64,000 bases of DNA. Origin: an uncultured Thermodesulfobacteriota bacterium (GTDB lineage Bacteria > Desulfobacterota > WTBG01 > CAIYCZ01 > CAIRTM01). Position numbers and translations under genes: made by a program. This document shows positions 1-64,000 of the stretch, piece after piece (position 1 is the first letter of the stretch; the number at the start of each line of letters is the position of its first letter). The notes beneath the pieces were generated by a model. The model ran no database searches. It had not been told where the DNA came from and was given only the letters and a program-made list of their open reading frames with translations. The stretch is from NCBI GenBank assembly GCA_964387595.1, contig CAYLYF010000002.1, positions 7,403 to 71,402 on the forward strand, in the 5' to 3' direction.

Positions 1-910
1 CCCGCCTGTCATAATATATGAGTCCTAATTTTAAGGAGATATCCTCTTCCAGGTCAGGTCTGTTGTTTTTTAAATAGGTATAATGAAAAATTGCATCAGT
101 AAGTTTGTTTGTTTTTACATATAAATAAGCGAGTTTGTTTCGGGAAGCCGCACTGTCCGGATTGACGATCAAAAGATCTTTGTATGCACAAATTGCTTTT
201 TTAAAATCATTAAGCTTTTCAAAAAGCTGTGCCAATTTGATATATGCAAGGTCAAGGCCGGGTTTTTTTAGTATTGCTTTACGATAGCATTTGATCGCGG
301 ATCTGTTTTTGCCGGTTTTTTCATAAATGTTCGCAAGATATAGAAGAGCTGTTGCCGGATTGTCTTCTCTTTTTAAAACCTTATGAATTGTTTTTTTTGC
401 ATTCCTGTAATCTTCCAGTTCAGAATATAAAACAGTGAGAGTGAAATAAATATTGTTATCCTCCGGCGTCAGCGCAAGCAGTTTTTTATATTCATCAATT
501 GCCGATTCATACTGATCATTTGTGGTGTACAATCTTGCCATCAGGATGTGTGCATCCGCGTTTAAGGGGTCAATATTAACGACCCTTATGCATGCGTTAA
601 TTGCTTTTCCGTATTTATTTTGGTATGCGTAAAGCTGTGCCAGCTGTATCAGGATATACACAGATTGCGTATCGATTTTAAGTGCTGCTTCAAATTCTGA
701 TGTTGCGCAGTTAATATCATTTATGGTTAGGCAGGACTGTGCTTTTAAGGTGTGATAATAAAGGTCTGAAGAAGGAAGCTCTGATATTTTGATTTTATCA
801 GAGTTGACCGTACTTGAGACCCTTGTATTTTTAGCCGGAGCTGAACAGGAATAACAAAACAGGATAAGACAAAATAAAACATATAAAATTTTATTATTTA
901 CGGATGACAT
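1..910 (-). CDS. TPR-repeat lipoprotein; 3' end of the gene lies beyond the window start (partial)
   Basis: An ORF not in the supplied track (it runs off the window edge) translates on the minus strand from ATG at 908-910 to the window edge. It has an N-terminal signal peptide with a lipobox-like Cys (LFCYSC) followed by repeated 34-aa TPR-like units (e.g. AxxxYxxA...P pattern). Confidence 0.6.
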   Translation of the reverse strand, partial: MSSVNNKILYVLFCLILFCYSCSAPAKNTRVSSTVNSDKIKISELPSSDLYYHTLKAQSCLTINDINCATSEFEAALKIDTQSVYILIQLAQLYAYQNKYGKAINACIRVVNIDPLNADAHILMARLYTTNDQYESAIDEYKKLLALTPEDNNIYFTLTVLYSELEDYRNAKKTIHKVLKREDNPATALLYLANIYEKTGKNRSAIKCYRKAILKKPGLDLAYIKLAQLFEKLNDFKKAICAYKDLLIVNPDSAASRNKLAYLYVKTNKLTDAIFHYTYLKNNRPDLEEDISLKLGLIYYDRR

Positions 911-926
911 TTTGAATATTGAATTA

Positions 927-1778
927 TTAATTATTTTTAAATTCTTTTGATACCACACATCTGAAGCCGATTGAAGGACTTCTGTATTCAGGTACATTTT
1001 TGCCTCTGAAAGCGCATTTTAGGTACTTTATATCACTCATCCATGACCCGCCTCTAAAAGCCTTATAAGTTCCATTATCAGGCCCGGCAGGATCTTTCTC
1101 CGGGGAGTTTTTGTAATACTGATCAGAGTACCAGTCCTGACACCATTCCCATACATTTCCGGACATATCGTTTAGTCCGTATCCGTTTGGCGGATATGAA
1201 CCCGCGGGATAAAGTTTTTTGCCGCGAACATAGCCTTTGTTGAAACTGGCCTGGTTAAATTTAAGCTTATCACCTGAAGGATAATTTTTATTTATCAGTC
1301 CGCCTCTGGATGCTTTCTCCCACTCTGCTTCAGTTGGCAGTCTTTTTTTTGCCCATTTTGCATATTTACATGCATCATTCCAGCTTACAAGGACAACAGG
1401 GAACTCAGCCGCATTGGCCGGATATGTATTATTATCCCAATTAAAATCATCGGCCCATTTCTTATTTTTTATACAGGGAGCAGGATGTCCGGTTTCAGAT
1501 ATGAATTTCTTATACTGGCGATTTGTAACTTCAAATTTGTCGATATAGTAGGCACTTAAATAAACACTATGCAGGGGCATTTCATCCGGTTTTTCATCTG
1601 TTTTATTATCAATACCCATTTGAAAGGGTCCCTCAGGTACAAGGATCATCTCAGTTTTTGATAAAAATTGTAAAGAATTATCCTCTTTTGACTCTTGTGC
1701 TGAATTATTGCATCCATAATACAGAAGGATCATTATGATTAAATAAGCTGTTTTGAGTATTTTTTGTATTTGAATCAT
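927..1778 (-). CDS. FGE-sulfatase (SUMF1/formylglycine-generating enzyme family) domain lipoprotein
   Basis: A signal peptide with lipobox (LLYYGC) is followed by conserved FGE-domain motifs (WEWCQDWY, FRGGSW, GFRCV). Confidence 0.8.
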   Translation of the reverse strand: MIQIQKILKTAYLIIMILLYYGCNNSAQESKEDNSLQFLSKTEMILVPEGPFQMGIDNKTDEKPDEMPLHSVYLSAYYIDKFEVTNRQYKKFISETGHPAPCIKNKKWADDFNWDNNTYPANAAEFPVVLVSWNDACKYAKWAKKRLPTEAEWEKASRGGLINKNYPSGDKLKFNQASFNKGYVRGKKLYPAGSYPPNGYGLNDMSGNVWEWCQDWYSDQYYKNSPEKDPAGPDNGTYKAFRGGSWMSDIKYLKCAFRGKNVPEYRSPSIGFRCVVSKEFKNN

Positions 1779-2007
1779 TTATTTACCTGGGGAGATTAGT
1801 TAAAGTATTTTTCAGGAATCAAACTGCTGCTTTATCTTAGAGACGACAGCTGTTTGATTAAATGAAGATAGTCTGGTTTTTATTGCAAGATTGTTCCAAG
1901 TCTTTAATTTTTGTTTAATAATAAAACATTTTAGTGCTAACTTAAAGATATATATTAAATGCTTTTATAAAAAAATTTGCAATCATAATAAGTTTTCGGC
2001 CACAAAT

Positions 2008-2028
2008 CGCACTAAAAAAAAGTGCGAT
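2008..2028. promoter_or_regulatory. Perfect palindrome TCGCACT-A8-AGTGCGA in the intergenic region upstream of the M23 peptidase gene
   Basis: A 7-bp perfect inverted repeat separated by eight A residues is read directly from the sequence. It is not positioned as a terminator for any adjacent gene. Confidence 0.3.
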
Positions 2029-2032
2029 TATT

Positions 2033-2087
2033 GTTGTTTTATTATTGGATGTTTTAAAATATTTTGTTTTATTATTGGATATTTTAT
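2033..2087 (+). repeat. Tandem direct repeat (2 x ~17-24 bp, TTGTTTTATTATTGGAT[G/A]TTTTA) followed by a TGTATAAT -10-like box
   Basis: Two near-identical copies spaced ~12 bp apart lie ~160-200 bp upstream of the M23 peptidase start. A TGTATAAT sequence sits at ~2089-2096. Confidence 0.4.
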
Positions 2088-2249
2088 GTATAATACTAAA
2101 ATATTAATAGGCTTTGATGATTTATGTTATGCAGATAACTTGGAAAATTTTTAGAACCGCTTTTCCTTTGACTTTAAAAAAAGCTCTGATCATAAATATT
2201 ATAATGTGAAATTACATTGTATGAAACATTTTAAACATTTGAAAATATA

Positions 2250-3197
2250 ATGATTAAAAAGAACCAGGTAACATTAATAATACAGCCTGACTGGCAAAAC
2301 AAAAGAGGGAATGTTCCTACGGTAAGGAAACTCATATTTCCTAAAAGAGTTTTCTATTCTTTCTCTTTTTTGATTTTTCTATTTATTGTTCTGGGTGCAG
2401 CAGGAGGCTGGACAATACGTAATAATCTGATCATTAAATCAAAAATAAAGAAAACAGAAACTGAAATCAATTCCAGACAATCACTTTATAATCAGGTTTC
2501 TGAGATCAGAAAAGAAGTAAGAATAATTAGAGATTTTCTGGGAAAAGGAACTTATAATGAGAGTAAGGAAAGTAAAGAACAGATGGGAATGGGCGGTTCT
2601 GATCCCGATGAAAGCCTGGTCCTGACACCGCTTGATATAGAAAAAGAACATGATCGTCTGAACTGTCAGAAAATGAACAAGCCTTTACATTCGCAGGTCA
2701 TCTTCCTCAAAAATAATATTCTTGAGGTCCATACCCTGATTTCAAGCATGACTGAAAAGCTGAGACATAAGCCGACAATCATGCCTGCTGTCGGTAATAG
2801 ATTATGGATCTCCTCAGGTTTTGGATGGCGAAAAAGTCCTTTTACCGGTCTTAGAAAATTTCATTACGGCCTGGATATTTCCAGCAAGAGGGGAACGCCT
2901 ATCATTACAACTGCAGATGGCGTGATCGAAAAAACAGGATCAAACAGGTTTATCGGTAATTATGTAACTGTTAAACATGATGAGGTCTATTCCACGTCTT
3001 ACGGGCATCTGCTTAAGGATGTTGTGGAAAAAGGTCAGGTCGTCAAAAGAGGCGATGTTATCGGTTTAATGGGCTCGACCGGACTTTCAACAGGTAATCA
3101 TCTTCATTATGTGGTGAATTTTAACGGTACTCGAGTAAATCCCTATGAGTATGTCCTGAATAGAAAAGATTTGAACATCGCTGCTTCAGCAAAATGA
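2250..3197 (+). CDS. M23 family metallopeptidase (LytM/EnvC-like murein endopeptidase) with N-terminal TM and coiled-coil region
   Basis: The C-terminal domain carries M23 signature motifs (HYGLD, GxxGxSTGxHLHY). The N-terminus has a hydrophobic segment and a charged coiled-coil-like stretch. Confidence 0.85.
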   Translation: MIKKNQVTLIIQPDWQNKRGNVPTVRKLIFPKRVFYSFSFLIFLFIVLGAAGGWTIRNNLIIKSKIKKTETEINSRQSLYNQVSEIRKEVRIIRDFLGKGTYNESKESKEQMGMGGSDPDESLVLTPLDIEKEHDRLNCQKMNKPLHSQVIFLKNNILEVHTLISSMTEKLRHKPTIMPAVGNRLWISSGFGWRKSPFTGLRKFHYGLDISSKRGTPIITTADGVIEKTGSNRFIGNYVTVKHDEVYSTSYGHLLKDVVEKGQVVKRGDVIGLMGSTGLSTGNHLHYVVNFNGTRVNPYEYVLNRKDLNIAASAK

Positions 3198-3235
3198 TCC
3201 GGCCTGTACGGCTGTCCCGCCTTATCGCAACAGCA

Positions 3236-4753
3236 CTATTTTTTCCGGCCTTTTTGCCGTGATTTTTTTGATTGTTTGCGTTTGTCCTTTGTCTTCTTTT
3301 TTAATCCTTTTTGAACCAGTTTTGGGGCTTTTGAAGGCAGCTGCATGCCGCCGCTGCCCATCATACCGGCGAGGTCAAGTCCGCCGCCGCCGCCCATCCC
3401 CGGCAGATTTGAAAGTCCGCCGGAAATTTTACCCAGCAGACCGGTTTTACCCATGTTCTTCATCATATTACGCATCATTTTAAAGCGTTTTAAAAGTTCA
3501 TTAATATCTTTAACTGTTCGTCCGCTTCCCTTTGATATTCTTTTTTTTCTGCTGTCATTAAGAATGTCAGGGGTGACGCGCTCTTTGGGTGTCATTGAGT
3601 TTATGATTGATTCAACCTTTACGATCTCACCTTCTTCGACTGACGCTCCGCCGGTCATTTGCTTGAAAAACGGTATTTTGTCTACCAGGTCCTGAAGCGG
3701 CCCCATCTTTTTTATGGCCTGTATCTGCTCAATGAAATCAATAAGCGTAAACTGGCCTTTAAGCATTCGTTTTGCATCTTCTTCGGCCTTTTTTTCGTCG
3801 ATGACTTCCTCAAAGTCCTTCATCAGGCCAACAACATCACCAAAGCCCAGTATCCTGGACGCGAGTCCCTCCGGCCTGAATTCTTCAAGTCTGTCAAATG
3901 ATTCACCGGTTCCGATGAATTTGATCGGGGTGCCGGTTACTTCTTTTATAGAAAGCGCGGCGCCACCGCGTGCGTCGCCATCCAGTTTTGTGAGTATAAA
4001 TCCGGAAATATTCAGTCTTCTGTTAAATTCCTCGGCAGTTTTAACAGCGTCCTGGCCTGTCATCGAGTCACAGACAAGAAAGGTATTGTCCGGAACTGTT
4101 TGTGATGCAATGCTTTCGAGTTCGTTCATGAGTTCATTGTCGATCGCAAGTCTGCCGGCAGTATCAAAGATGACAATGTCGCACCCGATTTCTTTCGCAT
4201 GAACGAGTGCCTGTTTACAAAGGTCCGGAGGGGAAGTGTTCTCTTTTGAATAAACGGGTATGTTTAGAGACTGACCAATTACTTTGAGCTGTTCAACAGC
4301 GGCAGGTCTGTAAATATCTGCCGCAACCAGAAGCGGCTTTTTATTTTCTTTGGTTAGATGACTGGCCAGTTTTCCGGCTGTTGTGGTTTTACCGCAGCCC
4401 TGGAGTCCCAGAAGCATGATCGATGAAACAGGTCTGGTTTTGTAGTTTATGGTCGTATCAACCGGACCCATCAAGGCTTCGAGCTCTGACTGGCAGATAC
4501 TTATAAAGTGATCACCGGCAGAGACCTTGATCTTTTTACCATCGTGGGAAACACGGGTGTTAACGGTTTCTCCGAGAGCTTTTTCCTTGACCTGGGCAAG
4601 AAATTTTTTGACGATTGACAGATTGACATCAGCTTCAAGCAGTGACAGCCGGATGTCTTTCAGGGAATCATCAATGTTTTCTTCGGTCAGCTCAATTCGG
4701 CCTTTTAGCCGGTCCTTAGCTTTATTAAAACCATTCGATAGAACTTCAAGCAT
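3236..4753 (-). CDS. ffh: Signal recognition particle protein Ffh (SRP54)
   Basis: An NG domain with GLQGCGKTTT P-loop and DTAGR motif is present. The M domain has a Gly/Met-rich region and there is a Lys/Arg-rich C-terminal tail. Confidence 0.95.
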   Translation of the reverse strand: MLEVLSNGFNKAKDRLKGRIELTEENIDDSLKDIRLSLLEADVNLSIVKKFLAQVKEKALGETVNTRVSHDGKKIKVSAGDHFISICQSELEALMGPVDTTINYKTRPVSSIMLLGLQGCGKTTTAGKLASHLTKENKKPLLVAADIYRPAAVEQLKVIGQSLNIPVYSKENTSPPDLCKQALVHAKEIGCDIVIFDTAGRLAIDNELMNELESIASQTVPDNTFLVCDSMTGQDAVKTAEEFNRRLNISGFILTKLDGDARGGAALSIKEVTGTPIKFIGTGESFDRLEEFRPEGLASRILGFGDVVGLMKDFEEVIDEKKAEEDAKRMLKGQFTLIDFIEQIQAIKKMGPLQDLVDKIPFFKQMTGGASVEEGEIVKVESIINSMTPKERVTPDILNDSRKKRISKGSGRTVKDINELLKRFKMMRNMMKNMGKTGLLGKISGGLSNLPGMGGGGGLDLAGMMGSGGMQLPSKAPKLVQKGLKKKTKDKRKQSKKSRQKGRKK

Positions 4754-4776
4754 GAGTAAGGTGTCGTATTAAAATG

Positions 4777-6711
4777 TTATTTATTAGATAATTCTTCCGC
4801 TACAGCTTTCACAATTGAATCCGGGTCAATTCCTGCGGCTTTAAAAAGCTTTCCGGTAGGGCCTGAAAAACCATACTGTGTAACACCAAGCTTTCTTAAA
4901 ACAACGGACTGTCTGTTATCAACAAGCCAGTTTGCAATTTTACTTCCCATGCCTGTTTCTGAGATATGGTCTTCGCATGTTATGATCACACCGGTTTTAC
5001 ATGCGGAAAATAATGTTTCGTCATCAAGCTTTTTAGGACAGGACAGGTTTAGAACTTTAGCATTAATTCCTTTTTCTTTTAAAATGTCATGAGCCTGGAG
5101 CGCGTGATTAAAGACTGAGCCGCATGAGATGATTGTTGCATCACTGCCTTCACGTATGGTGTCTATTTTTCCATATTCAAATTTGTAATTTTTACCATAA
5201 AACGGATTTCCGGAGTCATCAAGGATCGTGGGCAGCTTTGATCTTCCCATTCCCAGAAGAAAATTTCCGTAGGTTCCGGAGATGTAACGAGTTGCACGGT
5301 CTGTCTGATTCGGGTCGCCGGGAATAATGATGCCGAAACCCAGAAGGTTTTGAAATAGCGCGATGTAATCAATACACTGATGTGTTTTTCCGTCTTCACC
5401 CACATCAAGTCCTATATGGGTACAGGCGAGTTTAAGATTAGAGTGATTTATATCGTTTAAGCGGTGCTGGTTGTAGGTTTCACAAACTCCGAAAACACCG
5501 AAATCAGCAAAAAAGGTAAGTATGCCTTCAATGGATAATGCACCGGCAATTGTTGCGGCACTATGTTCCTGTATACCGGTCTGTATCAGGTTGTCCGGGA
5601 GAACGGACTGAAATCCGTTTGTTTTTACTGAACTTGCCAAATCGCAGTCAAGAACAGCCATCCTGGGACTATCTGAATTTTGTTTAGTGGCTTCAGCGAT
5701 GCTTTTTAACGCGCTGCCAAATGCTGACCTGTTGTCGGTTTTATCATCTTTTCCATAGATTATCGGATCGCCGGTTATGATCTCAGGCATAATTTCAATT
5801 GGTGCCCGATGAAAATCAAGAGGGATGTCTTTTCCCCTCATTTTTTTGTATTTTTCGAGATCCATTTCAACGGAAAGTTCTTTCACCGCTTTATAAAAAT
5901 CCTCTTCATTTAAGGGAACACCATGGAACTTCGCAATATTTTCCATGAAAGAGACCCCTTTACCCATTACTGTATCAGCTATAATTGCAGTGGGCGCTTT
6001 GTCGTCATTTACGGCTTTGTATAGGCTTTCATATATCTGATTAAAGTCATGACCGTTGATCTCAATAACATTCCATCCATCGGAAATGAAATTTTCTTTA
6101 ATGTTCTGGGGCATGATATCCTTAATGTTACCGGAGATCTGAAGATGATTGTTGTCGATCAGAACAGTAAGATGGGTAAGCTTGTTTTTTGCAGCAAATT
6201 CTCTGGCTTCAGAGATCTGTCCTTTTTGCTGTTCCCCGTCACCCATAACAACAAATGTGTTATAATTTTTCCGGTTTATTTTGGCTGCCATTGCAAAACC
6301 GCAGCCAACGGAAAGGCCCTGGCCAAGGTTTCCGGTACCCCATTCAATTCCGGGAACGATCCTTTCAACGTGACCTTCAAAGATACTTCCCGCTCTTCTG
6401 AATCCGGATATCGCATCATCAATATTAAAAAATCCGTTTCTGGCAAGGGCAGCGTAAACACCCGGTGAAGTATGGCCGTGACTGGTAACGATTCTGTCTC
6501 TGTCCGGATTATTGGGAGTGTCCGGAAAAAGGTTTGCACATTTAAAAAGAGTCAGATACATGTCAATTGAAGACATTGACCCGCCCGGATGCCCGGAAGC
6601 GGCAAGGGTGGTCATTGCGAGAATATCAGCTTTGCACTGACTGGAAAGATTTTCCAGCTCTAAAAGTGTGTTTTTATCTAGATCTGAGTTTGTAAAACCA
6701 TTTTGCTTCAT
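4777..6711 (-). CDS. tkt: Transketolase
   Basis: The ORF is 644 aa and carries the GHPGGSMS (ThDP-binding GHPG) and DRDRxVxSxGH motifs typical of Tkt. Confidence 0.95.
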   Translation of the reverse strand: MKQNGFTNSDLDKNTLLELENLSSQCKADILAMTTLAASGHPGGSMSSIDMYLTLFKCANLFPDTPNNPDRDRIVTSHGHTSPGVYAALARNGFFNIDDAISGFRRAGSIFEGHVERIVPGIEWGTGNLGQGLSVGCGFAMAAKINRKNYNTFVVMGDGEQQKGQISEAREFAAKNKLTHLTVLIDNNHLQISGNIKDIMPQNIKENFISDGWNVIEINGHDFNQIYESLYKAVNDDKAPTAIIADTVMGKGVSFMENIAKFHGVPLNEEDFYKAVKELSVEMDLEKYKKMRGKDIPLDFHRAPIEIMPEIITGDPIIYGKDDKTDNRSAFGSALKSIAEATKQNSDSPRMAVLDCDLASSVKTNGFQSVLPDNLIQTGIQEHSAATIAGALSIEGILTFFADFGVFGVCETYNQHRLNDINHSNLKLACTHIGLDVGEDGKTHQCIDYIALFQNLLGFGIIIPGDPNQTDRATRYISGTYGNFLLGMGRSKLPTILDDSGNPFYGKNYKFEYGKIDTIREGSDATIISCGSVFNHALQAHDILKEKGINAKVLNLSCPKKLDDETLFSACKTGVIITCEDHISETGMGSKIANWLVDNRQSVVLRKLGVTQYGFSGPTGKLFKAAGIDPDSIVKAVAEELSNK

Positions 6712-6861
6712 TTTAGCCTCTTTTATTAATTAATTTAGTTATATGTAGCACAGTTGATTTTGATGCGCTCCAACTGTATGACTTTATCACGATTAGAACT
6801 TTCCATTATAAATAGGTAAAAAAGAGATGTCAATGATGAATGAGAAAAGAGTGCTAAAAAG

Positions 6862-8304
6862 CTATTTTTTCCAGAATTCGGGGATGAAAATTATAAGAAT
6901 GGTGAAAATTTCAAGTCTTCCCAGCAGCATCAGCAATATCAGGACCCATTTGCCGAAATCAGGTATAAACTGATAATTTTCATAAGGGCCGACGCCAGAA
7001 AGCCCGGGTCCTATATTTCCAAGAGAAGCCGCTGTTGAAGATACGGCTGTGATAAAATCCAGTCCGCAAAGGGACATGAAAAGTGATCCGAAAATAAACA
7101 GTAGAAGATAACAGACAACAAAGACACAGATACTTCTAATTATGGTTGGAGATACTGATTTATCGGCTATTTTTACGGATGTTACGGCATGGGGATGAAT
7201 CATGGTAATGAATTCACGGTAAACCATCTTAAAAAGAAGCATTATTCTGATGCATTTTATACCGCCTCCGGTGGACCCGGCGCTGCCGCCAATAAACATC
7301 AGGATAAACAATAACATTATGCTGAAGGCCGGCCACTGGTCAAAATTTGTGTTGCTGTAGCCTGTTGTGGTCATAATGGATGTTGCCTGAAAGGCTGAGT
7401 CTAAAAGCGATTTGGCAAAAGTCTGGCCATTGGCATACAGGCAAAGGGTAATTAATATTGTGGTTATAAAAAGAATAGAGAAATAAGTGAGAAATTCTCT
7501 ATCTTTAAAAAAGCTCTTAATTTTACCGTTAAAAAGTCTGTAATGAAGAGAAAAATTAATTCCGGCTGCAAACATGAAGATTATACAGACGATCTCAAGA
7601 CCCGGATTATTAAACGACTCAAGACTTTTGTTCTTTGTTGAGAAACCGCCGGTTGCCATTGTGGTAAATGAATGACAGACTGCGTTAAAAAAATCCATGC
7701 CGAAAAACATTAACAGCATTACCTGACTAATAGAAAGAAAGATGTAAATTTTCCATAAAGACCGGGCTGTTTCGGCAATTCGGGGGGTCAATTTTTCAAG
7801 AACCGGGCCAGGGACCTCGGCTTTATACAGCTGCATGCCCCCGATTCCAAGCAGCGGAAGTATCGCAATTGAAAACAGGATAATACCCATTCCGCCAAGC
7901 CACTGGATCATGCTTCTCCAGAACAGAATGGATTTTGGAAGTATTTCAACATCGGTTAAAACCGTTGCTCCGGTTGTTGTAAAGCCTGATACTGTTTCAA
8001 AATAGGTGTCAGTAAATGACGAAAATGTTGAATCAAAAATAAAAGGAAGTGAACCGAAGAAGGTCGCAAGAATCCACCCGAGGGCAACGATCAAAAATCC
8101 TTCCCGGTGTGATATTTGTTTTTTTAAAGGTTTGAAAAAACCAAGAAGTAATATTCCGGCCAGAATAGTGCTGATAGCAGCCGGAAAAAAAGACGTGTAC
8201 GTGTCTTCATTGTAAACCAATGCAGTAATGCCGGGTATGGTCATTGTGATGCCGAGAAAAAGAAGCAGCATACCCTGGGTTCGTAGTATCAGTGTGAAAG
8301 ACAT
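6862..8304 (-). CDS. trkH: TrkH/KtrB family K+ uptake membrane subunit
   Basis: This polytopic membrane protein has repeated selectivity-filter-like GxTTTG/TTTGYS motifs. Confidence 0.9.
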   Translation of the reverse strand: MSFTLILRTQGMLLLFLGITMTIPGITALVYNEDTYTSFFPAAISTILAGILLLGFFKPLKKQISHREGFLIVALGWILATFFGSLPFIFDSTFSSFTDTYFETVSGFTTTGATVLTDVEILPKSILFWRSMIQWLGGMGIILFSIAILPLLGIGGMQLYKAEVPGPVLEKLTPRIAETARSLWKIYIFLSISQVMLLMFFGMDFFNAVCHSFTTMATGGFSTKNKSLESFNNPGLEIVCIIFMFAAGINFSLHYRLFNGKIKSFFKDREFLTYFSILFITTILITLCLYANGQTFAKSLLDSAFQATSIMTTTGYSNTNFDQWPAFSIMLLFILMFIGGSAGSTGGGIKCIRIMLLFKMVYREFITMIHPHAVTSVKIADKSVSPTIIRSICVFVVCYLLLFIFGSLFMSLCGLDFITAVSSTAASLGNIGPGLSGVGPYENYQFIPDFGKWVLILLMLLGRLEIFTILIIFIPEFWKK

Positions 8305-8358
8305 ATTTATTCTGATTCTGGTTGTGTTGGAATATATTTGTAATAATTTATGTTTAAA

Positions 8359-8632
8359 CCACGGCTTTAGAGCAGTTTCTTTTTCACTATAGCCTTAAGA
8401 CAGCTGAACCAACAGTTTAAACAGCTTGAACGGTTTAATCAAATTAAAAATCTCAAATAAAACTGAAAAGCAGTAATGCCAAACCTTTTACATTATTTAC
8501 CCTTTTTGTTCTTTTTCGTTTTGGCATTCATTGGGCATTTGAACTTTGGTCTTTGGCTTTTAGATTGCACCGTACCTACCGTTATGCCTAAACGTTATGG
8601 CTACAATATTTAAGAAAATGCTCTAGCCGTGG
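8359..8632 (+). mobile_element. MITE-like element family R2, copy 1 (~274 bp) with terminal inverted repeats CCACGGCTTTAGAGCAGTTT ... AAAATGCTCTAGCCGTGG
   Basis: A second, ~80% similar copy lies in inverted orientation at 17065-17326. The ends form ~12-18 bp TIRs. The element is non-coding. Confidence 0.55.
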
Positions 8633-8677
8633 ATAATTACAAAAAATGAAATCTGAAAGGTGTAGAATAGATATGAA

Positions 8678-8708
8678 TCACTCACTTCTAACTTCTCACT
8701 TCTCACTT
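8678..8708. repeat. Tandem heptamer array, (GTGARRA)x4 read on the minus strand (TCACTCACTTCTAACTTCTCACTTCTCACTT on plus)
   Basis: The array is read directly. It sits immediately 3' of the trkA stop codon, and the same motif recurs at 14545, 16168 and 17338. Confidence 0.5.
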
Positions 8709-8713
8709 ATTAA

Positions 8714-10078
8714 TTACCAGTATTCAAGTTTAACGGTTAACGCTTTTTCAACTTTTTTTATCGCACTTGAAAGTGCGAAAATAATGACATGATCACCGGG
8801 CTGTATAACGCTGTCTCCACTGGGTATAATCAGTTTATCTTCTCTTAATATCGAGGCTATAATTGCATCTTTGGGAAATTTCACTTTAGAAAGAGGCTTA
8901 TTTACAATGTCTGAAGTCTCCAGAGCAACGGCCTCAATCGCCTCTGCTTTTTTGTCATGGAATGTTGTGGCTGAAAGTACTTTGCCTTTGCGAATAAAAT
9001 GCAGTATTCGGTTGATCGCACAAAGGTTTGGATTTACAACCAGATCAACACCGAGCTTTGAAACAAACTGTGTATATGAGATATTATAGATGAGAGATAT
9101 GACTTTTTTCGCACCTTTCTGTTTTGCAAGCAAAGATAACAGTATATTGTCTTCCTCATCTTCTGTGACAGCTATAAAAATATCAGTGTTTTCAATCTGC
9201 TCTTCATCAAAAAGTTTTTCCATGTCACCGTCATGATGAAGAACCAGTGTCTTATCAAGCTCCTCAACTATTTTAAGTGATTTTGCTTCATCAGCCTCTA
9301 TCAGTTTTGTTGATATGTTCAGTTTCTCAAATTCTTTTGCCAGAGGAACATCAATATTTCCACCGCCGACAATCATTGCTCTTTTTACCGGGTTGTACTC
9401 TTTTCCAAAAAAAGTAAGCAGGGAATTTATGCTGTCATTGGTTGTGATCGCGTAAATGATGTTGTTAAAATAAATTTTATCGTAACCTCGGGGAATGATT
9501 ACCTCGTTGTCACGGTAAATAGAGGCGACCACTAAATCATTTAAACCGCTTTTTTCTCTTAAGTCTTTTAGTTCAATACCATCATAGAAAATCGGGTTTT
9601 CAACTTTTAATCCGATAATTTTAATTCTGCCGTTATTGAAATCAACGACATCAATTGCACCGGGTACCTGCAGGAGTTTCATGATTGAAGCGACAGCTTC
9701 GTAATCCGGGTTAATTAAATAGTCAACATTCAGGCTGCTGTCATTGAATATCTCCGGATTTTCAATGTACTCAAAATTTCTTACTCTGGCCACTTTTGTA
9801 GATGATTTAGTCTGTGATGATGCAACCGCACAGGAAATCAAGTTGACTTCGTCACTGTCGGTAACAGCAATAAGCATGTCTGATTCTTTTATTCCTGCCT
9901 GCTGAAGTATTTTTAAGGAACTGCCGGTTCCTTCGATTGCCTGAACATCAAGTGCGTCTCTGATCTTGTTTGTTTTATCTATATCTTTATCTATAACGAT
10001 TATGTCTTCTTTTTCTAAAGAAAGACTTTGGGCAAGATGATAACCAATGTCACCGGCTCCGATTACGATTATACTCAT
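8714..10078 (-). CDS. trkA: TrkA K+ transport NAD-binding peripheral subunit (tandem RCK domains)
   Basis: The N-terminus has a GxGxxG Rossmann motif (IVIGAGDIGYHLA). A second RCK repeat is present and the length is 454 aa. Confidence 0.9.
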   Translation of the reverse strand: MSIIVIGAGDIGYHLAQSLSLEKEDIIVIDKDIDKTNKIRDALDVQAIEGTGSSLKILQQAGIKESDMLIAVTDSDEVNLISCAVASSQTKSSTKVARVRNFEYIENPEIFNDSSLNVDYLINPDYEAVASIMKLLQVPGAIDVVDFNNGRIKIIGLKVENPIFYDGIELKDLREKSGLNDLVVASIYRDNEVIIPRGYDKIYFNNIIYAITTNDSINSLLTFFGKEYNPVKRAMIVGGGNIDVPLAKEFEKLNISTKLIEADEAKSLKIVEELDKTLVLHHDGDMEKLFDEEQIENTDIFIAVTEDEEDNILLSLLAKQKGAKKVISLIYNISYTQFVSKLGVDLVVNPNLCAINRILHFIRKGKVLSATTFHDKKAEAIEAVALETSDIVNKPLSKVKFPKDAIIASILREDKLIIPSGDSVIQPGDHVIIFALSSAIKKVEKALTVKLEYW

Positions 10079-10144
10079 GATAGTTATCCTGTTGTTTTTT
10101 TAAATTTCAGATATTTGATTCTTTTACAATATTATTTAAAAATA

Positions 10145-10327
10145 TTAAAGACTATTTTTATCATATTTTTCATTTAGAATATCAAGCTCTTTTTCTATAT
10201 CAAGATCAGAATTGTTTTCAGCTTTCATCATAATCTGCATAATCTCAAGCTGAGGTATATGAGAGGTTGTTTTTATCAGAGCTTCGATTCTTTTAATTAT
10301 TGGACTGTCGAAGGTTTTTGGTCTCAT
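10145..10327 (-). CDS. Hypothetical small protein (60 aa)
   Basis: The ORF comes from the track only and no recognisable domain was found. Its position just upstream of trkA is compatible with a leader or small protein. Confidence 0.25.
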   Translation of the reverse strand: MRPKTFDSPIIKRIEALIKTTSHIPQLEIMQIMMKAENNSDLDIEKELDILNEKYDKNSL

Positions 10328-10678
10328 TGTTAACCTGTGTAATCTATAGTTTATAGTGGAATTAAAAGTGATAATTACAGGAAAGGTTTTTTGTGATCTT
10401 AGTCAAACAGTGTGAGTACATTATTTGCTTCGTTTGATATGTGTTCATTTATTCTTGCAAGCAGTTTGTGTTTACTGTCTTTTATATATCATTAGGGTTA
10501 AGATATCTACTCTTTATCTTTGATCTCTAACCTGTTTATTCAAATTATTGTTAACTTCAAACTTTATAAACAGAGGATTATTTATGGAGGGTCAATCCTT
10601 AAGTATTCACGTTTAAAGTAAGCAAGGTTGTTTGCTTTATGGAAAATATAGAAAAAATTATAAAAATTATTTTTATGT

Positions 10679-11070
10679 TTCGTCAATAAAATCTGTGGGT
10701 AACTTTTTAGTATTAACTAGAGAATACAAAATTAAAACAGTGGGTTGTCAATATAAACACCCCGTTTTTTTTTAGCGTTAACTTTTATTAAAGAACCTTA
10801 TTCAAAAGATGAACGTCAAATATAAAACCTTGAACGTCCAACATTGAACATCGAACTTCCAACGTCGAATGAAAACCTAGCACCTAAAATCAACCAATTT
10901 TGTTTGTTTTGTTGTTTTTTTCCATTCACCATTCGATGTTGAACGTTCGATGTTCGATGTTCATTTGTTTTTACGTCCACTGTTCATCTATTTTCAACCC
11001 GTCCGTTTGTGCCGTTAAAAGGATCTGTAGTGTAAATTGTTTTTTTACCCGCAGATTCTGTTGAAGAACC
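10679..11070 (+). mobile_element. MITE-like element family R1, copy A (~392 bp) with ~20-24 bp TIRs (TTCGTCAATAAAATCTGTGGGTAA ... TTACCCGCAGATTCTGTTGAAGAA)
   Basis: A near-identical copy lies at 16411-16807 in the same orientation. The element contains a long internal imperfect palindrome rich in GAACRT/CGATGTTC hexamers flanking a T-rich loop. It is non-coding. Confidence 0.6.
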
Positions 11071-11177
11071 ATTTTACAAGTATCTAATGTGCTGTGCTTT
11101 GTAGGATGCAGGCACATTATAACCTGTAGAGCCGGTAATTACCGGTCTATCGTCTGCTGCTGCTGAAAAGTATTTTG

Positions 11178-12266
11178 TTATTCTTCAGGGATTTGTTTTT
11201 TTAGATGCATATCCTGAAGTACTTTAGAAATAAAGGATGGTTTTTTACCGATAGAATGAAGGTCGTTGTTTATTTCAAGGTCGTTTTCAATATGATAGAT
11301 TACATTAGCTTCAGTAAACTCAATCGCGCATCTTATGGCATTTTTTATTGTATATGGATTTGATCTGCCGTGTGCGAACATGACCGGCTTTCTTACGCCC
11401 AGTAAAGGTGCGCCGCCGACCTCTTCATAATCGAATCTTTTCTTAAATTTTAACAGGGCTTTTTTAGAAAACAGAAGCCCTATTTTTGACTGCAGGGATC
11501 TGGTGAGTTCTTCTTTTAAAACTTTTCCAAGTGCACCTGCAACACCTTCTGCTACTTTTAAAACGATATTACCGGTAAAGCCGTCACAGACAACAACATC
11601 AACATCACCATTAAAAACATCTTTTCCTTCAACAAAGCCGATATAATTAAGACTGCTCTTCTTTAAAAGCTGGTTTGCCTCTTTAATGGTGTCGGTGCCT
11701 TTTGTCTCTTCTTCACCGTTACTCAGGATACCGACAGACGGATTTTCTCTTTTAAGAAAATACTTAGAGTAAACAGATCCCATTATACCGAACTGTACCA
11801 GGTTGAATGGTTTGCAAAGATTCGTTGCTCCGGCATCCGTTACGATTGCATGGTCATTTATTGTGGGCATTAAGGTGGCAATCCCGGGCCGGTCTATTCC
11901 TTTTATCCTCTTAATAATAAAAAGTGCTGCTGATGCTACAGCTCCTGAGTTGCCGGCGCTGAAGAATGCGTCACCTTTACCGTCATTCAGCAGATTCATG
12001 GCAACATTAATTGAAGAGTCTTTCTTCTTTTTCAGTACATCAAGAGGATGATCGTGCATTTCAACAACCTCTGATGCATGAACGATTGATATGGGCAGAT
12101 CGGCAGTGTCAAATTTATCCATCTCGTTTTTGACAGCATCTTCATTTCCAACAAAGATGATCTCAGAATTATATTCGCGGCAGGCTGCAACAGCACCTTC
12201 TACAGCAGAATGCGGTGCAAGGTCGCCTCCCATTGCGTCAACTATGATCTTTGTCGGGTTTCTCAT
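11178..12266 (-). CDS. plsX: Phosphate acyltransferase PlsX
   Basis: The N-terminus has the DAMGGD motif and the ORF is 362 aa with a typical PlsX fold signature. Confidence 0.95.
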   Translation of the reverse strand: MRNPTKIIVDAMGGDLAPHSAVEGAVAACREYNSEIIFVGNEDAVKNEMDKFDTADLPISIVHASEVVEMHDHPLDVLKKKKDSSINVAMNLLNDGKGDAFFSAGNSGAVASAALFIIKRIKGIDRPGIATLMPTINDHAIVTDAGATNLCKPFNLVQFGIMGSVYSKYFLKRENPSVGILSNGEEETKGTDTIKEANQLLKKSSLNYIGFVEGKDVFNGDVDVVVCDGFTGNIVLKVAEGVAGALGKVLKEELTRSLQSKIGLLFSKKALLKFKKRFDYEEVGGAPLLGVRKPVMFAHGRSNPYTIKNAIRCAIEFTEANVIYHIENDLEINNDLHSIGKKPSFISKVLQDMHLKKQIPEE

Positions 12267-12583
12267 AAAATGTCCGTAAATATTTTAAGAATTAACTTGA
12301 GTTCTCTTATTAAAATACAATATCATTTGGCTATTTTCAAGCATACAACTATATATATTTAAAAATTAATGTCAACATATTTAAGAATAAAATATTTTAA
12401 ATGATATGATAAATCAATGAGTTAAAATTAATTATCTGTTTTTGTGGTTTAACTTTTTATCGTGCTATCGGAAGGTGATTTAACAACCGGTATTAGATTT
12501 GAAACGTTACGCAGAAGGATTATGTGATTTTTTTGTTTATCCTTAATGTTTACAGGTAATGAATTATTATACCTGATTGAATT

Positions 12584-13414
12584 TTAATTCTTAAATTTTG
12601 GGTCCAGGGCGTCCTGAAGGCCTTCACCCAGGAGATTGTAACCGAGCACGGTGATTAAAATAGCAAGTCCGGGAAAGAATGACAGCCACCATGCTATTTC
12701 GATATTTGCCTTGCCGTCTGTTAATATATTTCCCCAGCTGGGGGTTGGCGGCTGAACCCCGAGTCCTAAAAAGCTTAAGGAACTTTCGAGTAAAACAGCT
12801 GCTGCAACACCCAGTACAGCAGAAATAAATACCGGCGCAAGTGCATTCGGCAGAATATGAATAAATATTATTCTGAGATCGGAAGCACCCGATGCTCTGG
12901 CGCCAAGGACAAATTCCCGTTCTTTTAATGAGAGGAACTCTGCACGGACAAGACGGGCAACGCCCATCCAGGAGGTGAGACCGATTATCAGCATGATATT
13001 AAATATGTTTGGGCCTACAAACGCGATTACGGCAAGAATCAGAAAAAATCCGGGAATGCAGAGCATGATGTCCACAAAACGCATAATAACCATATCAATA
13101 TATCTGCCGTAATATCCGGCAAGTGCTCCAAGGGTGATCCCAATAATCGTTGATATCCCAACAGAAACAAAACCCACCACAAGAGATATTCTTGCACCCC
13201 ATATCATCCTGCTGAAAACATCCCGCCCCAGATCGTCTGTACCGAAGAAATGTGCAGCGGAGGGGGGGGCTAATATATTTTTAACATCAATATTTTTATA
13301 GTTATGCGGAGATATAACCGGGGCAAAAACCGCAATCATAAATAGCGCTGTGACTATTATAAGTCCTGATAAGGCCAGCCTGTTTTTAATGATTTTTTTA
13401 ATTAGCTTTTTCAT
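12584..13414 (-). CDS. Oligopeptide/dipeptide ABC transporter permease (OppC/DppC-like)
   Basis: The protein has six TM helices, an ABC permease EAA-like loop and the N-terminal extension typical of DppC/OppC. Confidence 0.85.
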   Translation of the reverse strand: MKKLIKKIIKNRLALSGLIIVTALFMIAVFAPVISPHNYKNIDVKNILAPPSAAHFFGTDDLGRDVFSRMIWGARISLVVGFVSVGISTIIGITLGALAGYYGRYIDMVIMRFVDIMLCIPGFFLILAVIAFVGPNIFNIMLIIGLTSWMGVARLVRAEFLSLKEREFVLGARASGASDLRIIFIHILPNALAPVFISAVLGVAAAVLLESSLSFLGLGVQPPTPSWGNILTDGKANIEIAWWLSFFPGLAILITVLGYNLLGEGLQDALDPKFKN

Positions 13415-13440
13415 TTTTAAATCAAAATAACTTTAACATC

Positions 13441-14439
13441 TTATTTAACTCTAATTCTGGGATCAGCAATGGCATAGCACATATCTGCAAGCATGTTTCC
13501 AAACATGGTCAGAAGTGATGTAATAAATAAAAGTCCCATGACTACGGGATAGTCCCGGGTCATGATTGCGTGATAAGAAAGCTGTCCCATTCCGGGGATG
13601 CCGAATATCTGTTCAAAAATGATTGATCCTCCGATAAGGCCGGGAACGGATAGTCCAAGAAGGGTAATGATCGGAAGTAGTGCGTTTCTTAAGGCATGTT
13701 TATAGATCACAGTTTTTTCAGAAAGCCCTTTTGCCCGTGCTGTGGTGATATAGTCGTTTCTAATGGTTTCAAGCATGCTGGATCTCATGTATCTTGACAT
13801 ACCGGCAAGTCCGCCGAATGCTGAGATGAAAAGAGGTAGAATTAAGTGATGTGCTTTATCAAAAAATCTGCCGATAAGGCTAAGTGACTCATAATTTAAT
13901 GATTTAAGACCTGAGATGGGCAGTAAATCTAAATTTACACCAAACAAAAGCATGAGTAAAAGTGCAAGCCAGAATCCTGGAGTCGCAAACCCGATAAATA
14001 CGGTTACGGTTGAAATACGGTCAAAAATTGAGTAGGGGCGGGTTGCTGAATATATACCTATGGGGATTGCAATTGTGAGTATGATAAAAATTGACAGCAG
14101 ATTTATAAGCAGGGTAACTGAAAGCCGTCGGTCAAAAAAAGGTGAATTTGAATCCCAAATTTTTTCAATAACCGGACGCGCGTCTGAAGAAAATGAATTC
14201 CCAAAATCAAATTTTACAATCCTTTTCAGCCACAAAAAGTACTGAGTTAAGATCGGTTTATCGAGACCATAATATTTTTCAAGCTTTTGCCGGGCTTCGG
14301 GTGTGATCTTAGGGTTCAGGTCGGTCATGATATCTGTTGGTTTACCCGGTGCAAGCTGGATAATAAAAAAGGTGATCAGGGTCACACCGATAAGGGTCGG
14401 TATCATTGATAACAGACGTTTTAATATATATAGGAACAT
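13441..14439 (-). CDS. Oligopeptide/dipeptide ABC transporter permease (OppB/DppB-like)
   Basis: Permease motifs are present. The start was chosen at [10 protein letters not shown], the typical OppB N-terminus. The track ORF extends 13 codons further, to 14478. Confidence 0.85.
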
Positions 14440-14544
14440 AGTTTGTCTTTTTGTTCTCTCACAGATGGCAGAGAACACGGGGGAAAATCGTTAATAGTTA
14501 ATTTTATTCCACACTCCGAAATCAAAATTCCACATTCTTATCAT

Positions 14545-14560
14545 CTCTCACTTTTCACTT
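14545..14560. repeat. Short heptamer array (GTGAAAA GTGAGAG on minus strand) overlapping the oppA-like stop codon
   Basis: Same motif family as at 8678, 16168 and 17338. This array is only ~2 units long. Confidence 0.4.
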
Positions 14561-16156
14561 AATCAATGTGTGCTTCTGCATTGATTTGGGTACATACCAT
14601 TTATGAAGGTTATAGCTTATACCGATCGGTTCCGGTTTGATATTTTTTATTCTCTTATGAACAATGGGGAGTGCATAGGGAACATATAGAAAAATATAGG
14701 GGACTTCCTCGGCAATGATTTCCTGAAATTTAAAGTACGCTTTTTTTCGTTCTTCCAGATCAAAGGTCCGCCGCCCTTTTTCAAGCAGTATGTCAATCTC
14801 TTTGTTTTTATAAGATATGAAATTAAACTCTTTTTCTGCTGTTTTACTGCTGTGCCAGATGTCATACTGGTCAGGATCAAGGCCGATTCCCCAGCCGAGC
14901 AGTACGGCTTCAAAACGCCTGGTATCAATACGTTCGTTTATGAAGGTAGACCATTCGAGTACCAGGATCTTTACCCTGATCCCGATCATCTCAAGCCGCC
15001 ACTGGATGATCGTTGCGGTTCGCAGACGCTGGGCATTTCCCTGGTTTGTAATAATGGTAAATTCAAAAGCTTTACCGTCTTTGTCAAGGATATTGTCACC
15101 GTCTGTGTCTTTCCATCCCGCTTCATTAAGAAGCTGTTTTGCTTTTTTAAAATTGTACGGATATTTTTTAACATCAGGATTATATGCCCAGGTATTGGGA
15201 ACATATGGACCTGTTGCTTCCAGCCCGAGTCCAAAAAGGATGCCGTCTATTATTTCTTTTTTGTCAATTGCATAAGCAATTGCCTGCCTGACCCGTTTAT
15301 CCTGAAAAGGGGGGTGCTTAAAATTAAATCCCAGATAAGTGTATCCCCGTGAAGGATATTTGTATTTTTGAAAATTATTTTTAAAATAATCTGAATGGGT
15401 CTGTCTGCTGTATTGAAGCGGGGTCAAAGACATCATGTCAATTGAGCCTGTCTGAAGCTCTAAAAACTGGGTTGAGATGTCAGGAATAATTTTGTAGACA
15501 TAATTATCCAGATACGGCCGGCCTTCAAAATAATTGGGATTTGATCTAAGGATCAATTTCTCACCGGACAGCCATTTTGTTAATTTAAAAGGGCCCAGTC
15601 CCAGGGGTTTCCGGGTTAACGGGCTTTTGGTAATATCTTTTCCTTCAAGAAGATGTTTGGGGAGCACGACCATATTCCCCCAGGTTGAAAGTGCCGGCGC
15701 AAAAGGTTTCTCATATGTTGCTTTAAAGGTATATTTGTCAATGACTTCCGCCTTTTTCACCTGCATAAAGTCACCGGAATAGGCAGTGGGAGTTTTAGGA
15801 TCGATTATTGTTTTAAAACCAAAATAGACGTCGTCTGCTGTAAACGGGACGCCGTCTTCCCAGACGATATCTTTTCTTAAATGAAAAATAAGGGTCAGGC
15901 CGTCTTTTGAGACTTCCCAGGACTCTGCCAGATCACCGGTCAGCGTCAGGTCTGTATCATATTTTACCAGACCGTTATAAATAAGACCGGAAATATCATG
16001 TGATGCACTGTCAGAGGCCAGCATGGGAATGAGGTTTGACGGTTCCCCGATGGATGCAACAACTAAAGCGTCACCGAATTGGCCAATGCTGTTTTGTGAA
16101 AGGACAGACAAAGGTGTTGTGCTAAGGATTATTATGATCAGTAATATTTTTTTCAT
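14555..16156 (-). CDS. ABC transporter substrate-binding protein, family 5 (OppA/DppA-like)
   Basis: The ORF is 533 aa from MKKILLIII (signal peptide) and has family-5 SBP architecture. The 17 extra codons in the track ORF (to 16207) are encoded by the heptamer repeat array and are probably not translated. Confidence 0.85.
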   Translation of the reverse strand: MKKILLIIIILSTTPLSVLSQNSIGQFGDALVVASIGEPSNLIPMLASDSASHDISGLIYNGLVKYDTDLTLTGDLAESWEVSKDGLTLIFHLRKDIVWEDGVPFTADDVYFGFKTIIDPKTPTAYSGDFMQVKKAEVIDKYTFKATYEKPFAPALSTWGNMVVLPKHLLEGKDITKSPLTRKPLGLGPFKLTKWLSGEKLILRSNPNYFEGRPYLDNYVYKIIPDISTQFLELQTGSIDMMSLTPLQYSRQTHSDYFKNNFQKYKYPSRGYTYLGFNFKHPPFQDKRVRQAIAYAIDKKEIIDGILFGLGLEATGPYVPNTWAYNPDVKKYPYNFKKAKQLLNEAGWKDTDGDNILDKDGKAFEFTIITNQGNAQRLRTATIIQWRLEMIGIRVKILVLEWSTFINERIDTRRFEAVLLGWGIGLDPDQYDIWHSSKTAEKEFNFISYKNKEIDILLEKGRRTFDLEERKKAYFKFQEIIAEEVPYIFLYVPYALPIVHKRIKNIKPEPIGISYNLHKWYVPKSMQKHTLIK

Positions 16157-16167
16157 TAGCAATGGCC

Positions 16168-16202
16168 GTGAAAGGTGAAAGGTGAGAAGTGAAGAGTGAG
16201 AA
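16168..16202. repeat. Tandem heptamer array (GTGAAAG GTGAAAG GTGAGAA GTGAAGA GTGAGAA) on the plus strand, 12 bp upstream of the oppA-like start
   Basis: Five tandem 7-mers are read directly. This is the longest copy of the motif family. Confidence 0.5.
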
Positions 16203-16410
16203 GACAAATATAATTAAATTTCATTTCGTTATTTCTACAGTTTTTTATTCTTTAAATAGTTTCTTAAACCCATAATCAGTGAGCGGACTTCGTTAATATT
16301 TTTGATGATATTTCCTGTCGTACAAAATTTCAAACGTTCAGATATGATTAGTTGAGTTTCCAGTTCAGAAAGTGACCCTAATGATATGTTTAAAAAGTAT
16401 AGAAATTCGC

Positions 16411-16807
16411 TTCGTCAATAAAATCTGAGGATAACTTTTCAGCACTTATTATAGAATACAAAGTTAAAACAGTTGGTTATCAATATAAACACCCTGTTTT
16501 TTTAGCGTTAACTTTTATTAAAGAACCAAATTCAAAAGATGAACGTCCAACATTGAACATCGAACTTCCAACGTCGAATGAAAACCAACCACCTAAAATC
16601 AACAGATTTTTTTTGTTTGTTTTGTTGTTTTTTTTCATTCATCATTCGATGTTGAACGTTCGATGTTCGATGTTCATTTGTTTTGACGTCCAATGCCCGT
16701 CCTGAGCCTAATCGAAGGGTTCATCTATTTTGCAACCAGTCCGCTTGTGTCTTGCAAAAGATCATTAATAAAGATTACTTTTTTACCCACAGATTTTGTT
16801 GAAGACC
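16411..16807 (+). mobile_element. MITE-like element family R1, copy B (~397 bp), flanked by a 9-bp direct repeat TAGAAATTC
   Basis: The copy is ~85-90% identical to copy A and has TIRs GCTTCGTCAATAAAATCTG ... CAGATTTTGTTGAAGACC. A putative target-site duplication TAGAAATTC lies immediately on both sides. Confidence 0.6.
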
Positions 16808-17064
16808 TAGAAATTCTTTATCCGATCTCCTTCCAGCACCTTCGCTAATATTGCTTGTAATAGATATAGCAGACCTTCATATCTGCGAAGTTAACCCATA
16901 TTCTTCTTCTTTTGGGAATGATGCTGTTAATTTATATAGTTTCTACCAGAGATACAGATTGCTTCCAAACATCCATTTCCTTGTGATTCATACATTTATG
17001 TCTAATAGTCTATACTATTAGAATATCAGAATCTTCACTGATTACCCATCCATTGCAATAATGG

Positions 17065-17326
17065 ATTAGAGCATTTTTATAACGTGTAGCCATATGTTTT
17101 AAGTGACGGCTGGTGAAGTTCAATCTAATGTCAAAAGCCAAAGTTCAAATGACAAATGAATGCCAAAAAAGAAAAAGCACAAAAAGGATAAATGAGTTTG
17201 GCATTGGTGTTTTTCAGTTTCATTTGACATTTTTAATTTGAACTTAAAATTTCATGTTTATCCGTTAAAACCGTTCAAACGGCAGTCCAACTATCCGAGG
17301 CTATAGTAAAACAGAAACTGCCCTAG
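17065..17326 (-). mobile_element. MITE-like element family R2, copy 2 (~262 bp), inverted relative to copy 1
   Basis: The reverse complement aligns along its length with 8359-8632, with TIRs CTAGGGCAGTTT ... AAAATGCTCTAATCC. Confidence 0.55.
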
Positions 17327-17337
17327 CTCCTTATCCG

Positions 17338-17362
17338 TCACTCTTCACTTCTCACTTTTCAC
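17338..17362. repeat. Tandem heptamer array (GTGAAAA GTGAGAA GTGAAGA GTGA on minus strand) immediately 3' of the AMMECR1 stop
   Basis: Read directly. Same family as at 8678, 14545 and 16168. Confidence 0.5.
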
Positions 17363-17367
17363 TACTT

Positions 17368-17934
17368 CTAAAATATCTCCGCAGAAAAAATATAAATTTC
17401 CATATCATCATCCTTCCAGGCATCCGATGGAAGACCGGCCTTATTGCAGGTCTGTGATAAAAAGGTTTCTTTGTCCCAGTTGTACTGCAAAGCTACCTGG
17501 GGCAGCAGGAGTCCGGAATAAGGGCCTTTGATCATCATAAGTCCATGTTTACCAACTTCTATCTCGCTTATTTCCTTTATCTGTTTCATAGGCGTTAAGA
17601 CAGACAGTTCAATATCAAGATCAGATAGTTCATCTTTTTCTAAGGAAGGAAATCTCGGGTCCTGAAAGGCTGCTGCAAGGGCCATTTCATTTATTGTTTC
17701 TGCAAGAGGTTTTACCGCATGGACATAGCCTATGCACCCTCTGAGCTTGCCACCTTTATGTAAAGAAACAAAGGCCCCTCTTTTTTCATTAAGCGTATCA
17801 GTTAAAGCTTTGGGTATGGATGGCGACTCATTACGCAGTTTTTTTTCAATAGCTGTTATTGCGATTTTATGGAGCTCATTTTTTTCATCTTCAGTAAGGG
17901 CTTTATCTATTGATGCTGTGGTTTCTTCATTCAT
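17368..17934 (-). CDS. AMMECR1 domain protein
   Basis: Conserved LRGCIGY, DPRFP and GLLLPQV motifs of the AMMECR1 family are present. The ORF is 188 aa. Confidence 0.85.
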   Translation of the reverse strand: MNEETTASIDKALTEDEKNELHKIAITAIEKKLRNESPSIPKALTDTLNEKRGAFVSLHKGGKLRGCIGYVHAVKPLAETINEMALAAAFQDPRFPSLEKDELSDLDIELSVLTPMKQIKEISEIEVGKHGLMMIKGPYSGLLLPQVALQYNWDKETFLSQTCNKAGLPSDAWKDDDMEIYIFSAEIF

Positions 17935-18338
17935 TGTATATTCCTTTGTTTCCTGATAATTATTAAACTTGTGTGTTGCAGTCAGGATATAATTTTTTAA
18001 TTAAATGATTAAATGATTAATTGAATTTTCAGTCAAGGGTTTTTTAGATAAATTATGAAGGATGGCTCAACTTCTGCTTGCAGGTCCTTTGTTTAGATTA
18101 AATTTGACTCAACGGACTTGCTTTAGGTTTTTTGTTCCAAGAGCGTAATGATCGTGCTATAATTTATTTATATATGTAATATTAGCTACTTATGAAGCAT
18201 TAACATATCTCTGAATATCATGCAAAAAAATTGCGGGAGTATTGGTTTTTTTTATTTTTTAAATGAAAGATTAACGCAGACAATTTTCTGACCGAAAAAT
18301 CTAATTATAGTAAATATCTTTCAGGAGGGCGTTTTACG

Positions 18339-18690
18339 ATGCGTAAAATATTAATAATGTGTTCAAAGGGAACATATTGCCTTGTTTTAATTCTGTGCAT
18401 GTCGGCGATCCTGTTAACTCTGCCTGAAACGCCACAGGCACAGCTTGCTGATTCTGCCTGACCAATGTTCAGACATGATGTGAGGCGCCACCGGTCTTAC
18501 CTCTGCTTTAGGCACAGAGGTGGGTATAAGAAAAATGTATTTTTGATACTGATAATCCCGCGTATCTGTGGCGTTTTCAGACCGGGGGAGCCATTGAGTC
18601 ATCTCCCGCAATCGATGAAGATGGAACCGTACGCCGAAGTAATATATGTTTCACAAGTTAAGACCGGGATTTTATTTTAACTTTTTAGTG
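18339..18690 (+). pseudogene. Remnant of a secreted PQQ-repeat (beta-propeller) protein gene
   Basis: After an AGGAGGG RBS and ATG comes a 40-aa signal-peptide ORF. It is followed in a shifted frame by WPMFRHD (a typical mature N-terminus of PQQ-repeat proteins), then by TGGAIESSPAIDEDGTV (a PQQ repeat) in another frame, then a stop. Only ~350 bp remain. Confidence 0.5.
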
Positions 18691-19140
18691 TTTAATTGAT
18701 TAAAAATGTATATATCAAAAAATGAATTAGATAATCTTATTATCATATGTGTCAATTTTTTTAAAATAATATGAAACGAATAGAGTGAAATGATTAGAGA
18801 TGGATCAAAACAAGATATGCATAACTGTTGACTCAGATCTTGAATATCTTATCCCCGGTTTTTTATTAAGAAAAAAAGAGGATGTCGATTCCATAATGTT
18901 ACTAATTGAAAAGGTTGAATTTGATTAAATTAGAATTCTGGGACACAGTATGAAAGGTTCCGGGGTAGGGTACGGCTTTGACAAGATAACCGAAATGGGT
19001 GCTTTAATAGAGGTTTTTTTGAAAGAGAAAAATGGTGAGAAAATAAAAAAGGTTGTTAATGATCTTTGTGTTTTTTTAGATAATATCAAGGTGGTTTATG
19101 AATAGTTTTTTTTTATAAATTTAAGTGCTGTTATTTTAAT

Positions 19141-20079
19141 TTAGTCCTCAAACATCGCATCGACAAAATCTTTTGCATTAAATTCCCGGAGATCGTCCAT
19201 CTTTTCACCGATACCAATATATCTGACCGGGACATCAATTATCTCAGATACGGCTACGATTACACCGCCTTTTGCCGTACCGTCAAGTTTTGTAAGTGCT
19301 AATCCTGATACATCTATTGTTTCTTTAAAAACTTTAGACTGTGACACGGCATTTTGACCGGTAGTGGCATCAAGGACTAAAAGTGTTTCATGAGGCGCCT
19401 CCGGATGTGCTTTTTTAATCACTTTATATATTTTTTTAAGTTCTTCCATTAAGGGGGCTTTTGTTTGCAGTCTGCCTGCTGTATCGATTATAAGAACATC
19501 TATATCATTGGCTTTTGCTGATTTTAAAGCATCGAATGCTACTGCAGAGGGATCGGCCCCATGTTTATGTTTTATAACTTTGCATCCGACCCGGTCACCC
19601 CAGATCTCAAGCTGTTCGATTGCGGCTGCCCTGAAAGTGTCTGCAGCGGCAAGCATAACTGAATGCCCTTCATTTTTAAATTTATTTGCGAGTTTTGCAA
19701 TAGTTGTTGTTTTTCCGGTTCCGTTTACGCCGACAGCTAATATGGTAAAAGGTTTACTGTTTTTATTGATAACCAGTTTTTTATCGTGTTTTTGAAGTGT
19801 TTCCAGAATATTATCTTTCAGCACCTCTTTTAGCTTATTCGGATTTTTAAGTTCATTCCGTTTTACTTTAAAACGGACCTCATCCATAAATTTCATTACG
19901 GAGTTAATGCCCAGATCAGATGAGATCAGGATCTCTTCAAATTTGTCCAGTATTTCATCATTTATCTCTCTTTTTCCGAGAGTCGCTTCGTCTAAACGAC
20001 GTATTACCGTCTGATGTGTTTTTGCCAGTCCGTTTTTCAGCCTGCTGAAAAATCCGGGCTTCTTCTCATTATTATTCAT
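19141..20079 (-). CDS. ftsY: Signal recognition particle receptor FtsY (short form, NG domain only)
   Basis: The ORF has GVNGTGKTTT P-loop, DTAGR and TKLDGTAKGG motifs and is 312 aa. Confidence 0.95.
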   Translation of the reverse strand: MNNNEKKPGFFSRLKNGLAKTHQTVIRRLDEATLGKREINDEILDKFEEILISSDLGINSVMKFMDEVRFKVKRNELKNPNKLKEVLKDNILETLQKHDKKLVINKNSKPFTILAVGVNGTGKTTTIAKLANKFKNEGHSVMLAAADTFRAAAIEQLEIWGDRVGCKVIKHKHGADPSAVAFDALKSAKANDIDVLIIDTAGRLQTKAPLMEELKKIYKVIKKAHPEAPHETLLVLDATTGQNAVSQSKVFKETIDVSGLALTKLDGTAKGGVIVAVSEIIDVPVRYIGIGEKMDDLREFNAKDFVDAMFED

Positions 20080-20100
20080 GTAAGAACCAGAAAATGGAGG

Positions 20101-23100
20101 TTAATTTAGGTTAACAGAAACTATCTTTGACACACCTTTTTCCTCCATGGTTACACCATAAAGTGAATTAGCGGCCTGCATGGAAAGCTTATTGTGTGTT
20201 ACGATCAGGAACTGAGATCGTTCTGCCATTTTATGGAGATGAGAAATGAATCGTCCAATGTTTGAATCATCCAGTGGCGCATCAATTTCATCCATTAAGC
20301 AAAATGGACTGGGTTTTGTCAGAAAAATTGCAAACATCAGAGAAATAACCGTTAGCGCTCTTTCACCGCCTGAAAGAAGATCAAGGCTCTGCAGCTTTTT
20401 GCCCGGAGGCTGTGAGAAAATATCAATACCGGTTTCAAGAATGTTGGATTCATCAGTGAGCTGCATGTATGCTTTACCGCCGTTAAAAAGAAGCGGAAAT
20501 AGCTGTTTGAAATGATTATTGATTTCATTAAAGGTTTCAGAGAATTTCTGCCGGGTTATCTTGTTTATTCTTGTGATGACGTTCTGCAGCGAATCTATGG
20601 ACTGATGCAAATCATCAGACTGTTCTGTTAGAAAGGTGTACCTTTGTTCAAGATCTTCAAATTCTTTAGCAGCGCCAAGGTTAACATCACCGATATTATC
20701 AAGACGTTTCTTTAGCTTTTCAAGGTGCTCTTTTGATTCTTCTTCGTTAAAATTATTGTCGTCCTGTGCCGGCGGTAAGGCGGCAAGGTCCATTGCGTAC
20801 TTATCAGACAGGTCATCTTTAAGATGGTCCGTATGGATGGTTGCCTCGTTCAGCTTAAGTTCAATATCCCGGACTTTGGGTTCTATCTCATCCCAGCGCG
20901 TTCTTAAATTCTTTAAAAGTTCATCGTCGGATTTAACTATTTCTTCAAGTGAATGCTCATTTCTTCTTTCCTCATCAATCCGTTTATTCAGTTCCTGACT
21001 TTTCATTATTTTGGATTGAAGTTGATTTTTCGTCCCTTCAATATTATTTGAAAGTGTACCGGTGTTTGATTCCAGTTTATTTTTTTCATCTTTCAAACTG
21101 TTGATCTTTGATTTTGATGAAATGAGTCCATTGTTCAGCCGGTCAATATCAGTAAGCAGGTTTTCCTTTTTTTGTTTAACCGATGCCAGTAATATCCTTA
21201 ATTCGGTGTGATCGGTTTCCAGACTTAACAGTGATTCTTTCTGAGCATTTTCTGAAAGGGTGAGCTCGGCAAGATAGGACTGTTTGTTTTGTTCTTCTTT
21301 TTCGATTGAATCTTTGTCCAGCTCGAGTTTCTTAATGTCCCTTTGATGATTTTCAAGCTGGTTTGTGCTTTCAGCCGCGTCTTTTGCCAGTAAATTTAAT
21401 TTTTCTTCTTCCAGCTGGTTTTCTCGAATAAGCTGTTCATCAATTGTCTTTTCCTGAACAAGCATGATATTGAGTTCATTTTGCTCTCTTGAGAGTTGTT
21501 CTAAAAGTAAAGTTGCACTGTTTAAGTCTTTTTCAATATTTTCTTTTGTTTCATTAACAGTATTAAATCTTGTTTCAAGCTGACTTAGCGATTCAGTGTA
21601 TTCTCTTATCTCTCTGTTTCTTTTTAATATTCCGGTACCAGAACTTGTTGTCGATCCCCCGGTGATGGTACCTTTTTCATCGATCAGATCACCTTCTAAA
21701 GTAACGAAGGTACATTTGCTTGAAATGTTTTCTCTAAGGCTGATCGCAGTTGTTATGTTATCGCAAAGATAGACATCAGATAAAAGTGAATCGATAACTT
21801 TTCCATAATCATCTTTTGCTTTTATAAGTTTTAAAAGGGGAGTGCAGCCTGTAATTTCCGGATTGTTCAGAGAAGGGCCACCGGCAGACGGGGTTAGAAA
21901 AGAGATCTTGCCGTTTTTCTGACTTTTTAAGTAATCAATTGCTTTTAAACCGTCTTCGGTAGAGCTGAAGATCAAGGCCTGCAGCTTTCTGCCAAGTGCT
22001 GCTTCAAGGGCTGTTTCGTGTTTTGGTTTGGTTACAATAAAATCTGCAAGTAGACCGACGATACCGTTTATTTCGTCATGGTTATCTTTATGGGCCTGCA
22101 TTACAGTTCTTACGCCTTCATCAAAACCTTCAAGATTGTTCTGAAGTTCTGTAAGAGAGTTTAAGTGCGCCTTCTTGTTTCCGATTTCATCTTTCAGATC
22201 GTTATATACCGTTGTCTTTTCATTGAGAGAGGTTTTTAATGATTGAATTTTGTTTGATTGTGAATTTATGCTTATATTCTTTTGTTCAAGACTATCAGAG
22301 GTTTCATTTACTTTATTCTTTTGATTAATGATCCTGACTTTCAGCTCTAAATGGTTTGATATACTTATATTATTTTCTTCTTCAATTTTTTTAAGCTTCT
22401 GGCTTATCTCTTCCTGGAGCCTGGTGTTCAGTTTAATTGAGTTGTTGATCTCTGTTCTTTTAAGGGTTATCTGCATCAAGTCATCTTTTTCAATTCCGAT
22501 CTTTTCCTGAATCGCAGTTAGACTATTCTTTGAGACGGAGAGATATTCAGACGAACCGTTAAAATCACTTTCAAGAGAACTTATTTTCTGCAGGATAGCT
22601 TCAAGATCGTTTTTCCTTGTTATTATTTCATTATCAATATTTTCCAGATCATCAGAAAGTTCTTTTATTGTCTGGCTGCTTTTTATGATCAATGAATGTG
22701 TGTTTTGAAGTTCTCTTTCATTGAGCTGGATACTGCTTTCCTCATTTTGAATAGATTCTTTATGCGAATAATAATCCTGCTGCAGTTGCTCTATTTTCTT
22801 ATGGAGCTCTTCAAGATCAAGGCGGTTTTTTTCAAGGTTTGCCTCTGTTGAATTTCTATTTGCAGAGAGGTTGATCTCTTCATCACGATATTTAGTTAAC
22901 TGCTCCTTTAATTCCCGGGTTGATTTGTTAAGATTTTTTAGTCTTAAAGCGGTAAGCAGCAGTTCGATATTTCTGATCTCTTCTGTTATGGTCCGGTGTC
23001 TTTTAAGCCTTTTAACCTGGAGACTCAGTGTATGCATCTGGATCTTAATCTCATTTAAAAGATCATTTAAACGATGAAGGTTATTCCGGGTAGAATTCAT

Positions 23101-23694
23101 TTTATTCACCGCTTCTTTTTTTCTTGAGCGGTATTTGGATATTCCGGCTGCTTCTTCAATAAGGATTCTTCTTTCATCCGGTTTAAGGCTCAGAATAAAA
23201 TCGACCTTACCCTGTTCCATGATTGAATATGATTTTGTACCTACGCCTGAATCCAGAAAAAGTTCAACGATGTCTTTTAAACGGCAGGAGACCTTATTTA
23301 TAAAATACTCGCTTTCACCGGATCTGAACAGTTTTCGGGTTACCATCAGCTGGTTGGCAAGCTTAGAACTTTCAGAAGTTCTAAGCGTATTCCCATTACC
23401 GTTTCCATTGCCATTTCCATTGCCGTTATCATTTACGTTAGTCAGTATCAACGATACTTCTGCCATTCCGTTTGCTTTACGTGACTGACTGCCGTTAAAG
23501 ATCAGGTCTTCCATCTTTGAGCCGCGAAGATGACGGGCATTGTGTTCTCCCATTATCCATCTAACAGCATCAATTACATTGCTCTTGCCGCATCCATTCG
23601 GTCCGACAAGTGCTGTTATTCCCGGCTCAAAATTTAATTTGACCGGGTCTACAAATGATTTAAAACCTGAAATTTCTAATGAACTTATTCTCAT
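20101..23694 (-). CDS. smc: Chromosome segregation protein SMC
   Basis: The ORF is 1197 aa with an N-terminal Walker A (GPNGCGKSN), long coiled coils, a hinge, and a C-terminal signature LSGGE plus Walker B. Being adjacent to ftsY is a common arrangement. Confidence 0.95.
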   Translation of the reverse strand: MRISSLEISGFKSFVDPVKLNFEPGITALVGPNGCGKSNVIDAVRWIMGEHNARHLRGSKMEDLIFNGSQSRKANGMAEVSLILTNVNDNGNGNGNGNGNGNTLRTSESSKLANQLMVTRKLFRSGESEYFINKVSCRLKDIVELFLDSGVGTKSYSIMEQGKVDFILSLKPDERRILIEEAAGISKYRSRKKEAVNKMNSTRNNLHRLNDLLNEIKIQMHTLSLQVKRLKRHRTITEEIRNIELLLTALRLKNLNKSTRELKEQLTKYRDEEINLSANRNSTEANLEKNRLDLEELHKKIEQLQQDYYSHKESIQNEESSIQLNERELQNTHSLIIKSSQTIKELSDDLENIDNEIITRKNDLEAILQKISSLESDFNGSSEYLSVSKNSLTAIQEKIGIEKDDLMQITLKRTEINNSIKLNTRLQEEISQKLKKIEEENNISISNHLELKVRIINQKNKVNETSDSLEQKNISINSQSNKIQSLKTSLNEKTTVYNDLKDEIGNKKAHLNSLTELQNNLEGFDEGVRTVMQAHKDNHDEINGIVGLLADFIVTKPKHETALEAALGRKLQALIFSSTEDGLKAIDYLKSQKNGKISFLTPSAGGPSLNNPEITGCTPLLKLIKAKDDYGKVIDSLLSDVYLCDNITTAISLRENISSKCTFVTLEGDLIDEKGTITGGSTTSSGTGILKRNREIREYTESLSQLETRFNTVNETKENIEKDLNSATLLLEQLSREQNELNIMLVQEKTIDEQLIRENQLEEEKLNLLAKDAAESTNQLENHQRDIKKLELDKDSIEKEEQNKQSYLAELTLSENAQKESLLSLETDHTELRILLASVKQKKENLLTDIDRLNNGLISSKSKINSLKDEKNKLESNTGTLSNNIEGTKNQLQSKIMKSQELNKRIDEERRNEHSLEEIVKSDDELLKNLRTRWDEIEPKVRDIELKLNEATIHTDHLKDDLSDKYAMDLAALPPAQDDNNFNEEESKEHLEKLKKRLDNIGDVNLGAAKEFEDLEQRYTFLTEQSDDLHQSIDSLQNVITRINKITRQKFSETFNEINNHFKQLFPLLFNGGKAYMQLTDESNILETGIDIFSQPPGKKLQSLDLLSGGERALTVISLMFAIFLTKPSPFCLMDEIDAPLDDSNIGRFISHLHKMAERSQFLIVTHNKLSMQAANSLYGVTMEEKGVSKIVSVNLN
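23392..23427 (-). repeat. In-frame hexanucleotide microsatellite (6 units) encoding (Asn-Gly)6 inside smc
   Basis: CCATTRCCRTTT-type repeats are read directly and translate as NGNGNGNGNGNG in the SMC N-terminal head-proximal region. Confidence 0.7.
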
Positions 23695-24065
23695 TTACAA
23701 AACCTCATGTATGATATTTATATTGTTTGCGTAACTGACTGATTAAACAATATATATTTTTTTATTATATTTCAGATTGTTTGTCGGGAAATTTTGCTTA
23801 ATCGTATCAGAGAAAAATACTAGTGTAAAGAAAAAAACACAATATATTGTTGTCCAAACAACCAATATTACCACCTGTTGTATGTGCTTATTTTTATATA
23901 ATCATTTAAAATAATTGAAAACAGCTTATAATTTATGGTTTTGATGATTTTAATTATTTTAATTAGTAATAATTTAATCTGTATGCTATTTTCTTACTAA
24001 GAATGAAGTATATTAATACAGCTATTTATCACTTTAACCTATTGAAATATGTTTGGAATTTAAAA

Positions 24066-25460
24066 ATGACCGCAATAATTGACAGATTATCTAAGGTGCT
24101 TGGGACACATAAAGTAACGGCTGATAAGGATATTCTTTGTAAGTATTCTGTTGATGAAACTTCAGATTTAGAGTTTTTTCCTGACATACTGGTTCGTGCT
24201 GAAACCGTTGAGGATGTCAGCAATACTTTAAAAATATGTAATGAATTCAGGGTTCCTGTTACGCCAAGAGGCGCAGGTACAGGTGTTACCGGCGGTTCTG
24301 TACCTGTTAAAGGCGGTCTGGTTCTCTCAACTGAAAAGATGAACCGGATAATTGAAATTGATAAAGTAAATATGATAGCTGTTGTTCAGCCGGGTGTGAT
24401 TACTTATGATTTACAAAAAGCGGCTTTAAAAGAAGGTCTTATGTATCCGCCTGATCCTGCAAGCCTTGAAACCTGTTCGATCGGTGGAAATGTGGCTGAA
24501 AATGCCGGTGGCCCAAAAGCAGTAAAATATGGAATTACCAAGGATTATGTTTTGGGTCTTGAAACCGTCCTCGCTGACGGTACCCTTATAAATACCGGCG
24601 GTAAAACAGTTAAAAATGCAACCGGGTATAATTTAACCGGAATTATTCTTGGTTCTGAAGGTACTTTAGCTGTGATTACGAAAATTTATTTGAGGCTGGT
24701 ATCTTCACCGCATTCTTTTAGAGATATTTTAATCCCCTTTGACAGTATGGAAAAAGCTGTTGATGCTGTAAATTCTATACTTCTCCACAGGATTGTCCCG
24801 GCTACAATTGAGTTTATGGAAAAAGATGCGATTGATCTGGTCTCTAAACATACAGATGAAAGCATTCCCCATCCGGAAGCCGGTGCGCATTTATTAATTC
24901 AGATAGATGGTGATTCTGATGATGCGGTCTATTGCTTAATCAACAGAATAGCGGAAGTCGTTGAAGTGGATAACAATCAAATACTTGTTGCAGATTCATT
25001 AAGTCAGAGCAATAGGATCTGGAAAGCAAGGAGATCGATCAGGGAGTCCATTACCAACTGTAGTCCTGTATTTTTAGCAGAGGACTGTGTTGTGCCGCGT
25101 TCTGTAATACATCTGTTTTTAAAATCATTAAAAGAATATTTTATATCAAAAGGACTTTTTTCGGTAATGTTTGGACATGCCGGTGACGGTAATGTCCATG
25201 TTGATATATTAAAAGGAGAGATGGACTATCAAAAATGGAAAATTCTTATACCTGAACTTAAAAAGGAGATATATAAAAGGGCCATTGATATGGGTGGTAC
25301 CATAACAGGAGAGCATGGAATCGGTTATTTAAGGAAAGATTATTTGTCCATGGCTCTTTCAAAAGAGGAGATAAGTCTGCAGCAAAGAATAAAAAAAGCT
25401 TTTGATCCAAACCTTATCCTTAATCCAGAAAAGATATTCCCCTTTTCAGAAGACTCTTAA
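24066..25460 (+). CDS. FAD-linked oxidase (GlcD / D-lactate dehydrogenase family)
   Basis: An FAD-binding PCMH-type domain (RGAGTGVTGG) and a C-terminal FAD-oxidase domain are present. The start is taken at MTAIIDRL; the track ORF begins 21 codons upstream, at 24003. Confidence 0.8.
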   Translation: MTAIIDRLSKVLGTHKVTADKDILCKYSVDETSDLEFFPDILVRAETVEDVSNTLKICNEFRVPVTPRGAGTGVTGGSVPVKGGLVLSTEKMNRIIEIDKVNMIAVVQPGVITYDLQKAALKEGLMYPPDPASLETCSIGGNVAENAGGPKAVKYGITKDYVLGLETVLADGTLINTGGKTVKNATGYNLTGIILGSEGTLAVITKIYLRLVSSPHSFRDILIPFDSMEKAVDAVNSILLHRIVPATIEFMEKDAIDLVSKHTDESIPHPEAGAHLLIQIDGDSDDAVYCLINRIAEVVEVDNNQILVADSLSQSNRIWKARRSIRESITNCSPVFLAEDCVVPRSVIHLFLKSLKEYFISKGLFSVMFGHAGDGNVHVDILKGEMDYQKWKILIPELKKEIYKRAIDMGGTITGEHGIGYLRKDYLSMALSKEEISLQQRIKKAFDPNLILNPEKIFPFSEDS

Positions 25461-25522
25461 TATGCTAAGTAAAAGGTATATTAAGTAATATATTATTATA
25501 AAATACAAAAAGTTCTTTAGCT

Positions 25523-26194
25523 ATGGTAACAATAAAAAATAAAAAGCCTTCCCATGTTTTTGAAGTAAACGACTGTGCCATAATCACCCGGATGGGCGGT
25601 GTAGGGACTGCGATAAATCTTAGAGAATTGAAGGAAAGACTTATCAGCTGTTCAATTGACTGTTTATATTATCATTTCTGTGAAACCCTTATTCGTCCTA
25701 CATTTGATAACCCTGAATATAGAAATGATTTTGCCCTGTGGTCTGCTTATAAATTAAGGGATAGAGTCCTGGCAGAACGCCTTGGAATTATTAACCCATA
25801 CAGTTTTGATGATTTGGAAGGTTTAAGAGAAAGGGTGTTAGAAATTATAGACGAGCGTCTAAGCAGCCTTAATTATATACCTTCTGTTCCAAAAGGTGAT
25901 GAGTTTATTTTTATGCGGGCCGCAACTGTTGTTTTTGATACTGGTATTGTATTACACCAGCCTGAAGATCTTTTTTTAAAACTGCCTTTAATGAGCAGAA
26001 GTACGATTTATTATCACTTTATGGAAGCAAGGAGACGTACTCAGGACAGGGTAGATGATTTTACGTTCTGGATAAAGTTTCATCCTGAAAAAAATCAGCA
26101 AATAATTGAAGAATTAGCAAAAATTGATTTCTATTTTTTAAATTTAAATGAGCTGAAAACGGTCCTGATCGATACACTTAAAAATATCCATTAA
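25523..26194 (+). CDS. Conserved hypothetical protein (223 aa), co-directional and adjacent to the treT-like gene
   Basis: No motif was recognised and there is no HAD DxDGT signature. It is tightly packed, with a 6-bp gap, ahead of the GT4 gene. Confidence 0.5.
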   Translation: MVTIKNKKPSHVFEVNDCAIITRMGGVGTAINLRELKERLISCSIDCLYYHFCETLIRPTFDNPEYRNDFALWSAYKLRDRVLAERLGIINPYSFDDLEGLRERVLEIIDERLSSLNYIPSVPKGDEFIFMRAATVVFDTGIVLHQPEDLFLKLPLMSRSTIYYHFMEARRRTQDRVDDFTFWIKFHPEKNQQIIEELAKIDFYFLNLNELKTVLIDTLKNIH

Positions 26195-26200
26195 ACGGTT

Positions 26201-27463
26201 ATGATGAAACCAAAAACATTAAAAGATTATAAAAAAATTGCAGGAAAAATTGCGATCTCACAGCTGGAACAGCTAAGTCAGAATCTAAAAGGGGCAAAAG
26301 TTGTTCATGTAAATTCAACCCGTGAAGGCGGCGGCGTTGCTGAGATACTTAACTGGATGATCTCTTTAATGAACGATCTGGGTCTTAATGCCAGTTGGGA
26401 AGTAATCGAGGGTAATGAGAAATATTTTGATGTAACCAAGGCTTTTCATAACGGTATGCAGGGAACTCCGATCAGGCTGACCGGTGAGATGATAAAGAAT
26501 TATGAAGATACTCTAAATACAAATTTTAAACGTTTACAGCCGGTACTTGAAGAGGCTGATTTTGTGTTTATTCATGATCCGCAGCCGGCAGCTTTTCTTG
26601 ACATGTGTCCCAATAGAAAAGGGAAGTGGGTCTGGAGATGTCATATTGATTCAAGTAATCCGTCAAGAGAGGTTTGGAAATATTTAAGAAGTAAGGTTGT
26701 TAATTATGATGCAAGTATATTTTCAATGCCGACTTTTGCCCAGCCTTTACCCCACCCGCAGTTTGTGATTGCACCCAGTATTGACCCTTTAAGTGAAAAG
26801 AACTGTGAAATTAATAAAAAGGAAATTAAGGAGACATTAAAGAAATATAATATACCTGATAATGTTCCAATACTCACCCAGGTATCAAGGTTTGATAGAT
26901 TCAAGGATCCTTTGGGAGTGATCGAGGCATTTAATGAACTGACCAAGACAATCCCTGCTGAACTTGTTCTGGCCGGAGGGAGGGCTACGGATGATCCGGA
27001 AGGGCAGGTCGTTTTAGAAGAAGTACAAAAAGCAGCAGCTGATAATAAACACATACATGTATTGATGCTGCCCAGTGATGCTCACCGGACTATAAATGCA
27101 TTACAGCGGGCATCGACTATTATTATTCAGAAATCGATTCAGGAAGGTTTCGGGCTTACCGTTACAGAAGCACTGTTAAAAGAAAAACCTGTGATCGGCG
27201 GCAATGTGGGGGGGATAAAGCTTCAGCTCCATAACTATTATACCGGTTTTCTTGTTGAAACCCCGGAAGGAGCTGCTTTAAGGATCAGAGAGCTTCTCCA
27301 TGATAATGAAAAAATTAAAAGAATGGGGAGAACGGCAAAACAGTTTGTAATCGAAAACTTTTTGCTCACCCGGCATCTCAGGGAATACCTCACTCTTCTC
27401 GTCGGTTTAAAGTGCAATCTTACAAATTATGTACTTACCGAATCAAAGGATTTCAACTCATAA
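26201..27463 (+). CDS. treT: Retaining GT4 glycosyltransferase resembling trehalose glycosyltransferring synthase TreT
   Basis: Motifs shared with archaeal/bacterial TreT as recalled from memory include VHVNSTxxGGGVAEIL, WRCHID, PSIDPLSEKN, TQVSRFD, REGFGLTVTEA and GGIKxQ. The ORF is 420 aa. Confidence 0.65.
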   Translation: MMKPKTLKDYKKIAGKIAISQLEQLSQNLKGAKVVHVNSTREGGGVAEILNWMISLMNDLGLNASWEVIEGNEKYFDVTKAFHNGMQGTPIRLTGEMIKNYEDTLNTNFKRLQPVLEEADFVFIHDPQPAAFLDMCPNRKGKWVWRCHIDSSNPSREVWKYLRSKVVNYDASIFSMPTFAQPLPHPQFVIAPSIDPLSEKNCEINKKEIKETLKKYNIPDNVPILTQVSRFDRFKDPLGVIEAFNELTKTIPAELVLAGGRATDDPEGQVVLEEVQKAAADNKHIHVLMLPSDAHRTINALQRASTIIIQKSIQEGFGLTVTEALLKEKPVIGGNVGGIKLQLHNYYTGFLVETPEGAALRIRELLHDNEKIKRMGRTAKQFVIENFLLTRHLREYLTLLVGLKCNLTNYVLTESKDFNS

Positions 27464-27478
27464 TAAAATTTTATACTT

Positions 27479-28963
27479 ATGGTTAATCCACAAAAAAGGC
27501 TTGTTATTGTTTCTAACCGTCTGCCCGTTATTATTGATAAAATTAACGGCGGCTGGGAAGTCAAGGAAGGGTCCGGCGGTCTGGTCACAGCTCTTGCTCC
27601 TGTACTGAGGAACAGGGGCGGTGTATGGATCGGATGGCCCGGTACTGTTATGAATGATGAGGTTGAGACACTTCTTACTTCGGAAACCAGGGACACCGGT
27701 TATCAGTTGAAACCGGTAACACTGACCTCGTATGAAATTGATAAGTATTATCATGGATTTGCCAATGAAATTATTTGGCCGCTTTTTCATGATCTGCAGT
27801 CAAGATGTAACTTTGATCCTGAGTTCTGGCAGGTTTATCAGGCTGTTAATAAAAAATTTGCTGAAGTGATTCTTCAAAATACGAAGACGGATGATTATAT
27901 ATGGGTTCATGATTATCAGTTGATGAATGTTGCAAAAGAAATGCGTGTTTCTAATCCGCAAATCAAGGTCGGATTTTTTATGCACATTCCTTTTCCTTCC
28001 CTTGATATTTTTCTAAAACTGCCATGGAGACATGAACTGCTAAGTTCACTTCTTGAATATGATCTGATCGGTTTTCAAACGATGCGGGACAGAAGAAATT
28101 TTATACAGTGTGTAAAGACTCTTGTAAAAGATGTTGCCGTGCAGGGTAAGGGACAGGTACTAACAGTTCTGTCCAGAGATAGAAAAATAAAAGTCGGTCA
28201 TTTCCCCATAAGTATTGATTATAAATATTTTGTTGATAAGACAGCAACCCAAGAGGTGTCAGACTGTGCCTGGTTTATACATGAAAATTTAAATGATCGC
28301 CAGATTCTACTTGGAATTGACAGACTTGATTATACGAAGGGAATCATCGAAAGACTGAAAGCTTTTGAAAATGCTTTAATCAGATATCCTGAATTAAGAG
28401 GTAAGGCATCATTTATACAGATCGTTGTACCCAGCAGAACCCGAATAACCGAGTATAAGACCCTGAGATCTGAAATAGAGGAGACCGTGGGAAATATCAA
28501 CGGCAGGTTTACAAAATACGGATGGGTGCCTATTCATTATATATTCGGCAGCCTCGATTTTTATGAACTGCTTGCATATTATAAGTCTTCTGAAATTGCT
28601 GTTATCACCCCGCTTAAAGACGGTATGAATCTGGTGGCAAAAGAATACTGTGCCTGCAGTCTTGATGGGAATGGCGTGCTGATCTTAAGCGAATTTGCCG
28701 GTGCTTCTGCACAGCTGCACCGGGGCGCCATTATGGTTAATCCCTATGACGTAGATAAGGTGGCGGATGCTATCTATCAAGCATTTAAAATGAATGCTGA
28801 TGAAAAAATAACCCGAATGAGAAAAATGAGACACTCAATTAAAAAACAGGATGTCTTTTGGTGGGTGGACTCTTTCCTGCAGGCGGCTTTTACGGAAAAT
28901 CTTAATAACTTTCCTGTCCTTGAACATTATGATTATATGCCTCAAATCGAAATTTCAACATAG
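27479..28963 (+). CDS. otsA: Alpha,alpha-trehalose-phosphate synthase (GT20, OtsA-like)
   Basis: N-terminal VSNRLP...GGLVTAL...WIGWPG is present and GT20 motifs run throughout (HDYQL, IDRLDYTKG, PLKDGMNLVAKEY). The ORF is 494 aa. Confidence 0.85.
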   Translation: MVNPQKRLVIVSNRLPVIIDKINGGWEVKEGSGGLVTALAPVLRNRGGVWIGWPGTVMNDEVETLLTSETRDTGYQLKPVTLTSYEIDKYYHGFANEIIWPLFHDLQSRCNFDPEFWQVYQAVNKKFAEVILQNTKTDDYIWVHDYQLMNVAKEMRVSNPQIKVGFFMHIPFPSLDIFLKLPWRHELLSSLLEYDLIGFQTMRDRRNFIQCVKTLVKDVAVQGKGQVLTVLSRDRKIKVGHFPISIDYKYFVDKTATQEVSDCAWFIHENLNDRQILLGIDRLDYTKGIIERLKAFENALIRYPELRGKASFIQIVVPSRTRITEYKTLRSEIEETVGNINGRFTKYGWVPIHYIFGSLDFYELLAYYKSSEIAVITPLKDGMNLVAKEYCACSLDGNGVLILSEFAGASAQLHRGAIMVNPYDVDKVADAIYQAFKMNADEKITRMRKMRHSIKKQDVFWWVDSFLQAAFTENLNNFPVLEHYDYMPQIEIST

Positions 28964-28973
28964 GAGCATTAAA

Positions 28974-29810
28974 ATGATCAAAAGTATTTTAATTCCTGTA
29001 GATGGTTCAGAGAACAGCAAAATAGCGGTTGCGTACGCGATGTTTTTTGCAGAGTTTTTTAATGCAGAGACCTGCGGACTTAATGTTATTGACATTAGAT
29101 CGCTTGAAGGACCTTTTTTAAGTGATATCAGTGCATCTCTTGGCTTTGCACCGTTCCAAAACTATCTTCCTAAATTTGAACAGATATTAGAGGAGAGAAG
29201 CGATCTCATCCTTAGCAGTATTGCGGATATTGTCAATAAAACAAAAATAAAGTTTAGACAAAAAAAACTCACCGGTGTCGTGTCGACAATTATTTCTGAG
29301 GAGTCAAAAAAATTTGATCTGGTTGTTGTTGCTCAAAGAGGGGAGCATGAACAGTGGTCAACAGGACTTTTAGGATCAACAACCGAATCTGTTGTGAGAA
29401 AAGCACCACGACCGGTTTTGGTAACGCCTAACAATTTTAGACAAATAAAAAAAGTAACTGTTGCATATGATGGAGCGGTCGAATCAAGTAACGCTTTAAA
29501 GACAGCCTGTGAGATCTTTTTAACTAATGATTTTGAGGTTACGGTTGTTATGGTAACGGATGATATTGAGACAAAAGACAGGCTTTCTGCTGAAGTGAAG
29601 GAGTATACGGCTCCATATAATAAGGAGGTTGACATTGTAGCCTTAACGGGTGATGCCGGTAAAGAGATCTTAAATTACGCCGAGGAAAATGGTATGGATC
29701 TTATAATAATGGGTGCGTTCAGTCATGGCAGGTTCCATGATATTATCCTCGGAGGTACTGCTGCCTATATCATAAGAAAGTCGACAATACCCGTCCTGTT
29801 AAACAAGTGA
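28974..29810 (+). CDS. Universal stress protein, tandem UspA domains
   Basis: There are two Usp domains (ILIPVDGSENS ... and VAYDG...; a G-x2-G-x9-G(S/T)-like ATP-binding motif near each C-terminus). The start is taken at ATG 28974, preceded by AGGAG; the track ORF begins upstream at 28851. Confidence 0.8.
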   Translation: MIKSILIPVDGSENSKIAVAYAMFFAEFFNAETCGLNVIDIRSLEGPFLSDISASLGFAPFQNYLPKFEQILEERSDLILSSIADIVNKTKIKFRQKKLTGVVSTIISEESKKFDLVVVAQRGEHEQWSTGLLGSTTESVVRKAPRPVLVTPNNFRQIKKVTVAYDGAVESSNALKTACEIFLTNDFEVTVVMVTDDIETKDRLSAEVKEYTAPYNKEVDIVALTGDAGKEILNYAEENGMDLIIMGAFSHGRFHDIILGGTAAYIIRKSTIPVLLNK

Positions 29811-29823
29811 TTAGACATTTATG

Positions 29824-30609
29824 TTAAATTGTTTTATCCATTAAGTCTTTTATTTCCGGCCAGTAATCCTTGTCCATCATGTGACGGGTATCAATTTTTG
29901 AAAGGGATTTCAAGAGTGAAGATCTAATCCCTGGAAACTGATCTGAAAGATCCGTTATCAGATTCTTTATTCTCAATCTGTTTCCAGCTGTTTTTTTTGC
30001 AGGACATTTGTTGTCAGGAATGGGAAATCCGGCACTTTTGATAAAATTAATTATGATGTTTTCGTGTACATAACATAAGGGCCGAATAACGGTGTTCCTT
30101 CCGTCTTCAGAGTACAGCAGCGGAGACATGGATTTTATTCTGCCGTTAAAAAACTGGTTTAAAAGAAGTGTTTCTATAAAATCATCCGCATGATGACCCA
30201 GTGCAATCTTATTATAATTATTTTCAAATGCAATTCTATAAAGTATCCCGCGTCTCAGGCGTGAACAAAACGAGCAGATACTTTTCCCCGGTGTTTTAAA
30301 ACCCGATAATACTTCAGATATATTTGATCTTTCTGTTATAGGATCTAGATCAGAATAATTTTTGATGATATATTCGGAGATCAGAGAAGTGTCGAAATCA
30401 GGGAAACCCGGATCTATGGTTACAGGGTGAAGCTCAAAGTCAACCGGTGCTTTTTTACGCAGCTCATAAAGAACATGAAGCAATGTCCAGCTGTCTTTTC
30501 CTCCCGAAAGTGCCACAAGTATTCTGTCGCCATTTTTTATGAGGTTGAAATCACCTATGGCTTTGCCTGTTTTTGTTGTTAAGTACTTAGTCAGATTCAT
30601 GAAGGTCAA
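29824..30609 (-). CDS. ttcA: tRNA 2-thiocytidine biosynthesis protein TtcA-like PP-loop ATPase
   Basis: The SGGKDS PP-loop and the CSFCSRLRRG Fe-S cysteine motif typical of TtcA are present. Confidence 0.75.
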   Translation of the reverse strand: MTFMNLTKYLTTKTGKAIGDFNLIKNGDRILVALSGGKDSWTLLHVLYELRKKAPVDFELHPVTIDPGFPDFDTSLISEYIIKNYSDLDPITERSNISEVLSGFKTPGKSICSFCSRLRRGILYRIAFENNYNKIALGHHADDFIETLLLNQFFNGRIKSMSPLLYSEDGRNTVIRPLCYVHENIIINFIKSAGFPIPDNKCPAKKTAGNRLRIKNLITDLSDQFPGIRSSLLKSLSKIDTRHMMDKDYWPEIKDLMDKTI

Positions 30610-30648
30610 TATTTAATTAAGGTGAATTTAAAGATGCGGGTATAAGCG

Positions 30649-31959
30649 TTATTCTTTTCTAAGATAGGACAGTTCTTTTGGAAGCGGGGTGCTGTTTCCC
30701 ATATTATCTTCGCCATAATTGACTTTTGCTAGAATCTGGAGGTCTTTAATGGCAAGGGTTTCGCCGTGAAATTCAATTTCTGTGATGTTCTCTTTTTTTA
30801 TCATGCCGCCTGCCCACATAAGATCTATAACACTTGAGGCATCAAATTCTTTTTCATTCGCGATCATTGTAACTTTTGAGCCGTAATGATTGGCCACTTT
30901 TGCAACGAGTGTTGAGGGCCTGAGATGAAAGCCAAGTCCATCAGGAACATTCACAGCAGCTGAGCTAAAAACACTGTATCTATTTAGAATATTTTGAGCA
31001 ATGGTATTACCCTGTTTTATAAAAAAAGTATAATAATATAAAGAAAAATTGATGACAGTATCTGTAACTTTTTTGCGTTTTATGATTTTTGATATTCTTT
31101 GATGGGTGCATTCGTTACGGATAGTGGTTTCATGGCGTTCAATGAAGTGACAGAGCTCCTTTGCGATACCGAGCAAATGAAGTGTTATGGAGATGTGACC
31201 GCGTAAAGTGCGGAGGTCATTGTCCTGAGATTCAAGCGGTGTTTTATGAATATAAGTGTCATACATTGACTGCGCATTATGAGTCGCAGATTCGATATGC
31301 CGAAGAGTCTCTTCATTGATCCTGTCCGGGATGTAGTCTGAATCAAGATTTTTTGCTGGGATCTTTTTGGTAAAGATAACTTTTGCGGAAGCATTAAAGG
31401 AATTGGTATATTCTGTCGCAACTCTGTTAACTTTTGCTTTGACATCAGTTGTCTCGGATTCATCAATATTTTGAGGTAATGTTTTAACAGCAATTGACTC
31501 AATAAAATCTTCATCTTTTAATTTGCCCTTCGGGATCTTTAATCCCAGGCTTTCGGCTTCATTTATAAGGTTTTTAAACAGGAGAAGTATTGATTCATCA
31601 AGAAAAGACAATTGCTTTTTTGCATCATTCGTAAAATCTTTTACATATTTACCTTCAAGCTTGTAATGATTTATCCTGCGGATGATATGGCTAATGGTGT
31701 ATGCTGTCCTGGAAAAGTTTCTGATCGATGCGATCAGTTCACCAAAAAATAACCATTTTTTATTATTTCTTGCGCCATGGTCATCAAGAAAATCTTCAAG
31801 CTCCATCGATTCTTTAACCAGTGATACATAGTGCTTTTTGTTAAGATTGTTTTCTATGTTTCCGGTAAAGCATGACGCAAAATTAAGGATATCAAAGGCG
31901 GGTTTTGCCGCGAGTTTTGAAAAGTCATCTTCAGTTATAATTTCAGAAAAAAATTTCAT
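30649..31959 (-). CDS. Protein with C-terminal HPr (phosphocarrier) domain fused to a ~330-aa N-terminal region of unknown function
   Basis: The last ~90 aa (VNVPDGLGFHLRPSTLVAKVANHYGSKVTM...LMWAGGM...) match the HPr fold signature, including the His in GFHLRPS. The N-terminal two thirds has no recognisable motif. Confidence 0.6.
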   Translation of the reverse strand: MKFFSEIITEDDFSKLAAKPAFDILNFASCFTGNIENNLNKKHYVSLVKESMELEDFLDDHGARNNKKWLFFGELIASIRNFSRTAYTISHIIRRINHYKLEGKYVKDFTNDAKKQLSFLDESILLLFKNLINEAESLGLKIPKGKLKDEDFIESIAVKTLPQNIDESETTDVKAKVNRVATEYTNSFNASAKVIFTKKIPAKNLDSDYIPDRINEETLRHIESATHNAQSMYDTYIHKTPLESQDNDLRTLRGHISITLHLLGIAKELCHFIERHETTIRNECTHQRISKIIKRKKVTDTVINFSLYYYTFFIKQGNTIAQNILNRYSVFSSAAVNVPDGLGFHLRPSTLVAKVANHYGSKVTMIANEKEFDASSVIDLMWAGGMIKKENITEIEFHGETLAIKDLQILAKVNYGEDNMGNSTPLPKELSYLRKE

Positions 31960-31977
31960 AATTGTTTTGAAAGAGGG

Positions 31978-33954
31978 TTAGAAAATAGATTGTAAGACTG
32001 CTGTATTTTTTAAATCGACAATTAATAATCCAAGATCATTTTTGCAACTTCTGCTGGATGTTTTTTCTATTAAGCGGTTTATGAATGCGCAGCTTTCCTT
32101 TATTAAATTATCCGAAATTCCAGTTTTCCCTGTATTCTTATGGCTAATTAAAGCGCTGTAAACATTTGACAGGATATTTCTGGATTGATTTAGAAGTTCA
32201 GGATTATTCTTTAGAATGGATGTGATCTCAAATGCATTTTTATAATATGCCAGCACATGTTTTTTTAAAGGATTATTATTAACAAGAATTAAATTACGAT
32301 AATTTCTAAAAGCTTCAAGCATTGACAGTTTAGAAGCGCTGGTTCTGGTTGTTTCTGAAAGGGAGAAAAGGATAGGGCAGTAGGTCAAACGAACATCAAC
32401 CTCTTTTGGAATGCTGCTGTCAGCTTCAAAGTTATAATGCGTTGAAGTAATATAACCCTCTGCTTTGTAGCTGATATTTGTACTGCATTCAGCAGGAAGC
32501 GTTATTGTATAATAACCCGAACTGTCTGTTGTTGTTGTCGCTCCATGGTCGGCCTTAACCGTCGCATCCGCAACAGGATTGCCTGAAAATCTGTCATAAA
32601 CATGACCTTTTAGTATACCCGTTGAAGAAGGGGTTATGACAATATCCTGCTGCAGATAATCTCCGGTGTCTACGGAAACCGGGGCTGCAGCCTGTCCGTA
32701 ACACTCATGTGATACGGACAGGGTATATGTCCCCGGCGAAATATTTTCCAGCGTATATGTACCGTCAATATCTGTATCACCTGATGTAAGAAGTGTATCG
32801 TCAATACTGACCTGAGCGCCCTTAATTTTATGTCCGTCAATGCCGTCAGTAATTTCTCCGGATATTGTTGCCAACGGGTCAAGGTTTATGTCAATTGTAA
32901 CTGAAATTCCGTATAAAAAAGTTGCTGGAATCACAAAGTCAGAGTAACCGATTTTTGCTGCAGTTATATTTGAAGAACAGATCGATGCATAAACTTTATA
33001 TTCACCGATAATATTACTGAAACTTATTTCACCGGTATCGGTAGTCAATTCAACATCGCTAATAGGATTGCCGGTTATAGAATCCGTAATTATTCCTTTT
33101 ACCAGGCCAAAATTATTCTTATTAGGAGTCAGTGTGAAATCAAGCTCGTTTGCCATTGATAGGGGAAGCGTTTTTAAGGATTTATATGAAAACTGGTAGC
33201 CTGAAGCTGAGACAAAAATAGTGGTCAGTCCGGAAGGTGCTTTAATCGTAAAAGTACCGTCTTTTGCCGAGTCGACTTTTGCATTTAAACAAATTATATC
33301 TGCGTCCGTTATTATTGCGCCGGTGCATTGGTCCGTAATTGTACCGGTAATAATGACTTCATCATTATTGTGAGGCGCCAGCTGCACATTCATTATAGTT
33401 GTTATGATCGGCAGGATCTGAGTAGAGGATGAAATAGCAGATTCAAAATCTTCAGCACAGACGGTAAGACTGTTCACGCCAGAAGGCGTGGCCATATTAA
33501 AAAGACCGTCTTCGTCAGTGACTGAAATACCGCCGAGATTGCTCATAACATATGCATTTTTAATCGGCTTGCCAGACGTTTTGCCGGTTATTTTGCCTTT
33601 AATATAACCTGTCACCGTTGATGACGGGATGAGCAGTATGTCAATATTTGTTGTCTGTCCGGGATTCGCAGGGATGCCGGATATAAAATTTGATTTATAA
33701 CCGGGAGCTGAAAAGATTATTCGATATATATCCGGCGGAACCCGCAGAGAAAATGTTCCTGCAGTTGTAAACGTTGAAACTCCGGTTGTGGTTGTTATGG
33801 CTGTGCCCGGAATTAGACTGTTCCTGAATGCATCGTGTATGGTCCCTTTTATAAAGGCTGGCTGTATGGCATAGCTGGTTGATGTTAATATTAGACATAT
33901 TATCAAAAATACGGGTATGTATAAGATGATCGCTGGTCTGGTTTTATCTGCCAT
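31978..33954 (-). CDS. Secreted protein with multiple carboxypeptidase-regulatory-like (CarbopepD_reg/Ig-like beta-sandwich) repeats
   Basis: A signal peptide starting at MADKTRPAIILYIPVFLII is followed by repeated ~80-aa units with the G(x)I(x)D(x)2TGxPI(x)2A pattern. Confidence 0.6.
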   Translation of the reverse strand: MADKTRPAIILYIPVFLIICLILTSTSYAIQPAFIKGTIHDAFRNSLIPGTAITTTTGVSTFTTAGTFSLRVPPDIYRIIFSAPGYKSNFISGIPANPGQTTNIDILLIPSSTVTGYIKGKITGKTSGKPIKNAYVMSNLGGISVTDEDGLFNMATPSGVNSLTVCAEDFESAISSSTQILPIITTIMNVQLAPHNNDEVIITGTITDQCTGAIITDADIICLNAKVDSAKDGTFTIKAPSGLTTIFVSASGYQFSYKSLKTLPLSMANELDFTLTPNKNNFGLVKGIITDSITGNPISDVELTTDTGEISFSNIIGEYKVYASICSSNITAAKIGYSDFVIPATFLYGISVTIDINLDPLATISGEITDGIDGHKIKGAQVSIDDTLLTSGDTDIDGTYTLENISPGTYTLSVSHECYGQAAAPVSVDTGDYLQQDIVITPSSTGILKGHVYDRFSGNPVADATVKADHGATTTTDSSGYYTITLPAECSTNISYKAEGYITSTHYNFEADSSIPKEVDVRLTYCPILFSLSETTRTSASKLSMLEAFRNYRNLILVNNNPLKKHVLAYYKNAFEITSILKNNPELLNQSRNILSNVYSALISHKNTGKTGISDNLIKESCAFINRLIEKTSSRSCKNDLGLLIVDLKNTAVLQSIF

Positions 33955-34049
33955 GGTTCTCAGGTTCCATGAGGATGAAAAATAAAGGGTTAATAAAACC
34001 GGCTGGTTATTCACTTGAATGATTTATGCTAAACATTCTGCTGGGTGGA

Positions 34050-34256
34050 TTAATCTTCGGTCTGTAATTCTTCTTTAGGCTGTGATGCTGGTTTTTTTGC
34101 TTTAATTTTATCAAGAAGTCCTGCCGGCTCAAACTCAATTTCAAATTCTTCTGCTTTATCATCAACATCTGGTAAATTTTCGATCTCTTTTGAACGGTTT
34201 GATCTTTCTTCTTCAGTCAGGTGATTCTCTGTTAGCCTTTTATCAGTTTTGTACAT
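34050..34256 (-). CDS. Hypothetical small acidic protein (68 aa)
   Basis: The ORF comes from the track only. It is highly charged (E/D/K-rich) with no recognisable domain. Confidence 0.3.
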   Translation of the reverse strand: MYKTDKRLTENHLTEEERSNRSKEIENLPDVDDKAEEFEIEFEPAGLLDKIKAKKPASQPKEELQTED

Positions 34257-34278
34257 TTTTGATTTATCCTGTTTTAGA

Positions 34279-34638
34279 TTAATTATTACCTATTGATTTG
34301 TATAGATCTTTCATATCAACAACTACTTCTTTTAAGGCCAGTTTGTATTTTTCCTGTGAAAACCCGAGGGGGAGCTGTTTTTCCGGTTTCTCATTGACCC
34401 TTATTTTTTTCTTAGCGCCCGCAATTGTGAATTTTTCATCATAAAGCATCTTCTTTATCTTGATGACAGATTCAACATCTTTTCGGCGGTACAATCTTTG
34501 ATTTGATTTGGTTCGGTAAGGTTTAACCAGTTTGAACTCAGATTCCCAGTATCTCAGAATATAGGGTTCTACCCCTGTTATACTGCTGACTTCTCCAATT
34601 TTAAAATAAAGTTTATCCGGTATTATTTCAGACATCAA
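34279..34638 (-). CDS. MerR family transcriptional regulator
   Basis: The N-terminal HTH (YFKIGEVSSITGVEPYILRYWESEF) is characteristic of MerR. It lies downstream of ihfA, a pairing I recall (from memory, unchecked) as common in Deltaproteobacteria. Confidence 0.8.
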   Translation of the reverse strand: MMSEIIPDKLYFKIGEVSSITGVEPYILRYWESEFKLVKPYRTKSNQRLYRRKDVESVIKIKKMLYDEKFTIAGAKKKIRVNEKPEKQLPLGFSQEKYKLALKEVVVDMKDLYKSIGNN

Positions 34639-34662
34639 AACAACCCTTAATTAGACTGCGAT

Positions 34663-34938
34663 TTATTCGTTCAATGCTTTTTTTAATACTGGACTGGCTT
34701 TAAATGTCAAAACACTGCGGGCTGATATTTCTATTGCCTCACCTGTTTGTGGATTCCTCCCGCGGCGAATATTTTTGTCTCTTACATTAAAATTACCAAA
34801 ACCGGAAATCTTAACTTTGATGCCTTTTTCAAGCTCAGATCTCATTATCTCAAAAACCAGTTCTACGATCTGGATGGATTCTTTTTTTGAGAGTCCTATT
34901 CTCTCATATATTGAATCTACTAAATCAGCTTTTGTCAT
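34663..34938 (-). CDS. ihfA: Integration host factor subunit alpha
   Basis: The 91-aa ORF has the IHF/HU fold with GFGNFxxRxKxxRxGRNPxTGExIxIxAR beta-arm motifs. Its position after pheT matches E. coli. Confidence 0.85.
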   Translation of the reverse strand: MTKADLVDSIYERIGLSKKESIQIVELVFEIMRSELEKGIKVKISGFGNFNVRDKNIRRGRNPQTGEAIEISARSVLTFKASPVLKKALNE

Positions 34939-34965
34939 AAATGAGCTCCTTCATTAATTTAGTGT

Positions 34966-37377
34966 TTAAATTCTTAGCTCGATTCCTAAAACAGTATAAA
35001 GATAAGATACTAATTTGTCACGTATTTTATTAACTTCTTTGTCTGTTAAGGTCCTATTATCAGAATGAAATTTTATTCTGAATGCGAGACTTTTTTTACC
35101 TTTTTCTATATTATTTCCCTGGTAGAAATCAAATATTTTAATTTCAGAGATCAGCTTATTTTGAAAGCTTGAAATAGCCTCCAGAATCTTATCTGCGGTC
35201 ATGCTATTATCAACTAAAAGGGCTAAATCCCGGTATACTGAAGGATTCCTCGAAAAAGGAACAAATTTGGGACTGTTTGACGTGTATTTCAGGAGTTTTT
35301 GGAAGTCCATCTCAAACATATACGCACTGTTTTCAATCCCGAAATTTTCGAGGATATCAGGGTGTACTTCGCCGAGCGTTCCGATATTTTCATTATTTAT
35401 CATGATCGTAAGGGTTTTTAATGGATGGAAATAAGGTTCCTTAAAATCAGTGGTGAAAGTAAATTCATTAATATTCAGCCTGTTAAACAGGGTCTCAACA
35501 GTATTTTTAACATCATAAAAGTCACTATTTTCGTTTTTTATACTCCAGTTTTCACTGTTTCTTAATCCGGAGATTAACCCGGATATTTTTTTTGATTCTA
35601 TATGCTCTGAGTCATTACTGCCTTTTAAGAAAATATTGCTGATCTCAAAAAATTTAATACTTGAGATATTGTTGTTTTGATTATGCTTTAGATTGAGAAG
35701 CAGGCTGGGCAGAATCGAGGTCCGCATGACTGACTGGTCGGCAGATAAAGGATTTAATATTTTCATATGCTGCGTTCTTGGATCAGAATCATCGAAGTTC
35801 ATTGCGTTTAAATTTTCAGGTGCAACAAAGCTGTAATTTATGACTTCTGAGTATCCCATTGATATGATAATGTCCCGGAGTTTTCCCGCAAAATTTATGG
35901 ATTGATTTGCCTGTTTAGCCGTTAGCGATGCTTTTGGAAAGGTTACCGGAATGTTATCATATCCATTAATTCTTGCGATCTCCTCAACAAGATCGATCTC
36001 TCTGTTAATATCATATCTGTAGCTGGGTGCGATTATAGTGAGAAGGTCAGGCGCCTCATTAATGATCTGCATGTTGAGTTTGATCATTATCTGTTTTACT
36101 TCATCAAAAGAAAGAGAAAGACCCAGGGTGCTGTTTGCTTTGGATATTTTAAGTTCAATTTGTGTCTGTTTCTTATGGGTATCTGAAGAAACATCAATAC
36201 AGCCTTTTAGTACGGTTCCTTCAGCAAGTTCAGATATCAAGACGGCTGCCCTGTCCAGAGCAGAAAGTACCGTATTAATATCGATCCCCTTTTCAAAACG
36301 AAGTGATGCTTCGGATTTTAAATTAATTTTTCTGCTTGTTTTTGAAATTGAGGCGGGATCAAAATAGGCACTTTCAACAAGAACTGAATCTGTCTTATCT
36401 GTAATTCCTGATTTTAAACCGCCCATGATTCCGCCGATCGCAACAGGAGATTCATTGTCGCATATCAGTACTGAACCTTCCGGAAGCGTTCTTTCAGCTT
36501 CATCAAGGGTGATAAATTTCTCATTTTTTATCGATTCCCTTACAATTATTTTACGGCCCTTAATCAGGTTTGAATCAAAAGCATGTAAAGGCTGACCCCA
36601 TTCAAGAAGGATGTAGTTTGTTATGTCAACGATATTATTTATTGACCTGATACCGCAATTTTCAAGTCTTCTTCTCATCCATAATGGAGACGGCTTGATC
36701 TCAACATTATTAATAAGACGGGCGGTATATTTTGAACACAATTCAGGTGTGTTTACTTCAACTTTAACTGTTTTTTCAATTTCGCAGCCTGTTTCTTTCA
36801 CCGTAAATTCAGGTAAAGTGATAGGTATATTGTAAATGGCAGAGACTTCACGCGCAATTCCGATAACGCTTAAGCAGTCTGACCTGTTGGGGGTGATGCC
36901 CAGGTCAAGCACAGTGTCTGAAAGGTTCAGTGCATCTTTTATCGGGGTTCCCGGCTTAAGGTCGGAAGACAGATGTATAATACCTGAACCATCAGTGCCG
37001 AGGCCAAGTTCTGGTTCAGAACAGATCATTCCTTGTGAGACTTCACCTCTTATCTTTGATTTTTTGATTCCCATTCCGTTAGGAAGTTTAGCGCCGGGAA
37101 GGGCCAGTACGACCTTAATCCCGTCACTGATATTCGGTGCACCGCAAACCACCGGGATCTCTTCTGTTCCGGTGTTTATTTTGGTAAGAGAAAGTTTATC
37201 CGCATTGGGATGGGGACTGACTTTAATTATTTCAGCAACAATTATATCGTTCCACTGGGAACCCACTTCGATTATTTCTTCCACCTCGATGCCTGCCATG
37301 GTGAGATCATGTGATAGCTCATCTATGGATTTATCGATCTTTACGAAATCTTTTAACCAATTAAGACTTAGAAGCAT
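34966..37377 (-). CDS. pheT: Phenylalanine--tRNA ligase beta subunit
   Basis: The 803-aa ORF has a tRNA-binding domain, B3/B4 and B5 domains and FDX-ACB. It follows pheS. Confidence 0.95.
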   Translation of the reverse strand: MLLSLNWLKDFVKIDKSIDELSHDLTMAGIEVEEIIEVGSQWNDIIVAEIIKVSPHPNADKLSLTKINTGTEEIPVVCGAPNISDGIKVVLALPGAKLPNGMGIKKSKIRGEVSQGMICSEPELGLGTDGSGIIHLSSDLKPGTPIKDALNLSDTVLDLGITPNRSDCLSVIGIAREVSAIYNIPITLPEFTVKETGCEIEKTVKVEVNTPELCSKYTARLINNVEIKPSPLWMRRRLENCGIRSINNIVDITNYILLEWGQPLHAFDSNLIKGRKIIVRESIKNEKFITLDEAERTLPEGSVLICDNESPVAIGGIMGGLKSGITDKTDSVLVESAYFDPASISKTSRKINLKSEASLRFEKGIDINTVLSALDRAAVLISELAEGTVLKGCIDVSSDTHKKQTQIELKISKANSTLGLSLSFDEVKQIMIKLNMQIINEAPDLLTIIAPSYRYDINREIDLVEEIARINGYDNIPVTFPKASLTAKQANQSINFAGKLRDIIISMGYSEVINYSFVAPENLNAMNFDDSDPRTQHMKILNPLSADQSVMRTSILPSLLLNLKHNQNNNISSIKFFEISNIFLKGSNDSEHIESKKISGLISGLRNSENWSIKNENSDFYDVKNTVETLFNRLNINEFTFTTDFKEPYFHPLKTLTIMINNENIGTLGEVHPDILENFGIENSAYMFEMDFQKLLKYTSNSPKFVPFSRNPSVYRDLALLVDNSMTADKILEAISSFQNKLISEIKIFDFYQGNNIEKGKKSLAFRIKFHSDNRTLTDKEVNKIRDKLVSYLYTVLGIELRI

Positions 37378-37406
37378 AATTTAACCTGTTAGGATTGAAG
37401 GCTTTA

Positions 37407-38423
37407 TTAGAATTGAGACAGAAATCTGAAGTCGTTTTCAAAGTAAAGCCGTATGTCATTAATGCCGTATCTGAGCATCGCGATTCTTTCAACTCCCAGC
37501 CCGAATGCAAGGCCGGTGATATTCTCCGAGTCATACCCAACATTTTCAAAGACTTTTGGGTTTACCATTCCGCATCCCAGTATCTCAAGCCAGCCTGTTC
37601 CGGAACAGACCCTGCAGCCGCTTCCTCTGCAGATCACGCACTGGATGTCAACTTCAGCGCTGGGTTCGGTGAACGGGAAAAAACTGGGCCTGAACCTGAG
37701 AGATGTATCTTTATCAAATATCTGATGGATGAAGATCGTAAGAAGACCTTTAAGGTCAGAGAAAGCGATGTTTTCATCAACCAGCAGTCCCTCTATCTGA
37801 TGGAACATGGGTGTATGAGAAACATCAGAGTCGCATCTGTAAACCTTGCCCGGACATATTATCTTTAAAGGAGGCTTGGTTTTTTTCATGGTGCGGATCT
37901 GAACCGGCGATGTGTGTGTCCTGAGCAGTTTTTCCTCTGAGATGTAGAATGTGTCATGCATCGCCCGTGCCGGATGATCTTTGGGAATGTTTAATGCTTC
38001 AAAATTAAAGAAATCCAGCTCGATCTCAGGTCCTTCTACCGTTTCAAAACCGAGTGATGTAAAGATGCTCAGTATCTCATCTGTTATTAAGGTAATGGGA
38101 TGTCTTCTTCCCACGGGCAGTGTTCTGCCGGGCAGGGTGGCGTCAAAACCGTCTTGTGACAGATCAAGTTCTTTTTTGGTTTGCCGGGAATTTACAAGAG
38201 ATTCTTCGATCGCATTTTCGATCTCTTTTTTTACTTCATTAACAAGCTTTCCGAATGCCGGGCGTTCTTTTGTCGGGATATCTTTCAGGCCTTTAAGCAC
38301 CCGTGTTAATGTACCGTTTTTACCGAGGATTCGGCTTTTATACTGGTATATTTCGGTCTCGGTTGTCAGCTCACCCAGTTCTTTCAGGCTCTGTTCTTTT
38401 ATTTTTATCAGGTCTTCGTTCAT
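37407..38423 (-). CDS. pheS: Phenylalanine--tRNA ligase alpha subunit
   Basis: The 338-aa ORF carries class II aaRS motifs ([12 protein letters not shown], GxGxGxER). Confidence 0.95.
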
Positions 38424-38534
38424 TAACTTTACTTAAATTATGTTTAAAGAAGTATTATGGAATAATGATGCGAAAAAAGCCCCTGTTCTAAAGCAGAGGC
38501 CCTACTCCGGTAGCTTTGTGAATTGCGTTTATTC

Positions 38535-38918
38535 TCAGCAGCTTGCAGCGACTTCAGTGTTCTGATTGATCTGATCTTTTGCAATGCTGATAAGTTCTGA
38601 AAAATTTTCCGGATTATTAATAGCCAGTTCAGAAAGTATTTTTCTATCGATATCAATGTTTGCTTTTTTAAGACCAAAGATGAACTGACTATAGTTTAAA
38701 TCATTTGCTCTTACAGCTGCATTGATCCTTGCGATCCACAGTTTCCTGAACTCGCGTTTTCTGACCCTTCTGTCCCTGTAGGCATAATTTAAGGCTCTGT
38801 CAACGGATTCTTTAGCGACTCTGTATAGATTACCGCTTGCGCCTCTGAAACCTTTAGCCAGTTTCAAGACTCTTTTTCTTCTCTGTTTTGATGTACATCC
38901 TCTTTTTACTCTTGGCAT
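38535..38918 (-). CDS. rplT: 50S ribosomal protein L20
   Basis: The ORF begins [26 protein letters not shown]. Confidence 0.95.
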
Positions 38919-38978
38919 TATAACCTCTCAGTACTAATAGTGTTATTATCGGCAGCCTGTATTTTGCTTAGATATGAT

Positions 38979-39176
38979 CTAGGCATAAGGGATCATGCTG
39001 CGTATGTTCTTTGCTTCTGATTTTGAGATCAGAGCGGATTTTCTTAAGTTACGTTTTCTTTTGGTTGATTTTGATGTGAGTATATGGCTTGTGTAAGCTT
39101 TGTTACGCTTAACGCCTCCGCTTTTTGTCAGTTTAAAACGTTTTGCAGCGCCTCTGCATGTTTTTAATTTTGGCAT
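38979..39176 (-). CDS. rpmI: 50S ribosomal protein L35
   Basis: The ORF begins [24 protein letters not shown] and is 65 aa. Confidence 0.95.
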
Positions 39177-39196
39177 TGCTCTTTTTTCTCCTTATC

Positions 39197-39712
39197 TTAT
39201 TTCTTTTTTGGTGCGAGCATCATTACAATATTATGACCTTCAAGTTTAGCTTCGCGCTCTATTATGCCGTATTCAACTGTACCTTCAGCCATTTTAGTGA
39301 TAATTTCTTCGCCCTGTTCTTTAAATCGACGTTCACGCCCTCTGAACACCACTGTAACTTTTACTTTGTTACCTTTTTCCAGAAATTCCTGCGTGTGTCT
39401 AAGCTTTGTTTCCAGATCATGATTGCCGGTAAAGGGCCTTAGTTTGATCTCTTTTGTATGTACAATATGGACAGTCTTTTTCTGTACCTGTTTTTTACTC
39501 TGCTGGTATTTGAATTTACCATAGTCCATGAACCTGCAGACAGGCGGGTCTGTGTTTGGTGATACTTCCACCAGGTCAAGTCCCTGTTCATTTGCCAGTG
39601 CCTGTGCCTTACTGGTCTCAAGTATTCCCAGCTGATTTTTATCCTGATCCACAACTCTTACTGTTGGTACTGTTATTGCGGAATTAATCCGTGGTCCCTG
39701 TTTTTTAGCTAT
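39197..39712 (-). CDS. infC: Translation initiation factor IF-3, probably initiating at a non-AUG (AUA) codon
   Basis: The IF3 N- and C-domains are present. Conserved residues (IAKKQGPRINSAITVPTVRV) continue 20 codons upstream of the track start (GTG), back to an ATA codon that sits 8 nt after a GGGGG SD and directly after an in-frame TAA. Confidence 0.85.
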   Translation of the reverse strand: MAKKQGPRINSAITVPTVRVVDQDKNQLGILETSKAQALANEQGLDLVEVSPNTDPPVCRFMDYGKFKYQQSKKQVQKKTVHIVHTKEIKLRPFTGNHDLETKLRHTQEFLEKGNKVKVTVVFRGRERRFKEQGEEIITKMAEGTVEYGIIEREAKLEGHNIVMMLAPKKK

Positions 39713-39733
39713 GTTATTTTACCCCCATGCTCG

Positions 39734-41653
39734 TTAGTTTGATAGTGTCTGTAATTCCTGTTTGCACTCATTATTTATAAGTTCGATGAAATCATTTACA
39801 GGAATTGCTCCAAGGTTCTTACCATTTCTCATTCTGGGTGCTACCGAATTTTGCTCAACCTCTTTGTTGCCGATTACCAGCATATAAGGTATCTTCTGCA
39901 TTTGAGCTTCTCGAATTTTGTGATTTAAGCTCTCGTTACGAAGATCTATCTCTGTGCGTATATTATTATCAAGCAGATCTCTGTAGACTTTTTCAGCATA
40001 CGTATTTTGCTCATCTGATATGGTTATTACTTTTGCCTGTACCGGTGACAGCCAGGTTGGAAATGCGCCGGCATAATGCTCTATTAGAATCCCCAGGAAA
40101 CGTTCTATTGATCCGAGGATCACTCTGTGGAGCATCACCGGCCGGTGTTTATTCCCATCTTCTCCGATATAGCTCAGATCAAATCTTTCCGGCAGTACAA
40201 AATCACACTGAATCGTGGCACATTGCCATGATCTGTTAAGACAGTCTTTTAGCTTAAAATCTATTTTAGGCCCGTAAAACGCGCCGTCTCCTTCGTTTAT
40301 TTTATAAGAAAAATCAAAAGTGTCAAGTGCCTCGGTCAGGGCAGTTGTTGCTCTTTCCCAGTCTTCATCTGTTCCAATTGATTTTTCAGGTCGGGTGCTG
40401 AGTTCGATCTCAAACTCAAAATCAAATACCTGCATCACATCCTTAACAAACCGAATAATGTCTATAATCTCGCTGTTTAACTGTTCGGGTGTGCACAGCA
40501 GGTGAGCATCATCTTGGGTAAACTCCCTAACCCGCGTAAGCCCGTGGAGTACACCTGATTTCTCATGTCTGTTTACTGTTCCCAGTTCGAAATATCTGAT
40601 CGGCAGGTCGCGGTAGCTTCTCAAACTGGATTTATATATCAGCATATGCGCCAGACAGTTCATGGGTTTTAGACCGTATTCTTTGCCATCAACCTCGGTA
40701 AAATACATATTTTCTTTGTAATTCTGTAAATGCCCTGATTTTTCCCAGAGATCAATTTTAAGTATTTGCGGCCCTTTAACCATCTGGTACCCGCGTTTCA
40801 AATGTTCTTTAATCTCAAAATCTTCGATCAGCCGCCGCAGCATTGCGCCTTTTGGGTGATAAACAATCAGCCCGGCACCGGCCTCCTCATAAATATTAAA
40901 AAGATCCAGCTGACGGCCAAGTTTTCGATGATCTCTTTTTTTGGCCTCTTCAAGCATATTTAGATGCTCTTTTAACTTTTTCCTGTCAGAGAATGCAGTT
41001 CCGTAAATACGCTGCAGCATCTTGTTCTTTTCATCTCCTCTCCAGTAAGCGCCTGCAATACTGGTGAGTTTAAAGGCTTTTACCTTTCCGGTCGTATTAA
41101 GATGCGGACCTCTGCAAAGGTCAATAAAATCTCCCTGCTCATAAATGCTCACTTCATCGTCATTGATCTCATTTATGATCTCGACTTTATACTTTTCGCC
41201 TTTTTCCTTAAAAAGTTTTATCGCATCTTCTTTTTTAAGTACGAATCTTTTAAAAGGAGTCTTTGATTTTATGATCTCCTTCATCTTTTCTTCGATCTTT
41301 ACCAGATCCTCAGGTGAAAAAGTCTTGTCATAATCAAAATCGTAATAAAAACCGCTTTCAATAGACGGGCCGATTGCTACCTTAACATCAGGGAAAAGCG
41401 CTTTTACAGCCTCTGCCATGATATGAGAGGTGCTGTGCCGTATGATATCAAGACCTTTTTTTGAGTCCGCTTCAATAAAGCTGATTTCAGCATCTTTTTG
41501 TACCGTGTCTGAGAGGTCATGATCCTTATTGTCCAGCATGGCTGCAACTGAATTCAGGCCGGGTTTATAGCTTTTCAGGACTTCAGCAAGGGTCGTTCCT
41601 TTTTCAGCTGTTATGATGCTTTTGTCGGGTAATGTCAGTGTAAGTTCGTTCAT
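39734..41653 (-). CDS. thrS: Threonine--tRNA ligase
   Basis: The 639-aa ORF has TGS, second-additional, class II catalytic (HRxxxGS, FxQDDAH) and anticodon-binding domains. Confidence 0.95.
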
Positions 41654-41753
41654 TATTTATCTGTTTATGTTATTAAAAAAGCACCACAAAGTATCATTTT
41701 ATGATGCCTGTTTTTAACAAAATGCTTTATTTTTAATGTTGCTTTACATTTCA

Positions 41754-41828
41754 TGGTAGGCGCGGGCGGTATCGAACCGCCGACTTCTACCACGTCAAGG
41801 TAGCGCTCTCCCACTGAGCTACGCGCCT
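41754..41828 (-). tRNA. tRNA-Val (anticodon GAC), CCA encoded
   Basis: The reverse complement folds by hand into a cloverleaf: acceptor AGGCGCG/CGCGCCT, D-arm GCTC-AGTGGGA-GAGC, anticodon arm CTACC-TTGACGT-GGTAG, T-arm GGCGG-TTCGATA-CCGCC, then A-CCA. Confidence 0.85.
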
Positions 41829-42079
41829 GCACGATACAAATGTAAACAATTCAGATACCAATATTTTTAAATTTTGTCAAGAAAATTATTATGTTACGAC
41901 TTATTGGGGATAAATTTTTGTCTTATACAACCGTCAGAATAAAGGCCTTGTCTCAGTAAATATATGTTTAACGGCAAAAAGTTCTATTTTTTATAAAATG
42001 TTTCCTTTAATAAACCGTATTCTATTTTTAAGTAGCTAAAAAAACATAACAAATTGTCTGGCATAAGTTTTGCTTAATA

Positions 42080-42424
42080 TTGCGGGTTAAGTCTGATGAT
42101 AAGAACATTTTAGAGCAGGAACAAACAGAGATAAACCTAAGCGGTTCAGGAATAAAATTTCATACCAGCGATAATCTGAAAACCGGTGATTTTCTGGACG
42201 TTTAAATGGTGCTTCCCATATCCTCCGGGGTTTTGATCGAGTTTATTGCAGAGGTTGTCAGGGTTGTCCGGTCTACAGATACGATGTTAAACGGTGATGA
42301 CTGTGCAAATGAAATCGCTGTGAAATATGCCGCGATCAATGAAGATGACCGGGAGATGATTATTCGGTATACTTTTAAGAGACAAAGAGAACTGCTGCGA
42401 GCATTTGAAAGCAATTCAGCTTAG
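42080..42424 (+). pseudogene. PilZ-domain protein gene interrupted by an in-frame TAA (nonsense) at 42203-42205
   Basis: The ~41-codon N-terminal part (TTG start) contains NLSGSG (the DxSxxG-like PilZ motif). The downstream 72-aa ORF (42206-42424), in the same frame, has the YcgR/PilZ-like C-terminus (RYTFKRQRELLR). Confidence 0.45.
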
Positions 42425-42428
42425 TTTT

Positions 42429-43073
42429 TTATATTTTACTCACGATTTCTTTACTGTTTATAAAAATTTCATTACAATCTTTTTCATTAAGTCCGGCGCC
42501 AAGTATTACTTTCCTGGCATATTCTAATGTAATCAGATCAGAAGGGCTGTGTGAATCCGTATTGATAACCATTTTAGCCCCGTGTTTTTTTGCAAGGGCA
42601 GCAACATGGCCATTGGTTATTGAGTGTCCTTTCCTGGCCGTGATTTCAAGATAAATTCCTTTTTCAGCAGCAAGTTCAGCCTCATCATCAGAAATAAGTC
42701 CCGGATGGGCCAGAATATCAATGTCTGACATCAGAGCTTTCTTATTTGTACCGGGCATAACAGGTTCTGTGATAGTTTCACCGTGAACCACTATAATTTT
42801 AGCTCCCTGTTTACGTGCTTCGGCTGCAACTGTTTCAATATCTTCAGGATGTACATGGGTTATTTCGATTCCGGGAATTGCCTTGATCTCTTTTCTTTTA
42901 TTTATGTCACTACAAACCCTGATAGACCTTGAGATTAAAAAATCAAAATTTGATGTATCCGCATGGTCCGTTATGGCAATCGCTTTATAGCCTACGAATT
43001 CTGCTCTTCTGATAAGCTCTGAGGGTATCAGTTCGCCGTCACTAAAAAATGTGTGTGTATGTAGATCTATCAT
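42429..43073 (-). CDS. PHP-domain metal-dependent phosphoesterase (YcdX/HisJ-like)
   Basis: N-terminal DLHTHTxxSDG and further His/Asp metal ligands typical of the PHP family are present. The ORF is 214 aa. Confidence 0.7.
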   Translation of the reverse strand: MIDLHTHTFFSDGELIPSELIRRAEFVGYKAIAITDHADTSNFDFLISRSIRVCSDINKRKEIKAIPGIEITHVHPEDIETVAAEARKQGAKIIVVHGETITEPVMPGTNKKALMSDIDILAHPGLISDDEAELAAEKGIYLEITARKGHSITNGHVAALAKKHGAKMVINTDSHSPSDLITLEYARKVILGAGLNEKDCNEIFINSKEIVSKI

Positions 43074-43085
43074 AACATTATCCCG

Positions 43086-44420
43086 TTAAATTATAGTTCC
43101 GTTTAATGAATGAATATTGGTTTTGGTTACCGTAACATTTTTTGTGCTTCCAATAATATGAGTGTCTGCCTTACAATTGACAACTTTATTTGTCCTTGTC
43201 CTGCCTGCAATAAAATCATTATCATATCTGCTGATATTTTCAAATAAAACTGAAACCGTTTTATCCATAAGTCCGGAGTTTATTTGTCTGCTTATTTTTC
43301 GCTGAATTTCATTTAATATTGTCAATCTTTCGATTTTAGTTTTATAGGGGATCTTACCCTCAAATTTTGAAGCTTTTGTTCCCTCCCGATCAGTATAATG
43401 AAATATAAACAGGTCATCATAGGAGATATCTTTAATGACAGTTAAAGTATCATTAAAATCATTATCGGTTTCTTCAGGAAAACCTACGATAATGTCAGAA
43501 GTTATACTGATCCCGGGAACAGTTTCTCTTAGAGCGGAGATCTTATCCAGATATTCCTGTTTTGTATAAACACGGTTCATCCTCTTTAAAAGCGTATTTG
43601 AACCCGACTGCAGAGGCAGGTGGATATGTTCGCAGAGTTTGTCAAGTTCTTTAAATGAAAGAATAAGTTTATCAGAGAGATCTTTTGGATGAGAGGTTAC
43701 AAACCGTATTCTTTCCAGTCCTTTAATATCATTAATTCTTTTTAGCAGATCCGGAAATGAGTATATATCTTCACGGTCGTTTTTGTATGAATTAACATTC
43801 TGGCCAAGAAGCGTGATCTCTTTAACACCTGATCTGACCAGCCCGTTGATTTCCTTTATTATTTCAGCAGAACCTCTGCTTGTTTCAGGCCCTCTGACAT
43901 AAGGAACAATACAGTAGGTACAGTAGTTATTGCATCCGTGCATTATGGACACAAAAGAACATATACTTCCAGGTTCCGGTTTATAAGGAAGGTCAGGGTA
44001 AACTTTTGAGGGGTTATTCATTTCAATGTTTACAATTTTATCCCCGTTTTCTGCCGCAGCTATAAGCTCCGGCAGATCATTGATCTTTTGCGTACCAAAG
44101 ATAATGTCAATAAAAGGAAATTGTTTTATGATCTTTTTGCCGTGATGCTGGGCCAGACAACCGCCGACACCGAGTATAAGAGACGGATTTTTCTGCTTGA
44201 TCTTGTTTATTCTTCCAAACTCGCTATATACTTTATCTTCTGCTTTTTGTCTTACACTGCATGTTATTATCAGGATATGTGAGGCGTTTTCATAGCAATC
44301 CGCTTTTTCAAAGCCATGATTTTCAAGCATTTTCAGGATCCGCAGAGAGTCATAATCATTCATCTGGCATCCAAAACTTTTAATAAACAGCCTACGGGTC
44401 TTCTTGTTGATGTTAGACAT
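43086..44420 (-). CDS. miaB: tRNA-i6A37 methylthiotransferase MiaB (radical SAM MTTase with TRAM domain)
   Basis: The N-terminal MTTase domain carries GCQMN, followed by a radical-SAM CxxxCxxC (CNNYCTYC) and a C-terminal TRAM domain. The ORF is 444 aa. Confidence 0.8.
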   Translation of the reverse strand: MSNINKKTRRLFIKSFGCQMNDYDSLRILKMLENHGFEKADCYENASHILIITCSVRQKAEDKVYSEFGRINKIKQKNPSLILGVGGCLAQHHGKKIIKQFPFIDIIFGTQKINDLPELIAAAENGDKIVNIEMNNPSKVYPDLPYKPEPGSICSFVSIMHGCNNYCTYCIVPYVRGPETSRGSAEIIKEINGLVRSGVKEITLLGQNVNSYKNDREDIYSFPDLLKRINDIKGLERIRFVTSHPKDLSDKLILSFKELDKLCEHIHLPLQSGSNTLLKRMNRVYTKQEYLDKISALRETVPGISITSDIIVGFPEETDNDFNDTLTVIKDISYDDLFIFHYTDREGTKASKFEGKIPYKTKIERLTILNEIQRKISRQINSGLMDKTVSVLFENISRYDNDFIAGRTRTNKVVNCKADTHIIGSTKNVTVTKTNIHSLNGTII

Positions 44421-44482
44421 AATATAAGTTATTACAGATAATTAAGTATTAATAGTTGATGCTATTGTTTAATTGGAGCTAC

Positions 44483-44797
44483 TTATTTAGAGAGAAGCTT
44501 ATTTGTTTCTGAGTGACGTTTTGCAAGAGTATCAATTATGGTTTTTGCAAGCTTAGGGGAGGTGTCTAAAACAGTGTCCAGATCATCACAATTAAAAACC
44601 TTTACATGGCTTTTTCCAATTGAACGAACAGTAGCGCTTCGTTTTTCTCTTAAAATTGCACTCATCTCTCCAAAATATTCATCGGGATTTGAGATCCTTT
44701 CGATCTCTGTACCTGATTTTGAGACCAGTAAACCATATTCAGCTTTTACCATTTGAAAGATCTCGTCTCCTTGGTTCCTTCCTCTATTAAGGTCTCA
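44483..44797 (-). pseudogene. Truncated cyclic-nucleotide-binding domain gene fragment (C-terminal half only)
   Basis: Contains the phosphate-binding cassette FGEMSAILxxxRSATV. The reading frame opens only ~15 codons upstream of the first Met and the N-terminal beta-strands of the cNMP domain are absent. Confidence 0.5.
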
Positions 44798-45059
44798 GCA
44801 TCTCCATAATGTCTGTCATTTTAGTTATAAATCAATACTGGATTTATGTATTTTGTTTGTAATAATGTTATAATTAATTTGCAGAAAATAAAAAAAATGT
44901 CAACTTGTTAAAGATTTTGATTTTCAGACGATACACATTTATGATAATACGTGTAAAATATGTATGTTTTGTTATGTTAAATTTAATTTTTTTTATATAC
45001 TCAAAACAATATACTACTTCAAAAATAATACGCAATATTTTTAGGGTTAAAACTTATAA

Positions 45060-46102
45060 ATTAAAAGTGTTGCAGAGGGAAGGGCTATTGAGAAAACGCC
45101 TTCTTCTAAAGGGGATTCAATAAAAGGAACCAGACCGGCACCGGTCCCGTTTTCCGATAAAGCTGTTGTTGAAAAAAAAGAAGAAATTAAAGTAGAAAAA
45201 GTTGAACAAAAATCTGCGAACAGTCCTGAACCTTTACCTTTTTCTGAAAATCCGGTGAATCAGACGAAACAGACCAAGGTTAAGATTACAAGGGAACTGC
45301 AGCAGTTAAGCATGTCGCTTCAGATGATTCCGGTTAGAACAACATTTCAAAAAATGGCCAGAGTTGTCAGAGATCTTGCAAAGAAAGGTAATAATCTTGT
45401 TGCTTTTAATACCAATGGCGAGGATACAATGCTTGATAAAAGTGTTATTGACAGGATAGGTGACCCCTTAATTCATCTTGTTAGAAATTCTGTTGACCAT
45501 GGTATTGAACTGTCACCTGATGATAGAGTGAAAGCGGATAAGGATAAAACCGGAAATATAGAGCTTAATGCTTTTCATAAGAGCGGGAATATTCATATTG
45601 AGATTAAGAATGATGGAAGGGGACTGGACCGGGAAGCGATACTTAAAAAAGTGACTGAAAAAGGTCTCGTTAGTGAAGGGCAGACCCTGAGTGAACGTGA
45701 TATTTATAATCTTGGTTCTTCCCGGCTTTTCAACTGCAAAGAAGGTTACGGATGTGTCAGGTCATGGAGTGGGTATGGATGTGGTTAAGAGAAATATAAC
45801 ATACCGACCCTTTCTGTTGTAAAGTCAATACCGCCGTCAACTGAGGATTTAACAACAATAATTAATAAGGGGGATATGATCAAAATACGGGAATTATTGT
45901 TGACAGTGGATCGGAAGTTTTTGATATACAGGTTGATGCAGTTGAAGAAACACCTACATTTGGCACAGCAGTAAGTACAAATTTTATAAAAGGAATCGCA
46001 AAAACAAAAGGCGGAGCAAAGATCCTTTTAAATATTGAAAAAGTTCTGACCACAGATGAACTGCAATCAGTTTCTGAATCAACCATTACTGAAAGTAATT
46101 AA
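45060..46102 (+). pseudogene. cheA: Histidine kinase CheA, degraded: no P1/P2 domains, frameshift in the P4 kinase domain, internal deletion before the P5 (CheW-like) remnant
   Basis: The 45060-45790 frame encodes a K/E-rich linker plus P3/P4 motifs (DPLIHLVRNSVDHGIE, DDGRGLD). A -1/+1 frameshift near 45700-45710 moves the conserved LPGFSTAKKVTDVSGHGVGMDVVKRNI into another frame, which stops at ~45822. Positions 45868-46102 encode only the C-terminal half of a CheW-like domain (GIIVDSGSEVFDIQ...AKILLNIEKVL) with no start codon. Confidence 0.75.
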
Positions 46103-46107
46103 CTGAT

Positions 46108-46911
46108 TTGATGGACCTGAAATTATTTAATCAATTTAGAGATCTCGTTTATAAAAACTGCGGAATAAACTTAAATGAGTCAAAAGTTACGATGGTCAGT
46201 TCGCGCATCGCCAAAAGGATGCGTGTTTTAGATATAAAAGACCATTCAGATTATCTTGAATATCTCATAAAGGATAATAGCGGTGATGAGATAACAAAGT
46301 TCATGGATGTTATCTCGATAAATGTAACAAGCTTTTTTAGAGAAGCGGAACATTTTGATCTGCTTGAAAAGGTAATAACGGAAATTGTTGAAAGCGGCCA
46401 AAAAAAAATCAGGATTTGGTGCGCAGCGTCATCAACCGGCGAGGAACCCTTTACAATTGCAATGGTTTCCAACATTATCACAGCAGATAAATTGATAGAT
46501 CTGAAAATTTTAGCTACAGATATATCCACTAAAGTTCTGGCAGATGCGAAAGCGGGTAAATATAGTATTGATAAAATAAAAACGATCCCAAAAGCGCTGC
46601 TAAGAGAGTATTTTACCAGGGAAACAACAGGAGATAAAAACCTTTTCTGTGTGAAGGATGAGCTGAAAAGGCTGATTGCTTTTAGACGGCTTAATCTATT
46701 TAAGCCGCCTTTTCCGATGAAGGGTCCGATGGATGTTGTATTCTGCAGAAATGTGATGATGTATTTTGATAATCAGACAAGAACACGACTTTTGTCTGAG
46801 ATCTACAGACTCTTAAAGCCCGGCGGTTATCTTATAACCGGGCATGCTGAAAATCTGACCTCTGTAAAGAATAATTTTAAATGTGTACAGCCTTCTGTTT
46901 TTCAGAAGTAA
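46108..46911 (+). CDS. cheR: Chemotaxis protein methyltransferase CheR
   Basis: The 267-aa ORF has the CheR N-terminal helical domain and SAM-binding motifs (IWCAASSTGEEPFTIAM). Confidence 0.9.
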   Translation: MMDLKLFNQFRDLVYKNCGINLNESKVTMVSSRIAKRMRVLDIKDHSDYLEYLIKDNSGDEITKFMDVISINVTSFFREAEHFDLLEKVITEIVESGQKKIRIWCAASSTGEEPFTIAMVSNIITADKLIDLKILATDISTKVLADAKAGKYSIDKIKTIPKALLREYFTRETTGDKNLFCVKDELKRLIAFRRLNLFKPPFPMKGPMDVVFCRNVMMYFDNQTRTRLLSEIYRLLKPGGYLITGHAENLTSVKNNFKCVQPSVFQK

Positions 46912-46964
46912 ATTTAATCGAATAATTTATTTGAAGAGATAATAAATAGTTCTGGAGACTCTGG

Positions 46965-47444
46965 TTGAAAACAAAAGTAATCGGAATATCAGATATGATG
47001 GTCTCAAAAACACCCAATGAAACGCTGATAACGTATTCACTCGGTTCATGTCTTGGAGTTGTGATTTATGATCCAGTTGTCCACGTAGCCGGGCTTCTCC
47101 ACAGCATGCTGCCGCTTTCAAAGATTGATCCGCAAAAAGCAAAAAAATCGCCTTTTATGTTTGTAGATACCGGAGTACCGCTGCTTTTCAGGGAAGCTTT
47201 TAAATTGGGGGCTGAAAAACAAAGACTTATCGTTAAAGCAGTAGGGTGCTCTTCACTTTTGAAAAAAAAAGGATTTTTTAAAATCGGTGAAAGAAACTTC
47301 ACTGTTCACAGGAAGTTATTATGGAAAAATAATATTCTGATAGAAGGTCAGGATGTCGACGGCAACGGCTCAAGAACCGTAAAAATACAGGTTAAGAGCG
47401 GTAATGTTATTATTAAATCCGGCGGAGAAAAGAATGAATTATAA
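46965..47444 (+). CDS. cheD: Chemoreceptor glutamine deamidase CheD
   Basis: The catalytic Cys/His motifs LGSCLGV and GLLHSMLP are present and the ORF is 159 aa. Confidence 0.85.
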   Translation: MKTKVIGISDMMVSKTPNETLITYSLGSCLGVVIYDPVVHVAGLLHSMLPLSKIDPQKAKKSPFMFVDTGVPLLFREAFKLGAEKQRLIVKAVGCSSLLKKKGFFKIGERNFTVHRKLLWKNNILIEGQDVDGNGSRTVKIQVKSGNVIIKSGGEKNEL

Positions 47445-47489
47445 AATTTAATTTTAACAAATCGTATTTCCCTAATTGGAGGCTGATAA

Positions 47490-47876
47490 ATGTCATTTAA
47501 TATATTAATTGTTGATGATTCAAAAACTATCCGATCCGTTATAAAGAAAACACTTGATATTGCCGGGGTGCCGATCGGTGAGTTATATGAAGCAGAAAAT
47601 GGTCAGGTTGCACTTGATGTGATGAAGGATAACTGGGTTGACCTGGTATTTGCCGATATCAATATGCCTGTAATGACGGGTATTGAAATGATCCAAAAAA
47701 TGTCTGAAGATAAAATACTTGAGAATATGCCGGTAATCATTGTGGCAACTGAAGGAAGTAAAACCAGGATAGAAGAGTTTCTTAAACAGGGGGTCAGGGC
47801 CTATATCAGAAAACCCATAAGTCCTGAAGCATTAAGAAATATCGTTAAAGAAGTAATGGGGGATTATGATGAATGA
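47490..47876 (+). CDS. cheY: Chemotaxis response regulator CheY
   Basis: A single receiver domain with DD (VDDS) and D (FADINMP) is present, with T and K positions conserved. The ORF is 128 aa. Confidence 0.85.
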   Translation: MSFNILIVDDSKTIRSVIKKTLDIAGVPIGELYEAENGQVALDVMKDNWVDLVFADINMPVMTGIEMIQKMSEDKILENMPVIIVATEGSKTRIEEFLKQGVRAYIRKPISPEALRNIVKEVMGDYDE

Positions 47877-48078
47877 TGAAAATAATGAACTTCTGATAAG
47901 ACTCTGTTGTGATGTGTTTGAAAATCTGTCTTTTATGTTTGGTGAAACAATTGATTTTGATGAGGCTGAAACAAAGACGATTTCACTTGAAGAATGGAAT
48001 GAAATTGTTTAAAGCGAAGAATATCTGGCTCTTAACATTGAGGACGAACCCATATTAATTAAAGCAAAGGTTGAATAG
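47866..48078 (+). pseudogene. Possible CheC/CheX-like phosphatase gene fragment (two short in-frame pieces separated by TAA)
   Basis: A 47-aa ORF (…LCCDVFENLSFMFGETIDF…) followed by a 22-aa piece resembles only the N-terminal region of CheX/CheC. The assignment is weak. Confidence 0.3.
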
Positions 48079-48081
48079 TCT

Positions 48082-48735
<654 letters not shown>

Positions 48736-48763
48736 TTGTTTTTTGTTAACATAATATCTATTA

Positions 48764-49282
48764 TCAGACGTTAACTATATGCCTGTTTATAATGACGTTC
48801 ATATAATTAATTACAAATTTTGAGTATCTGCCTACTTTATAAACCTCACACAGTTTCTTGTTAAATTTATCTAACTCTATAATATTACTAATTTTTAATG
48901 AAAATAGTACCATGGGAGTATTGATGTATGGAATATTATTTTTCTTGCAATACTTACAGATCATTCCATCATCAGTTAATATGCCGTCGGTATTTTGGAA
49001 ATAATAATTATCAATAAGTGTATTGTCAGGATATTTAAGACCTGTGAAATGATTATCCTTTTCATTTTTAAAAAATTTAACGGAGTCAGTTATTTCAACA
49101 AAATTGCGGCAGTCAAGTTTATGGTTTAAGCCGTTTAATTCTTCAAATATAGGTTCCGGTACGAGAATATTTTTAAAACTTGCGTAAAGTTTTAAAATAT
49201 TAATTTTATCCATATATATAATAGAAGATGCATCTGCTATAATGCGACCGTTTTTAAATAGTATTTTATTATTTAAATCCAT
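48764..49282 (-). CDS. Hypothetical protein, possibly PIN-like nuclease fold (DUF4411-like), in an AT-rich islet
   Basis: The 172-aa ORF has markedly lower GC (~28%) than its neighbours. The N-terminal …IIADASSII… and …LVPEPIFEEL… resemble PIN-like acidic-residue motifs. The assignment is tentative and from memory. Confidence 0.4.
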   Translation of the reverse strand: MDLNNKILFKNGRIIADASSIIYMDKINILKLYASFKNILVPEPIFEELNGLNHKLDCRNFVEITDSVKFFKNEKDNHFTGLKYPDNTLIDNYYFQNTDGILTDDGMICKYCKKNNIPYINTPMVLFSLKISNIIELDKFNKKLCEVYKVGRYSKFVINYMNVIINRHIVNV

Positions 49283-49397
49283 TATTTTAATGTAAAACTA
49301 TTGCAAAATCAGCTAGTTGGGTATTGAAAAAATATTTTATTTGTTATATCTATATTCTAAATACAAATATACTATATTTAATACTGGAGGAACAATA

Positions 49398-50858
49398 ATG
49401 AATTTAATAAATTTACAAAAGAAAAAACAACTCTCCATAAGATGTCTGCTTATTTTAGTACTTTGTCTGTTGTGCCCTGCCCTCTTATTTGCAGAAAATC
49501 AGGACAAAGGATCATTAAGCAATAAATACGGACTACCTGACTTTACATCGCTTGCAAAGAAACTGACACCGGTGACGGTAAATATACAGACAACAAAAGT
49601 TATCAAACCAAGAGTCAGACAGTTCGGCAACAGCCCTTTTGGGAATGATCCGCGTCAACAGGATCCTTTTGACGATTTTTTCAAACATTTTTTTGGTGAT
49701 TCTCCCAGAGATCGAAAAGAAAGAGGCGGTGGATCCGGTTTTATTATTGATAAAAATGGTTATATCATTACGAATAACCATGTTGTTTCCGGCGCGGATG
49801 AGATTATTGTTAAGACACATGATAATAAAGAATATGATGCAGAAGTTGTCGGCACTGATCCTAAAACAGATATTGCTTTAATTAAACTGAAAAAATTTGA
49901 TTCTGACCTGCCTTATGCTGAGATCGGTGACTCGGATAAACTTCAGGTCGGTGAATGGGTGCTTGCTATCGGAAATCCCTTCGGACTTCAGGAAACGGTT
50001 ACAGCCGGCATTGTAAGTGCAAAAGAAAGAACTATAGGTGCCGGTCCTTATGATGATTTTATACAGACGGATGCATCCATAAATCCCGGAAACAGCGGAG
50101 GTCCCTTGTTTGATCTAAGCGGTAAAGTTGTGGGTGTGAATGCGATGATCTATTCACCCAGCGGCGGAAATGTCGGTATTGGTTTTGCCATTCCAATTAA
50201 TCTTGCAAAAAAAATAGTAAATCAGTTGAAAAACGGCGGTAAGGTCGTACGCGGCTGGCTCGGGGTTACTGTACAGACTGTGACCAAAGAACTTGCTGAC
50301 CAGTTTGATCTTAAAGAAGGTAAAGGTGCGATTGTTGCCGGTGTTGAAAAAGGCAGCCCCGCAGATAAATATGGAATTCTTCCCGGTGATGTGATTATCA
50401 AGTTTAAAGGCGTTGAGCTGCATAAGATGTCTAATCTGCCGACAATGGTTGCGGATACGCCTGTAGGTCAAAAGGCAGATGTTACGGTGATAAGAGAGGG
50501 GAAGGTAAAAGTAATTAAAGTAAAAGTCGGTGAATTAAAGGATGATGTGAAAGAGATCTATGCTGAGAATGAAAAAGAAAAGATCGGTATTGTTGTCCGG
50601 GAAATAACACCTGAATTTGCAAATTCGTACGGCCTGTCGGAAAACAGCGGAATAATCATCACCCATGTAGAACCGGGGTCTACAGCTGCAGAATCCGGGC
50701 TTTTAAAGGGCGACATTATAAGGGAAGTAAATAGAAAGACTATAAAAACGATCAGTGGTTATAATTCAGCGATAAAACAGAACAGCGGAAATATTCTTTT
50801 TCTGGTCAAAAGAGGAAGAAGTACTTTATGGGTTGTTGTAAAGACGTCTAATAAATAA
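49398..50858 (+). CDS. degP: Periplasmic serine endoprotease DegP/HtrA (trypsin domain + 2 PDZ)
   Basis: A signal peptide is followed by the catalytic triad region (HVV…D…GNSGGPL) and two PDZ domains. The start is taken at ATG 49398 after GGAGG; the track ORF begins at 49317. Confidence 0.9.
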   Translation: MNLINLQKKKQLSIRCLLILVLCLLCPALLFAENQDKGSLSNKYGLPDFTSLAKKLTPVTVNIQTTKVIKPRVRQFGNSPFGNDPRQQDPFDDFFKHFFGDSPRDRKERGGGSGFIIDKNGYIITNNHVVSGADEIIVKTHDNKEYDAEVVGTDPKTDIALIKLKKFDSDLPYAEIGDSDKLQVGEWVLAIGNPFGLQETVTAGIVSAKERTIGAGPYDDFIQTDASINPGNSGGPLFDLSGKVVGVNAMIYSPSGGNVGIGFAIPINLAKKIVNQLKNGGKVVRGWLGVTVQTVTKELADQFDLKEGKGAIVAGVEKGSPADKYGILPGDVIIKFKGVELHKMSNLPTMVADTPVGQKADVTVIREGKVKVIKVKVGELKDDVKEIYAENEKEKIGIVVREITPEFANSYGLSENSGIIITHVEPGSTAAESGLLKGDIIREVNRKTIKTISGYNSAIKQNSGNILFLVKRGRSTLWVVVKTSNK

Positions 50859-50871
50859 ATTGAGAGTTGTC

Positions 50872-51525
50872 ATGGAATCTTTTGAAGCACAAAGAAGATC
50901 TATGATCGATCTACAGCTCAAATCCAGAGGAATATTATCATCGAAAGTTTTAACTGCGATGTCAAATGTTCCCAGGGAAAGATTTGTGGGGCCTGAAAAT
51001 TTAAATAATGCTTATAATGACGGCCCCGTTTCCATAGGCTCAGGTCAGACCATATCACAGCCTTATATGGTGGCCATAATGACAGAGGCTCTTCTTTTAA
51101 CAGAGTGTGATAAGGTGCTTGAGATTGGTACGGGGTCAGGTTATCAGACAGCTGTATTGCGGGAAATAGCAACAGCTGTATATTCAGTTGAAAGGATCGC
51201 TACCCTGGCAGAAACTGCGCGAAATGTACTGTGTTCACTGGGATATAATAATATCGTCATCAAAGTGGGTGACGGTACACTGGGCTGGCCTGAGGAGGCA
51301 CCTTTTGATGCGATCATAGTAACTTCCGGGTCACCTAAAGTCCCTGAGATATTGCTTAACCACTTAAATGATGGCGGCCGAATGATCATCCCGGTTGGAA
51401 CAAGGAGTCTTCAGCGCATTGTAAGAATTACAAGGACTAAAGATAACTTTAATACAAAAGAAATGCTGTCCTGTGTTTTTGTCCCTCTAATCGGAGAAGG
51501 CGGATGGCAGGAAAATGAAATCTAG
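50872..51525 (+). CDS. pcm: Protein-L-isoaspartate O-methyltransferase
   Basis: The SAM-binding VLEIGTGSGYQTAVL motif and PIMT family motifs are present. The start is taken at MESFEAQ. Confidence 0.9.
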   Translation: MESFEAQRRSMIDLQLKSRGILSSKVLTAMSNVPRERFVGPENLNNAYNDGPVSIGSGQTISQPYMVAIMTEALLLTECDKVLEIGTGSGYQTAVLREIATAVYSVERIATLAETARNVLCSLGYNNIVIKVGDGTLGWPEEAPFDAIIVTSGSPKVPEILLNHLNDGGRMIIPVGTRSLQRIVRITRTKDNFNTKEMLSCVFVPLIGEGGWQENEI

Positions 51526-53532
<2,007 letters not shown>

Positions 53533-53927
53533 ATCTTTTTAATGTGTAAAATGAAACGAATCCAGCACACTCAGCACTAGTTCAAGCTCCGCCAGGACTT
53601 TAAGATCACCTCATTAGTATTATTGCTTAAAAAAAAAGAGATTTTGGAAAAGCGTAAGAAAACCTATGAAGCAGCGCGCTTGAAAAATCCTAATAGAGGG
53701 TCAAAGGATATCAGGAATTGGGATCATATCGATACTGTTTATTTGAATCCAGCTGATGTACAACCAGCACAAAGTGAGGCAGCCTTAATGAAAACATTCA
53801 GGTGACAACTACCTTGACAAACGGCGTTAATGTGAAATTGTTCTTCACGTTCTGTTCCTGCGTATTGTCGTGTTTGGTTTCATTATATAGAAGAGTATTC
53901 GGGATTCAATTAATTAAGATATGGGTT

Positions 53928-54863
53928 CTAGCCTTTGTTATAGATCTCAACTCTGTTTCTTCCGTTAAATTTAGCATTGTAAAGTGCTTCATCGGCATAT
54001 TTTACAAGTTCTCTATGCGTTGATGCACCGCTTTGTCTCATGCCCGCAATTCCAATACTGATCGTAATATTAATCGTGTTATCTGCTATCTCAAATTTAT
54101 GTTTTTCAATATTTTCTCTGATCCGTTCCATCATGGAATCGGTTTCTTCAAGTGTTGTTTGCGGAATTATTATACCGAACTCCTCACCGCCATATCTGGC
54201 ACAAATGTCCACATCTCTTATCTTATCTTTTATAATTTCTGACATTGATTTGAGTACTAAATCGCCAAATTGATGTCCATATTGGTCGTTTACTCTTTTA
54301 AAGTAGTCAATATCTATAATCACACAGCATAAGGGTAGATTATATCTTTTTGATCTGACGAATTCATCATTGAGTCTTTCATGGAAATATCTATGGTTAT
54401 AAAGATTTGTTAGACCGTCTTTTTTTACAAGTTCTTCCAGAATTATATTTTTTTCCTGCAGTTCATCGCAGACGTTCTTCATTTTTACCTGACTGTTAAC
54501 ACGTGCTAACAGTTCAGCAGGGTTGAATGGTTTTGTTATATAGTCAGCAGCACCTATCTCAAAACCTTTTATTTTATCAAGGGTATCAGTCTTACTGGTA
54601 ACCATTATGATAGGAATATCTTTTGTTTTATCAATTGTTTTCAGTTTCCTGCAGACCTCATAGCCGTCCATGTCCGGCATCATAACGTCCAGCAATATTA
54701 CGTGCGGATCAAACAATTTTAATAGCTCGATCGCTTCGCGTCCGCCTTCTGCGGCTAGTACATTAAAACTATTATTTGTGAGCAGTTTTTTAGCCAGGTT
54801 TCGAACAACTTCATTGTCATCAATAACCAGAACGCCTGTTTTTTTATTATCCATGGGACTCAC
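53928..54863 (-). CDS. Response regulator receiver-GGDEF diguanylate cyclase (PleD/WspR-like)
   Basis: An N-terminal receiver (VLVIDDNEVV…LLDVMMPDMDG) is followed by a GGDEF domain with an intact GGEEF active site and an RxxD I-site-like motif. Confidence 0.9.
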   Translation of the reverse strand: MSPMDNKKTGVLVIDDNEVVRNLAKKLLTNNSFNVLAAEGGREAIELLKLFDPHVILLDVMMPDMDGYEVCRKLKTIDKTKDIPIIMVTSKTDTLDKIKGFEIGAADYITKPFNPAELLARVNSQVKMKNVCDELQEKNIILEELVKKDGLTNLYNHRYFHERLNDEFVRSKRYNLPLCCVIIDIDYFKRVNDQYGHQFGDLVLKSMSEIIKDKIRDVDICARYGGEEFGIIIPQTTLEETDSMMERIRENIEKHKFEIADNTINITISIGIAGMRQSGASTHRELVKYADEALYNAKFNGRNRVEIYNKG

Positions 54864-54892
54864 GTTATATCAGTTATTTATATTCGTTTATT

Positions 54893-57022
54893 TTATTCTC
54901 CTAGTCCCTTTAGATATAGATAGACATTCACGCTTGTATCTGAGGACCTTCCACTGGAGCCTGAGCTTTTTTCAATGGAGAATTTTGTTCCCCAGCAACC
55001 GGAAGCATAATCAATTCCGAATTCAGTATCAAGTTCACCCTCATCCAGGGTATCGTATCTTGCATCAAAGAAAACATGTAATGAATTATTAATTTTTAAT
55101 CTTCCTTCCAGATCAATTATTTCATAATAGTTGCGAAAGTATCGGTATTCAAGTTCAAGATATTCATTTTTAGTATTGTTCCAGTTTAAGAGAACATTGT
55201 AGTACCGCATTTCGTTACTGTCATGGTCATATGCAGCTTTTGATTTAAAATACAGATTAGTTAACAGGCTTATTCTTATTTCACCAAAAATATCTGAGTA
55301 ATCATCTTCAGGCTCACCTTTTAAATATAATCCTCCTTCAGGGTCACTGAAATTAACGGACTGACCCAAAAGCAGATACCCGACCTCTTTTTCCGACAGG
55401 TTATTTGTTTCGTCTTTATAGAGTGCCGTAAAACGGTTTTTTACATAGTAGGAAAGGATATGTCTTTTATAAAATCTGTCAGGTATGTCAAATTCAGGCA
55501 TATCGTCCTGATTATTTTCAAAGGTATATTCATAGAGGATTCCCGGTTCAATTGTATGTTTCAGTTTCTTTATTTTTTTATTATCATAATTAAATATTTT
55601 AATAAAGTTTGTAGATAATTCTGCTTTTATGCTGGGGAATATTCCTTCTTTATTAAAATCATCATTATGGTTAAGATTTAGATAAGAAATTCCTTTCATA
55701 CCGATTTCCGGGTTGAATTTTAACCAGTTATTGAAAGTTTTAGGAAGTGATATTTTAGGGAATATGGTCAGCCTGTGTCCTTTTACACCGCTGTCTCTCC
55801 AAAGATAGTCATATGAAGCATCAAGCTGGTAGTATAATGACGAATCATTTAAAGGTTTTCTCATCCCTGATAAAATTACCTGGGGTAACCTTTGAAGCGT
55901 ATTTGGATCAGAGTGGAGCAGGTTTTTATAAACATCAAAGTTAACCAGAAGATTATAGGATTCCCAGTTTTTGTTTAAAAAGACAAATGATTCATCACGC
56001 TCTTTAGAGCGCAGGCTTGATTTTTTTATCGCACTTGATGAGCGTCTTACCTGCTCTCTGTAGTCCCCGTAAAATTCCCTGTCAGAGATGTAATTAACAT
56101 CTGCTTTCAGATACAGGTCTTTTGAGAAATAATGTTCGCCTTCAAAATTAAGGTGGATTCTTTCGTGACTTCTGTCTCTTTTGTCTCTGTATTCATCTTC
56201 AAAAAAGTCACTTTCTTCATTGATATAATATCCGTACAGTTTTGCCCATGAATCTTCTTTAAACCGGATTCTATATTCAAGACCGTTGCCGATCCCCTTT
56301 TCGGATGCGTAATCAAGCCAGAAGGTCGCATCAGAATTTTCATTAATAGACCAGAAAAAAGAATTGTTAAATTCCAGACCGTCACTGCTGGAATGCCCAA
56401 ATTCAGGATATAAGAAACCGGTCGCCCTTTTTGTTTTAGCAGGAAAAAGTGCATAGGGAATATACATTACCGGTACACCTTTTATTTTAAAGAATGAATT
56501 TTTAACCTGAGCATAGCCTTCAACAGTTAAGCTGATTTTTTTTGCATCTATCCGCCATAAAGGATTGGGTCCGTCACAAGTTGTAATCGTTCCGTTTTTC
56601 ACGCTGTACTTATCGGCGCTTATTTTTTTTATCTCCTTACCTTCAATATGGAAGTTTTCCTCTTTTAAAAAGATAACAGCGTTATGAACCTGACCCACTT
56701 GAGATGTGAAATTAATTTCAAAAGAATCACAGTTGATTTTGTCGCCGCCTTCCTGAAGAATTACATTTCCCCTGGCATTTGCAATCTGTGTATTCAGGTT
56801 ATATTTAATATAATCTGCATTTATGGTCCTTGACCCCTGATGCAGTTCTGCGTTACCTTTCGCAATAAAACAGTTATTTTTATTATCCTGAAATAATTTA
56901 TCAGCTTTTAAGTCTATCGGCAGATCATTAAATTCACCTTTTTTTAAAAGCGGGTCTCTTGAATAGACATTTTGACTAAACAGTATAAATATTATAAACA
57001 AAACTTTAATGGAGTGTTTCAT
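54893..57022 (-). CDS. lptD: LPS-assembly protein LptD (OstA family)
   Basis: The 709-aa ORF has a signal peptide, an OstA-like N-terminal beta-jellyroll and a large C-terminal beta-barrel region rich in alternating aromatic residues. Confidence 0.75.
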   Translation of the reverse strand: MKHSIKVLFIIFILFSQNVYSRDPLLKKGEFNDLPIDLKADKLFQDNKNNCFIAKGNAELHQGSRTINADYIKYNLNTQIANARGNVILQEGGDKINCDSFEINFTSQVGQVHNAVIFLKEENFHIEGKEIKKISADKYSVKNGTITTCDGPNPLWRIDAKKISLTVEGYAQVKNSFFKIKGVPVMYIPYALFPAKTKRATGFLYPEFGHSSSDGLEFNNSFFWSINENSDATFWLDYASEKGIGNGLEYRIRFKEDSWAKLYGYYINEESDFFEDEYRDKRDRSHERIHLNFEGEHYFSKDLYLKADVNYISDREFYGDYREQVRRSSSAIKKSSLRSKERDESFVFLNKNWESYNLLVNFDVYKNLLHSDPNTLQRLPQVILSGMRKPLNDSSLYYQLDASYDYLWRDSGVKGHRLTIFPKISLPKTFNNWLKFNPEIGMKGISYLNLNHNDDFNKEGIFPSIKAELSTNFIKIFNYDNKKIKKLKHTIEPGILYEYTFENNQDDMPEFDIPDRFYKRHILSYYVKNRFTALYKDETNNLSEKEVGYLLLGQSVNFSDPEGGLYLKGEPEDDYSDIFGEIRISLLTNLYFKSKAAYDHDSNEMRYYNVLLNWNNTKNEYLELEYRYFRNYYEIIDLEGRLKINNSLHVFFDARYDTLDEGELDTEFGIDYASGCWGTKFSIEKSSGSSGRSSDTSVNVYLYLKGLGE

Positions 57023-57067
57023 TGGTTTTTGATCTATATGGAATTGAATTATTTCTGTACCTGATAT

Positions 57068-58372
57068 CTATAGTGGTATTCGACCGCTTACATTTTTACT
57101 TTTGCTTAATAATAACTCTCTTATTTCCCCCACAGCAAATAAAGATCCGGTTACCAGAATAAGATCATTTTTACCGGCTTCTTTCTGGGCAATTTCAATT
57201 GCTTCAGATGTTGTATCATACCAGAATAACCCGTTATTGTCTGAAAAAACAATATATTTTTTTATTGTTTTTTGATTCGCAGCTCTGTTTATTTGGGGCT
57301 CACAAAATAATGTTTTATATGCTCCGGGAAGCATTATATTTATAAGACTTTTAATGTTTTTATCTTCAAGAACGCCGATTATTAAATATAGCCTGTTAAA
57401 ATTAAAGTAATGGTAAACAGCTGACCTAAGCTCTTTCCATGCAGCGGGATTATGTGCTCCGTCCAGAAGAACAGGTGTTTTTTTTGAAATGAGTTCAAGC
57501 CTTCCAGGCCAAAAAGTTTTTTTAATCCCGTTTTTGATGTTTCTTTCTGATATCGTATAACCTGAATTGATTAAAAGTTCGGATGACTTGATCGCAAGAG
57601 AAGCATTTGTGATTTGGTGTGCTCCGATTAAACCGGACTCGATATGTTTAATTTCAAAAAAAGAGCTTCTATAATTAAATATTTTATCAGAAATGACTTT
57701 TGTCTTAAAATCTCTGCCCGCAAGGAAAAGGTCACTGCCGGAACTATTGGCAATATTATCAAGTATGATTTTTGATTTTGACTGTTTTACACCTGCAACG
57801 ACCGGTCTGTTTTTTTTAATGATGCCGCCTTTTTCACAGGTTATTTTGGAAATCGTATTTCCCAGATATTTCTGATGTTCCAGACCGATATTTGTGATTA
57901 CTGAGACCATCGGGTTTATAATATTTGTTGTGTCATACCTGCCGCCAAGACCGGTTTCAATGACAACAGGATCTGCTTTTTTCTGATAAAAGTAGATAAA
58001 GGCAAGAGCTGTTGTAAATTCAAAAAAAGTTACATTTTTAATAGCCTTATCAAAACAGACTTTTTTAATATCTTGTATTAATTTAGTGGCATTTTGTTTT
58101 GAAATTTGGGAGTTTTTTATTTTTATTCTTTCACAAAAATCAATTAAATGGGGAGACGTATACAGACCGGTTTTATAACCGCTGTTATTCAGTATTGAGT
58201 GTAAAAAAGCAGCGGTTGAACCTTTGCCGTTTGTACCTGCTATATGGATGAAGTTAAGCTCTTTTTGGGGATTACCAAGATGTTTGAGGATTTTCCTAAT
58301 ATTGGTCAGCCCGGGTCTTATCCCGAATCTGCGCAGTTCGAAAAGTGAGGTAATTGTTTTCTGATATGTCAT
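57068..58372 (-). CDS. folC: Folylpolyglutamate synthase / dihydrofolate synthase (Mur ligase family)
   Basis: A P-loop (HIAGTNGKGST) and Mur-ligase middle and C-terminal domains are present. The ORF is 434 aa. Confidence 0.85.
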   Translation of the reverse strand: MTYQKTITSLFELRRFGIRPGLTNIRKILKHLGNPQKELNFIHIAGTNGKGSTAAFLHSILNNSGYKTGLYTSPHLIDFCERIKIKNSQISKQNATKLIQDIKKVCFDKAIKNVTFFEFTTALAFIYFYQKKADPVVIETGLGGRYDTTNIINPMVSVITNIGLEHQKYLGNTISKITCEKGGIIKKNRPVVAGVKQSKSKIILDNIANSSGSDLFLAGRDFKTKVISDKIFNYRSSFFEIKHIESGLIGAHQITNASLAIKSSELLINSGYTISERNIKNGIKKTFWPGRLELISKKTPVLLDGAHNPAAWKELRSAVYHYFNFNRLYLIIGVLEDKNIKSLINIMLPGAYKTLFCEPQINRAANQKTIKKYIVFSDNNGLFWYDTTSEAIEIAQKEAGKNDLILVTGSLFAVGEIRELLLSKSKNVSGRIPL

Positions 58373-58382
58373 TTAATGAAAA

Positions 58383-59183
58383 TTATTCAGGTAAAGTAGC
58401 ATCTTTAAGTTCACGAATAAATGCGCCAACGATGTTAATCATTTCAGGATTGGAAATGTTTTGCTCAATTTTATTTATAATCGCACTGCCTACGATCACT
58501 GCATCAGAATATCGGATGACTTCACGGACATGTTCCGGGCGTGAAATTCCAAATCCGACACCGATAGGAAGGTCGGAAAATTTTCTGATCCTGTCAAGGT
58601 AGCCAGACAGGTCGGTATCCAGGTTGTCTCTGGTGCCGGTCACACCGGTCACCGATACAAAGTATATAAAGCCCGATGCTTTTTCAGATACAAGCTGCAG
58701 CCTTTCATCCGTACTTGTGGGTGCAAGCAGAAATATCATATCGAGTCCGTTTAATTTCGCAGCTTCATTTATAGCGGATGCTTCTTCCGGAGGCAGATCC
58801 ACAATTAAAAAAGCGTCGACGCCGGCACTTTTTGCATCATGACACAGCTTTTCGATACCATACTTCAAAAAGGGATTATAATAGCCGAAAAGAATGACAG
58901 GGGTTTCTGAATACGTGCGGACCTTTCTTACGTGTGCAAAAATATTCTGCATTGAAAAGTTCTTTGACAAAGCCCTTTGTGAAGCGGCCTGTATCGTTGG
59001 TCCGTCTGCCATAGGATCAGAGAAAGGGACGCCCAGTTCTATGATATCAGCGCCATTTTCAACCAGACATTTAAGGAGGTCGTCGGTAGTGGCGGAATCC
59101 GGGTCTCCTGCCGTTATAAAAGGGATAAGTGCTTTTTCATTTTTTTGTTTTAGTTCTTCAAGAACCTTACTGATTCGGGACAT
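58383..59183 (-). CDS. trpA: Tryptophan synthase alpha chain
   Basis: The 266-aa TIM-barrel TrpA has ELGVPFSDP and GFGIS motifs. Confidence 0.95.
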   Translation of the reverse strand: MSRISKVLEELKQKNEKALIPFITAGDPDSATTDDLLKCLVENGADIIELGVPFSDPMADGPTIQAASQRALSKNFSMQNIFAHVRKVRTYSETPVILFGYYNPFLKYGIEKLCHDAKSAGVDAFLIVDLPPEEASAINEAAKLNGLDMIFLLAPTSTDERLQLVSEKASGFIYFVSVTGVTGTRDNLDTDLSGYLDRIRKFSDLPIGVGFGISRPEHVREVIRYSDAVIVGSAIINKIEQNISNPEMINIVGAFIRELKDATLPE

Positions 59184-59199
59184 GTAATTCTTTCCTGTG

Positions 59200-60387
59200 T
59201 TATAGGGTTATACCAATTTTTTCTGCTGCAATATGAATATCCTTATCACCCCGTCCAGACAGGCAGATAATCGCTATGGAATTCTTATCAAGGTTTTTAG
59301 CTTCTCTTATCAGGTAGGCAACGGCATGTGAGCTTTCAAGTGCCGGGATAATGCCTTCAAGTCTGGAAAGTTCCTGGTATGCATTTAAGGCTTCATCATC
59401 AGTCACGGTAAAGTACTTGACCCGCCCTGTTTCTTTAAGATAGCTGTGCTCAGGGCCGACACCCGGATAATCAAGACCGGCTGCAATTGAATGGGCAGGA
59501 AGGACCTGCCCGTGTTCATCCTGCATAAGGTAACTCTTTGCACCGTGAAGAACACCGGGAGAACCGTCGGTAAGTGGTGCAGAGTGCGGGCCCTTTCCGA
59601 TCCCCATTCCTGCCGCTTCAACACCGATGAGTTTCACATCGCTATCCTCAATAAAGGGATAAAAGATACCCATTGCATTGCTTCCTCCGCCGACACAGGC
59701 AATGACGATATCCGGCAGCTTTCCTTCTTTAACTTCTAACTGTTTTTTTGTTTCATCTCCAATGATCCGCTGAAAATCGCGGACGATCATCGGATAGGGG
59801 TGCGGGCCTGCAACAGAACCGATGATATAAAAGGTGTTCCTGACATACGTTATCCAATCCCGAATGGCTTCGTTCATGGCATCTTTAAGGGTCCGGGTCC
59901 CGGAAGTCACCGGAATCACGCGTGCACCCAGCAGTTTCATCCTGAAAACATTTAAAGACTGCCTTTTTACATCTTCGGCGCCCATGAAAATATCGCATTC
60001 AAGGCCGAACCGGGCCGCAACAGTTGCAGTCGCTACGCCGTGCTGCCCTGCCCCGGTTTCAGCGATGATCCTTTTTTTACCCATTCTTTTTGCAAGCAGG
60101 ATCTGTCCGACGGTATTATTGATCTTATGCGCACCCGTGTGATTTAAGTCTTCACGTTTCAGATAGGTCTTAATACCGTATTTATCGGTGAATCTTTCAG
60201 CAAAATAGAGCGGGTTTTCACGTCCTACAAATTCCTTTAAATAAAAGTTCAGCTCGTTTTTAAATTCTTCATCGTCCTTGTATTTATTGTAGGCCTGCTC
60301 AAGCTCAAGCAGTGCCGGCATCAGAGTTTCTGAGACATATCTGCCGCCGAAATCGCCATACCGGCCCATTTTATCTGGAAGTGTCAT
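59200..60387 (-). CDS. trpB: Tryptophan synthase beta chain
   Basis: The PLP-lysine motif (HTGAHKIN) and GGGSNAMG are present. The ORF is 395 aa. Confidence 0.95.
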
Positions 60388-60414
60388 GGTTTCTCCAAAA
60401 AAGTAAATTTTAAA

Positions 60415-61194
60415 CTAATAGATAAATTCCTTAAGTTTATCACCGGGGTTTTGTTCACGCATGAAGGTTTCTCCTATTAAAAAAGCATCTACTCCTGCAT
60501 CGGAAAGCATCAGTATATCCTCTTTTGTTTTAATACCGCTTTCAGTCACTATGATTTTTGAGTCCGGAATAAAAGACATTAAATCAATGGTCGTCCGGAT
60601 GTCGGTATTAAATGTCTTTAAATTCCTGTTATTAATACCGATGATTTCAGCATCGGTTAAAAGAACTTTTTCAAGTTCATCTTGGGTATGAATTTCAACA
60701 AGGGCTGAAAGTGAAAATTCTTTGACGACAGATATAAGCTCTTCGAGCAGTGGTTTTTCCAGGATTGCAGCGATTAACAGAACTGCGTCTGCACCGTTTG
60801 CACGGGCTTCAACCACTTGGTACGGATCAAAAATAAAGTCCTTTCTTAAGACCGGTATGTTTACAAGATTTTTTATATCTTTTAAATATTCAAGTTTTCC
60901 CTGAAAAAAATCAGATTCCGTAAGTACGGAAATTGCGGATGCATTGTTTTTTTCGTACTGTTTTGCAATTTGCAGCGGGTCAAAATCAGCTCTTATAAGA
61001 CCTTTTGAGGGAGATGCTTTTTTGACCTCCGCAATAATCCGTATGTCTGACGCCTTATTTTTCTTCAGTGAATCTTTAAAGTTCAGAACTTTAGACTGTT
61101 TCTGAGCTATGTCAGTTAAGTGATTAATGTTACAGTCTTTTTTGGCTTTATTAAGAACCTTCTTTTTTGATTCTACAATTTTATCCAGTATCAA
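60415..61194 (-). CDS. trpC: Indole-3-glycerol phosphate synthase (monofunctional, no TrpF fusion)
   Basis: The 259-aa ORF has IGPS motifs (IAEVKKASPSKG, LIGINNRNL). Confidence 0.9.
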   Translation of the reverse strand: MILDKIVESKKKVLNKAKKDCNINHLTDIAQKQSKVLNFKDSLKKNKASDIRIIAEVKKASPSKGLIRADFDPLQIAKQYEKNNASAISVLTESDFFQGKLEYLKDIKNLVNIPVLRKDFIFDPYQVVEARANGADAVLLIAAILEKPLLEELISVVKEFSLSALVEIHTQDELEKVLLTDAEIIGINNRNLKTFNTDIRTTIDLMSFIPDSKIIVTESGIKTKEDILMLSDAGVDAFLIGETFMREQNPGDKLKEFIY

Positions 61195-61195
61195 C

Positions 61196-62215
61196 TTAAT
61201 TCATGCTCCCGGTTAGTTCTGCAAGCTCATTTAGCTTTTTAAGGGCATTTCCGCTGTCAATTGATTCTGCTGCGATCTTTATGGCATCATTTAGATCATC
61301 CGTTTTTCCTGAGGCAAAGATAGCTGCTGCTGCATTTAAAACGACGATATCCCGATGAGGCGATTTTTTCCCTTTTAGCAGATCAAGAATTATCCCGGCA
61401 TTTATATCAGGAGTTCCGCCTTTAAGGTCATTTATGTTTGAAAGCGTAAATCCCAGATCAACAGGTGAGATCCTGTATTCAGTTATTGTTTCATCTTTAA
61501 GGTCATATACGATAGTTTCATCACACAGGGTTATTTCATCCAGACCGTCACAGCCGTGGACAACCAGGGCTCTTTTCCTTCCGAGTTTTTTTAATACATT
61601 TGCAAGCTTTCCGGTCAGGTCAGCTGAAAAGACACCCAGTAGCTGTATATCCGCATCTGCCGGGTTTGTTAGGGGGCCAAGAATGTTAAATATCGTTTTG
61701 ATCCCGATCTCTTTTCTTGGAACCGCAGCATATTTCATCGCAAGGTGAAGGTTTCTGGCAAAAAGAAAACCAATCCCGATATCCTCAATACATTCTGCTA
61801 CATTTTTCGGGTTAATATTTATGTTTATACCCAGTTTTTCAATGACATCAGCGCTTCCGCACATGCTTGATGCAGATCTGTTTCCATGTTTTGCGACCTT
61901 TAATCCTGCACCGCTCACCACAAAAGCAGCTGCAGTTGATATATTAAAGGTATTTGACATGTCACCGCCGGTACCGACAATATCAATCAGGTCATGATTA
62001 GACTTAACCGGAATGCTCAGTGCTTTTTCCCGCATTACTTTGGCGGCTGCTGTTATTTCATCAATTGTTTCACCTTTGACGGCTAACGCTGTTAGAAAAG
62101 CTGCGATCTGTGATTCCGATGCCCTGCCTTCCATGATCTGATCCATGGCCGCAGTCATCTTAGCTTGTGAAAGGTCTTCACCTTTAATGAGTTGTGTGAT
62201 TGCTTCTTTAATCAT
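61196..62215 (-). CDS. trpD: Anthranilate phosphoribosyltransferase
   Basis: The GTGGD motif and the glycosyltransferase family 3 fold signature are present. The ORF is 339 aa. Confidence 0.95.
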   Translation of the reverse strand: MIKEAITQLIKGEDLSQAKMTAAMDQIMEGRASESQIAAFLTALAVKGETIDEITAAAKVMREKALSIPVKSNHDLIDIVGTGGDMSNTFNISTAAAFVVSGAGLKVAKHGNRSASSMCGSADVIEKLGINININPKNVAECIEDIGIGFLFARNLHLAMKYAAVPRKEIGIKTIFNILGPLTNPADADIQLLGVFSADLTGKLANVLKKLGRKRALVVHGCDGLDEITLCDETIVYDLKDETITEYRISPVDLGFTLSNINDLKGGTPDINAGIILDLLKGKKSPHRDIVVLNAAAAIFASGKTDDLNDAIKIAAESIDSGNALKKLNELAELTGSMN

Positions 62216-62218
62216 GAA

Positions 62219-62809
62219 CTATTTTTTTGCTTTCCAAAAGGCAGTTGCCATTTTAAGGAAATTATTTAAAATTTCCTTACCCTGCCCGGTTAATATTGAT
62301 TCGGGATGGAACTGTATTCCTTCAATTAGATATTTTTCATGGGATACCCCCATAATTTCATCCTGGTCAGTCCAGGCTGATATTTTAAAGCAGTCAGGTA
62401 TCGTTTTTTTATTAATGATTAAGGAATGATATCGGGTTGCTTCAAAATTATTTGGGATATTTTTGAAAAGATTTGAATTGTTATGTTCGATTTTAGATGT
62501 CTTGCCATGCATTATTCTGTTTGCGCGGATAATATCAGCGCCAAAAACCTCGCCGATGCACTGATGACCCAAACAAACACCCAGGATAGGATATTTACCT
62601 TTACAGGTTGAGATGATCTCTTTTGAGAGTCCCGCACTTTCAGGTCTTCCCGGTCCCGGAGAAATGACTATTTTATCAGGTTTTATTTTATCAATATCTG
62701 AAAATGTTATTTTATCGTTTCTAAATACTTTTACCTTTTCCTTCAACTCTCCAAAGTACTGAACCAGGTTATAAGTAAAAGAATCGTAATTATCTATCAT
62801 TAAAAGCAT
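62219..62809 (-). CDS. trpG: Anthranilate synthase component II (glutamine amidotransferase)
   Basis: The class I GATase triad region (GVCLGHQ) is present. The start is taken at MLLMIDNYDSFT, 2 nt after the trpE stop. The track ORF starts 7 codons upstream and overlaps the end of trpE. Confidence 0.9.
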   Translation of the reverse strand: MLLMIDNYDSFTYNLVQYFGELKEKVKVFRNDKITFSDIDKIKPDKIVISPGPGRPESAGLSKEIISTCKGKYPILGVCLGHQCIGEVFGADIIRANRIMHGKTSKIEHNNSNLFKNIPNNFEATRYHSLIINKKTIPDCFKISAWTDQDEIMGVSHEKYLIEGIQFHPESILTGQGKEILNNFLKMATAFWKAKK

Positions 62810-62810
62810 T

Positions 62811-64000
62811 TTACAGGTCCTCATGTGCATGTTTGATTGCTTTTATCATTCCTTTTGCTTTGTTCTGGGTCTCGACAAATTCATTTTCCGGTTTTGAATC
62901 CATTACAATTCCGGCACCGGCCTGAATATATATCTTGTCATTTTTAACCAGCATTGTCCTAATGGTAATACAGAAATCCATGTTTCCGGAAAATCCAAAA
63001 TAACCCACTGAGCCGGAGTATGGGCCTCTGCGGTGTTTTTCCAGTTCATCTATTATTTCCATAGCCCTGATCTTGGGGGCACCGGAAACAGTACCGGCTG
63101 GAAATGATGCCATTAAAACATCAAATGCATTTTTGCCCTTTTTTAGGATCCCATAAACACTGGATACCAGGTGCATCACATGGGAGTATCTTTCAATGAC
63201 CATAAAATCCTTAACCGTGACACTTCCCATTTTTGATACTCTGCCCACATCGTTTCGGCCGAGGTCTACCAGCATAATGTGCTCAGCGATTTCCTTGGGA
63301 TCCTTTTTTAGGCTGTTTTCCAGCCGAATATCCTCATTTTCATTTTTTCCTCTGGGCCTTGTTCCGGCAATGGGTCTTAAAAAGATTTCATCATTTTCAA
63401 GGCGTACCAAAACTTCGGGTGAAGATCCCACAATGATATCTTCATCCATCTTCAGGTAGTACATGTAGGGTGAAGGATTGACCATGCGAAGGGAGCGGTA
63501 CAGTTTGAAAGGATCTGTATTTAAATCTGTCTCAAAACGCTGCGAAAGCACCACCTGGATTATTTCTCCGGCACGTATATATTTTTTTGCTTTATTTACG
63601 ATATCCTTGAAGTCTTTTTTCTTAAAATTTGAGCGGACACGCATTTCCTTACCCGGTGAACAGGCCGCAGGTTTCTTTAAGGGTCTGTTAAGCAGTGAGA
63701 TGATAGTATCAATTATCTGGACTGCCTTTTTATACTGAGAATCAATGCCTGGATTTTTTTCATCCAAATGGACATTGCATACCACTTTTACGTTATGTTT
63801 CAGATTGTCAAAGATAACCAGGGTATCTGTGATCATGAAATAAGAGTCATTCCAGTCTGTATCATCTTTTACTGTATCCGGAAGTTCTTCAAAAAACTTA
63901 ACCATGTCGTAGCTCATAAAACCCACTGCACCGCCGTAAAATCTGGGGAGTCCCTCAAGCTCGACCGGTTTGAACTCCTGCATAATGTCACGGAGGATCA
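62811..64000 (-). CDS. trpE: Anthranilate synthase component I (C-terminal ~390 aa; N-terminus beyond window end)
   Basis: Chorismate-binding domain motifs are present (GGAVGFMSYD, PEVLVR, IAGTRPRG). The ORF continues past position 64000. Confidence 0.9.
   Translation of the reverse strand, partial: ILRDIMQEFKPVELEGLPRFYGGAVGFMSYDMVKFFEELPDTVKDDTDWNDSYFMITDTLVIFDNLKHNVKVVCNVHLDEKNPGIDSQYKKAVQIIDTIISLLNRPLKKPAACSPGKEMRVRSNFKKKDFKDIVNKAKKYIRAGEIIQVVLSQRFETDLNTDPFKLYRSLRMVNPSPYMYYLKMDEDIIVGSSPEVLVRLENDEIFLRPIAGTRPRGKNENEDIRLENSLKKDPKEIAEHIMLVDLGRNDVGRVSKMGSVTVKDFMVIERYSHVMHLVSSVYGILKKGKNAFDVLMASFPAGTVSGAPKIRAMEIIDELEKHRRGPYSGSVGYFGFSGNMDFCITIRTMLVKNDKIYIQAGAGIVMDSKPENEFVETQNKAKGMIKAIKHAHEDL

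Follow-up and report, generated by a model that had tools for sequence, protein, structure and literature searches.

The window, that is, the whole 64-kb stretch of DNA analysed here, carries on its minus strand the genes trkA (8714-10078; Pfam TrkA_N/TrkA_C, homologues named TrkA) and, downstream of it in the same operon, trkH (6862-8304; Pfam TrkH). The 410-bp spacer between them holds the first copy (copy 1) of a repeat family, R2, with trkH lying 63 nt downstream of the copy. The element proper, as delimited by the family alignment, the junction table and nhmmer, is 254 bp long and occupies 8370-8623 on the plus strand; its family orientation is therefore antisense to trkA and trkH. It is bounded by a TA on the left (8368-8369) and a TA on the right (8624-8625). 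Its left terminal inverted repeat (TIR), GAGCAGTTT (8370-8378, plus strand; family consensus GRGCAKTTT), is kept in 10 of 10 full-length copies, and its right TIR, AAAATGCTC (8615-8623, plus strand), is invariant in the same ten. An imperfect foldback (8439-8556, plus strand), recognised from its inverted-repeat arms and homologous to the heptamer-array hairpins of loci L001-L007, takes up the centre. Outside the element the arms CCACGGC (8359-8365) and GCCGTGG (8626-8632) flank the insertion.

The second copy (copy 2) lies beside an AMMECR1-family gene (17368-17934, minus strand; Pfam AMMECR1, homologues named AmmeMemoRadiSam system protein A). It begins 42 nt past the stop codon of that gene and is in the sense orientation relative to it. 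The element proper (17069-17323, minus strand; 255 bp) is 95-97% identical to copies in six other contexts, and is bounded by one TA on the AMMECR1-proximal side (17324-17325) and another at the distal end (17067-17068). Its central heptamer-array foldback spans 17127-17241 on the minus strand, according to the inverted-repeat arms and the profile search.

The first-pass annotation had reported a match of about 80% between 8359-8632 and the reverse complement of 17065-17326. The match is real (blastn, plus strand of the first region, E = 1.7e-35), and the quoted strings, coordinates and neighbouring genes are as described. The identity of the two copies is 72% over 274 columns when gaps are counted, and 79.5% in the ungapped columns of the trimmed family alignment. 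When 8301-8720 was used as a blastn query against the 64-kb window, only the query itself and 17067-17325 on the opposite strand were retrieved, so that R2 has two copies only in the 64 kb; with the R2 family profile, nhmmer gave E = 4.6e-58 for copy 1 and 3.4e-86 for copy 2. Both copies had been described as non-coding, which agrees with the absence of any called gene in either spacer and with copy-to-copy indels that are out of frame.

The boundaries needed more adjustment. Family-wide, the ends of R2 read TA|GRGCAKTTT...AAAATGCTC|TA, with about 254 bp between the TAs, and these termini are present in 10/10 full-length copies. The claimed length of about 270 bp is accordingly replaced by about 254 bp plus the TA. 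Typical copies measure 248-267 bp, and two others, with internal insertions, measure 319 and 386 bp. The sequences CCACGGCTTTAGAGCAGTTT (8359-8378) and AAAATGCTCTAGCCGTGG (8615-8632) are found at the quoted positions, and TTTGGCATTCATTGGGCATTTGAACTTTGG is also present, but the 18-bp TIRs attributed to copy 1 are composite: 9-11 bp are genuine TIR, short and imperfect, and the rest is the TA plus a 7-bp arm of a host hairpin. The interior of R2 is a nested palindrome, as is the whole element.

The insertions can be read directly from relatives that lack them. Copy 1 is missing from the orthologous trkA-trkH spacer in L083, L010/L011 and L014, where the spacer is 232 bp long in L083 and 62-84 bp in L010/L011/L014. 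The first-pass annotation had proposed a comparison of this spacer among relatives, and the comparison yields an empty site with a single TA in L083 (TrkA 95% identical): this locus reads ...CACGGC TA AAAGCCGTG..., where the window reads ...CCACGGC TA[element]TA AAGCCGTGG.... The L010 empty site is an approximate match only. L083 also bears an uninterrupted CACGGC-TAAAA-GCCGTG hairpin at the same place. The outer 7 bp around copy 1 are not part of the TIR, because this hairpin is unbroken in a locus without R2; on the comparison of the two spacers, CCACGGC/GCCGTGG is a pre-existing host hairpin in whose loop R2 landed. Copy 2 is missing from the orthologous spacers of L081 and L080. After excision of R2 with one TA kept, the window is colinear with L081 (AMMECR1 80% identical), whose empty site reads ...GGAAGC TA AATAATTATAGGCAATGG... 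with a single TA at the junction. R2 is thus a discrete insertion: the relatives show one TA where the window shows TA-element-TA.

The junctions of the ten full-length copies define the target. In 10/10 the left TA is preceded by a host pyrimidine, and in 10/10 the right TA is followed by a host purine; the R2 target is Y-TA-R, and the empty sites read C-TA-A. A longer duplication of 3 or 4 bp (YTA or YTAR, as in IS5-like elements) was considered and rejected, because three copies have TTA on the left but CTA on the right, and because the G that follows the left TA is already part of the element. Duplication of a TA, and an R2 that carries one TA and inserts beside another, give the same junctions and are indistinguishable by them.

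All eleven R2 copies (11/11) are intergenic. In L028, L029b and L026 the adjoining gene uses the terminal TAG as its stop codon: R2 sits on the TA of the stop codon, and the element's TA plus G restores TAG. In copy 1, L046 and L035 the flanks form stems of 7, 7 and 5 bp, respectively, with unrelated sequences, and insertion into a hairpin loop applies to 3-4 of the 10 copies. IS1397/ISKpn1 and IS621-type elements likewise integrate at the loop or centre of extragenic palindromes in their hosts, IS1397 inserting into REP palindromes. These elements are autonomous and have sequence-specific REP targets (insertion of IS621 in REP is cited in PMC3184786), whereas the host hairpins of R2 have unrelated stems and share only the TA of the loop.

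R2 is dispersed well beyond the window. At least 8 more full-length copies, with flanks that are all different, were found on metagenome contigs, making at least 10 distinct contexts overall; the first-pass annotation had said that an absence of other copies would count against its reading, and many were found. Full-length copies with non-homologous flanks are located in L065, L046 (=L017), L029 (two copies), L028 (=L060=L066), L035, L026 and L051 (=L045), and a partial copy in L041. The contigs belong to MAGs and metagenomes that include JGI 3300022864 and 3300023262, the samples of L017-L066, and NCBI GCA_024449895.1. Seven copies, forming subfamily A, are 94.7-97.3% identical to one another. 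Identities to other copies are lower for L051 (86-90%), copy 1 (77-80%) and L029b (69-76%). One R2 subfamily is therefore young, at 95-97% identity. A blastn search with copy 2 gave no match in the plasmid and phage collections.

The tetranucleotide composition of the copy-bearing contigs correlates with that of the window at r = 0.88-0.955, against reference values of 0.969 for the two halves of the window and 0.62-0.66 for unrelated loci. The GC content of the contigs bearing other copies is 40-44%, compared with 38% in the window. The copy-bearing contigs probably belong to the same lineage as the window or to a sister lineage. R2 also appears to be multi-copy in the lineage of the window, as judged from the k-mer signature and a shared copy of R1 on contigs that come from metagenomes and not from a closed genome. 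[quoted passage not shown] The accompanying description of the genome as IS/MITE-rich is only half borne out: the four MITE copies are all clustered between 8 and 17 kb, and the 64 kb contain no called transposase gene.

From these results R2 is very probably a family of non-autonomous DNA transposons (MITEs) of about 254 bp, gene-less, with short imperfect TIRs and duplicated TA flanks. The earlier MITE reading is borne out by the insertion contexts (at least ten), the young subfamily, the two empty sites with a single TA, and the lack of both an Rfam match and covariation. R2 is an ordinary kind of mobile DNA. In the proposed mechanism, a transposase encoded elsewhere would bind the terminal repeats, acting in trans, and would cut and paste R2, duplicating the TA. 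A 2-bp TA duplication at Y-TA-R is the signature of IS630/Tc1-mariner elements, and the target rule of IS630 is a palindromic NTAN, often CTAG. Since R2 duplicates TA at YTAR sites, the likeliest transposase for it is one of the IS630/Tc1-mariner type, an assignment taken only from the TA/YTAR junctions. IS630/Tc1-mariner elements and their MITEs (bacterial RUP and eukaryotic Stowaway) share with R2 the TA duplication and the NTAN/CTAG-like palindromic target, but differ from it in that no cognate transposase was found for R2. A search for a parent insertion sequence with matching TIRs, suggested by the first-pass annotation, came back empty for the window, the L029 interval and about 0.7 Mb of fetched DNA. 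By the Pfam lists, no transposase gene with matching ends was called in the 64 kb, and no solo or distant TIR pairs occur in the ~0.7 Mb. The two copies in L029 are separated by 2.5 kb in which, with functions judged by eye, there are a metallophosphoesterase-like protein, a large ORF without known function and a small ORF, but no transposase-like ORF. In viral contigs the core pattern and the foldback pattern gave 0 matches, while the degenerate TIR pattern gave 9 matches, about the chance level, of which 0 fit the R2 profile.

It is improbable, though conceivable, that R2 is mobile but is moved by a hairpin-recognising enzyme of another type, such as a REP-associated tyrosine transposase (as for REPINs), a recombinase of the IS110/IS1111 type or, with duplications of 2-3 bp, a transposase of an IS5 subgroup. 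The nested palindrome formed by the whole element, the three or four of 10 copies in host hairpin loops, and the lack of an IS630-type gene in the window or between the L029 copies would suit such an enzyme, and some IS5 subgroups make short TA-containing duplications (ISfinder family descriptions). Against it, 10/10 copies show a clean duplication of the 2-bp TA at Y-TA-R. A 3-bp YTA duplication of the IS5 kind is contradicted by the 3 copies that have TTA at the left end but CTA at the right end, a REPIN-type mover by the fact that REPINs have neither a target duplication nor TIR+TA ends, and a REP or IS110 mover by the absence of any RAYT-type or IS110-type gene among those called in the window. 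Classification of R2 itself as a REPIN or REP was likewise rejected, on account of its defined ends and TA duplication; no Y1-transposase gene was called in the 64 kb.

Two further explanations dispense with transposition. The first-pass annotation had named a duplicated regulatory RNA gene as the alternative, and nothing points to such a gene; it is very unlikely that the R2 copies are duplicated genes or cis-elements of a structured regulatory RNA. Copy 1 is indeed more stably folded than its shuffled controls (z = -3.5 for the plus strand and -3.8 for the minus strand), the central block is strongly conserved, and MITE-like hairpins can be processed in transcripts (PMC10969869). However, copy 2 folds no better than shuffled controls (z = -1.5 and -0.6), the copies face opposite ways relative to their flanking genes, and each is an insertion that relatives lack, with a TA duplication at the site. 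In an RNAalifold analysis of 10 R2 copies almost no compensatory change was seen: of the 51 predicted pairs in the alignment most are constant, and no variation occurs in the terminal stems. The promoter and terminator signals scanned for around the two copies were no higher than chance, as set by shuffled controls. At the gathering score, Rfam gave no R2 match in the whole window; in the copy 1 region (E up to 10) and at five canonical core-hairpin loci (E up to 1), it returned only sub-threshold noise resembling miRNA hairpins. It is hardly credible, moreover, that R2 is immobile, its palindrome having been built locally by replication slippage and template switching and the likeness of its copies being due to gene conversion. 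The spacers of this clade do bear fast-changing inverted arrays of 6-9-nt units with differing sequences, as exemplified by a difference of one 18-nt unit between L012 and L013, by alternative foldbacks at gcvPB-lipB, and by the arrays flanking the four-helix-bundle gene. Local processes cannot, however, account for a 254-bp sequence that recurs at 95-97% identity in at least 10 unrelated contexts, always with the same ends and with TA on both sides, nor can they yield precise empty sites. Local generation stays in play only for how the heptamer core arose; for the full element it is contradicted by the junctions.

The core has a distribution of its own, apart from the R2 transposon. About 120 nt at the centre of R2 form a foldback of degenerate YCAAAKN heptamers; in copy 1 the 5' arm consists of CAAA(G/T)-type 7-nt units, the 3' arm of their complement, and the loop is T-rich. 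Homologous heptamer-array hairpins were found at L001-L007 and at about 40 metagenome loci by a search anchored on a 21-nt exact word, which carries an ascertainment bias. The core block TTTGGCATTCATTTGRCATTTGAACTTTGRCATTTGG (~35 nt) and its inverted partner occur, nearly unchanged in sequence, in at least three unrelated genome-signature groups, i.e. the lineage of the window, Syntrophia/Desulfobacterota contigs (~48-50% GC), and MAGs labelled Komeilibacteria and Saccharibacteria. Several core copies per contig are present in L034, L043, L048, L050 and L055. At orthologous intergenic sites the core foldback is held, with conservation equal to or above that of the flanking genes. RNAalifold on 23 core hairpins showed invariant stems and no covariation, and the folding energies of the sense and antisense strands of the core hairpins gave no sense-strand advantage. 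As side observations, an array of CTTCTCAC (16168-16203) precedes the start of the SBP gene, and an array of three TAATGAC units precedes lipB in L087.

In architecture, and as an architectural likeness only, the core matches the pattern of paired tandem-repeat sites: opposite-strand YCAAAKN arrays, intergenic and multi-copy. Such sites were described in Geobacter metallireducens by Aklujkar et al. (2009) as 'global regulator binding sites' of classes 1-3. They consist of opposite-strand arrays of 3-5 tandem 7-9-nt units, are intergenic, variably spaced and multi-copy, sometimes have IS elements at a fixed distance, and have been proposed to bind IHF/HU (PMC2700814). The cores of R2 and R1 share this architecture, and so do the arrays around the four-helix-bundle gene. 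The units differ (GTTGCTYN, TCTCCGTS and MTYCTGA in G. metallireducens, YCAAAKN in the R2 core), and the G. metallireducens sites were reported to be genome-specific (PMC2700814), whereas the YCAAAKN foldback is common to distant lineages. The TAACTGA heptamer direct repeats of Beggiatoaceae, Cyanobacteria and Bacteroidetes, and also the cyanobacterial STRR, resemble the R2 core in their tandem 7-nt units, their intergenic location and their patchy cross-phylum spread, and often lie just before start codons (PMC4679880). In contrast, they are direct arrays and essentially never inverted pairs, while the R2 core is an inverted pair that forms a foldback. A literature search by sequence strings retrieved no relevant paper. 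We tentatively consider, as a possibility short of even chances, that the core is a conserved foldback family that is either a DNA-level signal (a binding array for a nucleoid or transposition protein) or a tiny foldback mobile element spreading between phyla, that R1 and R2 grew around such a foldback, and that the arrays of the four-helix-bundle gene ('23S rRNA IVS protein') are the same phenomenon.

Among known small repeats, the Correia/ERIC elements have no sequence similarity to R2 and are smaller (~100-160 bp versus ~254 bp), and R2 alone has a central heptamer-array foldback; the R2 TIR (9-11 bp) is also shorter than the 26-bp Correia TIR. In other respects Correia/NEMIS of Neisseria and the ERIC-type MITEs are like R2: they are short intergenic sequences that carry no gene, have TIRs and end in TA on either side. 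They adopt a long hairpin fold, are often co-transcribed with their neighbours and sometimes lie within operons, and Correia RNA is cut by RNase III; this processing, the criteria for MITEs and the occurrence of Chunjie inside an operon are covered by two papers (PMC3184786, PMC10969869). No IHF site or promoter was demonstrated in R2 by the promoter and terminator scans. Chunjie of Geobacter uraniireducens is, like R2, a mostly intergenic MITE of the Desulfobacterota sensu lato, and has size variants, truncated copies and a single copy that lies within an operon (PMC10969869). Chunjie and R2 are taken to be different families, with no similarity expected; the target and the ends of R2 are its own.

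R2 is a further TA-targeting family, well delimited, from an uncultured low-GC lineage resembling the Thermodesulfobacteriota. Its insertions seem nearly harmless, because it lands in hairpin loops and because a stop-codon TA is rebuilt as TAG. In metagenomes that contain it, R2 is a convenient marker of strains. Copy 1 is a natural test of a 254-bp palindrome inside the trkA-trkH operon: read-through transcription, if it occurs, would turn the copy into a long RNA hairpin, which could be processed or could attenuate the expression of trkH, by analogy with what is described for Correia elements. The heptamer-array foldback is a more interesting lead than the MITE itself. To our knowledge, no explanation has ever been given for the inverted arrays of 7-9-nt units that were described from Geobacter in 2009, and the YCAAAKN family is a tractable and widespread case in which to ask which factors bind such arrays or move them.

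The interval 8359-8632 (+) is alignable end to end with the reverse complement of 17065-17326, and the two-copy repeat in opposite orientation that the first-pass annotation described (family R2) is confirmed. With word-7 blastn, the copy 1 region matched only itself and 17067-17325 on the opposite strand (E = 1.7e-35, 72% gapped identity) in the window, and copy 1 (8370-8623, +) and copy 2 (17069-17323, -) are 79.5% identical in the trimmed family alignment. No third copy was detected within the 64 kb by blastn, a repeat finder or the family profile. The quoted end sequences and internal block occur in the window exactly as quoted, and the neighbours were correctly named: trkH (6862-8304, -) and trkA (8714-10078, -) beside copy 1, and an AMMECR1-family gene (17368-17934, -) beside copy 2. 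The window has a GC content of 38% and carries housekeeping genes (aminoacyl-tRNA synthetases, trp genes, ligase, lptD and similar); the top named relatives of the TrkA and AMMECR1 proteins encoded in it carry the label Thermodesulfobacteriota, Deltaproteobacteria or Syntrophales (60-64% identity). A tRNA-Val (GAC) at 41754-41828 (-) is the sole Rfam or ARAGORN match in it. Because the contig recurs in independent JGI and ENA assemblies (L008, L009, L069 and L070; L-numbers denote fetched loci or contigs), the repeats are not assembly artefacts.

By sequence comparison, empty sites in relatives show insertion of R2 at a TA. The trkA-trkH spacer, whose comparison in relatives had been proposed, is 410 bp long in the window, 232 bp in L083 (TrkA 95% identical to that of the window), 84 bp in L010/L011 (89%) and 62 bp in L014 (65%). 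In L083, R2 is absent and the insertion point, ...TTTACACGGC TA AAAGCCGTGGCC..., is a single TA in the loop of an intact small hairpin (stem CACGGC/GCCGTG); in the window R2 lies there between two TAs, the filled site reading, on the minus strand, ...TCCACGGC TA (GAGCATTTT...AAACTGCTC) TA AAGCCGTGGTT..., with the element in brackets. Since L083 carries this hairpin without R2, the outer 7 bp of the 18-bp TIR claimed for copy 1 are arms of the host hairpin and lie outside the element. The copy 2 site is empty in L081 (same NCBI contig as L083; AMMECR1 80% identical to that of the window), reading ...GGACGGAAGC TA AATAATTATAGGCAATGG... there and ...GGATAAGGAGC TA (GGGCAGTTT...AAAATGCTC) TA ATCCATTATTGCAATGG... 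in the window, which is colinear with L081 through the junction once R2 is removed and one TA retained. In a more distant relative (L080), the spacer at this site is just 72 bp. In two assemblies of a relative with 87% TrkA identity (L012, 11366-11652; L013, 11366-11634), the trkA-trkH spacer holds another foldback, of TTTAAAGTGCCTAAAGTA units and their complement, and also a solo CAAAKN array; one assembly has exactly one 18-nt unit more than the other, so these arrays change by slippage.

A scan of public genomes and metagenomes for a 21-base word, taken from the conserved block inside R2, gave 61 loci. Full-length R2 was found in eight further contexts (L065; L046, the same as L017; two copies in L029; L028, the same as L060 and L066; L035; L026; and L051, the same as L045), and a partial copy in L041. 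The flanks have no DNA similarity to one another or to the window, and similarity ends sharply at TA GRGCAKTTTCT... and ...AAAATGCTC TA. Seven copies, including copy 2, are mutually 94.7-97.3% identical, while identity to the other copies is 86-90% for L051, 77-80% for copy 1 and 69-76% for L029b, one of the L029 pair; judged from this range, the family includes old members as well as a young burst. GC is 40-44% in the R2-bearing contigs, and their tetranucleotide correlations with the window are 0.88-0.955, for which the yardsticks are 0.969 (window halves), 0.924 (L081) and 0.62-0.66 (unrelated loci); one of these contigs also has R1, the other MITE-like family in the window. This signature match and the shared R1 suggest that the contigs most probably belong to the lineage of the window or to a sister lineage, an estimate distinct from a closed-genome count. 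Extra insertions occur in three variants: about 130 nt, GC-rich, in the right arm of L051 (also L045; about 2250-2380), and an apical GC-rich hairpin, CCGCCTGTCRC...GCGACRGCGG, common to L029b (L029 3084-3402) and L041 (2340-2560). The L041 contig has 54% GC and derives from the sample that also yielded the 87%-TrkA relative; its R2 lacks the left end.

In all ten full-length copies a host pyrimidine precedes the left TA and a host purine follows the right TA; on these flanks, therefore, the target is the self-complementary Y-TA-R. A duplication of 3 or 4 bp is excluded, as three copies combine TTA at the left junction with CTA at the right one. At copy 1, L046 and L035 the host flanks, unrelated in sequence, pair mutually over 7, 7 and 5 bp, with the TA in the loop, and at copy 1 the hairpin predates the insertion. 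All 11 copies are intergenic. The terminal TA+G of R2 doubles as the neighbouring gene's stop codon in L028 (3152-3154), L029b (L029 3084-3086) and L026 (2968-2970); R2 inserting into a stop-codon TA regenerates the stop as TAG.

A duplicated regulatory RNA gene had been named as the alternative to a mobile element. Copy 1 does fold better than shuffled controls (z = -3.5 and -3.8 on the two strands), an excess owed largely to the host hairpin and TIR; for copy 2 there is no such advantage (z = -1.5 and -0.6). The RNA-gene reading is contradicted by the lack of any Rfam match, by RNAalifold on ten copies (invariant terminal stems, almost no compensatory change) and by the opposite orientations of the window copies relative to their adjoining genes. 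Promoter-like and terminator-like matches around both copies equal the shuffled expectation. R2 is non-coding as claimed, no gene being called in either spacer and inter-copy indels breaking every frame, and it matches neither the plasmid nor the phage collection.

R2 is instead a discrete element of 254 bp that encodes no gene, ends in short TIRs and duplicates a TA; it targets Y-TA-R, occurs in many contexts and includes a young subfamily. All of this agrees with the published description of MITEs (PMC3184786). The first-pass reading of it as a MITE thus stands with corrected boundaries, and R2 is very probably a TA-duplicating MITE. A transposase encoded elsewhere would cut and paste it in trans. 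A duplicated TA within a palindromic NTAN/CTAG-like target typifies IS630/Tc1-mariner, which makes this the likeliest type; if R2 is a MITE, its transposase probably belongs there. No transposase gene is called across the 64-kb window, which also holds no parent element of R2; no transposase-like ORF was seen by eye in the 2.5-kb stretch separating the L029 pair, and the fetched DNA contains no long-range R2 TIR pairs. Copy 1 brings a palindrome into the trkA-trkH spacer, which in relatives is very short and is presumably transcribed along with its genes. Judging from Correia elements, substrates of RNase III, and from Chunjie, which lies within an operon that is left unbroken (PMC10969869), it may be processed or be neutral.

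R1, the other family of the first-pass annotation, also proved to be a true MITE. Its copy 2 (16409-16807) interrupts a gene, and the 9-bp sequence GAATTTCTA is duplicated on either side of it (16400-16408 and 16808-16816) but single in the intact L081 gene; copy 1 lies at 10677-11070. R1 is about 395-400 bp long and has imperfect TIRs of ~26 bp (GGTCTTCAACAAAATCTGTGGGTAA / reverse complement GCTTCGTCAATAAAATCTGAGGATAA); at its centre, GAACATC-type heptamers build a foldback whose loop is T-rich. R1 recurs in L046/L017 with an internal replacement. The gene halved by copy 2 (16235-16991, -) encodes a four-helix bundle (Pfam 23S_rRNA_IVP); L081 has an intact version (116 aa) in the corresponding position, L080 lacks the gene, and L082/L012 have it elsewhere, between SBP and permease genes, so that it looks like a movable cassette itself. 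Arrays of 7-nt units (GTGARAA on the sense strand) come after the stop codons of trkA and AMMECR1 (8677-8708 and 17333-17366), and a complementary array at 16168-16203 lies about 15 nt upstream of the SBP_bac_5 start codon. Together with their complement, such arrays enclose the four-helix-bundle gene along with R1 and R2, and in L081 they likewise enclose the gene; being conserved in L081/L083, the GTGARAA arrays are older than the R2 insertions. The inverted arrays that enclose the gene in L082 have another unit (GCATAGMG / CKCTATGC). This arrangement recalls the stem flanking rRNA intervening sequences. Between plsX and a 60-aa ORF upstream of trkA, relatives (L010-L013 and L083) carry PilZ, MshEN/T2SSE ATPase, ParA-like and HDOD genes that are missing from the window (10079-11177), where R1 copy 1 lies at the junction with no matching 9-bp duplication; their absence could reflect a MITE-mediated deletion.

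The 21-base word is not limited to R2. Against about 0.3 matches expected by chance (estimated from collection size), seven reference MAG contigs matched, labelled delta-proteobacterium, Thermodesulfobacteriota, Syntrophaceae, Komeilibacteria (two contigs) and Saccharibacteria, and about 40 further metagenome loci have the word with R2 ends absent. Common to these loci is a 100-170-nt foldback (the core) in short spacers between ordinary genes, its 5' arm an array of YCAAAKN units (AAATGTCAAATGTCAAAGCTCAAAGTTCAAAT...) and its 3' arm the complement (...TTTGGCATTCATTTGRCATTTGAACTTTGRCATTTGG); several contigs have two or three copies. These loci are matched by the central ~130 positions of the R2 profile (E = 1e-14 to 1e-9). 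Tetranucleotide signatures of the core contigs fall into three groups, CPR-labelled contigs correlating at 0.42-0.62 with the Desulfobacterota/Syntrophia group (0.77-0.94 within it), and both at 0.62-0.66 with the window. Since the signatures separate the groups, the cross-lineage spread does not look like binning error, the MAG labels being a caveat.

At orthologous spacers the core is conserved as well as, or better than, flanking coding DNA: 88% against 79-82% for gcvPB-lipB and 98% against 86-90% for the L005 group, and similar values for secA-argJ and for the spacer after an ABC-ATPase gene, all core figures being inflated by exact-word ascertainment (without the 24-nt word, the gcvPB-lipB group still has about 85% by our own arithmetic). 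No covariation was found among 23 core sequences, a 13-bp invariant stem alone being predicted, and the sense RNA is no more stable than the antisense. More distant orthologous spacers have other arrays or foldbacks in place of the core. The gcvPB-lipB spacer has the core foldback in the L004 group, but in L087 (region 2452-2510 of L087/L088) it is just 49 bp, with a direct TAATGAC x3 array reaching the lipB start codon; L084 (2334-2500) has an unrelated 167-bp foldback. Apical loops of some core copies contain further nested palindromes. The CPR-labelled foldbacks (L002 3900-4153, L003 1078-1279, L025 1313-1513) are nested, with CAAGATA-unit arrays outside and a GC-richer palindrome (GTCATTCTGAGGCGAAGCCGAAGAATCTC...GATCCTTC...CAGGATGAC) inside the loop; another nested palindrome (GATGCCGAAAC...GTTCGGCATGACAAGRATGTCATTC) occurs in L018 (3275-3445) and L037 (7043-7193).

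The closest published description of the core is that of the "paired sites" of Geobacter metallireducens, 3-5 tandem 7-9-nt units on opposite strands, for which binding of an IHF/HU-type protein was proposed without test (PMC2700814); heptamer direct repeats with patchy cross-phylum spread have also been described (PMC4679880). The conserved heptamer-array foldback is the lead worth pursuing from the work on R2.

Follow-up and report, generated by a model that had tools for sequence, protein, structure and literature searches.

Heptamer arrays at gene ends in an uncultured Thermodesulfobacteriota bacterium as probable arms and remnants of an S23p cassette

Described S23p elements and heptamer arrays

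The intervening sequence (IVS) in the 23S rRNA of Coxiella burnetii has an S23p open reading frame (ORF) and a 28-bp stem, made of terminal inverted repeats, that is cut by RNase III (PMC4990558). Its 5' arm has two or three tandem GACAGAT heptamers, the number of which depends on the strain (PMC4990558). Here, we describe an element of similar anatomy in the window, the whole stretch of 64,000 nt of DNA from an uncultured Thermodesulfobacteriota bacterium that was analyzed, along with tandem heptamer arrays at nearby gene ends. The element shares with rRNA IVSs that have an S23p ORF, such as those of C. burnetii and Leptospira, a PF05635 ORF that tends to decay, terminal inverted repeats that make a stem of ∼25–28 bp, tandem heptamers in the 5' arm, and a selfish character. 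It is unlike them in location, as it is found between AMMECR1 and oppA, whereas rRNA IVSs are found in helix 9, 25, or 45 of 23S rRNA. It also differs from the Coxiella IVS in its unit, GTGARRA instead of GACAGAT, and in having extra gene-less copies at neighboring gene ends.

Arrays of heptamers are also dispersed in other genomes. In Xanthomonas, GGGAATC arrays occupy ∼186 sites, with 70–75 in convergent inverted pairs (Rehm et al. 2015, PMC4692102). The G-rich strand is on the coding strand 0–50 nt past stop codons, as is likewise the case for GGGGA(T/C)T in Nostoc (PMC4692102). The GTGARRA arrays resemble those of Xanthomonas and Nostoc in that they are tandem 7-nt units, usually in ∼4 copies, intergenic, and poorly kept between related species. 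The purine-rich strand is similarly the coding strand past stops and the noncoding strand before starts, and convergent inverted pairs are frequent. Unlike the Xanthomonas and Nostoc arrays, which have been read as formers of G-quadruplexes (PMC4692102), GTGARRA cannot form a quadruplex. The dispersed GGGAATC repeat is the exact unit that flanks an S23p gene between accB and accC in Xanthomonas. S23p is mentioned in neither PMC4692102 nor PMC4679880, and a full-text literature search, incomplete in coverage, did not find a link between non-rRNA S23p/PF05635 genes and heptamer arrays. The connection between GGGAATC and S23p in Xanthomonas appears to be new.

Direct repeats of TAACTGA occur in Beggiatoaceae, Cyanobacteria, and some Bacteroidetes, and MacGregor (2015) made the point that their arrays have stop codons in all three forward frames (PMC4679880). 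They are like the GTGARRA arrays in being tandem heptamers (TAACTGA in 2–6 copies) that are nearly always intergenic and abut gene ends, with forward-strand stops in all frames and a patchy distribution across phyla. TAACTGA arrays are mostly just upstream of start codons and in forward orientation, with one inverted pair and no associated gene reported (PMC4679880). In the window, by contrast, three of the four arrays follow stop codons, the fourth precedes a start codon but reads as the complement, and the one at the oppA stop overlaps the gene.

Heterocystous cyanobacteria (Calothrix, Nostoc) reportedly have families of tandem heptanucleotides, the STRR heptamers, in noncoding DNA, and we know of no cassette or gene association described for these. 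Several S23p cassettes on viral contigs have AGGCAGA-type arms. REP/REPIN sequences and the RAYT transposase are said to form a system in which a repeat that is dispersed as hairpins at gene ends also brackets a small gene, in inverted copies. The element described here may be comparable, with a single gene flanked by an inverted dispersed repeat as seen locally (in the window and its nearest relative, L207/L219) and in Xanthomonas. But its gene encodes a PF05635 four-helix bundle without HUH (Y1) transposase motifs, and its repeat is built of tandem units instead of one palindrome. S23p is also like Avd of diversity-generating retroelements, a homologous, PF05635-like, pentameric four-helix-bundle protein (PMC10053308). 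Unlike in the context of Avd, there is no reverse transcriptase, template, or variable repeat near the window S23p gene.

Four arrays and a cassette in the window

The G+C content of the window is 38%, and the best named relatives of its TrkA are Thermodesulfobacteriota (∼64% identity). Between 4.7 and 20 kb, every gene is on the minus strand. Listed in the direction of transcription, from high to low coordinate, they are ftsY, AMMECR1, oppA, oppB, oppC, plsX, a 60-aa ORF, trkA, trkH, and a transketolase-like gene. Three of the arrays (table 1) therefore read GTGARRA in the mRNA sense and the pre-oppA array is the complement. This agrees with the original prediction, according to which the arrays mark gene ends and, in three cases, the purine-rich version follows a stop codon in the mRNA sense. 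The four arrays are a nonrandom family, as had also been proposed: GTGARRAGTGARRA, with at most one mismatch, has eight matches versus 0.45 ± 0.70 expected from 100 dinucleotide-preserving shuffles, and none of the 100 shuffles reached eight. The matches are confined to 8.6–17.4 kb, with none in the remaining 47 kb of the window, and Tandem Repeats Finder called three of the four arrays as period-7. An Rfam search of the window yielded only one tRNA, with no rRNA and no other known RNA family.

The positions of arrays relative to codons differ slightly from those first given. The trkA and AMMECR1-side arrays begin 7 and 5 nt past the respective stop codons, not 3 nt in each case. The gap from the right arm to the oppA ATG is 11 nt rather than 12 nt, but the array does have five units in opposite orientation ahead of the ATG, as described. 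The predicted size of three to five units holds except for the oppA-stop array, which has decayed to just two good units. The predicted overlap of this array with the gene was confirmed, and the oppA stop codon is the TGA of the first unit. With three or more units, every frame of (GTGARRA)n has a TGA, which keeps any ORF from entering the purine strand and helps explain why arrays sit exactly at gene ends. Over 17–20 kb, arrays included, the window shares 100% identity with two contigs from different metagenomes (L001 and L002), and no variation in array copy number was seen among these contigs carrying the window sequence. A phase-variable simple sequence repeat (contingency locus) was considered and rejected, given the identity of these contigs and the location of arrays outside the coding regions of housekeeping genes.

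Table 1. Features of the window, with coordinates counted from its first nucleotide, and S23p cassettes of other lineages
Feature	Position	Strand	Location	Sequence and remarks
R1 copy 1	8368–8625		In loop of small hairpin	Hairpin CCACGGC / GCCGTGG at 8359–8365 and 8626–8632
Degenerate complementary arm, then T run	8641–8677	minus		T run is TTTTTT; region conserved in L219
trkA array	8678–8708	minus	Past trkA TAA (8714–8716)	GTGAGAA GTGAGAA GTTAGAA GTGAGTGA; no gene inside
oppA-stop array	14545–14560	minus	At oppA stop codon (14555–14557)	GTGAAAA GTGAGAG
Whole cassette	16168–17362	minus	Between AMMECR1 and oppA	∼1.2 kb; rRNA intervening-sequence type
Pre-oppA array, right (3') cassette arm	16168–16202	GTGARRA on plus	Before oppA ATG (16154–16156)	In mRNA sense, TTCTCAC TCTTCAC TTCTCAC CTTTCAC CTTTCAC
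S23p pseudogene	16235–16991	minus	In cassette	Four-helix-bundle, PF05635, "23S rRNA intervening-sequence protein"; from translation; interrupted by R2
R2	16409–16807		In S23p gene	399 bp; 9-bp target duplication GAATTTCTA at 16400–16408 and 16808–16816
R1 copy 2	17067–17325		Between left arm and S23p gene	Terminal inverted repeat TAGRGCAKTTT; missing in L207
AMMECR1-side array, left (5') cassette arm	17338–17362	minus	Past AMMECR1 TAG (17368–17370)	GTGAAAA GTGAGAA GTGAAGA GTGA
L208, metagenome-assembled genome			Two epimerase genes	TAGTGAC... / ...CCATCAC
L209, Ulvibacter litoralis			clpP and DUF58	GTGAACT x3... / TCACCGC TCACCAC...
L062, Rudanella			Two genes of RND efflux pump	GTGAGGA x4 / TCTTCTCAC..TCCTCAC
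L040, Chitinophagales			Unannotated ORF downstream	AAGGCRT, AGGGTGG units
L123, window relative, 3' side only			Upstream of oppB	GCGCTAT-type downstream arm
L210–L216, seven viral contigs				Units CGTTACA, AGGCAGA, GGAGGCA, AGAAGGC, GGAAGAA, GTTGCCA, GCTGTTG
L220, L223, Xanthomonas campestris, X. sacchari			accB and accC	Upstream arm GGGAATC GGGAGTG GAGAATC GGGAATC; downstream arm ATTCCCC ATTCTCG ACTCCCT ATTCCC, abutting accC ATG
L226, Nitrospirae genome			hisA and hisF	GTAACAA... / ...TTGTCAC

One cassette has two of the arrays as its ends, in inverted orientation to each other. Positions 16175–16199 and 17338–17362 form a 25-nt inverted repeat in which 24 of 25 positions are complementary (96%), and the 1.2-kb insertion in the AMMECR1–oppA spacer, which is 1211 nt in the window, opens and closes with its arms. 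Hence, a long-range stem does form in predicted pairing. The duplex energy of the arms is −37.8 kcal/mol (range over cassettes of −21 to −71 kcal/mol). In the full fold of the 1235-nt cassette RNA, 24 of 25 nt of the left arm have partners in the right arm, and the expected number of pairs between the arms across the ensemble is 23.8. The earlier statement that none of the arrays forms a hairpin is thus correct at the local scale, where fold z-scores are −1.55 (trkA), +0.11, +0.96, and +0.05 and no better than those of shuffles, but not for the two arms that pair over the length of the cassette. That the arrays are not intrinsic terminators, as had been stated, is supported by a terminator scan without a hit at any of the four.

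The interior of the cassette is a decayed gene. The reconstructed S23p protein is 116 aa in length and has 5508 database matches at E ≤ 1e-10, the best 120 of which are all PF05635. A profile of the PF05635 matches identified PDB 2GSC (Xanthomonas XCC0516) with E = 4.9e-40. Relative to the intact gene in L207, the window gene has lost 2 nt, has a TGA nonsense codon in place of AGA, and is interrupted by R2. With its PF05635 ORF, terminal inverted repeats around the ORF, and tandem heptamers in the 5' arm, the cassette has the anatomy of the IVS type; its location, between AMMECR1 and oppA and outside any 23S rRNA gene, departs from it.

R1 and R2 both have terminal inverted repeats and target-site duplications and are miniature transposons (MITEs) that are separate from the cassette. 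The interior of R2 has a hairpin of another 7-nt unit, GAACATC / GATGTTC. Of the two TA targets of R1, one is in unique sequence and the other is in a loop, that of an unrelated small hairpin. The small hairpin, in the trkA spacer (CACGGCTAAAAGCCGTG), is split by R1 in the window and unsplit in L219. The cassette itself was considered as a MITE and rejected, because it has inverted arms but is without a target duplication or clean junction. No target-site duplication or clean insertion junction of the cassette is visible, and the empty-site spacer of relatives L127–L129 is unrecognizable on both sides. The ancestral AMMECR1–oppA spacer seems, from this comparison, to have been replaced rather than interrupted.

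Arrays in relatives and S23p cassettes in other lineages

Syntenic relatives were gathered via homologues of TrkA and OppA. The closest one found is represented by loci L207 and L219 of one contig, with OppA and PlsX that are 89.9% and 91.7% identical to those of the window, respectively. Locus L207 has AMMECR1, an intact S23p gene (P0121), and oppA, with the cassette at the same site and with the same arms but without R1 and R2. P0121 is the best S23p match among the matches listed and is 83% identical to the reconstructed window protein. Upstream of P0121, GTGARRA arrays begin 5 nt past the AMMECR1 stop and are in three blocks of four, three, and four units. The downstream arm (TTCTCAC TCATCAC TTCTCAT TTTTCAC CTTTCAC) ends 9 nt before the oppA ATG and matches the right arm in the window at 32 of 35 positions. 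An array past oppA (GTGAAGA GTGAGAA GTGATGA) begins 3 nt after the stop codon. In L219, a degenerate homologue of the trkA array (GTGAGAA GTAAAAT GTTAGAA GTGAGAC) begins 7 nt past the trkA stop. All four arrays are drifting in sequence and in number of units, as judged from the window and L207/L219. Because arrays and cassette are present in L207/L219 and the transposons are not, all four arrays are older than both the split of the two lineages and the miniature transposons. Judged from these sequences, the S23p gene was in place between AMMECR1 and oppA by the time of the common ancestor of the window organism and its nearest sampled relative.

Arrays present in L207/L219 are missing in other relatives that have ∼86–91% protein identity. 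In L127–L129 (OppA ∼86% identical), the AMMECR1–oppA spacer is ∼83 nt and has no array. The trkA–trkH spacer is 83–84 nt in L125, L126, L217, and L218 (TrkA 89–90% identical). When aligned, the window has a 31-nt insertion right after the trkA stop that holds most of the array, and the oppA-stop array is associated with no change in length relative to L127–L129. Because the orthologous spacers of relatives lack arrays, the arrays are not part of a conserved regulon, and the idea, raised in the original prediction, of conserved sites for a regulator is not supported. The comparison shows the trkA and oppA-stop arrays, both also present in the nearest relative, to be decaying, gene-less copies of the cassette arm. 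The trkA array and the degenerate arm at 8641–8677 form an imperfect hairpin (−19.2 kcal/mol), with a z-score of −1.55 that is not significant. In two further relatives, L123 and L124, the trkA spacer opens with a different tandem repeat, with 9/18-nt units in a hairpin arrangement, and one of the two contigs has an 18-nt unit more than the other.

Inverted arms with 7-nt periodicity were found in 16 of 16 S23p cassettes examined, and the sequence of the unit varies by lineage. The 16 are those of the window, L207, L208, L209, L062, L040, L123 (3' side only), L210–L216, L220/L223, and L226. For the further S23p genes with readable flanks, the upstream array starts 0–22 nt past the previous stop, where that gene could be called, and the downstream complementary array ends 0–17 nt before the next start codon. 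Flanks of nine of 12 complete cassettes have an inverted-repeat score of at least 20, a score found at none of 480 random sites and in 0.4% of 796 gene flanks. Likewise, nine of the 12 have an upstream period-7 score of at least 17/21, versus 1.9% of ordinary gene flanks, and for periods of 5, 6, 8, and 9 nt upstream of the 12 complete cassettes, only background values were found. In folds of five other cassettes, 25–48 pairs form between the first and last 90 nt. Cassettes are co-oriented with both neighbors in seven of seven loci with gene calls; for viral contigs, crude ORF calls are ambiguous. On the sense strand, mismatches in the arms are G.U in 19 cases and A.C in 22. These counts, without a G.U bias, are uninformative as to the level of pairing, which could be kept in DNA, as it is in terminal repeats of transposons, rather than in RNA.

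Arrays of this type are also found beyond S23p cassettes. A search of genome contigs for (GTGARRA)3 yielded at least 120 loci from many phyla, with no locus among the matches listed recognized as being from the window organism, and counts of position relative to genes cover these loci. We counted as a GTGA-type array any series of at least three GTGA cores spaced 7 nt apart. In the listed loci, there are 159 such arrays, 36 of which have a complementary arm within 150 nt. Gene-less hairpins among the matches listed, often right after a stop codon, are from Gemmataceae, Pyrinomonadaceae, Saprospiraceae, Chitinophagaceae, Vulcanimicrobiota, and others. Among the matches listed, 111 of the 159 arrays have no detectable partner and one, in L062, adjoins an S23p gene. 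In L040, the S23p gene is far from the GTGA array and its arms have a different unit. Therefore, most of the listed GTGA arrays are not cassette arms in a strict sense, and are instead gene-less hairpins or solo arrays.

Competing explanations and significance

We suggest that the GTGARRA arrays are probably the arms and decayed copies of a family of selfish cassettes of the type known as IVSs in 23S rRNA. In the AMMECR1–oppA cassette, (GTGARRA)n at the 5' end, an S23p gene, and (TYYTCAC)n at the 3' end fill the whole spacer, from near the upstream stop codon to near the downstream start codon. In a transcript that reads through from AMMECR1 to oppA, the arms would pair into a helix of ∼25 bp. 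RNase III may cut this helix, by analogy to the terminal stem of rRNA IVSs, and the cut would free the cassette RNA and leave AMMECR1 and oppA on separate mRNAs. The Coxiella IVS has the same anatomy and a stem that is cut by RNase III, which makes pairing and an RNase III cut likely in this case as well. Several observations weigh against this reading: the lack of a G.U bias in arm mismatches, the single S23p neighbor and the 111 unpartnered arrays among the GTGA-type arrays listed, the absence of a visible target-site duplication or clean junction, the statistically weak trkA hairpin, and the oppA-stop array, with its two units and unchanged length.

A live but minority alternative, in line with the original prediction, is that the arrays are putative binding sites for a protein able to read the 7-nt units, in either RNA or DNA, for which pentameric S23p is a candidate. 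Bound arrays would regulate translation or the fate of mRNA at gene ends, or be spread by the protein in a manner like that of REP/RAYT. Constancy of the 7-nt period across all 16 cassettes while the unit sequence varies by lineage is as expected from such a reader, as is the flanking of an S23p gene by a dispersed repeat in the window, L207, and Xanthomonas. Arrays are mostly of three to six units, and S23p is a homopentamer (PMC4990558, citing Lin 2006; PDB 2GSC). Binding by a regulator has also been proposed for the TAACTGA arrays (MacGregor 2015, PMC4679880). Against this alternative, the arms in the window are still 96% complementary even though their S23p gene is dead, and array-free orthologous spacers in relatives leave no conserved regulon. 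Moreover, we know of no nucleic-acid sequence specificity of S23p.

Less likely still is that the arrays are hairpins at 3' ends of transcripts, acting as terminators or stabilizers of mRNA after trkA and AMMECR1, and that the link to S23p is incidental, with cassettes landing at such places. Among the matches listed, the 36 GTGA-type arrays in other phyla that have a near complementary arm are consistent with such a role, in that many of the paired arrays begin 0–5 nt past a stop codon, and a T run follows some arrays (L015, L075, L084, and L095). The trkA array can similarly pair with a degenerate arm, after which comes TTTTTT. However, local folding and the terminator scan lend no support at any of the four window arrays, and trkA–trkH and AMMECR1–oppA are adjacent pairs of genes on the same strand whose short spacers in relatives are without hairpins. 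The explanation is plausible for the gene-less hairpins of other phyla and weakly so for trkA.

It is very unlikely that the arrays are neutral microsatellites generated by replication slippage, without a common origin or role. Slippage could account for the drift in unit number and sequence between the window and L207/L219 and for the variable number of heptamers between Coxiella strains (PMC4990558). But the unit is found at four sites within 9 kb, two of the copies form a precise inverted pair, and the association with PF05635 recurs in distant lineages. In addition, L001 and L002 do not vary from the window in copy number, and period-7 arrays are present at ∼2% of ordinary gene flanks. On the basis of the inverted pairing and the recurrent gene association, we reject this explanation. 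That the arrays are parts or preferred targets of the neighboring miniature transposons, as the original prediction allowed and as R1 copies ∼12 and ∼52 nt from two arrays would fit, is barely credible and likewise rejected, because L207/L219 has arrays at the same three sites and neither R1 nor R2, the two R1 copies are in opposite orientation relative to the arrays, and both R1 targets are TA dinucleotides outside arrays.

The selfish cassette that we favor bears on two puzzles of ∼30 years: the role of the S23p "intervening-sequence protein" and the origin of heptamer arrays at gene ends. In the window and 15 further cassettes from distant lineages, the two co-occur in a fixed anatomy of array, S23p gene, and inverted array between co-oriented genes, the host pairs of which include AMMECR1–oppA, accB–accC, hisA–hisF, clpP–DUF58, and two genes of an RND efflux pump. 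Of greater interest than the decayed copy in the window is this general link between S23p and heptamer arrays. The findings also suggest that rRNA IVSs are a special case of a more general element that dwells in operons. For genome annotation, such arrays flag insertions rather than conserved regulatory sites.

More tentatively, and with considerable doubt, S23p and tandem heptamer arrays could form one widespread system comparable to REPIN/RAYT, in which the pentamer would read the 7-nt periodic arms, as RNA or single-stranded DNA, and drive processing or spread. If true, dispersed heptamer arrays of many bacteria would be products of S23p, among them GGGAATC of Xanthomonas and GTGARRA of the window and of Bacteroidota. 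An even more speculative addition would be the STRR and TAACTGA arrays of cyanobacteria. IVSs in rRNA would then be copies that chanced into rRNA hairpins.

Miniature transposons and gene content of the window

Both miniature transposons of the window, R1 and R2, are present in two copies and are separate from the GTGARRA arrays. The R1 copies lie in opposite orientations, end in the terminal inverted repeat TAGRGCAKTTT, and apparently target TA. The first occupies the loop of a small CCACGGC/GCCGTGG hairpin, which is unsplit in L219, part of the nearest relative. R2 has the terminal inverted repeat CTTCRWCAAYAAAATCTGWGGRTAA, and its copy within the S23p gene is surrounded by a 9-bp target duplication. 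Both R2 copies contain an internal hairpin with arms of tandem heptamers (GAACATC/GAACGTC vs GATGTTC), a unit different from GTGARRA.

The other R2 copy occupies the spacer between plsX and a 60-aa ORF upstream of trkA. At this spacer, all relatives covering the interval, including L207/L219, have genes for PilZ, an MshE-type ATPase, a ParA-like ATPase, and an HDOD protein. These four genes are missing from the window, which has the R2 copy instead; they were therefore lost in a lineage-specific deletion. The ORF has no Pfam match and is conserved, at 60–65 aa, in the same position upstream of trkA in L123-L126, L217, and L218.

Locations of the elements, arrays, and associated genes
Feature	Location	Remark
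R1 copy 1	window 8368-8625	~258 bp family
R1 copy 2	window 17067-17325	~258 bp family
R2 copy	window 10677-11068	~395 bp element
R2 copy in S23p gene	window 16409-16807	~395 bp element
60-aa ORF	window 10145-10327	upstream of trkA
Spacer plsX/60-aa ORF	window 10328-11177	contains one R2 copy
trkA-trkH spacer with tandem array	L123:11366-11652	
trkA-trkH spacer with tandem array	L124:11366-11634	
S23p gene and downstream array	L123:1-343	
S23p gene and downstream array	L124:1-337	
Gene-less GTGAAAA/GTGAAGA hairpin	L015:3-190	Saprospiraceae
Gene-less GTGAAAA/GTGAAGA hairpin	L075:5335-5458	Saprospiraceae
Gene-less GTGAAAA/GTGAAGA hairpin	L084:4010-4114	genome-scan locus
Gene-less GTGAAAA/GTGAAGA hairpin	L095:259-364	genome-scan locus
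Bracketed membrane-protein gene	L054:3339-4049	Gemmatimonadota genome
S23p gene	L220:1924-2372	Xanthomonas
S23p gene	L223:1984-2432	Xanthomonas

Tandem-unit hairpins in relatives and other phyla

In metagenome contigs L123 and L124, whose TrkA is 87% identical to that of the window, a tandem AAAGTGCCT/AAAGTATTT array (9/18-nt) and then its inverted copy open the trkA-trkH spacer, and one contig has exactly one 18-nt unit more than the other. Tandem units with a period other than 7 can thus also form hairpins. In the same contigs, the place expected for oppA, immediately upstream of oppB, is taken by an S23p gene with a GCGCTAT-type array on its downstream side, the only side read.

Loop sequences of the gene-less hairpins are conserved within each of two pairs (L015 with L075, L084 with L095), suggesting small element families. 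After the L084 and L095 hairpins comes TACCTTTG, a sequence similar to the -7 promoter motif of Bacteroidota. In L054, (TCACTTC)x9 and (GTGAGAA)x6 enclose a whole membrane-protein gene (~200 aa), with the pyrimidine array adjoining the start of the gene and the purine array adjoining the stop, the same layout as TYYTCAC-oppA-GTGARRA of the window and L207.

S23p cassette between accB and accC

The Xanthomonas accB-accC pair is split by an S23p gene, a homologue of XCC0516 (PDB 2GSC). The pyrimidine-rich arm of the cassette reaches directly up to the accC ATG, and no Shine-Dalgarno sequence is obvious before that codon in L220 or L223, raising the question of how accC, an essential gene, is translated.

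Follow-up and report, generated by a model that had tools for sequence, protein, structure and literature searches.

The window, that is, the whole stretch of 64,000 nucleotides analysed here, carries two copies of a repeated sequence, R1, and the locus raises the question of what kind of element this is: by what process the two copies reached their sites, from which known elements their ends derive, and what the long hairpin located at their centre represents. The initial annotation had described R1 as two copies of about 395 bp, 85-90% identical and lying in the same orientation. A repeat search, followed by alignment, bore this out: the gapped alignment has 329 matches, 42 mismatches and 52 gap columns, so that 88.7% of the aligned pairs are identical. 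The boundaries reported below were set from the alignment of the family.

10677-11070, plus strand: copy A, probable MITE of the short form, 394 nt, in the spacer downstream of plsX and upstream of orf60/trkA.
16409-16808, plus strand: copy B, probable MITE of the short form, 400 nt (399 if the final T is assigned to the flank, 16409-16807), in the AMMECR1-oppA spacer, within the remains of a four-helix-bundle gene.
10818-10838, plus strand: insertion of 21 nt private to copy A, the final 8 nt of which (TGAACGTC) repeat the preceding sequence.
16695-16718, plus strand: insertion of 24 nt private to copy B, as defined by the alignment.

The surrounding genes form a minus-strand housekeeping block, in the order tkt, trkH, trkA, copy A, plsX, oppC, oppB, oppA, copy B, AMMECR1, ftsY. 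The two copies are 5.7 kb apart, both intergenic, in chromosomal spacers.

Apart from the two private insertions, the gaps between A and B are small homopolymer differences. The 21 nt of copy A, originally taken for an internal duplication, are indeed extra sequence, missing from every other member in the family alignment; they are however an insertion, just the last 8 nt being repeated. That neither copy is coding was confirmed by an ORF search, which found no credible ORF in A or B, the longest being of at most 54 aa and of low complexity. Similarly, no ISL3 transposase was found in the 64-kb window by tblastn with an ISL3 transposase query.

The ends of R1 are inverted repeats, as had been proposed from the comparison of the two copies, where they were given a length of about 20 bp and about 20 matches in 24 positions. 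The terminal inverted repeats (TIRs) are real, and their length is 26 bp; 21 of the 26 positions pair in copy A, and all 26 in contigs L024 and L033. Complete copies end in GGTTCTTCAAC.../GCTTCGTCAAC..., and the four ends located in the window are as follows.

10677-10702, plus strand: left TIR of copy A, GTTTCGTCAATAAAATCTGTGGGTAA, with a core identical at 21/21 positions to the IRR of the ISL3 element of L145.
11045-11070, minus strand: right TIR of copy A, GGTTCTTCAACAGAATCTGCGGGTAA in the minus-strand reading; the plus strand reads acc cgc aga ttc tgt tga.
16409-16434, plus strand: left TIR of copy B, GCTTCGTCAATAAAATCTGAGGATAA, detected by the TIR pattern search.
16783-16808, minus strand: right TIR of copy B; the plus strand reads ...acc cac aga ttt tgt tga aga cc(t), which translates as THRFC and a stop.

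Compared with the family consensus, GAAGAACC, the right TIR of B is missing one base (A). The four ends of A and B were condensed into a degenerate pattern, TCNTCAAYARAATCTGNGGRTAA, with which the 64 kb were scanned, up to three mismatches being allowed: it has four matches, all of them R1 ends, with 0.03 expected by chance.

The same pattern was used to scan 185,579 representative genomes, in which no full R1 copy was found and 17 single matches were obtained. Just one of these, in the Chlorobiales MAG L008, has a long ORF ending within the match, while several of the remaining ones look like DnaA-box-like TTATCCACA sites. The ORF of L008 is intact, 430 aa long, and contains the Pfam domain DDE_Tnp_ISL3 (E=7.9e-71), along with ISL3 HTH and zinc-ribbon domains; it ends in ...PVTHRFC-stop, encoded as gtt acc cac aga ttc tgt tga aga ggc, with 23/23 identity to the TIR core of the MITE. 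Since this match forms the last 23 nt of an ISL3 ORF, the right ends of R1, which read acc cac/cgc aga ttY tgt tga aga (a)cc, correspond to ISL3 right inverted repeats that keep the final codons and the stop. The right TIR of copy A, in particular, reads as a relic of the C-terminus of an ISL3 transposase with its stop codon.

Other ISL3 sequences show ends (inverted repeats, IRs) of the same type. L145 contains an ISL3 element of about 1.4 kb, the transposase of which is split into 341 and 74 aa, and both its IRs are of the R1 type: the IRL is TGCTCTTCAATAAAATCTGTGGGTAG, and the reverse complement of the IRR is GCCTCGTCAATAAAATCTGTGGGTTA, which is the sequence shared by the left TIR core of copy A. 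In a Paraburkholderia plasmid (L144, NZ_CP022993) an annotated ISL3 transposase ends in ...PTTHTFY-stop within GGTTCGTCAGTAAAAAGTGTGGGTT. L029 holds a 65-aa relic of an ISL3 C-terminus (...LPEPKLTHSFY-stop), ending in GGATTCGTCAATAAAAGCTGTGGGTTA, 4.6 kb from a MITE copy on the same contig. Judged by their sequence, the TIRs of R1 are ISL3-family inverted repeats, and the suggestion that a full-length IS with matching TIRs be looked for thus led to ISL3 as the partner family, by way of L008 and L145.

Between R1 and all the ISL3 elements retrieved, no similarity was found beyond 21-26 bp of the IR, so that the comparison identifies the ISL3 family and no specific parent IS; a parent sought through subterminal homology was rejected, as the similarity to each ISL3 element retrieved ends at the IR. 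The only ISL3 partners that are intact or nearly so (L008, L145) come from other organisms or from unknown ones. No contig demonstrably from the organism of the window yielded an intact ISL3 transposase, L008 being from Chlorobiales, the gene of L145 being split and that of L029 a relic. A protein search with the L029 relic returned only fragments of 51-112 aa; the possibility that these define a new short-ORF element was discarded, the two inspected, P0127 (L145) and P0139 (L146/L147), deriving from ISL3 genes that are split or carry an internal deletion.

Duplications of 8 bp are stated both for ISL3 elements and for a published ISL3-type MITE with the ITR GGCTCTTCG (PMC11448079). Among the relatives of R1 on metagenome contigs, exact 8-bp duplications abut the TIRs in L024 (GATAATTA), L103 (AAACAATC), L059 (ATATTTTC) and L029 (AAAATATT). 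In the window, the target-site duplication (TSD) of copy B and the corresponding flanks of copy A are located as follows.

16401-16408, no strand assigned: TSD of copy B, left, AGAAATTC; the 9-bp identity TAGAAATTC is at 16400-16408.
16809-16816, no strand assigned: TSD of copy B, right, AGAAATTC; the 9-bp version is at 16808-16816.
10669-10676, no strand assigned: left flank of copy A, ATTTTTAT, matching at 5/8 positions the right flank ATTTTACA (11071-11078).

The 9-bp duplication originally reported for copy B is therefore present on both sides and correctly placed on the right; its left member is at 16400-16408 and not at 16402-16410, and the TSD of the family is 8 bp. The identity of the two flanks of B ends at 9 bp, the ninth base being one further matching T, and the concern that it might be part of a longer shared flank is thereby removed. 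As the right terminus of B is without one A of the consensus, TSDs of 8 and 9 bp are indistinguishable at this copy: its 9 bp are either 8 plus one chance match or indistinguishable from 8. At copy A the flanking 8-mers match at 5/8 positions, and the target duplication has accordingly decayed. A TSD of 8 bp, as found for the family, is a hallmark of ISL3.

The sites of insertion provide independent information on the state of the DNA without the element. Copy B is flanked, left and right, by the two parts of a four-helix-bundle gene read on the minus strand.

16235-16991, minus strand: target gene of copy B, a decayed four-helix-bundle gene (TIGR02436), split between ...RRSDKEFL and YFLNISLGS...

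The gene also has one frameshift and one in-frame stop, and was therefore decaying anyway. When 16409-16808 is deleted together with one AGAAATTC, the sequence ...SEGAGRRSDKEFLYFLNISLGSLSELETQLIIS... is obtained, with an uninterrupted frame across the junction; the restored frame fits positions 1-109 of 109 of the TIGR02436 profile (E=1.9e-35) and aligns without gaps across the junction to PDB 2gsc. Reading-frame reconstruction was used at this site because the spacer of the relative L139 is too diverged to be aligned with it at the nucleotide level. At copy A a direct comparison is available: relatives carrying a PlsX 84-85% identical retain the oppABC-plsX synteny and, once the copy is removed, their plsX-pilZ spacer (L140/L142) can be aligned with that of the window through the junction. 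The PlsX relatives that bear a name, at about 60% identity, belong to Thermodesulfobacteriota or to 'Proteobacteria'. Empty sites, the examination of which the initial annotation had recommended, could thus be recovered for both copies, and are reconstructed as ...GATAAAGAATTTCTATACTTTTTAAAC... for B and as ...CTTGTAAAATAATTTTTATAAT... for A.

In the relatives a block of about 5.5 kb, pilZ-mshE-parA-HDOD, lies between plsX and trkA; it is absent from the window, which keeps of it a C-terminal remnant of HDOD (10402-10482) and a homologue of orf82. A junction of this deletion (pilZ to HDOD) at copy A was considered, since it would account for the poor TSD of the copy, and was rejected: both flanks of A belong to one plsX-downstream spacer in the relatives, so that the deletion is a separate one, further left, at about 10483-10638.

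These data bear on an alternative without transposition, in which a chromosomal spacer was duplicated segmentally or in tandem-dispersed fashion, and which could account for a repeat having just two copies in the window, 5.7 kb from each other, in the same orientation and both between genes. Over the 60 nt on each side, however, just 19-20 positions match between A and B, so that the flanks are unrelated and not shared, as they would be after a duplication including them; the boundaries of the similarity coincide with the inverted repeats, copy B interrupts a gene and is framed by a TSD, and at least 10 further sites, with 8-bp duplications of their own, are found elsewhere. A duplication of this kind, which retains practically no probability, is already refuted by the flank comparison and by the reading-frame reconstruction.

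The further sites come from metagenomes. Among the matches listed, BLAST and TIR searches revealed relatives of R1 bounded by TIRs, with no fewer than 10 different flanks on the left and 12 on the right, so that the objection of an element confined to its two window copies no longer stands. Two TIR-bounded relatives sit on another contig of the sample from which the window itself derives, Ga0222665; the common sample and a common second repeat family suggest that the other copies belong to the species of the window. Other samples of the Ga0222xxx series likewise yielded contigs with the element. Many metagenome contigs break inside R1, and the repeat explains these assembly breaks; the flank combinations of L033, L057, L066 and L102 look recombinant or chimeric. 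A blastn comparison of copy B with 72,556 plasmids gave no match.

The inner part of both window copies is dominated by a hairpin.

10840-10961, no strand assigned: central hairpin of copy A, arms 10840-10871 and 10930-10961, 32 nt, 88% complementary, with a 58-nt loop.
16549-16674, no strand assigned: central hairpin of copy B, arms 16549-16581 and 16642-16674, 33 nt, 88% complementary, with 60 nt between them.

The hairpin is almost the same in A and B, and is framed by an A-tract and a T-tract; for that of copy A, stability corresponds to z values of -4.3 as RNA and -3.4 as DNA. Nine aligned copies define the layout of the family: the left TIR and about 100 nt are followed by one arm (AAAAGATGAACGTCCAACATCGAAC...), a variable middle, the complementary arm (...GTTCGATGTTCGATGTTCATCT), and about 60 nt with the right TIR. 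Members range in size between 0.39 and 0.77 kb, most of them being about 690 bp long. In this longer form the middle spans about 400 nt and contains, on the opposite strand, a four-helix-bundle gene with three frameshifts and an in-frame stop, which, once frame-corrected, matches TIGR02436 (E=1.6e-24) and PF05635, the 23S rRNA IVS protein (E=1.4e-13).

No four-helix-bundle ORF was found inside the window copies A and B. In these, and in L029, the loop measures just 55-60 nt and keeps the upstream edge of the gene (TTTTCCATTCAYCATTCG) and its lysine-rich 3' edge. All three have an identical deletion and, following the right arm, a 23-nt insertion, yet occupy different sites, L029 with its own TSD; derived features held in common at different sites, together with that TSD, indicate a single origin of the short form, through an internal deletion, with transposition afterwards. 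Shrinkage in situ of the same kind, the gene being lost between hairpin arms, can be followed at an orthologous locus outside the MITE, by comparing L027, where the gene is intact, with L042, L104 and L105, the flanks being 91-98% identical. The change thus appears to have run from the long to the short form, and the central hairpin of copy A would be the remnant of a hairpin-bracketed four-helix-bundle cassette.

A strong structure may also be read in terms of RNA. R1 could mainly be a structured non-coding RNA gene or a cis-regulatory RNA, the terminal complementarity forming its closing helix: whole-element folds are far more stable than shuffles (z = -7.4 and -5.6), the hairpin hardly varies between the two copies, and its A-tract/T-tract frame resembles a bidirectional terminator. 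The TIRs and the hairpin, however, fully explain the stability of the fold, the large hairpin goes undetected in a simple terminator scan, and no Rfam 15 family is reached at gathering score, either in the window, where the sole match is a tRNA (41757-41828), or in 15 related loci, which have no match. Moreover, the terminal sequence is elsewhere the coding end of ISL3 transposases, while the TSDs and the disruption of a gene denote insertion at the DNA level. An RNA function as the main nature of R1 is accordingly considered extremely unlikely.

Effects on neighboring genes are a distinct matter. The A-tract, stem and T-tract of copy A could possibly terminate or process read-through from plsX. 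At the left end of the same copy, an outward TTGACG in the TIR and a TATAAT in the flank, 18 nt away, make up an 11/12 sigma-70-like site directed towards trkA; a hybrid promoter at this position is only a suggestion, and promoter and terminator scans gave counts of such sites not above those of shuffled sequences.

The hairpin is not confined to R1. A metagenome scan seeded with 24 nt of the hairpin arm gave matches in at least 119 contigs, in most of which the arms occur without ISL3 ends; GC content was between 0.41 and 0.51 in the 14 hairpin-module contigs inspected. Among the matches listed, modules in which both arms were found include 31 with a loop shorter than 150 nt and 27 with a loop of 150-540 nt, and five of them (L022, L027, L038, L072 and L095) enclose an intact four-helix-bundle gene. 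In the window itself, the gene struck by copy B is bracketed by different inverted arms (16175-16199 and 17338-17362, 25 nt, 96% complementary), in a cassette that occupies the entire 1161-nt AMMECR1-oppA spacer; the corresponding spacer of the relative L139 is 78 nt long.

It may be asked, then, whether the real mobile unit is the hairpin/four-helix-bundle cassette, the ISL3-like ends being incidental remnants of an IS that such a cassette had once invaded, and present copies no longer being mobilisable as a unit. The prevalence of arms without TIRs, at times around intact genes, speaks for this, as does the absence from L139 of the other cassette, the one filling the spacer of the window. 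In every TIR-bounded copy, however, the duplication abuts the TIRs and not the hairpin, and the whole TIR-to-TIR unit, including the about 100 and 60 nt of non-hairpin sequence, is 79-100% conserved across at least 10 sites. These two observations indicate that the unit that moved extends from TIR to TIR, and the cassette as the sole mobile unit appears very unlikely.

The preferred reading, to which a probability of about 0.9 is assigned, is that R1 is a non-autonomous MITE of the ISL3 family, mobilised in trans by an ISL3 DDE transposase able to recognise the 26-bp ends and to make an 8-bp staggered cut, with the hairpin and the pseudogene as passengers. The role of an ISL3 transposase acting in trans is suggested by the sequence of the ends. 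An enzyme encoded elsewhere would bind these ends and move R1, which would be joined to AT-rich target DNA cut with an 8-bp stagger, giving rise to the flanking duplication. The ancestral form, of about 690 bp, would have contained a long imperfect hairpin bracketing, as a passenger, the frameshifted TIGR02436 gene. An internal deletion would then have removed the body of the gene, leaving its 5' and 3' edges as the 58-nt loop, and the short form would have transposed again, generating copies A, B and L029. Copy A would have landed downstream of plsX, and copy B in another, already decaying four-helix-bundle gene.

An ISL3-derived MITE has already been described in Microcystis aeruginosa, with a length of 187 nt, the same GGCTCTTCG ITR mentioned above and 8-nt repeats (PMC11448079). 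Both elements are non-coding and bounded by imperfect TIRs matching ISL3 elements (GGCTCTTCG there, GGTTCTTCA/GCTTCGTCA in R1), both have an 8-nt target duplication and stem-loop potential, and for both mobilisation in trans has been inferred. R1 differs in having two to four times the length, in belonging to another host lineage, in a similarity limited to the first bases of the IR, and in carrying a hairpin-bracketed four-helix-bundle pseudogene or its remnant. With the ISL3 insertion sequences proper (the IS204/IS1001/IS1096/IS1165 group; L008, L145 and NZ_CP022993) it shares a TIR that includes THRF(C/Y) and a stop in the right IR, the 8-bp duplication and GG-initial termini; unlike them it has no transposase gene, has nothing internal in common with them, and measures 0.39-0.77 kb against 1.2-1.5 kb.

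Intervening sequences of 23S rRNA, in Leptospira and others, carry an S23p/four-helix-bundle ORF (PF05635). The long form of R1 resembles them in having a PF05635/TIGR02436 ORF in the loop of a long stem. R1, however, lies outside rRNA genes (no rRNA match was found in the window and 15 loci), both window copies being located between protein-coding genes; the ORF of its long form is frameshifted and the window copies have none, and the element is bounded by ISL3 IRs and TSDs. Tn3-derived TIMEs (PMC4133298) and transporter IS are similar in that ends of an IS or transposon surround an unrelated passenger, moved in trans; they differ in the transposase family, and the passenger of R1 is without evident selectable function. 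A 2024 review of prokaryotic MITEs does not mention ISL3.

The initial view of R1 as a non-autonomous mobile element is hence supported, while the qualification 'novel' does not hold, ISL3-derived MITEs being already known from Microcystis; the passenger cassette is the only unusual feature of R1. The element is a record of ISL3-type transposition that took place recently in an uncultured lineage rich in repeats, where it has disrupted one gene and split one spacer, near plsX, trkA and oppA. It represents a second well-anatomised ISL3-derived MITE, and its wider point is modest: an ISL3 MITE can carry and spread a hairpin-bracketed four-helix-bundle cassette, containing a member of a gene family whose function and spread are little understood.

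A more general hypothesis concerns these cassettes, on which no paper was found in the literature. They may constitute a widespread selfish or mobile module, for which rRNA intervening sequences would be merely the best-known landing site; one would have been captured inside an ISL3 MITE, as a second vehicle, and another would fill the AMMECR1-oppA spacer, being absent from a relative and itself a target for two MITEs. This proposal is tentative, and on the whole doubtful. The traits of such a module would be long low-complexity inverted arms, an A-tract/T-tract frame, a gene in the loop, and the frequent loss of this gene in situ, leaving 'empty' hairpins. Should the cassettes be mobile or RNA-processing modules, the loci reported here provide matched filled, empty and decayed states for their study.

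The AMMECR1-oppA spacer consists entirely of a four-helix-bundle cassette bracketed by a hairpin (window 16175-17362), which carries two insertions, R1 copy B and one copy of a second repeat family, R2. In the relative L139 the spacer measures only 78 nt, and the flanking genes share 77% nucleotide identity with those of the window. The cassette arms, and the two R2 copies detected in the window by a repeat search, are located as follows:

16175-16199 and 17338-17362: arms of the cassette in the AMMECR1-oppA spacer, 25 nt, 96% complementary
8365-8627 and 17067-17325: R2 copies, mutually inverted

R2 elements are about 260 bp long, have TIR-like termini (GGCTTTAGAGCAGTTTC... and ...GAAAATGCTCTAGCC) and contain a central low-complexity hairpin of their own; the family is probably another MITE. 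The copy at 17067-17325 is 95% identical to positions 228-493 of the metagenome contig L024, where the R2 segment and a copy of R1 are found on one contig.

The hairpin-arm seed GATGTTGAACGTTCGATGTTCGAT was detected in at least 119 metagenome contigs (L020-L138), with a GC content of 0.41-0.51 in the 14 inspected. Among the matches listed, its commonest context is a TIR-less hairpin, the loop of which, about 50 nt long, still contains the start and the end of a four-helix-bundle ORF; in some matches (L022, L027, L038, L072, L095) the hairpins formed by seed arms enclose intact genes. Tandem arm repeats occur in L079.

TIRs of the same ISL3 type as in R1 also border further elements with different interiors (e.g. 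GGATCATCGACAAAATCTGTGGGTAAACATATAGATATC... and GGCTCCTCTACAAAATCTATGGATAAAAAAC...), located in metagenome contigs at:

L057, 5140-5219
L128, 895-975
L103, 3925-3950
L024, 10874-11137
L059, 1004-1040, and L108, 155-190

Some flank combinations are common to several of the contigs L033, L057, L066 and L102, which suggests either recombination between copies or assembly chimeras.

When representative genomes were scanned with the degenerate pattern derived from the R1 ends, TTACCCGCAGATTTTATTGATGAAGCGATCGC was found to be common to three Crocosphaera MAGs (L009, L014, L016), with no long ORF adjoining it; this sequence may be the end of a cyanobacterial ISL3-type MITE or relic. None of the remaining genome matches has a long ORF terminating in the match, and several of them resemble DnaA-box-like TTATCCACA sites.

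When the C-terminal ISL3 relic of contig L029 served as query against proteins, it matched only 'transposase' ORFs of 51-112 aa (P0121-P0202), and the two inspected proved to be pieces of ISL3 genes. The ISL3 gene is split into 341 and 74 aa in locus L145, and internally deleted, leaving 128 and 81 aa, in L146/L147. Taken together, the short ORFs and the split or deleted genes, with two ORFs inspected, suggest widespread decay of the ISL3 clade in metagenomes from sediment and water.

In relatives, the interval between plsX and trkA holds pilZ-mshE-parA-HDOD-orf82, about 6 kb (L140 2469-8434, compared with window 10402-10638). Of the pilZ-orf82 block, the window retains only the region upstream of pilZ and two further parts:

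10402-10482: C-terminal remnant of HDOD, 27 aa
10148-10303: orf82 homologue

The loss from pilZ to HDOD is a deletion of about 5.5 kb, which lies beside R1 copy A without falling at its boundary. The low-complexity arm motif of GTGARAG type occurs a third time at 8677-8707 (ATCACTCACTTCTAACTTCTCACTTCTCACT), directly adjoining the trkA stop codon; this copy is similar to the arm at 17333-17363.

Follow-up and report, generated by a model that had tools for sequence, protein, structure and literature searches.

Reductive evolution has been described in the Desulfovibrio ectosymbionts of Trichonympha (ZnDsv-02 and Rs-N31), in which signal-transduction and motility genes, including response regulators and chemotaxis genes, are preferentially missing or pseudogenised while housekeeping genes are kept, a result obtained genome-wide, in genomes of 1.4-1.6 Mb with 86-188 pseudogenes and with a demonstrated host (PMC7608387; PMC5322295). 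The DNA analysed here, a 64-kb stretch from an uncultured Desulfobacterota-like bacterium (hereafter the window), shares with these ectosymbionts the broad host phylum and the loss of signalling and motility genes with housekeeping retained, but it spans 64 kb only and shows neither rate acceleration nor GC shift, and its mobile elements are MITEs. A second parallel is offered by pathogens of recent niche restriction such as Shigella, Yersinia pestis, Bordetella pertussis and Burkholderia mallei, in which IS elements expanded, motility and chemotaxis were lost among the first functions, and young pseudogenes arose via nonsense mutation, frameshift, deletion and mobile-element insertion, with repeats at rearrangement junctions. 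The window resembles them in its pseudogene-making lesions, in the repeats at its rearrangement junctions and in the loss of motility and chemotaxis, whereas it carries no autonomous IS, only its 23S_rRNA_IVP (hereafter IVP) gene is interrupted by an element, most of its losses are plain deletions, and it derives from environmental metagenomes.

Within the window, signalling loci have recently been lost to deletion or broken, and small mobile elements have moved in, with housekeeping functions left intact; the pattern is real, and it is lineage-specific gene loss of an already known and familiar kind. Five behavioural-signalling loci are inactivated: a Che pathway, two loci with PilZ-type c-di-GMP effector genes, a hybrid-kinase/Hpt phosphorelay and a cNMP-binding regulator. 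One of the lost PilZ-type genes adjoined genes for an MshE-type pilus/secretion ATPase, a ParA-like ATPase and an HDOD protein, and the hybrid kinase and Hpt were lost together with an HDOD gene of their own. Counted over the window, about 14 of the 16 genes lost or broken are signalling- or motility-associated, which bears out, for this stretch, the claim of an earlier sequence-only reading that signalling was eroding and housekeeping spared; since five of the broken genes share one operon, these amount to about five independent loci and not to 16 independent events. The damage consists of numerous deletions of small and large size, of nonsense mutations and frameshifts, and of a single rearrangement. 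Housekeeping ORFs, among them the translation, replication and biosynthesis genes already taken to be sound, are full length with complete Pfam architectures, and trp, folC (biosynthesis), lptD (envelope) and transport genes are all intact. Some signalling genes are still intact as well, namely an RR-GGDEF gene with a GGEEF motif and, on an alternative contig, sigma54 activators.

The non-coding stretches of about 1 kb reported by the same reading were also found, with three long gaps confirmed (10079-11177, 16154-17367 and 17935-19140), of which comparison with relatives identifies the first and the third as deletion scars, the third being a rearrangement junction as well. These "non-coding" stretches are leftovers, made up of ancestral spacers, micro-relics of deleted genes and MITEs, and because relatives show the long gaps to be scars of lost signalling clusters the functional asymmetry is stronger than that reading knew. 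Pfam searches of six-frame translations returned no relics from the gaps 1779-2249, 12267-12583, 23695-24002 and 53533-53927, which therefore look like ordinary spacers, and Rfam returned only tRNA-Val and chance-level matches, both for the whole window at gathering thresholds and for three gaps at permissive thresholds. In the ~16 kb of flanks beyond the window no obvious pseudogenes were noticed.

The scar lies next to plsX and was delimited as follows.

10079-11177, minus strand: deletion scar between plsX and trkA, from gene order in the relatives L209 and L210, tblastn relics and a DNA-level map

Both relatives have the order plsX-PilZN/PilZ-MshEN ATPase-ParA-HDOD-trkA, and the scar replaces this four-gene cluster of ~5.8 kb, the genes removed encoding a PilZN-PilZ protein (288 aa), an MshEN/T2SSE ATPase (888 aa), a ParA-like ATPase (401 aa) and an HDOD protein (293 aa). 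With respect to L209, at least three deletions (~0.5, 0.3 and 4.8 kb) separate the two arrangements. What is left consists of HDOD residues 272-293 (10402-10467), PilZN residues 159-181 (10545-10614), ancestral spacers and one MITE (A copy 1), and Pfam on the six-frame translation of the scar gave nothing further.

The gap between AMMECR1 and ftsY is of a different make-up.

17935-18050, minus strand: AMMECR1 upstream region, with a ~60-nt block (17990-18050) conserved in L209 and L210 by blastn, homology stopping at ~18050
18051-18801, no strand assigned: junction segment peculiar to this lineage, at the DNA level homologous neither to L209 and L210 (relatives on the AMMECR1 side) nor to L207 and L208 (relatives on the Hpt side)
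18339-18680, plus strand: relic of a putative secreted PQQ-like beta-propeller gene, with a signal-peptide ORF, then a TGA, at least two frameshifts and one recognisable blade
18800-19105, plus strand: Hpt (histidine phosphotransfer) pseudogene, with codon 43 changed from CAA to TAA at 18926-18928

As a whole, 17935-19140 is a rearrangement junction that carries one PQQ-like propeller blade and a dead Hpt gene; within it, 18051-18801 is where a rearrangement or deletion brought AMMECR1 next to Hpt-ftsY. In relatives AMMECR1 adjoins a VanZ-like gene, while Hpt adjoins a hybrid HK and HDOD gene. The TGA of the PQQ-like relic (18459-18461) stands where the WPMFRHD motif expects Trp, and its blade (18563-18631) matches PQQ-like propeller blades in the PDB (3HXJ, 7EVF; i-E ~0.002 per blade); Pfam PF13570 gave a weak match (E=0.032), and a homologue search with the stitched relic retrieved no full-length homologue and no orthologue, so that it is the single-blade match to PDB propellers that suggests the PQQ-like assignment. 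A promoter and terminator scan of 17900-19200 produced matches no better than those in shuffled sequence.

Besides its stop codon, the Hpt pseudogene has substitutions at conserved positions (D16Y, G56V), and the intact 102-aa homologues P0001 (85%) and P0002 (69%) have Q at the codon-43 position. The partner hybrid kinase and HDOD gene are absent from the window. L207 has HDOD-hybrid HK-Hpt adjoining ftsY-smc, and in the sister contig L208 (DNA 96%, FtsY 98.6% identical) a kinase C-terminus lies directly upstream of an intact Hpt; judged from these two relatives, the adjacency of HK-Hpt to ftsY would be ancestral.

The remaining signalling losses fall between 42060 and 48735, where these features were mapped.

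42060-42424, plus strand: PilZ-domain gene relic, from Pfam PilZ and a syntenic orthologue in L011 adjoining a PHP gene (48% identical)
44489-44776, minus strand: relic of a regulator with two cNMP-binding domains, from tblastn with the L008 and L011 orthologues and Pfam
45255-46075, plus strand: cheA relic fused to a cheW relic, from comparison with relatives and Pfam
46108-47876, plus strand: cheR, cheD and cheY2, open ORFs with full-length matches to relatives
47866-48060, plus strand: cheX relic, with residues 1-38 (fragment 47866-47979), a weak C-terminal match and an internal deletion
48082-48735, plus strand: cheB relic, with residues 1-18, 156-244 and 238-341 kept in different frames

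L008 and L011 both show a cNMP gene beside cheY-A-W-R-D-Y-X-B, and a PilZ gene beside PHP. In the window, only fragments of cheA, cheW, cheX and cheB are kept in the operon, and cheY1, which lies upstream of cheA in relatives, is lost. The cheA relic (45255-45947) covers residues ~555-816 of an orthologue 902 aa long, is interrupted by an internal deletion and a frameshift, and keeps P3-P4 in part (dimerisation and HATPase domains) and none of the Hpt domains or P5, while the cheW relic (45872-46075) retains residues 101-168 and misses the first 100. The orthologue of the cheX relic in L011 is a PF13690 CheX. In cheB, residues 19-155 (the REC domain) are deleted, a frameshift splits the methylesterase domain, and the GASTGG active-site stretch is reduced to ATGG. 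A functional Che pathway takes a CheA with Hpt (P1), dimerisation, ATPase and CheW-like domains together with CheW, and the window encodes no such set; cheR, cheD and cheY2, though still open, are orphans in a dead operon. The cNMP regulator is represented by its C-terminal 94 of 246 aa (residues ~148-241), the N-terminal domain being deleted, and the PilZ relic (Pfam PilZ 39.9 bits, cut-off 22.5) by ~115 codons that correspond to the C-terminus of an orthologue with two domains and ~294 aa and that contain a TAA in frame (42203-42205). All the broken genes listed in the sequence-only reading (cheA, cheB, PilZ, the cNMP-binding, PQQ-repeat and CheC/X-like remnants) were thus located and their lesions mapped. 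Its list did not hold the Hpt pseudogene (18800-19105), the cheW relic, the loss of cheY1, the MITE-disrupted IVP gene (16235-16991) or the HDOD and PilZN micro-relics (10402-10614).

Mobile elements and a cassette that holds two of them account for further parts of the gaps.

8367-8626, minus strand: MITE B copy 1 in the trkA-trkH spacer, from alignment of the copies and the empty site CACGGCTAAAAGCCGTGG in L209
10677-11070, plus strand: MITE A copy 1, 394 nt, ~84% identical to copy 2 and with the same terminal inverted repeats (TIRs)
16175-17362, minus strand: cassette between 25-nt inverted repeats (16175-16199 and 17338-17362), holding a 23S_rRNA_IVP pseudogene and two nested MITEs
16409-16807, plus strand: MITE A copy 2, 399 nt, inside the IVP gene, with imperfect TIRs of ~25 nt
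17066-17326, minus strand: MITE B copy 2, ~260 nt, which entered a CTAA target within the 5' part of the cassette, L209 having the empty site GGAAGCTAAATAATT

The two MITE families that had been proposed from the letters alone are genuine, having TIRs, target-site duplications and empty sites in a relative (L209), and all four copies in the window, two per family, are lineage-specific. MITE A copy 2 lies between the two identical halves of a 9-bp target-site duplication (TAGAAATTC, 16400-16408 and 16808-16816), that of copy 1 being imperfect, and the internal stem of both copies folds more stably than expected (z=-4.1 for A1 and -4.4 for A2); a similar hairpin in MITE B was rejected (z=-0.8 and +0.4). 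MITE B measures ~260 nt with ~15-nt TIRs (CTAGAGCAKTTT), and both its copies duplicate CTA(A/G) where L209 has empty CTAA sites. The trkA-trkH spacer measures 409 nt in the window as against 232 and 79 nt in L209 and L210, respectively, and the gap 8305-8713 is explained by MITE B copy 1. Further copies of MITE B were found at the junction of contig L002 and in L092 (95% identical to B2), and relatives of MITE A, ~81% identical, occur at no fewer than eight distinct flanks, several contigs stopping inside the element. For the metagenome contigs bearing MITE A the tetranucleotide correlation was r=0.94-0.97, lying between 0.95-0.99 for chunks of the same genome and 0.96 for a different species, values too close to assign these contigs to the genome. 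No transposase gene or autonomous IS was found in the window. IS5-type elements give rise to bacterial MITEs whose insertion duplicates either a YTAR/CTAA target or 9 bp of the target; the window elements are alike in that family B duplicates CTA(A/G) at CTAA, family A has TIRs of ~25 nt and duplicates 9 bp, and both are shorter than 400 nt and non-coding, and differ in the long internal hairpin of family A.

The pseudogene of the cassette (PF05635, Avd-like four-helix bundle; 83.4 bits, cut-off 33.8) is split into halves at 16235-16408 and 16808-16991, carries a frameshift and stop codons, and resumes its reading frame exactly across MITE A copy 2; it is the sole gene that a mobile element actually interrupts. 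At the corresponding place L209 has an intact and uninterrupted orthologue of 116 aa, and in L210 the cassette is missing. Elsewhere, contigs were found in which an IVP (Avd-like) gene is flanked by hairpin arms made of the internal-hairpin sequence of MITE A. The gene is a clear PF05635 member and, like the intervening sequences of rRNA, lies between inverted repeats, but unlike the 23S rRNA intervening-sequence proteins it stands between protein-coding genes and not in rRNA. The relation of PF05635 proteins to the Avd of diversity-generating retroelements (DGRs) has been discussed (PMC10053308); a role of the IVP gene as part of a DGR was rejected, as ORF and Pfam searches of the window revealed no RT and no template/variable repeat pair, and its repeats are MITE copies with ordinary mismatches and indels rather than the adenine-specific mismatches of a DGR.

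One element of the sequence-only reading, that an opp operon without ATPases reflects erosion, did not hold.

12584-16153, minus strand: oppA-oppB-oppC, all three intact

The same order, oppA-B-C followed by plsX, occurs in L209, L210 and L211, all three without the ATPases, and the arrangement is therefore ancestral; Pfam detected no ABC_tran relic in 12267-12583.

Intact syntenic orthologues were found for Hpt, the PilZN/MshE/ParA/HDOD cluster, cheA/W/X/B, the cNMP regulator, PilZ and IVP, and not for the PQQ-like relic. The events are recent, in that L208 keeps an intact Hpt and L209 (~91% protein identity) keeps all four plsX-trkA genes and an intact IVP; the che comparison was made with distant relatives (53-56% identity in a neighbouring MiaB-like protein), which are too far to date che decay. 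In a scan of GTDB species representatives, which did not include the species of the window, the best match to that MiaB-like protein was 56% identical, and the organism is placed as Desulfobacterota/Thermodesulfobacteriota-like. Selection is relaxed on the affected genes only. Codon differences between the window and L208 are 15 nonsynonymous and 5 synonymous in Hpt as compared to 2 and 5 in the adjacent ftsY, and of the 12 nonsynonymous changes in Hpt whose direction could be told, 8 arose in the window lineage; in cheR/cheD/cheY2, window-unique changes amount to 69/166 vs. 62/228 in neighbouring housekeeping genes (OR 1.9, p=0.003). These are the genes that the test covers, the remaining relics being too short for it. 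Conversely, a relative-rate test on six intact proteins (AMMECR1, OppA, OppB, OppC, PlsX and TrkA; 2,144 sites, a small sample) counted 62 unique changes in the window vs. 55 in L209 (p=0.58), GC content showed no AT shift (~0.38 in the window, 0.376 in L209, 0.343 in L210), and the coding density that the sequence-only reading had asked for turned out to be ordinary, with 84% of the window in intact genes. Free-living Desulfovibrio have 83-84% (PMC7608387).

These observations probably reflect recent loss in one lineage, biased to one functional class and module-specific rather than due to general, drift-driven degradation. Selection on surface sensing, taxis and pilus-linked functions would have been relaxed in the window lineage, ordinary deletion-biased mutation would now be erasing the genes of those behaviours, and purifying selection on the remaining genome would stay normal. 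The two MITE families transposed into the same region in the same period.

The losses could also represent the pruning of redundant paralogous signalling modules, with lifestyle unchanged and spare copies that happen to cluster in the window. Desulfobacterota commonly have several Che systems and many c-di-GMP components, the lost CheA is of an atypical multi-Hpt type in a che cluster devoid of a receptor gene, other signalling genes nearby are intact, and the genome seen here amounts to the 64-kb window and ~16 kb of flanks, so that intact che, pil or fla loci may lie elsewhere. Nonetheless, five independent loci disappeared within 64 kb in a short time, several pathway types were hit at once, and sister lineages kept every comparable gene that could be examined, which makes pruning an unlikely account.

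Drift-driven reduction in a host-restricted or obligately partner-dependent lineage, where a collapsed population would weaken selection everywhere and signalling would be the first to go, draws on the bias to signal transduction and motility seen in the Desulfovibrio ectosymbionts of termite-gut protists (PMC7608387), on the activity of mobile elements and on the ~7% of the window occupied by relics or MITEs. We consider it unlikely, as the six intact proteins have not accumulated extra amino-acid changes in the window lineage, base composition is not shifted towards AT relative to the relatives, coding density is ordinary for the group, and the trp, folC, lptD and transport genes are intact; drift-driven genome reduction and host restriction find no support in the data. 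Of the early reductive evolution put forward by the sequence-only reading, the function-specific loss of signalling with respect to syntenic relatives thus stands, while drift-type degradation is not supported, rate, GC and coding density all being ordinary. Host association, syntrophy or any other lifestyle cause would be pure conjecture, and reduction of the whole genome would be speculative as well. The same sequence turns up in dozens of metagenome assembly blocks, an observation uninformative either way about a host.

Artefact, whether as stops, frameshifts and gaps from assembly or sequencing error, as chimeric contigs, or as a non-standard code or programmed read-through, is very improbable: contig L002 does leave the window sequence exactly within MITE B and could be a repeat-induced chimera, yet identical lesions occur in JGI and ENA assemblies from different samples, they are mostly kilobase-scale deletions with micro-relics rather than single-base errors, Hpt shows a missense excess besides its stop, and an alternative code or read-through was rejected, TAA (30), TAG (9) and TGA (6) all terminating intact genes as in the standard code. 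Contigs L001, L003, L004, L005 and L007 are 100% identical to the window, L006 99.99% and L002 99.92%, and since independent assemblies carry the same lesions the broken genes are not assembly errors, the objection that had been anticipated for them.

Recent, module-specific loss, the reading that we prefer, may extend beyond the loci seen here. It is possible, as a tentative proposal, that the lineage is part-way through the loss of its entire behavioural machinery (chemosensory, c-di-GMP effector, pilus-ATPase and phosphorelay functions) under normal purifying selection elsewhere. This would represent an adaptive or neutral "behavioural streamlining" in a free-living anaerobe and not symbiont-style decay, and the co-occurring sisters would make up a gradation, from L210 through L209/L207 and L208 to the window, from which the order and tempo of network loss could be reconstructed. 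As regards annotation, the "long intergenic regions" of such MAGs should be described as deletion scars and pseudogenes and not as regulatory DNA, and the intact reading frames of cheR, cheD and cheY2 are not to be taken as evidence of chemotaxis. If the pattern is genome-wide, the case would be useful, given that the remaining genes still seem to be under normal selection: this population and its close relatives from the same metagenome series would constitute a natural time series of the loss of a sensory and behavioural network, showing which modules are lost first, through which types of mutation, and whether mobile elements act as drivers or mere companions.

Every stop, frameshift and gap discussed here recurs in independent assemblies: the JGI contig Ga0222639_1000034 (sample 3300023262) has 100% identity to the window, as have contigs of a second JGI sample and ENA assemblies, while the ENA contigs L006 and L002 deviate from it slightly, the first at 2 bases in 21,920 and the second by 8 bases and one gap across 13 kb. 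Proteins encoded in the window recur across 42-62 indexed assembly blocks. Intact window genes end in TAA (30), TAG (9) and TGA (6). Together these findings exclude both assembly error and recoding, and the broken genes reported by a sequence-only reading are real rather than assembly artifacts. Among the GTDB representatives searched, which do not include this species, the closest are MAGs listed as delta proteobacterium, Thermodesulfobacteriota or Syntrophales, with a MiaB-like protein of at most 56% identity.

The reference for the timing of che decay is provided by distant, syntenic relatives, the contigs L008 and L011, where a two-domain cNMP-binding gene lies beside a MiaB-like gene and the opposite strand then bears the operon cheY-cheA-cheW-cheR-cheD-cheY-cheX-cheB. 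In the window this region is reduced as follows:

cNMP regulator: C-terminal 94 residues left
cheY1: absent
cheA: residues ~555-816 of 902 left, frameshifted and internally deleted
cheW: residues 101-168 left
cheX: residues 1-38 left
cheB: residues 1-18 left, methylesterase frameshifted; lacks the REC domain and the GAS active-site stretch
cheR, cheD, cheY2: reading frames open

The three open frames carry an excess of window-unique substitutions (69/166 vs. 62/228 in neighbouring housekeeping genes; odds ratio 1.9, p = 0.003). Of the PilZ gene adjoining the PHP gene, whose L011 orthologue has 294 aa, the last ~115 codons are left, with an in-frame TAA. The intact L008 CheA (4661-8275, minus strand) measures 1,204 aa vs. 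902 aa in L011, and an Hpt-like FHTLKGE/FHTIKGA motif, recognized by eye, recurs several times in its N-terminal part, suggesting several Hpt domains; the L008 che cluster has no receptor gene, and its CheA resembles the multi-Hpt ChpA kinase type more closely than flagellar CheA. Between the cheB relic and htrA lies a 172-aa DUF3368, weakly PIN-like gene (48764-49282, minus strand), with no partner antitoxin gene apparent and no counterpart at that position in L008 or L011.

Closer relatives were reached through OppC (L209, 91% identity; L210, 87%). Between plsX and trkA both encode a PilZN-PilZ protein of 288 aa, an MshEN/T2SSE ATPase of 888 aa, a ParA-like ATPase of ~401 aa and an HDOD protein of 293 aa. 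In place of these four genes the window holds at 10079-11177, correctly noticed before as non-coding, ancestral spacers, one MITE and two micro-relics, namely PilZN residues 159-181 (10545-10614) and HDOD residues 272-293 (10402-10467); the DNA alignment gives at least three deletions, of ~0.5, 0.3, and 4.8 kb.

The other ~1 kb stretch read as non-coding, 17935-19140, likewise contained neither an intact gene nor a known RNA:

17935-18050: AMMECR1 upstream region, conserved with L209 and L210 to ~18050
18339-18680: stump of a secreted beta-propeller gene
18800-19105: Hpt gene, complete but for one nonsense codon, with intact 102-aa homologues

The stump lies within a segment (18051-18801) without homology in the relatives compared (L207 and L208, from the Hpt-ftsY side, L209 and L210). 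Its signal-peptide ORF stops at a TGA exactly at the expected Trp of a WPMFRHD motif, and at least two frameshifts are followed by one blade, YLWRFQTGGAIESSPAIDEDGTV, resembling those of PQQ-like propellers in the PDB (3HXJ, 7EVF; i-E ~0.002 per blade). The Pfam match is weak (PF13570, E = 0.032) and the homologue search gave no full-length match; the putative PQQ-like identity is based on this single blade. At the stop position of the Hpt gene the intact homologues (85 and 69% identity) carry Gln, the change being CAA to TAA. L207 has an HDOD gene, then a hybrid histidine kinase gene (740 aa) and Hpt, followed on the opposite strand by ftsY-smc. The sister contig L208 (96% DNA and 98.6% FtsY identity) retains the kinase C-terminus immediately 5' of an intact Hpt gene, and its homology with the window starts precisely at the Hpt start, so the kinase and HDOD genes were lost very recently. 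The Hpt gene itself is decaying: compared with the sister, 15 of its codon differences are nonsynonymous and 5 synonymous, vs. 2 and 5 in the adjoining ftsY; 8 of the 12 polarisable nonsynonymous changes fall on the window branch, some at conserved positions. Since the relatives have a VanZ-like gene, rather than ftsY, next to AMMECR1, the interval is also a rearrangement junction. An AT-rich block of ~60 nt 5' of AMMECR1 (17990-18050), kept in L209 and L210 within a spacer that is not conserved, may be a regulatory site.

The two MITE families proposed earlier are confirmed by their structure and target sites:

10677-11070 and 16409-16807: family A, ~395 nt, TIRs of ~25 nt
8367-8626 and 17066-17326: family B, ~260 nt, CTAA targets

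The second A copy is flanked by a perfect 9-bp target-site duplication, TAGAAATTC, and interrupts a PF05635 (23S_rRNA_IVP, Avd-like) gene whose frame picks up again past the insertion; an intact orthologue occupies this position in L209, and the cassette is missing there from L210. Both B sites are empty in L209. The intact IVP gene and the empty sites indicate that all four copies are lineage-specific insertions. One metagenome scan, of contigs of uncertain genome assignment, places relatives of family A at no fewer than 8 distinct flanks and shows contig breaks at the element; contig L092 holds a B copy 95% identical to B2. A further B copy is the exact point where L002 leaves the window, either because MITE B copies recombined in a co-existing strain or because of a repeat-induced chimera. 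L002 (ENA ERZ27315617 k141_39382, 13021-20939) tracks the window from 30079 down to ~17116, with the junction at 17062-17116, and continues into a different neighbourhood (a 114-aa ORF, aldehyde:ferredoxin oxidoreductase and two sigma54 activators). The end of contig L003 coincides with this junction. Two of three B insertions examined (8367-8626; L092 229-491) lie at the centre of a short palindrome, CACGGCT-AAA-AGCCGTG for the B1 target in L209 and TTAAGCCT-AA-AGGCTTAA as inferred for L092, so that MITE B may target small CTAA-containing hairpins.

In the interval from AMMECR1 to oppA, the IVP cassette is flanked by inverted repeats (16175-16199 / 17338-17362) of GTGAGAA/GTGAAGA heptamers, a motif also found beside MITE B1 (8677-8707, trkA-trkH spacer) and in the matching L209 spacer; the L209 sites with heptamer repeats or cassette are 1980-2110 and 2585-2625. 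Its presence in the window and L209, and not in L210, suggests insertion as a unit. The MITE A core (16538-16685, 10826-10972) is a long hairpin (folding z ~-4) with ~45-nt arms of 7-nt units (TGAACATCGAACATCGAACGTTCAACATCGAATG-like); in L146 the same motif forms a tandem array of 21-nt units. Hairpin-arm loci in other metagenome contigs are:

L140: 2400-2890
L148: 7040-7310 and 11540-11790
L146: 1060-1290

A 25-mer of one arm occurs in >119 metagenome contigs (GC 0.30 to 0.63), with an IVP ORF (Avd-like four-helix-bundle) at most 400 nt away in 18 of 119 loci, the L140 gene being intact. The inverted partner arm is found at 51 of 122 sites, and loop length has two modes, ~60-120 nt where no gene is present and ~405-556 nt where one is; such hairpins may thus be decayed IVP cassettes flanked by inverted repeats.

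As first proposed, translation, replication and biosynthesis genes are intact: ffh, tkt, trkAH, plsX, ftsY, smc, pheST, rplT, rpmI, infC, thrS, ligA, lptD, folC, trpEGDCBA, htrA, pcm and the trehalose genes are full length with complete domain sets. The opp operon without ATPases had been counted as erosion; plsX directly follows oppABC also in L209, L210, and L211, hence the absence is ancestral, and the oppABC-plsX spacer of the window contains no ABC relic. Intact coding density shows no shortfall either (84%, with 3.6 kb of relics and 1.0 kb of MITEs, vs. a reported 83-84% in free-living Desulfovibrio; PMC7608387). In the trp operon (59200-61194, trpE-G-D-C-B-A) trpF is not present, and 27 nt separate trpC (IGPS only, 259 aa) from trpB. 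An intact cluster of DUF5752, TreT-like GT1 and OtsA-like GT20 genes, beside a double-Usp gene (25523-28963), is a candidate module for trehalose or compatible solutes. The 436-aa protein at 30649-31959 (minus strand), adjoining a CarboxypepD_reg-repeat protein gene, has an unusual architecture, its sole significant Pfam match being to a PTS-HPr-like domain at the C-terminus (residues 335-400, E = 4e-8).

Within the window ~16 genes are lost or broken, at five independent loci, and ~14 are signalling or motility-associated, so the asymmetry with housekeeping genes stands; every comparable gene open to examination is retained in sister lineages. This category bias also fits classical niche-restricted pathogens. 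Desulfovibrio ectosymbionts of protists in termite guts show it too: the genes preferentially absent or turned into pseudogenes are those for signal transduction, chemotaxis and flagella (PMC7608387). In contrast to these cases, selection on the remaining sequence examined appears normal, plain deletions outnumber element insertions and the lineage is without a known host. Early reductive evolution, in the sense of general drift-driven reduction, is not favoured: unique changes on the window branch in six intact proteins are not accelerated (62 vs. 55, p = 0.58), GC has not fallen, and an RR-GGDEF gene (GGEEF motif present) and sigma54 activators are still intact. The signalling bias across five loci, the retention in sisters and the unaccelerated proteins, over the ~80 kb of genome covered, favour instead recent relaxed selection on the behavioural signalling network, and the losses are a fresh example of an already known process.
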